Below, piece after piece: positions 1-18,998 of a stretch of DNA of 18,998 bases. The notes under the pieces are model-generated. The model saw only the letters and a program-made list of their open reading frames with translations. It ran no database searches and was not told the DNA's origin. Both the position numbers and the translations under genes were made by a program. The stretch covers positions 1 through 18,998 of the forward strand of contig CAZEBC010000063.1 in NCBI GenBank assembly GCA_964510165.1, written 5' to 3'. The stretch is from an uncultured bacterium. GTDB lineage: Bacteria; Abyssobacteria; SURF-5. Within the stretch, counting starts at the first letter, position 1. Each line of letters starts with the position of its first letter.

Positions 1-15
1 GTTTTTCTTAAGGCG

Positions 16-1551
16 ATGAGCGAGATCAATCCACAGATGAAGCGCTGCTACTACTGCGAGCAGGCGGTGAAGGTAACCGTCCACACATGTCCGCATTGCG
101 GGCGCTCGCTTGCAGAATTGGATCAGCAGAAATGGGAGCGGCTGGGACCGACCGCCGATATTGAAACGAACGGCTCGGGCGGGGAAACATCGTTCTCCAG
201 CGAGCGGAAGATTTCACTCATCGTGGGGTCTTCTTGTGTGCTTGCCATGGCGGTCATCGTTGCCGTTGTGGTTCCTCGCTTGTTGTCGAATGGACCCAAA
301 GGGAAAATCGCGAGCGCTCCGAACGCGCCGGGCCCCGAGAAGCTCAGCGCGAAGCAAGCATCGGAAGGCCGTTCATTTATCCGAATACATGAGGATTCCC
401 GGCCTTCGGGCGAAGCCGAGGCACCGGGGAAGAAGCGGGAGCAGGCGCGTACGGAGGCAATACGTCTTCGCAGCGCTCAGATTATGGAACAACTCCGAGA
501 AGAGGAAGCCGTAACGCCGTACACCATAAGCTTGAAATCGGGCCGCGAAATCAACTGCGACATAATCAGCGAGTCGGATGCCCGAATTACTCTCAGGCAC
601 AGGGGATTAACAACTACGCTGGAGCGGGAAGCGGTGGAGCGCATCGAGCACCGGCCGCCAGAGACGGTGGAGCGGGAACTGAAGGAGCTTGCGCTGGCGC
701 GGGCGACAGAGATGGTGGACGATGATTTTCGCGAAAACGGGCAGTACTGGGTTTCGCCGGAGCAAGAGGAACGGACCCAGTCCCGCCAAAGCACGACCAC
801 CTTACAAACAAAATCCGACGAAGACGGCCATACGAAGTCATTAAACAGTCGGACCGACGTTGAGAAGCTCGAATCGCTGCTTTCGCTAGCGCGAGAAATG
901 GGAGTAGTCAGGGCCGATTTTTTCGGGGGAACACTGCGGCTCGAGGATGCGAGCGGCGCGCGTTCTGGCGGCGGTTCGGATAGTGAATCCTTCGTTGCCT
1001 TTGAAGCGGAGGCTCGGCAGATGGACTTGGCGCAGGTTTGCAATTTTCTGGGTCTGCCGGTCCAACTAATCGGGCTATGTAATGCGGATGTCGAGGCGGC
1101 GTTCGATGGAGGGCGCGTAGCGACCTTGAGCGGGAAAGCGGAAATCACCGCCAATGAGGTGGCCATCCCGCCTTTAACGCTTGACGCGCTCATGCTCCCT
1201 CCCAATCAAGCGGCGTTTGTGGCGAAATTGTCGGCGGAAAAAGGGACGCTGGTCATAGAGGGATTGCTGCTTGAAGGGACGACGTACAGTATCTCGGGGA
1301 ACGGCACGGTTCGGTTGCCGGATAAGGTGGAGGAGAGCGTGATCGAAAGTTCGCTTTCGATCAAATTCAACAAGGCGCCAACGGTGACAGACACACGCCT
1401 CGGGGGAAAGGGAGCGCAATACCTTCTGGAGACTATTGTCGCATCAAAGAAGGCAATCCCTGTCAAGCTTTCGGGGCCGGTTTCCAAGCCTGAGATGCTG
1501 ATTGTGTATGATTCGGAGGTCGGGCCGGTTGTATGGAAGTTGGGACAGTGA
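16..1551 (+). CDS. Hypothetical membrane-anchored protein: N-terminal Zn ribbon, one TM helix, small beta domain, C-terminal AsmA/GspN-like beta-rich region
   Basis: 511 aa ORF. CYYC-x10-CPHC near the N-terminus; hydrophobic stretch LIVGSSCVLAMAVIVAVVVP; TISLKSGREINCDIISE..ITL..IE motif; C-terminal alternating amphipathic beta strands (LSGKAEIT, GTLVIEGLLLEG, ISGNGTVRL, IPVKLSGPVSKP). The product call is by resemblance only. Confidence 0.75.
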   Translation: MSEINPQMKRCYYCEQAVKVTVHTCPHCGRSLAELDQQKWERLGPTADIETNGSGGETSFSSERKISLIVGSSCVLAMAVIVAVVVPRLLSNGPKGKIASAPNAPGPEKLSAKQASEGRSFIRIHEDSRPSGEAEAPGKKREQARTEAIRLRSAQIMEQLREEEAVTPYTISLKSGREINCDIISESDARITLRHRGLTTTLEREAVERIEHRPPETVERELKELALARATEMVDDDFRENGQYWVSPEQEERTQSRQSTTTLQTKSDEDGHTKSLNSRTDVEKLESLLSLAREMGVVRADFFGGTLRLEDASGARSGGGSDSESFVAFEAEARQMDLAQVCNFLGLPVQLIGLCNADVEAAFDGGRVATLSGKAEITANEVAIPPLTLDALMLPPNQAAFVAKLSAEKGTLVIEGLLLEGTTYSISGNGTVRLPDKVEESVIESSLSIKFNKAPTVTDTRLGGKGAQYLLETIVASKKAIPVKLSGPVSKPEMLIVYDSEVGPVVWKLGQ

Positions 1552-1562
1552 CCCGCTGGCTG

Positions 1563-1588
1563 GGCGCGCGGCCTGCTGCGCGCCTACA
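1563..1588 (-). repeat. GTAG-type REP-like palindrome
   Basis: ggcgcgcggc-ct-gctgcgcgcc hairpin followed by taca (minus strand TGTAGGCGCGCAGCAGGCCGCGCGCC), just after the stop of the first gene. Confidence 0.55.
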
Positions 1589-1611
1589 AGCGCTTTATAA
1601 GAGGGATGCTC

Positions 1612-1647
1612 CCATATTCGATGGCCATGCTGGGTGGCCAAATATGG
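1612..1647. terminator. Imperfect hairpin between convergent genes (possible terminator or mRNA 3' stabiliser)
   Basis: ccatatt..tggcca-tgctggg-tggcca-aatatgg inverted repeat between the stop codons at 1551 (+) and 1650 (-). No clear U tract. Confidence 0.35.
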
Positions 1648-1649
1648 AA

Positions 1650-4040
1650 TTATTGCTCTAACCCCATCTTCCTCAGAAGATCGGCGCAGCGAGGGTCGGA
1701 GCGGATGGGGTCAAAAGTGCGTTCCACCTTAAGGTAGCGCAGGAAGAAGTCTCGTTTTTCGAACGCACGGGTCAGCCACTCGAATGCAGGGTCTGTCTCG
1801 CCGAGCGCGATATAAAGTCTTGCGATTCCGGAGGGGGGTACGTATCCCTTGTTCGAGCGGGCGATCAGGTCGTTGAGAATCTTGCGGGCCTCATCCTCAT
1901 TGCCCAGCTTGGCGTGCGCGATGCCGATCCATGTTTCCACCACGGGGTTCCACGTTTTCGCGAGGGCTTCCTCCTTCTGAAACTCTGCGAGGGCGTCGCT
2001 GTTCCTCGACATATCGAGACAAGTAAGCCCTTTGTCGAGATGGACATACGCGAAGTTGGGGTCCATCTCGATGGTCTCTTGTATTGCGTCAAGGGCTTTG
2101 TCATACTGGCCAGCATAGTAATAGATATGTCCGACGGTTCTACTGGTGACAAGCGAGAGCGGGTCGAGTTCCTGTGCGAGCGTAATTTGTTGGATGGCCT
2201 CATCGAATCGCCCCATGAAAAGGAGGTCGAATGCATACCATCGGCGAGCGGCCGCGTAGCCGGGGTTCAGCTCGATGGCGCGCCTGCATTCGTCCTCTGC
2301 TCCCTTCCAGTCCCATTCATAATTCATCTTGATCCAAGCGTGTGAGGCGTGCGCCTCGGCGAGGGTCTCATCGATTTCGAGCGCCTTCACGACCGCCTGT
2401 TTCGCCTTCGGATAGGCCTCTTGCGGCGAGAATGCGCTGTAGAGGGGAAGGTTCATGTATGAATCGGCGAGGCCGGTATAGGCAGGGGCATAGTTCGGCG
2501 CTTTTTCTATCGCCCGCTCGAAATATTGGATTGCCTTCTTGAAACCGTCTTCTGTCATCTTGTTCCAGAAGTAGCGGCCTTGCAGATAGGAGTTATAGGC
2601 GTCAAAATCTACTGCCTGCTGTGAGGCGAATCTGGCGCTCTCGTCTCGCAAGAGCTTGATTTTCAGCCGGTCGACTATGGCGAGGGCGATTTCATCCTGG
2701 ACAGCGAAGATATCGGCCATGTCGCGGTCGTATCGCTCGGACCAGAGGTGGTAGCCGTCGGCCACGTTTACAAGCTGTGCGGTTATCCGCAGCCGGTTGC
2801 CCGCTCGCCGGACGCTGCCTTCGAGCACGGCGTCCACATTCAATTTGGCGCCGATGTCACGCACGTCAACCTTCGCGCCTTTGAACGAAAAGGCGGACGT
2901 GCGGGCCACAACCCTCAGGCTGCTGATCTGGCTGAGCGCATTGATGATCTCTTCGGCCAGGCCGTCGCAGAAGTATTCCTGGTCTTTCTCGGGACTCATA
3001 TCAACGAAGGGGAGGACCACGATTGAAGAGAAGGCCCCTTCGTCGGGAGGCGCCACCGCCGGCCTTTGAAGTCTGCGGGTGAAGAACGTCGCTGCGACAA
3101 CGAGACCGACCCCAGCAATGATGATGGCCGCGACCATTGTACGGTCAATACGGGATGATGCCGGGGATTTCGAGAGGACCACGGTTCCCGACGGAACGCG
3201 CTTTCCGCTCCCGCTTGGCGGTCTTTCGGGAACTGTCTGGTAATTCCGGATGTCATCCAGGAATTCGGAAACACTCGCGTATCGCTCCTCCCTGTCCTTC
3301 GCGAGTGCGCGCACCACGACCGTGCTCAAGCCAGGCGGCACGCGGGGGGTTATTTGCGCCACTTCCTCGGGTTCATCGTGGACGATCTTATGAATAAGAG
3401 AGGCGGGATTGGTCGCCACAAAAGGGGCACGGCCAGTCAACACCTCATAAAGGAGGACTCCCAGCGACCAGATGTCGCTGCGGTGGTCAATGGTTTCTCC
3501 GCGCGCCTGTTCCGGCGACATGTACTCGATGGTGCCCATGATGGTGTTGGCGGCTGTGAGCTGCGTGCGACCGGCCAGCTTGGCGAGGCCGAAGTCCATG
3601 ATCTTGGCCTGTCCCCTGCCGCTTATCATGATGTTGTCGCTCTTGATGTCGCGATGAACAATGCCCTTGTCATGTGCCTCGCGAAGGCCTTCGGCGACCT
3701 GAGCAATGATATCAACGGCCTCCTCGAGGCTGAGGGGTCCCCTTTCAATCCTATCTCTCAGGGTTTGTCCTTCGACGTATGCCATCGCGATGAAGGTATG
3801 ACCCTCGGCATCATCAATTTCATAGGTTGTGCAAATGTTCGGATGGTCCAACGAGGCGGCGGCCTGAGCCTCGTAAAGAAATCGGGTCTTCTCTTCATCG
3901 TTGCCCAGACTCCGGCGCGTGAGGAATTTCAGAGCGACAATGCGCTTGAGCTTGAGGTCTTCGGCCTTATAAACGACGCCCATGCCGCCCTCACCGAGCT
4001 TTTCGAGGACCCTATAGTGAGAAATCGTCTTCCCGATCAT
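1650..4040 (-). CDS. Hanks-type Ser/Thr protein kinase with TM segment, TolB-like/FlgO-like domain and TPR repeats
   Basis: Intact kinase motifs GEGGMG, VALK, HRDIKSDN, DFG, YMSPE and DIWSLG; hydrophobic MVAAIIIAGVGLVVAATFF; SIVVLPFVDMS..QEYFCDGLAEEII..LRVVARTSAF motif; multiple TPR-like repeats (AIELNPGYA, AQELDPLS). Start placed at MIGKTISHY (4040); the ORF is open to an ATG at 4106. Confidence 0.95.
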   Translation of the reverse strand: MIGKTISHYRVLEKLGEGGMGVVYKAEDLKLKRIVALKFLTRRSLGNDEEKTRFLYEAQAAASLDHPNICTTYEIDDAEGHTFIAMAYVEGQTLRDRIERGPLSLEEAVDIIAQVAEGLREAHDKGIVHRDIKSDNIMISGRGQAKIMDFGLAKLAGRTQLTAANTIMGTIEYMSPEQARGETIDHRSDIWSLGVLLYEVLTGRAPFVATNPASLIHKIVHDEPEEVAQITPRVPPGLSTVVVRALAKDREERYASVSEFLDDIRNYQTVPERPPSGSGKRVPSGTVVLSKSPASSRIDRTMVAAIIIAGVGLVVAATFFTRRLQRPAVAPPDEGAFSSIVVLPFVDMSPEKDQEYFCDGLAEEIINALSQISSLRVVARTSAFSFKGAKVDVRDIGAKLNVDAVLEGSVRRAGNRLRITAQLVNVADGYHLWSERYDRDMADIFAVQDEIALAIVDRLKIKLLRDESARFASQQAVDFDAYNSYLQGRYFWNKMTEDGFKKAIQYFERAIEKAPNYAPAYTGLADSYMNLPLYSAFSPQEAYPKAKQAVVKALEIDETLAEAHASHAWIKMNYEWDWKGAEDECRRAIELNPGYAAARRWYAFDLLFMGRFDEAIQQITLAQELDPLSLVTSRTVGHIYYYAGQYDKALDAIQETIEMDPNFAYVHLDKGLTCLDMSRNSDALAEFQKEEALAKTWNPVVETWIGIAHAKLGNEDEARKILNDLIARSNKGYVPPSGIARLYIALGETDPAFEWLTRAFEKRDFFLRYLKVERTFDPIRSDPRCADLLRKMGLEQ

Positions 4041-4112
4041 GGAAGTTGGCTCTTGTGATGCGGATATCCTCTCAAGAGGGAAAGACCCCCGGAGAGTCGG
4101 AGTCATGCGGTC

Positions 4113-4141
4113 ATTCTATAGAAAAAGCCGCGACGGGTCAA
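4113..4141 (-). promoter_or_regulatory. sigma70-type promoter for the kinase gene
   Basis: Minus strand TTGACC (4141-4136) - 17 nt - TAGAAT (4118-4113). Confidence 0.65.
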
Positions 4142-4215
4142 ATTCGCGAACCGTCGTTCGACGGCATCCCTTTCGACATGCTGGGACACACGTGCCCCCA
4201 AAAGCAATTTGGCTC

Positions 4216-4923
4216 TTACCAGTGAATCGAGGAGCCGAAGGTGAACAGGTTCGGGAATCGAAACACGTGCTCTTGCAGAACTTGTCCCGTGGCGGCCTGG
4301 AGACAGACCAGACAGCAATTCTCATCGTACAGTTCCTCGGGCGCGCATATTGCGGCGAAGGAGTCGAGCGGCACGGGAGGAAACGAGAGTTCTCGCCTCG
4401 CCTTCTCTTCCTTGAGATAGCGGAGATGTTGGGCGGGAAGACAGAGGGCCACGGGCGCCAGGTCGCCGTAACGGTGGCTGCGATACGGCTTCACGGCGTC
4501 GCCAATGGCCGCCACGAGCGCGGGGCTGTCCAGCCAGTTTTCCGGGATGCGGGGAGGCTCCAACCGAGGACTTTCTTCCGCGTGCATACCATACGTGGCG
4601 GCCACATATTCGATGGGACGCTTTTCGGTTTGCTCCCACGGGATTTCGGCGGTGCGGGTTTTCCCTTCTTGGAGGCGCACCAGATAAAGACGCCTCACGC
4701 CGGTGAGGAAGAAATCAAAATGCCACGCCTCGCATGTGCCATCATCTTGAATCACCGCATTTGAGTCGAAGACTGAAGTGTAAAGGCAACACAGGCAGGC
4801 GTTGTCGGCCTCGGCAGGGTGCGCGTCTCTCAGGCATTCAAGAGCAACCGAGTATGCCTCTCGCGCGGTCAATTGTTTCTTCCCGCCCGATCCCTTTCCG
4901 AACAGATTCTTGAACAGCGGCAT
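4216..4923 (-). CDS. Cys-rich hypothetical protein, possibly tandem PepSY-like folds
   Basis: 235 aa; strong RBS AGGAGGAGG 8 nt before the ATG; TAREAY..A, DG.C.AW.F.F, WLDS and VCLQAATGQVL motifs resemble PepSY-like domains; 10 Cys. Confidence 0.75.
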   Translation of the reverse strand: MPLFKNLFGKGSGGKKQLTAREAYSVALECLRDAHPAEADNACLCCLYTSVFDSNAVIQDDGTCEAWHFDFFLTGVRRLYLVRLQEGKTRTAEIPWEQTEKRPIEYVAATYGMHAEESPRLEPPRIPENWLDSPALVAAIGDAVKPYRSHRYGDLAPVALCLPAQHLRYLKEEKARRELSFPPVPLDSFAAICAPEELYDENCCLVCLQAATGQVLQEHVFRFPNLFTFGSSIHW

Positions 4924-5023
4924 GGTTGGTCCCTCCTCCTTTTCAAGGATTGGAGCGCGCCGATCAGTTCTGACAGAGACATATTTCGTGCTCTACAACC
5001 ACACACAAATGGATTTCTGCTTG

Positions 5024-5055
5024 AAAAAGAAGGGGCAGCCAACCGTGGCCACCCC
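5024..5055 (-). terminator. Intrinsic terminator of the thiolase/DUF35 operon
   Basis: Minus strand GGGGTGGCCA-CGGT-TGGCTGCCCC (10 bp stem, two G-U pairs) followed by TTCTTTTT, about 40 nt after the stop at 5096. Confidence 0.7.
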
Positions 5056-5095
5056 CGCGCTGTGTTTTCCTTGCCCCTTTCTTTTCGGCCTCGGC

Positions 5096-6091
5096 TTACT
5101 TCTTTGACCGCGCGAGCGACCGGGCCATGCGCTCGAGCTTGAAGACGGTCATGAACTCGATGTTCTTGCTGATCCAGAGTTGCGCCTTCATGATGGCCTC
5201 GGTCAGCGAGCCTTCATAGGCGAGGCCTTTCAGAATCGTCTCAGGGTCGCGCGAGACCATCACGAAATCCTGCTTTGCGGTGCCGCCTTTCTTGACGGAC
5301 AGGTCGCCATCGGCAATCGTGAGGACGTACTTGCCGCCGGGCGACTTAACGAGGATTGTTCGTTTCCAACCCTCGATATCCTGTTTGGCGCGTTCGCAGG
5401 CATTCAGTTCGGCGACCACCGCCTTCGTCTTCTGGAACACCTTCTCGAACCGGGCCGCAGCTTTGTCGGTGGCGGCGGGCAGTTTCGGCTCGACTGCGGC
5501 CTCCCAGTCGATTTCGCTTTCCATCAGCGCCTTCTTATCAAGCTGCTGCTTGCTGAGCTCGGCTGCGGGAAGCCCGAAAATATCGGTAATACGACCGATG
5601 CGTTTGTCGCGGAACACGAGCTTCACCTCAGTGTCCTTCTTGAAGATGCCCGGCACGAGAATGCCGGTGGTCGTATAGAGGTTTACGGAGAGCGCCGTAT
5701 CCGCGCCGTCGAGCACCACTCTTCCACGCCCGAAGGGAACCTGCTCCTGGAACAGGCTGTTCGCGAAGTAGGTGATGGGCGGCGTGAAGAGCATCTTGCC
5801 GGTAGTGGCGACTTCGACTTCGGTCATCGGCGCGAAATCGCAGTCGGGGCAACACCACGCCATGGGCGGGACTCGCACGATGCCGCACTTGGTGCATTTG
5901 GCGCCAACAATCTTCTTTTCGTCACGCAAGGCGAGGAAAAAGGGCGTAAGTTCTCCCATGGTTCGCCGGTAAAAGGTGAACATCGCATCATTCAACTCGA
6001 GGTATTCTCTGCCATCGTCTCCCTTGAGGGTTCGTCCGCCCACGGGCGGAATCGCCGCATCAGGAATCACTTTTTGCACTTTTTTCGCCAT
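5096..6091 (-). CDS. DUF35-family Zn-ribbon/OB-fold protein (ChsH2/BbsA-like) fused to a C-terminal SCP2-like lipid-binding domain
   Basis: PFFLALRDEKKIVGAKCTKCG..VPP..CCPDC Zn ribbon followed by an OB-fold pattern (TGKML..T, GRVVLDGADT, VKLVF). The C-terminal ~100 aa (YVLTIADGDLSVKKG..DFVM..E..L.G.L..AIM..QL.I) fits the SCP2 pattern. Start re-set to MAKKVQK at 6091 behind RBS GAGGAGG (331 aa). Confidence 0.85.
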   Translation of the reverse strand: MAKKVQKVIPDAAIPPVGGRTLKGDDGREYLELNDAMFTFYRRTMGELTPFFLALRDEKKIVGAKCTKCGIVRVPPMAWCCPDCDFAPMTEVEVATTGKMLFTPPITYFANSLFQEQVPFGRGRVVLDGADTALSVNLYTTTGILVPGIFKKDTEVKLVFRDKRIGRITDIFGLPAAELSKQQLDKKALMESEIDWEAAVEPKLPAATDKAAARFEKVFQKTKAVVAELNACERAKQDIEGWKRTILVKSPGGKYVLTIADGDLSVKKGGTAKQDFVMVSRDPETILKGLAYEGSLTEAIMKAQLWISKNIEFMTVFKLERMARSLARSKK

Positions 6092-6107
6092 TATCGCTCG
6101 CCTCCTC

Positions 6108-7310
6108 TTACGCGGCTTCGTTTTCGAGCACGAAAGCAACGCCGTACTGCGCAACCGTGCTGCCGGTTCCATGGACCGCCGCCCGCTTGAGCCCCCGCTT
6201 TATCAGTTCCTTTCGGGCCGACCAAGCGGACATGATATTGCTGGCGCCGACGGCATGCCCGCAATATATGAGGCCGCCGGACGGGTTGACGACGATTTTT
6301 CCCCCGGGCATCATGATGCCGTCCTCTACCAGGGAGTCGCAGCGTCCGAGCGGAACAAAACCCATTTCGCCGAGCGTTATCTCGAGCTGGTGGACAAAGG
6401 CATCATGCACCTCGAGTACCTGTATTTCCTCCAGCGGGTTGGTGATGCCTGCCATCTTGTAAGCCATTTTTGCGGCAATGTGGTCGGACATGATGCGGTC
6501 CATCACCTTCTGGCCTTTTCCGGCGAACGAATGCTCATTGGACTCGCCGACACCGGTTATCCAGACTACGGGCACGCCCATATTGCGCGCGATTGCCTTG
6601 GCCTTTTCCTCTTCGGCAATGATCATTGCCGCCGCGCCCTCGGAATAAACGCAGATTTCGAGCTGCTTGAACGGGTGCACGACGACCCGCGAATTCAGGA
6701 CTTCTTCGGGCGTGACCTGGTCATGCTGCCTCTGAGCGAACTCGTTGGTCTTCACCTGCTGGCTCAGGAGGGCGGAAATCTGGGCGGTCACTCCCGGTTT
6801 CAGGTCGTTCGGATGGGTGTCCATATAGGCGAGGACGACTTCGGCGTAAGAATCGGAGGCGGTCCAGCCGATGGGCTGCTCGAAGAAGCTGTCGCCGGAC
6901 CATCCGATGGTCTTGATAACTTCGGGAGTGGCTGACATCGACATGAAATCGAAGCAGTCGGTGGACTTCTCCACGCCAAGGACGAGCATGACGTCGTAGC
7001 GGCCCGCGGCCACATAAGCGTGGGCGGCGGAAAGCGCATAGGCGCCGGTGGCGCCGCCGTTGCTCACGCGGATGCCGAACTTGTTCTGCATCCCGATGAG
7101 ACCCTGAAGCGCGTGCTCAGGTATGCAGGTCCGCTGGAAGATGTCGTTATATATCCCGTAGACGACCGCTTCCACCTCACTCACCGGGATACCGGCATCC
7201 TTAAGGGCATCGCGAGTCGCGTCTTGTGCGAGCGCATAATAGGTCTTTTCCAACCAGCGCCCCTTGAACGGGGTAACGGCTGCCCCTACGATTCCAACCT
7301 TTCTTCCCAT
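6108..7310 (-). CDS. SCP-x-type thiolase-family protein lacking the canonical nucleophilic Cys (probable aldolase-type member)
   Basis: 400 aa; VGIVGAAVTPF, LVLGVEK, SEGAAA, EVHDAF, VNPSGG..GHAVGA thiolase motifs; RVSNGGATG in place of the usual xxxACASG; RBS AGGAGGAG/CAGGAG upstream. Confidence 0.9.
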   Translation of the reverse strand: MGRKVGIVGAAVTPFKGRWLEKTYYALAQDATRDALKDAGIPVSEVEAVVYGIYNDIFQRTCIPEHALQGLIGMQNKFGIRVSNGGATGAYALSAAHAYVAAGRYDVMLVLGVEKSTDCFDFMSMSATPEVIKTIGWSGDSFFEQPIGWTASDSYAEVVLAYMDTHPNDLKPGVTAQISALLSQQVKTNEFAQRQHDQVTPEEVLNSRVVVHPFKQLEICVYSEGAAAMIIAEEEKAKAIARNMGVPVVWITGVGESNEHSFAGKGQKVMDRIMSDHIAAKMAYKMAGITNPLEEIQVLEVHDAFVHQLEITLGEMGFVPLGRCDSLVEDGIMMPGGKIVVNPSGGLIYCGHAVGASNIMSAWSARKELIKRGLKRAAVHGTGSTVAQYGVAFVLENEAA

Positions 7311-7402
7311 CTCCTGACTCCTCCTTTCGGTTCTGCGATACTGCTCTTATTGAGCTTCTTAAAGGTCCTCGTAAATCTTGATTCAGCGACGGCTGCCGTC
7401 TC

Positions 7403-7427
7403 GGGCGAACCGGCAGTTCAACCCTAC
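7403..7427 (-). repeat. GTAG-type REP-like palindrome in the thiolase 5' leader
   Basis: Minus strand GTAGGGTTGAAC-TGCCG-GTTCGCCC imperfect hairpin. Confidence 0.5.
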
Positions 7428-7469
7428 GGCTTTCTCCTGCTTCTCACTACTGGAAGGGGCGTGGCCACT

Positions 7470-7498
7470 ATTCTAACAGAGGCCATTCCCCCAGTCAA
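7470..7498 (-). promoter_or_regulatory. sigma70-type promoter (extended -10) for the thiolase/DUF35 operon
   Basis: Minus strand TTGACT (7498-7493) - 17 nt ending TGT - TAGAAT (7475-7470). Confidence 0.7.
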
Positions 7499-7543
7499 AG
7501 CAAATCGCGATGCGGCCAGCCCCGGGGCTGCGATTGCCAGTCG

Positions 7544-7572
7544 TTGACTTATCCCGGGATTGTGGCTAATAT
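7544..7572 (+). promoter_or_regulatory. sigma70-type promoter for ogt
   Basis: TTGACT (7544-7549) - 17 nt - TAATAT (7567-7572), divergent from the thiolase promoter. Confidence 0.6.
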
Positions 7573-7578
7573 GAGAAT

Positions 7579-8124
7579 ATGAGAAACGACAGAACTCCAA
7601 TAGCCAGCGCGGCGCCGATCTTCCACAATTCGTTCATGTCGCCCATCGGGTTGATTTATGTGGCGCTGGACGACAAGAAGGTGATAGCGCTCAGCTTCAC
7701 CTCGCGGGACGAGCAGGAGTTTCTGTGGGAGATTTCTTTGAAATGGGAACGGCCGCTCCGCCGGTCCGTCAATGCAACGAAGTTGCTCGTTTCCGAACTC
7801 CGCGAGTATTTCGAGGGAACCCGAAGACGCTTCAGTTTTTCCGCCGATTTCTCTCAATGCACCGATTTTCAAAGGAAAGTGCTCCTGAAGACCGCGGCAA
7901 TTCCGTATGGTCAGACACGCACCTACGGTTGGCTGGCGCAGCAGGCCGGCAGCCCCGGCGCGTCCCGCGCGGCCGGCCAGGTGATGGCGCGCAATCCCGT
8001 ACCGATAATCGTTCCGTGCCACCGAGTACTCGGCTCATCGGGCGAACTGCGAGGTTTTGCAGGCGGGCTGAGGGCCCTCGATCTCAAGAGGGCGTTGCTG
8101 GAGATTGAAGGAATTCGAGCATAG
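7579..8124 (+). CDS. ogt: Methylated-DNA--protein-cysteine S-methyltransferase
   Basis: SPIG, L.EYF.G.R..F, T.FQ..V, IPYGQTRTY, RAAGQ, NPVPIIVPCHRV active-site motif, K..LL..E. Confidence 0.96.
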   Translation: MRNDRTPIASAAPIFHNSFMSPIGLIYVALDDKKVIALSFTSRDEQEFLWEISLKWERPLRRSVNATKLLVSELREYFEGTRRRFSFSADFSQCTDFQRKVLLKTAAIPYGQTRTYGWLAQQAGSPGASRAAGQVMARNPVPIIVPCHRVLGSSGELRGFAGGLRALDLKRALLEIEGIRA

Positions 8125-8140
8125 AGGGGGAGGCATCCAG

Positions 8141-9106
8141 GTGGCTGGTCGGAGGCTGCACTATATTTCGATTGGCGTTGCTCTTGTTGCTTTCATGGTG
8201 CTTCTGCTCAGTCTCGTCCTGTTGCCGAAGGGGCAGGCGTTCTACCACCTGGCGCTTGCCCAAAGACTGATGCGGGAGGGCAATCTGCAAGGGGCGATAC
8301 AGCAGACGGAGAAGGCGTTGGCAATCCAGCCAAACAGCATAGTGGCGGTGCAGAACCTCGGCAAGTTCCATCTTGCCGCCGGGAATTATGAAGAAGCGGA
8401 AAAGGTTATCAATAGAATGATTGAGATTGCCCCGGAGCGCGCGGAGGCTTATTTCCATCTCGGGATCATCAAACTCCACGCGGGCGATTTCGAGGGCGCC
8501 CGACAGGCGGCCCATAAATCTATCTCCCTTTCACCACGGCTCGCGGGAAATTTCTACATACTCGGCGCGGTCGCGTTGGAAGAGAAAAACATAAAGATCG
8601 CAGAGGATTACATAAAGAAAGCCCTGGACTTGAACCCCAACGACGCCAATTCGTTGTTTCTGTCCGGCCGGGTCCATTACGAAAAGGAAGACTACGTGGC
8701 GGCGACGGAGGCCTTGGAAAAAATGACGAAGCTGGTTCCGAAAAATCCTTACGGCCATGCCATGCTTGGAATGTGCTATTTCCAGCAGAAGTTGTATATC
8801 CATGCGCTTGACGAGCTCAAGACCGCTGTGGACCTGGAGCCCTCGGACTACAATTCCATGTATAACATTGCCTGCGTCTACTCGATACAGGGCAAGACCA
8901 CACCTGCGCTAAAATGGCTTGAGAGAGCCATTGACAACGGATTCTCCGACTTCGACCACATGCGGAAGGATCAGGACCTCGACAACATTCGCAATGACCC
9001 GAAATACATTGCGCTGGTCAAGCGCGGGCCCGTTCAGCCACAGAAAACCGAAGGCGCGGCAGGTGACGCCGCCGGAAACGCGCCAGCGATGACGAACGGG
9101 GCATGA
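8141..9106 (+). CDS. Membrane-anchored TPR-repeat protein
   Basis: GTG at 8141 follows GGGGGAGG; N-terminal TM IGVALVAFMVLLLSLVLL; about 7 TPR repeats; terminal YNIAC.YS..G....AL.WL..AI..GF..D.DL.NIR.DP capping motif. Confidence 0.9.
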   Translation: MAGRRLHYISIGVALVAFMVLLLSLVLLPKGQAFYHLALAQRLMREGNLQGAIQQTEKALAIQPNSIVAVQNLGKFHLAAGNYEEAEKVINRMIEIAPERAEAYFHLGIIKLHAGDFEGARQAAHKSISLSPRLAGNFYILGAVALEEKNIKIAEDYIKKALDLNPNDANSLFLSGRVHYEKEDYVAATEALEKMTKLVPKNPYGHAMLGMCYFQQKLYIHALDELKTAVDLEPSDYNSMYNIACVYSIQGKTTPALKWLERAIDNGFSDFDHMRKDQDLDNIRNDPKYIALVKRGPVQPQKTEGAAGDAAGNAPAMTNGA

Positions 9107-9135
9107 TGATTCGATGGCCACATTGATACGAATGG

Positions 9136-9993
9136 ATGCAGGCGAGACAGATGGATATGCGCTCTCGCAGGCGCATGGCGGCATTGCTCCCTGTCGGTCT
9201 GGTTGGAGCGGCCGTACTGGCGGGTAAGGCCATGCTTGAGAACTTCATCGAGCGCAACTTCGTCTTTTTCCCGGCCAGACCACTTGCTTGCACGCCGCGC
9301 GACCTGGGGATGGAATACGAGGACGTCTATTTTACGACCTCGGACGGAGTGACGCTGAACGCATGGCTCATCCGGTCCGCGGCAGGCTCGCCGATAGTTC
9401 TGTGGTTCCACGGAAACGCGGGTAATATCGGAGACAGATCGGAAAACGCGAGGCTGCTGTATGATCGCGGGCTTTCGCTCTTCATGGTCGACTATCGCGG
9501 CTACGGAAAAAGCGAGGGATCGCCGTCGGAAAAGGGCATCTATCTCGATGGACAGGCTTCATATGATTACCTTATCTCGGCGGGCGTCCAGGCCGACAGA
9601 CTCATCATCTTCGGACGCTCACTGGGCACGACGGTCGCGGTCTATGTCGCCTCCCGCAATGAATGCGCGGGCGTTATACTCGAGTCAGCCATGACCAACC
9701 TGACTGATATGGCGCGGGCGCATTATCCGATTGTTCCGGGACTTGGCTCGTTCAGGAACAAGTTTGATTCGATCGGACGGATTGCCACGGTTCGGGCGCC
9801 CGTCCTGTTCATCCATGGGGACAAGGACGAAATCGTTCCTTATGAGCTCGGGCAACGCCTGTATGAAGCGGCAAAGCCTGAAAAGGATTTCTATACGATT
9901 CGCGGAGCACACCACAACGATACCTATCTCGTGGGCGGAAAAGAATACCTGGATCGGTTCGAACGATTTGTACGGGAGAAGACCGGCGCGTGA
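9136..9993 (+). CDS. Alpha/beta hydrolase (ABHD13/BEM46-like family)
   Basis: FHGNAGN, DYRGYGKSEG.PSE.G, nucleophile elbow GRSLG, HGDKDEIVP, GAHHND; N-terminal hydrophobic anchor. The start may be a later Met (9151 or 9157). Confidence 0.93.
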   Translation: MQARQMDMRSRRRMAALLPVGLVGAAVLAGKAMLENFIERNFVFFPARPLACTPRDLGMEYEDVYFTTSDGVTLNAWLIRSAAGSPIVLWFHGNAGNIGDRSENARLLYDRGLSLFMVDYRGYGKSEGSPSEKGIYLDGQASYDYLISAGVQADRLIIFGRSLGTTVAVYVASRNECAGVILESAMTNLTDMARAHYPIVPGLGSFRNKFDSIGRIATVRAPVLFIHGDKDEIVPYELGQRLYEAAKPEKDFYTIRGAHHNDTYLVGGKEYLDRFERFVREKTGA

Positions 9994-10040
9994 GCCGGAA
10001 AACAACCACGGATTTCACGACGCAGCATAGAAGCCAACCA

Positions 10041-10090
10041 AAGCCCCTCACCCTGCCATCTCCCAGCGGGAGAGGGTTGGGGTGAGGGGG
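10041..10090. repeat. BoxC-like CCCTCACCC/GGGAGAGGG palindromic repeat, copy 1
   Basis: cccctcaccctgccatctccc-agc-gggagagggttggggtgagggg long imperfect hairpin; a related inverted copy lies at 15982-16029. Confidence 0.75.
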
Positions 10091-10138
10091 ACAGGCGCGA
10101 CAGAAATTCATGATTTCCAAGGTGAATAGTACGGATTC

Positions 10139-10168
10139 TGTAGAAGCGGTCCGCGAACCGCCCCTACA
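10139..10168. repeat. GTAG-type REP-like palindrome
   Basis: tgtagaagcggtccgcgaaccgcccctaca, with TGTAG/CTACA termini and an internal palindrome. Confidence 0.75.
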
Positions 10169-10193
10169 GCTAAAACGCAATAAAATTGCGAGA

Positions 10194-11156
10194 GTGAATG
10201 CTACGGACTCGCGGAACGAGCTTTTTTTCTGTGACGCCCACGTTGATACGCTCTCCAAAATGCTTAAATTCGGATGGAGCAGACTCGCTCACATACCGCG
10301 CGCCTCACACGTGACGGCGGCCAGACTGCGGGCAAGCGGCGTCGGCGCCGTGGTGCTGGCTTTATTCACCGAAAAACATGACCGTCTCCTACCTCCGCCG
10401 CTCCGGACGTTGAAGATGATAGACCTGGCTTACGCGATTGCCCATGAGAACTCCGACTGGCTCGAGTTGGCGACCGATGCAAAGAGCATTTCACGAGCTC
10501 GTGAGCGAGGCAAGATCGCCGTGATCCTGGCAATAGAGAACGGCATCGCAATCGGAGACGACCTTTCCAATCTGCGCAATTTTCACAGGCTCGGCGTACG
10601 CCTTATGAGTTTGACGTGGAACCACCGCAACCTGCTGGGAGACGGCGTTGGGCGGTCAAACGGCAGGCGCGGGCTCACCGGGTTTGGGCGTGAGGTCCTT
10701 CGTGAGATGCAGCGCCTTGGAATGATCGCGGACGTCTCCCACCTGAGCGAGAAGACCTTCTGGCAAGTACTGGAGGCGACCGACGGCCCTGTCGTGGCCA
10801 CTCATTCGAATGCGAAGAGCATCTGCGGTTCTCCGCGAAATCTGACGGACAGCCAGATAAAGGCGATATCCGAACGCGGCGGCTTCATCGGACTCAACTT
10901 CTGCAGCGGCTTCTTGAATGACTCTGAGGAAGCGACAATCAACGACGTTGTCCGACATGCGTCTCACATTGCCGAAATCGGCGGCGTGAGGACTCTCGCG
11001 ATCGGCTCGGATTACGATGGGATACCGAATCCGCCAAAGGGGCTGGAACATATCGGGAAGATGGGCGCATTGGTGAAGGCGTTTCAAAAGGCCGGCTTCT
11101 CCCACGATGACATCCGCTTGATCGCCCACAAGAATTTCCTCCGCGTCCTTGAGTGA
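10194..11156 (+). CDS. Membrane dipeptidase (peptidase M19, renal dipeptidase family)
   Basis: Metal-ligand motifs DAHVD, AIENG, DVSHLS, THSN, GSDYDG; LG.R...LTWN..N. Start uncertain: ATG 10110, GTG 10122 and GTG 10194 are all in frame, and 10194 avoids the REP. Confidence 0.92.
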   Translation: MNATDSRNELFFCDAHVDTLSKMLKFGWSRLAHIPRASHVTAARLRASGVGAVVLALFTEKHDRLLPPPLRTLKMIDLAYAIAHENSDWLELATDAKSISRARERGKIAVILAIENGIAIGDDLSNLRNFHRLGVRLMSLTWNHRNLLGDGVGRSNGRRGLTGFGREVLREMQRLGMIADVSHLSEKTFWQVLEATDGPVVATHSNAKSICGSPRNLTDSQIKAISERGGFIGLNFCSGFLNDSEEATINDVVRHASHIAEIGGVRTLAIGSDYDGIPNPPKGLEHIGKMGALVKAFQKAGFSHDDIRLIAHKNFLRVLE

Positions 11157-11172
11157 ACGATTCAAGGTTTCA

Positions 11173-11191
11173 CCGCTCCTCCTCGGAGCGG
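11173..11191. terminator. Short GC hairpin between convergent genes
   Basis: ccgctcc-tcctc-ggagcgg between the stops at 11156 (+) and 11199 (-). No strong U tract. Confidence 0.35.
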
Positions 11192-11198
11192 GAGAGAC

Positions 11199-11615
11199 TC
11201 ATTCCCCGATGATCTTGACCAGGACTCGTTTTCGGCGCCTCCCGTCGAATTCGCCGTAGAAGATCTGTTCCCACGGGCCGAAATCGAGCGCGCCGCCGGT
11301 GACGGCGACGACCACCTCGCGTCCCATCACGGACCGCTTCAGGTGGGCGTCGGCATTGTCCTCGCCGACGTTATGGCGATATTGAGAAACCGGTTCATGC
11401 GGGGCCAGCTTTTCGAGCCACACATCAAGGTCGTGGTGGAGTCCCGCCTCGTCGTCATTGATGAAGACCGACGCGGTGATGTGCATTGCGTTGCAAAGCA
11501 GAATGCCCTCTTTGACGCCGCTCTCGCGAAGGCATTCCTCAATCTGAGGAGTGATGTTGATGAACGCGCGCCTGGCAGGCACGTTGAACCAGAGTTCTTT
11601 GCGGTAGGCTTTCAT
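11199..11615 (-). CDS. yjbQ: UPF0047 / YjbQ family protein (secondary thiamine-phosphate synthase)
   Basis: [49 protein letters not shown] upstream. Confidence 0.95.
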
Positions 11616-11656
11616 TGTGTCCTCAAATGGCCGGTATCGCGACTTTTAGCACCCCG

Positions 11657-11681
11657 AGGGCGCACGCCGTCCGCCCCTACA
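11657..11681 (-). repeat. GTAG-type REP-like palindrome
   Basis: Minus strand TGTAGGGGCGGACGGCGTGCGCCCT between yqeK and yjbQ. Confidence 0.65.
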
Positions 11682-11695
11682 AAGGCCGTGATCCC

Positions 11696-12292
11696 TTATG
11701 ACGATTGCTTTCCCACCAACTCGTTCCAGCACGCCAGCGCGCGAGGGTCCACGAATCTTTTCTGAGCGATGAGGTGGCGGAGCTTATTCTGGAGAACGGC
11801 GAGGACGGCCTGATCCAGATTCTTGTACTGACGGCCCCTCAACTGGAGGGCCCCCGGGAAATCGCGAGTGTCCTCGATATAGTCCGAAACAAAGACTACT
11901 TTTGCGACGTCGCCCATTCCGGCGCAACCGGAGCTGTGCGCCGTGATGGCCTGGAGCACCTCCGCGTCGTCGATCCCAAGCTCCTTCATCGCGATCATGG
12001 CGCTCAAGGGGCCGTGAAGCACGGCAGGAGGATATGAATTGATCTCCGCGTCCGACATCCCCATTTTTCTGGCGAGAGCGACTTGCTCGTCGCGCGAGAT
12101 GTCTTTGGCGAGGTCGTGCAGGTATGCGGCGGTGGACACCTTATCGGCGTCCACGCCGAACTTAACGGCCAGGTTTCGCGCCATCCTGGCGCTTCCGAGA
12201 ATATGTTCGAGCAGCCCCCCGCTCAGTTTCTTCTTTATGTGTTCGAGCGCTTTCCTGGAGTATTCGCGCGGCGTCAGTTTTTCTTTTTGCAT
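11696..12292 (-). CDS. yqeK: HD-domain bis(5'-nucleosyl)-tetraphosphatase (YqeK, symmetrical Ap4A hydrolase)
   Basis: EH..G....A..LA, A.LHDLAK, LHG..SA, AI..HS.G...M....KVVFVSDYIE..R.FPG; directly downstream of nadD. Start re-set to MQKEK at 12292 (198 aa). Confidence 0.9.
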   Translation of the reverse strand: MQKEKLTPREYSRKALEHIKKKLSGGLLEHILGSARMARNLAVKFGVDADKVSTAAYLHDLAKDISRDEQVALARKMGMSDAEINSYPPAVLHGPLSAMIAMKELGIDDAEVLQAITAHSSGCAGMGDVAKVVFVSDYIEDTRDFPGALQLRGRQYKNLDQAVLAVLQNKLRHLIAQKRFVDPRALACWNELVGKQSS

Positions 12293-12302
12293 ACAAGATC
12301 GC

Positions 12303-12881
12303 TCATTTCGAATAGAGCCCGTGTTCGCGAATGTACCGCTCGACCGGTTCCGGCACAAGAAATCGGATTGGCTTCCCGTTGTGGAGCCGTTCGCGGAGCA
12401 TGGTCGAGGAGAGCGACACCATCGGGGCGTCGAGCACACGAGCTTTGCCCCGCAACCGGGGCTCCATCTGGGCAAGGTCAAACCCCGGCCGGGGGGCGAC
12501 CACGATTTCTGCCATTTCTATGACCGCCTCGGGGTTTCTCCAATCTGAAAAATCAATCACCGAGTCCGAGCCGACAATGAGATGCATGGCGGCGTCCGGG
12601 TGGACTCGTCTCAGTTCCTTCAGCGTTTCGGCCGTGTAGGAGTTGCCGCCGCGTTCAATCTCGATGCGCGAGGGTCGGAAACCCGAGATCGCCCCAGTCG
12701 CCATTTCAACCATTCTGAACCTGTCCTCTGCCCTGGCTTCTGGCGCCTTCTTGTGCGGGGGATGCAGGGTTACGATAAACAAAACGGTATCAAGCCCGCA
12801 CTGCCAGCGCGCCTCCTCGGCGATAATCAAGTGCCCGATGTGAATCGGATCGAACGTGCCGCCCATGATTCCCAGTTTCAT
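12303..12881 (-). CDS. nadD: Nicotinate-nucleotide adenylyltransferase
   Basis: GIMGGTFDPIHIGH, PPHK, SYT.ETL, IVGSDS...F..W, SST.LRER, LVP..VE.YI....LY. Confidence 0.97.
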   Translation of the reverse strand: MKLGIMGGTFDPIHIGHLIIAEEARWQCGLDTVLFIVTLHPPHKKAPEARAEDRFRMVEMATGAISGFRPSRIEIERGGNSYTAETLKELRRVHPDAAMHLIVGSDSVIDFSDWRNPEAVIEMAEIVVAPRPGFDLAQMEPRLRGKARVLDAPMVSLSSTMLRERLHNGKPIRFLVPEPVERYIREHGLYSK

Positions 12882-12905
12882 TGATGCGCCTCATCAAGTT
12901 AAATT

Positions 12906-12932
12906 GGGGACACCATGCGGCATGGTGTCCCC
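12906..12932. repeat. Perfect 13-bp inverted repeat between cca and nadD
   Basis: ggggacaccatgc-g-gcatggtgtcccc. Confidence 0.7.
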
Positions 12933-12946
12933 GAATAACGCCTTCC

Positions 12947-14329
12947 CTATTGCTTCATCTGTTCCAGATAATTCAGATAGTACTCGTACTCTCTGCCCGG
13001 CTCGAGGGCGTCCTCGTCTATGGCCTTGTTCAGAAGCTTCATGCAGGCCCCGACCTCCGGCCCTTCCTCGATACCGAAGCGCTCCATGATCGCGGTTCCC
13101 AAGCCCTTCGGAAGCGGCGGCTGGCGCGTGTCTTCCTCGAGGACTTCCTCGACGCGTTTTCTCAACTTGTCCAGTCGCGCGAGTCCCCGGCGAACGGTCT
13201 CAGGCCTCATTGAGGTAATGTCGGCCCGCGACACGTCTATAAGGTCAAACACGTTTCCGCGCAGGTCACGAGAGAGACGTCGCACCGCCGAATCGCTCCA
13301 ACTGTCGTCGTACATGTTCGGCCGCATATGGTTCAGAATAAGAGAAGATATCTTCTTTCGCTGCTCATTCGAGAACTTAAGACGAAACATGATGCTTCGG
13401 GCAAGCGTTTCACCGACGGTCTCATGATGATAGAAATGCACATGGCCGTCCTCGATCGAGTGGGTGTAGGGCTTGCCGATGTCGTGCAGAAGCACCGCCC
13501 ATCTGACGTCGATCTGTTTGGCCGCCGCCTTCAGCGCGCGCTTGGTGTGCTCCCACACGTCCTTATGGTGGTACTCATCGGTCTGATCGAAGCCCTTCAG
13601 GACGGTCAATTCGGGCATCATGAACGTCAGGAGGTTGCCCTCATAAAGGTAGTCAAGGCCTTTGTGGACGTAGTCGCCCATCAGCAGCTTGTCCATCTCC
13701 ATTTTCCAGCGTTCGCGCGAGACCGACGTTATCAGGAACGCCATCGCGCGTGCCACCTTCTTCACGGAGGGCACAACAACATAGCCAAGTTGCGAGACAA
13801 ACCGGGCCGCCCTCAAGAGACGAAGCGGGTCATCGCTGAATATCCGTTCCGGGTCGCCGGGGGTGGATATGTGTTTGTTCTTGATGTCTCTGAGACCGTC
13901 GAACGGGTCAATGATCTCATATGAGCGCGTCATCGCGATGGCGTTCATGCAGAAATCGCGCCGCCGCAAGTCCTCCTCGATCGTCCCGCCGAAATCGACG
14001 TCCGGGTGGCGAGAATGCGGCTTATACTCCTCCTCTCGCCGAAAGGTAGTGATGTCAACCCTCAGCCCGTCGAGCATGGCGCCGACCGTCCCGAACTCCA
14101 CGCCGATGGGTATTGGCCGTATGCCGGCCTTGCGCAATATCCTGGCGGTCTGCTCGGCGGAAGTCGGGGTCGCAAAATCGAAATCGTTCAGGCCCTCGGC
14201 GCACCCGCGAAGGATTTCGCGCACAGGTCCCCCGACAAGGTAGATACGTATGCCCTCTCGCTCGAACGCCTCAAACACGCGTTCCACCTCGGAAGGGAAA
14301 GAGTAATCTATGTGTTGAGCCGGATTCAT
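12947..14329 (-). CDS. cca: CCA tRNA nucleotidyltransferase (class II) with HD domain
   Basis: YLVGGPVRE, DFDFAT, FGTV, ITTFR.E.Y...SR.P.V, EDL.RRDF..NA.A, DDPLR.LRA.RF, ER...E..K, H...V.EH, LLHDIGKP. Start re-set to MNPAQ at 14329 (460 aa). Confidence 0.92.
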   Translation of the reverse strand: MNPAQHIDYSFPSEVERVFEAFEREGIRIYLVGGPVREILRGCAEGLNDFDFATPTSAEQTARILRKAGIRPIPIGVEFGTVGAMLDGLRVDITTFRREEEYKPHSRHPDVDFGGTIEEDLRRRDFCMNAIAMTRSYEIIDPFDGLRDIKNKHISTPGDPERIFSDDPLRLLRAARFVSQLGYVVVPSVKKVARAMAFLITSVSRERWKMEMDKLLMGDYVHKGLDYLYEGNLLTFMMPELTVLKGFDQTDEYHHKDVWEHTKRALKAAAKQIDVRWAVLLHDIGKPYTHSIEDGHVHFYHHETVGETLARSIMFRLKFSNEQRKKISSLILNHMRPNMYDDSWSDSAVRRLSRDLRGNVFDLIDVSRADITSMRPETVRRGLARLDKLRKRVEEVLEEDTRQPPLPKGLGTAIMERFGIEEGPEVGACMKLLNKAIDEDALEPGREYEYYLNYLEQMKQ

Positions 14330-14404
14330 GCTTGCTTGTATTGGTAACCGTTGGTTTCTTGGATTCGCGTGCCGATACTCAGTGGCCTCCCGTGTAAGTG
14401 ACAC

Positions 14405-14438
14405 GGGCGCAGTCACGCCGAGGCGTGACGCCCCTGCA
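14405..14438 (-). repeat. Degenerate REP-like palindrome in the cca leader
   Basis: gggcgca-gtcacgcc-ga-ggcgtgac-gcccctgca; the 3' end resembles the gcccctaca of the other copies. Confidence 0.4.
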
Positions 14439-14493
14439 GACAGTCATGGTTGCGACTATATTGCGCTGCGCCTTCCCTCGTGCTTATCCCCTA

Positions 14494-14522
14494 ATCTTAT
14501 AAACAGCCCCTGCAAATGTCAA
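14494..14522 (-). promoter_or_regulatory. sigma70-type promoter for cca-nadD-yqeK-yjbQ
   Basis: Minus strand TTGACA (14522-14517) - 17 nt - TAAGAT (14499-14494). Confidence 0.7.
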
Positions 14523-14577
14523 GGAATCCGAATGGGCAGAAAGAAGCCGCAACCTTGGTTTGTAGTGCCGAGATCGG

Positions 14578-15951
14578 CTATTGTTTCAGGCCGAACTTCT
14601 GGAGGCGGTAGCGAAGCGTATCCCTCGATATGCCGAGCAATTCGGCGGCGCGGGTCTGGTTTCCATCCGCCATGACAAGCGCCTTTTGAATGAGCTCTTT
14701 CTCAACTTCCTCGAGAGAAAGCCCGGCGGAAGGGAACTCGCCGGAGAAACTGGGCTTGCGTTCACTGCCGATGTAGGTGATGATCTCGGGGGGCAGGTCA
14801 TCGGCCTCGATGACCTCTCCGGTCTCGAGAATGAGAATCCGCTCGATCATGTTTCTAAGTTCGCGCACGTTGCCCGGCCACGGATAGCGCCTGAGCAGTT
14901 CCATCGCGTCCGGCGATACGCCTTTCATGGGTTTCTTGAATTCGACGCTGAACTTTTCGATGAAGAATCGCGCGAGTTTCGGGATATCTTCAGCATGCTC
15001 CCTGAGCGGCGGCAGATGGAGTGGGATCACCTGCAGTCGGTAGAAAAGGTCGTTTCGAAATCTACCCGCCTCGACCTCCACTTTCAGGTTCTTGTTAGTG
15101 GCCGCGATGATTCTGACATCCACGCCGATCTCCGACGTCCCGCCCACGCGCCTGAATCGTTTGGTCTCGATTGCTTTGAGCAGCTTCCCCTGGAGGGAAA
15201 AAGGCATGTCGCCAATCTCGTCGAGATAGATGGTGCCCCCGTCGGCGAGTTCGAAGAGCCCTTTCTTGCTGACGGCCGCACCGGTGAACGCGCCTCTCTC
15301 GTGTCCGAACAGTTCGCTTTCCAGCAACGTTTCGGGAAACGCCGAGCAGTTGATATCGAGGAACACGGCCTGTGAACGGTCGCTCAAGGAATGGATCGTG
15401 CGGGCTATCAGGTCCTTTCCGGTTCCGCTTTCTCCCTGGAGCAGCACGGTGGAGAACTTGCTCGCCGCGACTTTCCTGACGGTGGAGAGAACCTCCTTCA
15501 TGGCGGCCGAATCGCCGATGATGTTGTCGAATCCGTATTGTGCCGCCAGTTCGTCCTTGAGGGTGGTCAGTTCGCGGCGCATCCGCGCGGTCTCGAGCGC
15601 CATTTCAATGCGGAGCTTTACGTCTTCGATCTCAAACGGCTTGCAGATGTAATCAACGGCGCCGGTCTTGACGGCCCTCACGGCCGTCTTCACGTCACCG
15701 ATCCCCGTCACGATGATAAAGAGCGGATGAAGGTTTCTGGCTTTGGCCTCTTCCATTACCTGGAACCCGTCGATGCCGGGCATCTTGAGGTCAAGCAGGA
15801 CCACGTCCGGTTCATCCCTCTCCATCGAGGCGAGCGCTTCTTCGCCCGAAGGCGCCTGCTCCGTCTCGTAACCGGCTCCTTGCAGGTCCTTCTCAAGCGA
15901 CCATCGTATCAGGTGTTCGTCGTCCACTATCAGTATCTTCGGCTTTGGCAT
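14578..15951 (-). CDS. sigma54-dependent response regulator (NtrC/AtoC family: REC + AAA+ + Fis HTH)
   Basis: ILIVDDE, LLDLKMP, YICKPF receiver; GESGTGKD Walker A; ESELFGHERGAFTGA; LDEIGD Walker B; WPGNVREL; GNQTRAAELLGISRDTLRY HTH. Start re-set to MPKPK at 15951. Confidence 0.97.
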   Translation of the reverse strand: MPKPKILIVDDEHLIRWSLEKDLQGAGYETEQAPSGEEALASMERDEPDVVLLDLKMPGIDGFQVMEEAKARNLHPLFIIVTGIGDVKTAVRAVKTGAVDYICKPFEIEDVKLRIEMALETARMRRELTTLKDELAAQYGFDNIIGDSAAMKEVLSTVRKVAASKFSTVLLQGESGTGKDLIARTIHSLSDRSQAVFLDINCSAFPETLLESELFGHERGAFTGAAVSKKGLFELADGGTIYLDEIGDMPFSLQGKLLKAIETKRFRRVGGTSEIGVDVRIIAATNKNLKVEVEAGRFRNDLFYRLQVIPLHLPPLREHAEDIPKLARFFIEKFSVEFKKPMKGVSPDAMELLRRYPWPGNVRELRNMIERILILETGEVIEADDLPPEIITYIGSERKPSFSGEFPSAGLSLEEVEKELIQKALVMADGNQTRAAELLGISRDTLRYRLQKFGLKQ

Positions 15952-15981
15952 ATGCCCCGAACGTGTCCTCCTCTTGTACTG

Positions 15982-16029
15982 CCCCCCACCCCAACCCTTT
16001 CCCACCGAGAGAGGGCAGGGTGAGGGCTT
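15982..16029. repeat. BoxC-like palindromic repeat, copy 2 (inverted relative to 10041-10090), followed by a half REP (gctgcgccgctaca, 16035-16048)
   Basis: ccccccaccccaaccctttccc-acc-gagagagggcagggtgagggctt; about 42 of 50 positions match the reverse complement of copy 1 by manual alignment. Confidence 0.7.
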
Positions 16030-16068
16030 CCATTGCTGCGCCGCTACAGGCTTTAACCTCGATTCCTC

Positions 16069-17985
16069 TCATCCGCGTTCTTCTGAAGGCGCGACACCGG
16101 TTACCCACGTCGGCGGGCCGGGTTGCTCCTCCGCGACCGGCAGAACCACAATGAACGTGGCGCCCCCCCCGACCTCGCTTCTCACAAGTATCTCACCATT
16201 ATGGTCCTTGATGATGCCGTAGCTGATCGAGAGCCCCAGGCCCGTGCACTCTCCCGGCTTTCGGGTCGTGAAAAATGGGTCAAATATCTTATCCATGAGT
16301 TCCGGCTTGATTCCCTCGCCTGTGTCGCGCATCGAGACGCGCACGGCACGATTTTCCTCATCGGCGGTTGTGGTCACATAAAGCGTTCCGCCCTCCGGCA
16401 TCGCCTTGCGCGCATTAACGACGATATTAAGAAACACCTGCTGCAACTCGTTGGAGTCGCCCATGACAACGGGCAGGTTCTCGGCGAAGTCGGTCTTGAC
16501 TTCAATCTTGCCCTTCCTTAAATTGGTCTGCATGAAACCGAGCGTCTCGCGGACAACCTCATTCAAGTCAAGCGGCCGGAAGTGCTTCTCGGATACGCGG
16601 GCGAACGTCAGCAGGCTGCCGACAATGGACTTGCACCTTTGAATTTCGCGCTCGACGTACACGAGGTTTTCCTGAAAGCCCTTGATCTCTTTTTCGCTCA
16701 GGTTATTCAGACCGCGTGAACGAACCGTCTCGGCAAAGACCTGGAGAAACGCGTAGATTCCGGCGAGAGGGTTGTTCAATTCGTGCGCCAGTCCGGCGGC
16801 CAGTTCTCCAACCGCCGCCAGTTTGGTGGATTGTATGAGCTTTGCCTGGGCGTCCGCGAGCTGACGGCCTCGCTCGGCCACGAGCTCTTCGAGCGTCTGG
16901 TTCCAGTGCTCGAGTTCTTCCCTGTACTTCTTCAGGTCGGTCACCATTCTGTTGAACGAATCGCTGAGTTCGCCCACCTCATCCCAGGTCTTCACCGGAA
17001 CGTACTGGTCAAGGTCGCCCTCGGCCACTTTCTTGCTCGCCTGGGAGAGCAGCCGGATGGGGCGAACCGTGCGGGAGACGGTCATGACATAGACGGGCAC
17101 GACAATGAGGAGCATCAAGCCGACAACCGTTGCGGTCGTCGTCAGGATGTTGTGCTTGGCCTTGACAAGGTCATCAATCAATTCGTAGACAGCGACAAGC
17201 ATCTCCTTCTTGTGGCTCACGCTGAGAGGGACAAGCGCCATCTTGACGGAGTGCTGGCCACACTGGAACTCCGCCAGGTACGGGGTGTCGGCGTTCAATG
17301 TCCTGCGCATGACATCCAAAGTTATGTCATGGCGAAATGGCTCGCATTCCTTTTCTTCCGCCGTGGCCCCGACAAGTTCTCCACGATAGTAAATCTCAAT
17401 CCTGTGTGCGCCAGTCTTCTGAAGCAAGCCCTGAAGAAAGGCCGTGTCAATGGCTCTCCCTACCGTTATCACTGAGCGACTGCCGGCCCTGCCTTCGATG
17501 GGGGCGACCGCCGCTATGGATACGCCGCTCCTGCCGCGGTCCCGGGAAGAGACCACGCCGGTTGTCCGTATGCCCAACATTCCGAGCCTGCTCAAGGACG
17601 GGTCATGACCGGGCACTTCAGCGCCTCCGCCAATATTGGAATAAATCTGGTTCTCCTTCAGGAACTCTAGCAAGTAAATGAGAATGAGACGGCTGTCGCG
17701 GGCTTCAGAAATGTGTCCCGCCAGCTTTTCGGTGTCAGCCATGAACTGCGAGTAGAACGCAAGGCTTGTCTCCATGTCGGAGACAACCTCCTGAATGATC
17801 CGGACATCTTGCTTGAGCTTGTCGTTGACCCGTGCTTCCACATTGGCCGACACAAGGTCAGTCATTGCATAGATGGTCATGGCGCCGATCAGGACCATCA
17901 CGATGATAAACGGGATGAATATCTTGTTCTGAATCTTGTTTGCGCGCGCGAGGAAGCGTTTCCAGGAGGTAACGAGACCGGCCAT
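16069..17985 (-). CDS. Sensor histidine kinase (TM - periplasmic Cache-like region - TM - HAMP - HisKA - HATPase)
   Basis: TM1 IFIPFIIVMVLIGAMTIYAM; TM2 VVGLMLLIVVPVYVM; HAMP (P...L......VAEGDL, DEVGELSDSFN.M); H-box AHELNNPL; N-box QVFLNIVVNA; DTGEGI, FDPFFTT, TGLGL. The ATG at 17985 lies 2 nt after the upstream stop. Confidence 0.96.
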   Translation of the reverse strand: MAGLVTSWKRFLARANKIQNKIFIPFIIVMVLIGAMTIYAMTDLVSANVEARVNDKLKQDVRIIQEVVSDMETSLAFYSQFMADTEKLAGHISEARDSRLILIYLLEFLKENQIYSNIGGGAEVPGHDPSLSRLGMLGIRTTGVVSSRDRGRSGVSIAAVAPIEGRAGSRSVITVGRAIDTAFLQGLLQKTGAHRIEIYYRGELVGATAEEKECEPFRHDITLDVMRRTLNADTPYLAEFQCGQHSVKMALVPLSVSHKKEMLVAVYELIDDLVKAKHNILTTTATVVGLMLLIVVPVYVMTVSRTVRPIRLLSQASKKVAEGDLDQYVPVKTWDEVGELSDSFNRMVTDLKKYREELEHWNQTLEELVAERGRQLADAQAKLIQSTKLAAVGELAAGLAHELNNPLAGIYAFLQVFAETVRSRGLNNLSEKEIKGFQENLVYVEREIQRCKSIVGSLLTFARVSEKHFRPLDLNEVVRETLGFMQTNLRKGKIEVKTDFAENLPVVMGDSNELQQVFLNIVVNARKAMPEGGTLYVTTTADEENRAVRVSMRDTGEGIKPELMDKIFDPFFTTRKPGECTGLGLSISYGIIKDHNGEILVRSEVGGGATFIVVLPVAEEQPGPPTWVTGVAPSEERG

Positions 17986-17987
17986 TG

Positions 17988-18998
17988 TCAAGAGCTTCCC
18001 TCCTTACTGTCGGCAAGGAGGTCTTCGGGTTTCACGCCGATTTCGCCCAGCATCTTGTAGAGCTCGGCGTAGTCGGAGTCATGCGTGGGAAGGAACTGCC
18101 TGGCATTGCCCAACGCGGCAAGCGCTTCCTTGCCGTCGGACTGCAGCGGCATGTCAAGCAAGAACTGCAGTATCGTCGAACCGATGTTAAAACCGGGAGA
18201 TGGCGGTTCATAAGACGATTCGGCCCGCGCGGCCCTTCCATGGTGACAGTCGAAACACGGGAGACTCAAGCTCTTCCTCACGACAAATGCGTTGGAGGGC
18301 ACGGGAGGCGATTGCGCCAGAATCCTGAGGCTTGACTTCAAGGCCGGATTCTCATTGGCGAGCATGAGGTATATGAGGTCCTTGGCCGCGCCCACGTCCG
18401 CCTTGTTATGAAGCACCGCAAGGATTGCATCCTCATGCGTGTCGACAAAGGCCGCTTCGGAGAAATGATCCCGGTAGTCATTTATCCCATGTCTCTTGAA
18501 ATAATAAAGGGGGAACACGTACCCGGCGGTAGTCGTCCGCCCCCCCATCACGAGCCGTTTCCCTTTCATGTCATCAATGTCCTCAATGCCGCTGTCCGCG
18601 CGAACAAAGATGATTCCCCGATACGCGGAAAGACCGTTATAATCAGGCCTGGCCAATACGTCCACATAGTTGTGGACCGTGGCATATGCAAAGCTGCCAA
18701 GAAACGCCGCGTTTATGTCACCATCGGTCAACGCGCGACAGGCTTCGATATATGTGGAGAAAAGCTTCAGCTTCACGGAGAACCTTTCCCCAAGGCGACG
18801 CGACAGATACTCCACAAGTGGCTGGTATCTCTGGTTTTGAACCATCACGTTCTGCTCGGGCACTATGCCGATCACGATCTCGTATCGTTGCGGGACATAC
18901 CCGGAATTCTCTAAAATATGCGACCCCGTGTCGGAAAAGATGAAATTGACAAATCTCATCGTGGCCGCTTTGGGGGACCGCCCAAGTATCAGCCCGAG
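17988..18998 (-). CDS. Periplasmic solute-binding protein, 5'-truncated: tail of a PstS-like domain fused to a PhnD-like (phosphonate-bd) domain carrying a CxxCH insertion
   Basis: The frame is open to the window edge (LGLILGRSPKAATMRFVNFIFSDTGSHILENSGYVP, a typical PstS/ModA-type C-terminus). It continues with PhnD-like motifs IGIVPE, Y.PL.EYL, AAFLGSF, YRG.IFVR.DSGI....D.KGK, TTAGY.FP, HE..I.AV....AD.GA.K, F.PT.DSDY, and CFDCH at 18243-18257. Confidence 0.88.
   Translation of the reverse strand, partial: LGLILGRSPKAATMRFVNFIFSDTGSHILENSGYVPQRYEIVIGIVPEQNVMVQNQRYQPLVEYLSRRLGERFSVKLKLFSTYIEACRALTDGDINAAFLGSFAYATVHNYVDVLARPDYNGLSAYRGIIFVRADSGIEDIDDMKGKRLVMGGRTTTAGYVFPLYYFKRHGINDYRDHFSEAAFVDTHEDAILAVLHNKADVGAAKDLIYLMLANENPALKSSLRILAQSPPVPSNAFVVRKSLSLPCFDCHHGRAARAESSYEPPSPGFNIGSTILQFLLDMPLQSDGKEALAALGNARQFLPTHDSDYAELYKMLGEIGVKPEDLLADSKEGSS

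Follow-up and report, generated by a model that had tools for sequence, protein, structure and literature searches.

A two-module solute-binding lipoprotein with a conserved CxxCH insert as a candidate heme c-bearing co-sensor of an adjacent histidine kinase

At one end of a contig from an uncultured bacterium of the Abyssobacteria lineage lies the 3' part of a gene for an exported lipoprotein that carries a CxxCH motif in a short insert within a PhnD-like solute-binding domain. Since CxxCH is strictly conserved and a sensor kinase gene is always adjacent, the protein probably represents a new kind of heme-bearing binding-protein sensor. The explanation that we favor, and that we hold on balance to be probable, is that of a heme c-bearing co-sensor lipoprotein with tandem solute-binding protein (SBP) modules, which would be matured by System II and would signal through the adjacent dCache-HAMP kinase.

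The analyzed stretch of 18,998 nucleotides (hereafter the window) is the whole contig C63, and the lipoprotein gene is cut by the contig end. The features discussed below are as follows:

14578..16005, minus strand: sigma54-dependent response regulator with REC, AAA+ sigma54 activator and Fis-type HTH domains (open reading frame, Pfam)
16069..17991, minus strand: sensor histidine kinase with the order TM, periplasmic domain, TM, HAMP, HisKA, HATPase_c (open reading frame, Pfam)
17122..17874, minus strand: periplasmic domain of the kinase, residues 40-290, dCache-like (AF2, Foldseek)
17988..18998, minus strand: 3' part of the tandem-SBP lipoprotein gene, the last 336 codons and the stop codon (open reading frame)
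18069..18872, minus strand: PhnD/PtxB/AioX-like class II solute-binding domain, PF12974 (Pfam, PDB sequence matches, Foldseek)
18192..18263, minus strand: clade-specific insert of ~24 residues after the strand 'NAFVVRKSLS' (alignment gap in 13 motif-less relatives)
18243..18257, minus strand: CFDCH, candidate covalent heme c attachment site with two thioether Cys and a proximal His (motif conservation)
18957..18959, minus strand: Met codon, fragment residue 14, corresponding to Met262 of the final helix in the PstS-like module and a candidate distal ligand (co-occurrence with the motif)

An earlier note, made from the letters of this DNA, had described a PhnD-like protein with a CFDCH-bearing loop as a possible receptor, and had named an export signal in the full protein, conservation of CxxCH in close homologues and the presence of cytochrome c maturation genes as checks on the heme reading; all three were found. 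The missing 5' part of the gene is located on another contig of the same genome (G000; C126:3-698, minus strand), and the protein P0001 (383 aa, 100% identical) overlaps both the C126 and the C63 pieces. The N-terminus encoded on C126, read by eye, shows a hydrophobic signal peptide with the lipobox LLPAC at its end. Full-length homologues likewise begin with lipoprotein signal peptides, and all 26 that were aligned keep the lipobox Cys. These homologues are lipoproteins of ~580-590 aa in which a PstS-like module is followed by a PhnD-like module, so that the PhnD-like module of the earlier note stands, whereas its simple PhnD-like protein gives way to a tandem of two modules.

The second module matches the Pfam family PF12974 (Phosphonate-bd) at residues 43-310 of 336 and over the full profile, 1-242 (E 5.6e-52; 177 bits vs a cut-off of 27). 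The protein scores above the cut-off of the TIGR01098 subfamily (126.6 vs 112 bits), below that of the PhnD equivalog TIGR03431 (127.7 vs 261.1 bits) and below that of the PstS family (145.3 vs 206.6). PDB sequence matches of the PhnD-like domain comprise PtxB (4e-18), PhnD, HtxB, AioX and ArrX, and the same five proteins were recovered by Foldseek at TM(target) values of 0.73-0.92, with ArrX at 0.92, when the AF2 model of P0002 (81% identical to the window protein; pLDDT 83.7) was compared; the model has the two-lobe class II SBP fold. Residues Y331, Y374, T404-T405-A406-G407, H436, K454 and N484 are conserved in motif-bearing and motif-less relatives. Of these, Y331, Y374, T404-T405-A406-G407 and H436 align with the Tyr, Tyr, S-T-S and His positions of PtxB, which we take to be its oxyanion pocket, and the window lipoprotein appears to keep such a candidate pocket.

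The CFDCH motif occupies positions 18243-18257 of the minus strand within the PF12974 domain, exactly where the earlier note had placed it; the positions were recomputed and the minus-strand codons were read as CCG TGT TTC GAC TGT CAC CAT, i.e., P-C-F-D-C-H-H. The surrounding peptide in the open frame 17988..18998 is …PSNAFVVRKSLSLPCFDCHHGRAARAESSYEPPSPGFNIGSTILQFLLDM…, and the insert of ~24 residues reads LPCFDCHHGRAARAESSYEPPSPG (roughly 18192-18263). The insert itself is real, although the span first assigned to it (18180-18266) takes in a few flanking residues. The statement that in PhnD relatives the 'vRk-l' strand leads directly to the following helix agrees with the alignment, in which a 26-column gap at the insert site is present in all motif-less relatives (13/13), while the insert is found in 43 motif proteins. 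Apart from C-[FYLVM]-x-C-H, the insert is variable in the homologue alignments: C496, C499 and H500 (P0002 numbering) are invariant, the remaining insert positions vary, and no distal ligand is conserved among them. In the AF2 model of P0002, the insert-equivalent residues 497-518 have pLDDT values <50. The term 'mini-cytochrome', which had been proposed for this loop, is therefore not appropriate: the insert is not self-contained, and the residues that co-occur with the motif belong to the other module.

A key question is whether the motif could be a chance match. Simple arithmetic, with Cys at about 1% and His at about 2%, gives one CxxCH in 336 aa about once per thousand proteins. Among the best 120 of 242 matches, the motif was present at one aligned site in 43 of the 43 best homologues, which reach down to 38% identity, and in none of the next 77 (0/77). 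Since this is the pattern among the best matches, the CxxCH of the window protein is, as judged from the alignment, not a chance match, and its invariance down to 38% identity excludes a neutral relic. The His that follows the second Cys is as invariant as both Cys in all motif sequences compared. Of 45 genome loci, 31 have the motif at this aligned position and two more end before reaching it, and 10 additional representatives of 50%-identity clusters have CxxCH there as well. The loci come from Abyssubacteria, Poribacteria, Thermodesulfobacteriota, Acidobacteriota, Nitrospinota and Myxococcales MAGs. In a quick tree of the C-terminal module (100 rows, including a random sample of 40 of the 123 single-domain relatives; insert columns removed), there are three changes of motif label, of which the starred branches force only one. 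A single origin of the motif clade is neither shown nor excluded by this tree, and therefore we do not claim independent coupled losses.

The directly following His distinguishes the signature of heme c attachment from the CxxC of redox switches. Pairs of ResB and CcsA genes were identified on three contigs of this genome (C85, C135 and C21), and CcmE was not found in the genome (estimated 97% complete); because of this combination, cytochrome c maturation is assigned, by gene content, to System II. PF01578 genes were detected in five of five other carrier genomes examined.

Met and His are the usual axial ligands of heme, and one residue of each kind accompanies the motif. Met262 (P0002 numbering) is present in 40/40 motif proteins and in 30/30 motif-clade loci, compared with 0/8 and 0/8 in two sets of motif-less two-domain relatives. 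For His113, the corresponding counts are 38/40 and 26/29 vs 0/8 and 0/8; this His is not universal, being replaced by Pro in L028 and by Gln in L033 and L035. Both residues are located in the N-terminal module and are candidate distal heme ligands, and their co-occurrence with the motif could reflect one ancestral event. In the list of open reading frames, the Met codon at 18957-18959 had been called as a start codon. Another residue, Met565, was considered as a distal ligand and rejected: it is Met in 43/43 motif proteins vs 28% of relatives in the first set, and in the wider set in 47 of 132 relatives. It is conserved in 50/51 of the motif clade, with Leu, Ile or Ser found in L031, L032 and L038. 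Since Met565 is also Met in these 47 relatives, a conserved Met is not always informative.

The neighborhood of the gene points to signaling. The start of the kinase gene overlaps or abuts the lipoprotein stop codon, and a phmmer scan revealed a homologous kinase immediately downstream in every motif locus with room for it (29/29; room being at least 600 bp downstream of the motif gene). The AF2 model of the kinase periplasmic domain (pLDDT 82.3, pTM 0.79), for which there was no Pfam family match, retrieved PctD, PctA, TlpA and the periplasmic domains of LuxQ in Foldseek (E 2.5e-8 to 1e-6). The sigma54-dependent regulator follows the kinase in the window, with its true start probably at the internal ATG before 'MPKPKILIVDD', and a homologue of it is encoded after the kinase in L013, L014, L016, L029, L043 and L051. 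Motif-less two-domain relatives also precede kinases (L041, L042, L045 and L047), and the SBP-kinase pairing is therefore an older, core relationship. Upstream on C126 there is another two-component pair, and downstream in the window are housekeeping genes. Neither the window nor C126 nor the ~12 kb flanks of 10 related loci revealed genes for ABC permeases or ATPases, the sole ABC_tran match in the examined flanks being a UvrA-like ORF in L031. The receptor proposed in the earlier note is likewise consistent with this constant kinase neighbor and with the examined flanks, in which no transporter genes were found. A complex prediction for the mature L014 lipoprotein with heme and its own kinase periplasmic domain, run without controls, scored 0.01 vs a mark of 0.32 and bears neither way on binding.

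These data make it possible to suggest the following mechanism. An exported lipoprotein of ~590 aa, composed of a PstS-like module and then a PhnD/PtxB/AioX-like class II module with the CxxCH insert, would receive heme c covalently at CxxCH in the periplasm through System II (ResB/CcsA). It would act as the extracytoplasmic co-sensor of the downstream dCache-HAMP histidine kinase rather than as a transporter subunit, and in this organism the kinase would signal to the sigma54-dependent response regulator. Besides an oxyanion in the pockets, the heme would provide a second input, such as periplasmic redox poise or a small ligand, e.g., NO. The sixth heme ligand would most likely be Met262 and less likely His113, in which case the heme would bridge both modules, and a change in ligation or oxidation could alter the module arrangement and hence kinase activity. 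The multiheme cytochrome genes adjacent in many relatives would be the likely targets of the system. A more specific version of this scheme, which we put forward only tentatively, is a redox-latched tandem binding protein, in which heme c, covalently fixed to the insert where the PhnD-like module leaves the hinge, takes its sixth ligand, Met262, from the last helix of the PstS-like module. The modules would be released or re-locked when periplasmic cytochromes oxidize or reduce the heme, or when NO or some other ligand displaces the Met, and this switching would gate engagement of the oxyanion-loaded protein with the dCache kinase. Such a latch would combine the presence of an oxyanion or acceptor with reduction of the periplasm, and it would control genes for multiheme cytochromes and extracellular electron transfer.

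The cytochrome context of the loci is uneven. Of the 31 motif loci, 14 have ORFs with at least five CxxCH motifs in the flanking sequence retrieved; in L014, L016 and L029, a cytochrome with 20 CxxCH motifs lies directly upstream on the same strand, and in L043 the regulator is followed by MtrA-like and MtrB/PioB genes, with a -24/-12-like sequence (TGGCAT-N5-TTGCT) in between. In this genome, no multiheme cytochrome gene adjoins the lipoprotein gene in the window or on C126, and a search of the genome (97% complete) with the 20-heme cytochrome of L014 as the query did not find this cytochrome. A strict sigma54 -24/-12 pattern gave single matches in L043, L017, L026 and L032 and none in the window, C126, L013, L014, L016, L029 or L051.

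Could the same observations be explained without heme? The two Cys might form a redox-active disulfide acting as a thiol switch, or Cys and His might bind a metal (Zn, Fe or Cu), in which case the protein would report thiol redox state or a metal to the same kinase. Such a sensor would be consistent with an insert in which just three residues are invariant and which is modeled at low confidence, and the kinase pairing is compatible with any sensing chemistry. However, the His is as invariant as the Cys, as in heme c attachment sites, the motif-linked residues are a Met and a His, maturation genes occur in all carrier genomes examined, and the sequences offer no conserved Cys beyond these two from which a Cys-rich metal site could be built; we regard this possibility as rather unlikely. 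A different reading accepts the heme c and assigns the protein mainly a redox function: it might carry electrons or, as a small oxidoreductase, convert the bound oxyanion, in cooperation with neighboring multiheme cytochromes, and the kinase would sense something else. The cytochrome genes near 14 of the 31 motif loci, the same-strand 20-CxxCH genes upstream in three of them and the retained oxyanion pockets would suit such a role, but the kinase is the only constant neighbor, whereas the cytochrome neighbors vary and are absent in this genome. Moreover, two-domain relatives that lack the motif are followed by kinases too, and SBP-dependent dCache kinases are an established class according to the available part of a review (PMC8050422). 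The redox-protein reading thus seems to us quite improbable.

The third possibility, an ordinary phosph(on)ate or phosphite ABC-transporter binding protein with a functionless motif, corresponds to the source annotations, which name the homologues phosphate, phosphite or phosphonate ABC transporter substrate-binding proteins, and to the TIGR01098 score, which exceeds its cut-off. It is contradicted by the absence of permease and ATPase genes from the examined flanks, by scores far under the PhnD equivalog and PstS-family cut-offs and by the invariance of the motif down to 38% identity, and we consider it highly implausible. The annotation of the family as a subunit of phosphate or phosphonate transporters is, in our opinion, incorrect.

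To our knowledge, solute-binding proteins have been treated as cofactor-free ligand clamps. In agreement with the earlier note, which knew of no characterized heme c-bearing PhnD-like sensor, our literature search, which covered the main text of papers outside most subscription journals, found no published heme c-bearing SBP. The words cytochrome and CXXCH are absent from a 2021 review of SBPs in signaling (PMC8050422). A paper on perchlorate (PMC3884062) was considered as a precedent and rejected, the matches in its available part being confined to unrelated table rows. The insertion of a CXXCH fragment into a sensor domain is called the first of its kind in the accessible text of a 2026 preprint on Cache_heme (PMC12889525). 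If the redox-latched reading is true, the lipoprotein would be without precedent as a solute-binding protein sensor that carries a cofactor, and it would represent a second, independent capture of a CXXCH fragment by a sensor fold. Heme c in an SBP would show that the second great extracytoplasmic receptor family has evolved sensors in this way too, and it would provide a compact receptor that could read a ligand and redox state together. The control of extracellular electron transfer is poorly understood. Members of the family occur in subsurface and sediment bacteria of at least six phyla, and their genes often adjoin those of multiheme cytochromes and porin-cytochromes; the family is therefore a candidate regulator of this process.

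The closest known systems include AioX/AioS/AioR and ArxX/ArrX, three-component systems for sensing arsenic, in which, according to the accessible portions of two papers (PMC8050422, PMC5908839), a periplasmic sensor SBP of the PF12974 type is likewise combined with a kinase and a sigma54-type regulator. AioX and ArrX also rank among the closest relatives of known structure, both by sequence (6esk, 6.5e-12; 6x6b, 3.7e-8) and by fold (ArrX, TM 0.92), although at about 19-20% in the Foldseek alignments their sequence identity to the lipoprotein is low. Both are single-module proteins without a cofactor, whereas the lipoprotein has an N-terminally fused PstS-like module as well as the CxxCH insert; in addition, the AioS periplasmic domain is listed as sCache-like in the available part of the review (PMC8050422), while that of the kinase studied here is dCache-like. 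In TtrS-type kinases, as described in the accessible text of PMC11293645, a PF12974 domain senses tetrathionate for the control of respiratory genes; that domain lies within the kinase and lacks a heme motif, in contrast to the separate two-module lipoprotein of the window. LuxP-LuxQ, as well as ChvE-VirA and CBP-ChiS, resemble the proposed pair in combining a free periplasmic SBP with a kinase that has a double PAS/Cache periplasmic domain, and Foldseek matched the kinase domain to LuxQ structures (3c30, 2hje, 2hj9), among others. The SBPs of those systems belong to an unrelated type I family that binds sugars or AI-2 and have no heme.

The short CXXCH insert itself has its counterpart in sCache_heme (DUF3365/Tll0287) and in GSU0582/GSU0935, extracytoplasmic sensors with covalent heme c that have been proposed to sense NO or redox state, as reported in the available parts of PMC12889525 and PMC3460858. 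Pfam gives only PF12974 in the window protein, and the Cache fold that defines sCache_heme was not recognized in it. Thus, the lipoprotein shares with these sensors a short CXXCH insert in an extracytoplasmic sensor domain, but their scaffold is Cache/PAS, whereas here it is a class II SBP fold with the candidate distal ligands in a separate, fused module.

The protein that carries the CxxCH motif is encoded on the minus strand at the end of the window, ahead of a histidine kinase gene and a sigma54 regulator gene, and its own gene is divided between two contigs of the same assembly (G000; 4.17 Mb, 325 contigs, with the window making up all of contig C63):

17988..18998, minus strand: 3' part of the lipoprotein gene, a single open frame running off the contig end
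18243-18257, minus strand: CFDCH
18957-18959, minus strand: internal ATG (Met262 codon), at which the ORF listing begins a 323-aa ORF
C126:3-698, minus strand: 5' part of the lipoprotein gene, at the start of contig C126
16069..17991, minus strand: kinase (TM, ~240-aa periplasmic domain, TM, HAMP, HisKA, HATPase_c)
14578..16005, minus strand: regulator (REC-sigma54-HTH), after the kinase

Translation of the minus strand placed CFDCH exactly where the earlier note had read it, and the protein of the open frame includes PSNAFVVRKSLSLPCFDCHHGRAARAESSYEPPSPGFNIGSTILQFLLDM. P0001, a 383-aa database fragment 100% identical to the window and drawn from a different assembly, spans parts of both pieces; therefore, the gene is intact and merely split by assembly, and the break between position 18998 and C126:3-698 is an assembly gap, not a truncation. 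The C126 piece encodes VSVLFCLIILCLLLPAC-DDQQ, the N-terminus of the window protein with its signal peptide, and then a PstS-like module. An annotation starting at the ATG at 18957-18959 would deprive the protein of its signal peptide and first module.

The open frame matches Pfam PF12974 (Phosphonate-bd; E 5.6e-52, residues 43-310) and the broad NCBIfam phosphate/phosphite/phosphonate SBP (solute-binding protein) subfamily (126.6 bits, cut-off 112), while the score is far short of the NCBIfam PhnD equivalog cut-off (127.7 bits vs 261.1). Full-length homologues of 569-592 aa carry an N-terminal lipoprotein signal peptide, the lipobox Cys being invariant, and have PF12849 (PBP_like_2, PstS-like) ahead of PF12974. 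In the AF2 model of P0002, an 81%-identical full-length homologue (mean pLDDT 83.7), two well-folded modules are seen, and insert residues 497-518 fall below 50. Foldseek paired the first module with PstS proteins that bind phosphate (4gd5, TM 0.91) and the second with ArrX (TM 0.92), AioX, PtxB, HtxB and PhnD, in agreement with a PDB sequence search (PtxB 4e-18, then PhnD, HtxB, AioX and ArrX). Thus, by profile and fold the lipoprotein is a member of PF12974, and neither a PhnD equivalog nor a Cache domain. The positions assigned to the PhnD-like pocket from the PtxB alignment (Tyr, Tyr, T-T-A-G, His, Lys, Asn) are kept in motif proteins (n=51) and motif-less relatives (n=132) alike, and the oxyanion pocket therefore seems to be preserved. 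A PhnD-like domain with a CxxCH insert, as described in the earlier note, is indeed present, but in a tandem PstS-like and PhnD-like lipoprotein instead of a single-module protein.

Is the motif, read originally from one protein, a chance match? A search of a 5.8-billion-protein collection returned 242 matches; among the best 120 of these, C-x-x-C-H is found in 43/43 of the top matches (100% down to 38% identity) and nowhere in the remaining 77. In the alignment, an insert common to all 43 motif proteins directly follows the strand 'SNAFVVRK-L--', and 13/13 motif-less relatives aligned have a 26-column gap at this site. A genome scan, with one genome per species, yielded 45 loci: the motif stands at the insert site in 31 of these and is lacking in 12, and 2 are cut before the site; the 31 motif loci come from MAGs of Abyssobacteria, Poribacteria, Thermodesulfobacteriota, Syntrophobacterales, Acidobacteriota, Nitrospinota and Myxococcales. 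Searched exhaustively with a profile, 1.84 billion cluster representatives yielded 26,878 relatives at E <= 1e-3, and CxxCH occurs in 10 of the 146 newly listed top representatives, in 10/10 at the insert site and always in the top-scoring group. The motif is not a chance match.

The genome is also equipped for heme c attachment: three ResB and CcsA pairs were identified in G000 (contigs C85, C135 and C21; completeness 97%) and no match to CcmE, which indicates cytochrome c maturation System II, and PF01578 genes occur in 5/5 other carrier genomes checked. To locate residues that accompany the motif, motif proteins and relatives were compared position by position (P0002 numbering). In the C-terminal module, no ligand-type residue is specific to motif proteins (51 motif proteins vs 132 relatives); Met565 was rejected: conserved in 50/51 motif proteins, it occurs in 47/132 relatives as well. 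In the N-terminal module, position 262, which belongs to the last helix ('TMRFVNF'), holds Met in 40/40 motif proteins, whereas 8/8 two-domain motif-less relatives and, judged by the three commonest residues, 67 other PstS-like sequences have Lys, Arg, Asp or similar there. In the alignment of genome loci, 30/30 motif-clade rows show Met at this position, against K, R, K, E, K, K, K and T in the 8 motif-less rows. His113 ('YLHLA') of the same module is His in 38/40 motif proteins and 26/29 loci (Pro in L028, Gln in L033 and L035), and every two-domain motif-less relative has Pro or Ala there. Met and His both normally serve as axial ligands to heme c. Secondary structure in the P0002 model gives a short domain linker, and the insert appears to follow the strand by which the chain re-enters the first PhnD-like lobe, which makes proximity of Met262 and His113 to the insert plausible. 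Of the mini-cytochrome loop proposed earlier, the CxxCH insert is retained; the residues that are candidates for a distal ligand belong to the fused PstS-like module and not to the insert itself. The co-occurrence of both residues with the motif may go back to a single ancestral event; a quick tree built from the C-terminal module (insert removed) needs three label changes, by which a single origin is neither shown nor excluded.

The kinase gene is an obligatory neighbour of the lipoprotein gene. Its start overlaps or abuts the lipoprotein stop codon, and a phmmer search of all ORFs at the 31 motif loci detected a kinase homologue immediately downstream in 29/29 loci with at least 600 bp of room; L020 and L037, whose sequences end too early, were left out. 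The L025 kinase is cut by a contig end, and in L031 (an Acidobacteriota chromosome; 11647-13833) only a 335-aa remnant (64.7 bits) adjoins a phage-type integrase gene; a mobile element may have disrupted the kinase here. Kinases also follow two-domain motif-less relatives (L041, L042, L045 and L047), indicating that the SBP-kinase pairing predates the insert. The outputs differ: a sigma54 regulator after the kinase in L013, L014, L016, L029, L043 and L051, a hybrid kinase with REC in L019, L023, L024, L038, L040 and L057, a small REC in L034 and a PilZ fusion in L044. The periplasmic domain of the kinase has no Pfam family; its model, a confident one (pLDDT 82.3, pTM 0.79), consists of a long N-terminal helix and two alpha/beta modules, and Foldseek matched it to the dCache ligand-binding domains of PctD, PctA, TlpA and Tlp3 and to the periplasmic domain of LuxQ (E 2.5e-8 to ~1e-6, TM ~0.5-0.6).

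Of the 31 motif loci, many of them on short contigs, 14 have multiheme cytochrome genes (at least 5 CxxCH) in their fetched flanks. In three loci, an NHL-repeat protein (~830 aa), an LpoB-like lipoprotein and a 20-CxxCH cytochrome are encoded directly upstream, on the strand of the lipoprotein gene:

L014:3363-9012, same strand as the sensor operon: conserved upstream cluster
L016:4067-9817, same strand as the sensor operon: conserved upstream cluster
L029:3918-9648, same strand as the sensor operon: conserved upstream cluster

The cytochrome is of the Paired_CXXCH_1, MtrC/MtrF-like type, a CsgG-like protein occurs in L029 only, and the cluster seems to be an uncharacterised module for electron transfer at the outer surface. 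The sigma54 regulator gene of L043 precedes a gene pair for an MtrA-like cytochrome and an MtrB/PioB porin, with a -24/-12-like TGGCAT-N5-TTGCT between regulator and pair (L043:15395). In one subclade (L017, L018, L026, L030, L032 and L036), a 12-CxxCH cytochrome gene lies convergent right after the kinase (e.g. L017:6454-7353), and in L017, L026 and L030 a sigma54 regulator lies beyond it on the same minus strand. The neighbours in G000 are different:

C126:877-3637 (L060), upstream of the lipoprotein gene and divergent from it: a second signalling pair, cytidylate-kinase-like/receiver fusion and dCache histidine kinase

Downstream of the operon, the window encodes a CCA-adding enzyme and NadD-like and HD genes. 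Two further stretches of the window (1650-4106 and 5096-7310, both minus) encode a Ser/Thr protein kinase whose C-terminal part bears TPR repeats and, next to it, a thiolase-like protein. A gene overlapping the thiolase-like one weakly matches a rubredoxin-like zinc ribbon (21.2 bits, cut-off 23.2) and SCP2 (20.2 bits, cut-off 21.3), both below the Pfam threshold. Three long ORFs (1-1551, plus; 4216-4923 and 7549-8515, minus) match no Pfam family (threshold E <= 1e-3); one of them, a 516-aa frame, runs off the contig start.

Could the protein be an ordinary transporter SBP? ABC transporter genes were found neither in the window, nor on C126, nor in the flanks of ten loci; the lipoprotein gene is not transporter-linked, and we give this explanation hardly any credence. 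A redox protein with no sensing role would suit the loci with cytochrome neighbours, and seems quite improbable beside a kinase gene that follows at every locus with room for one. A non-heme Cys/His site would draw on the only residues conserved within the insert (C, an aromatic/aliphatic residue, C and H, the remainder varying in sequence and length); given the maturation genes and the accompanying Met and His, we regard it as unlikely, if less so. A heme c-bearing protein that is also a co-sensor is the reading that we consider reasonably probable.

In such a co-sensor, heme c would be attached at C-x-x-C-H and would report periplasmic redox poise or a diatomic ligand; the lipoprotein would dock on the kinase dCache domain, much as LuxP binds to LuxQ or AioX to AioS, and kinase output might control respiratory or multiheme cytochrome genes. 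Met262, as a sixth heme ligand, could couple the two modules, a bridging latch that we put forward only tentatively.

Full-text searches, with most subscription journals outside their reach, retrieved no heme c-bearing solute-binding protein, and the words 'cytochrome' and 'CXXCH' are absent from an SBP-signalling review (PMC8050422). The heme-bearing receptor of the earlier note is supported by comparative evidence, with its tandem architecture, distal-ligand place and kinase partner corrected. The lipoprotein-kinase system would work like the SBP-dependent kinases, which include AioXSR/ArxXSR and LuxPQ (PMC8050422; PMC5908839). In being a putative heme c sensor built by a CXXCH insert, the lipoprotein resembles sCache_heme (PMC12889525), but is not a Cache domain, and likewise GSU0582/GSU0935 (PMC3831638). 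Comparative evidence makes a well-supported case for a predicted SBP co-sensor and heme c sensor in one.
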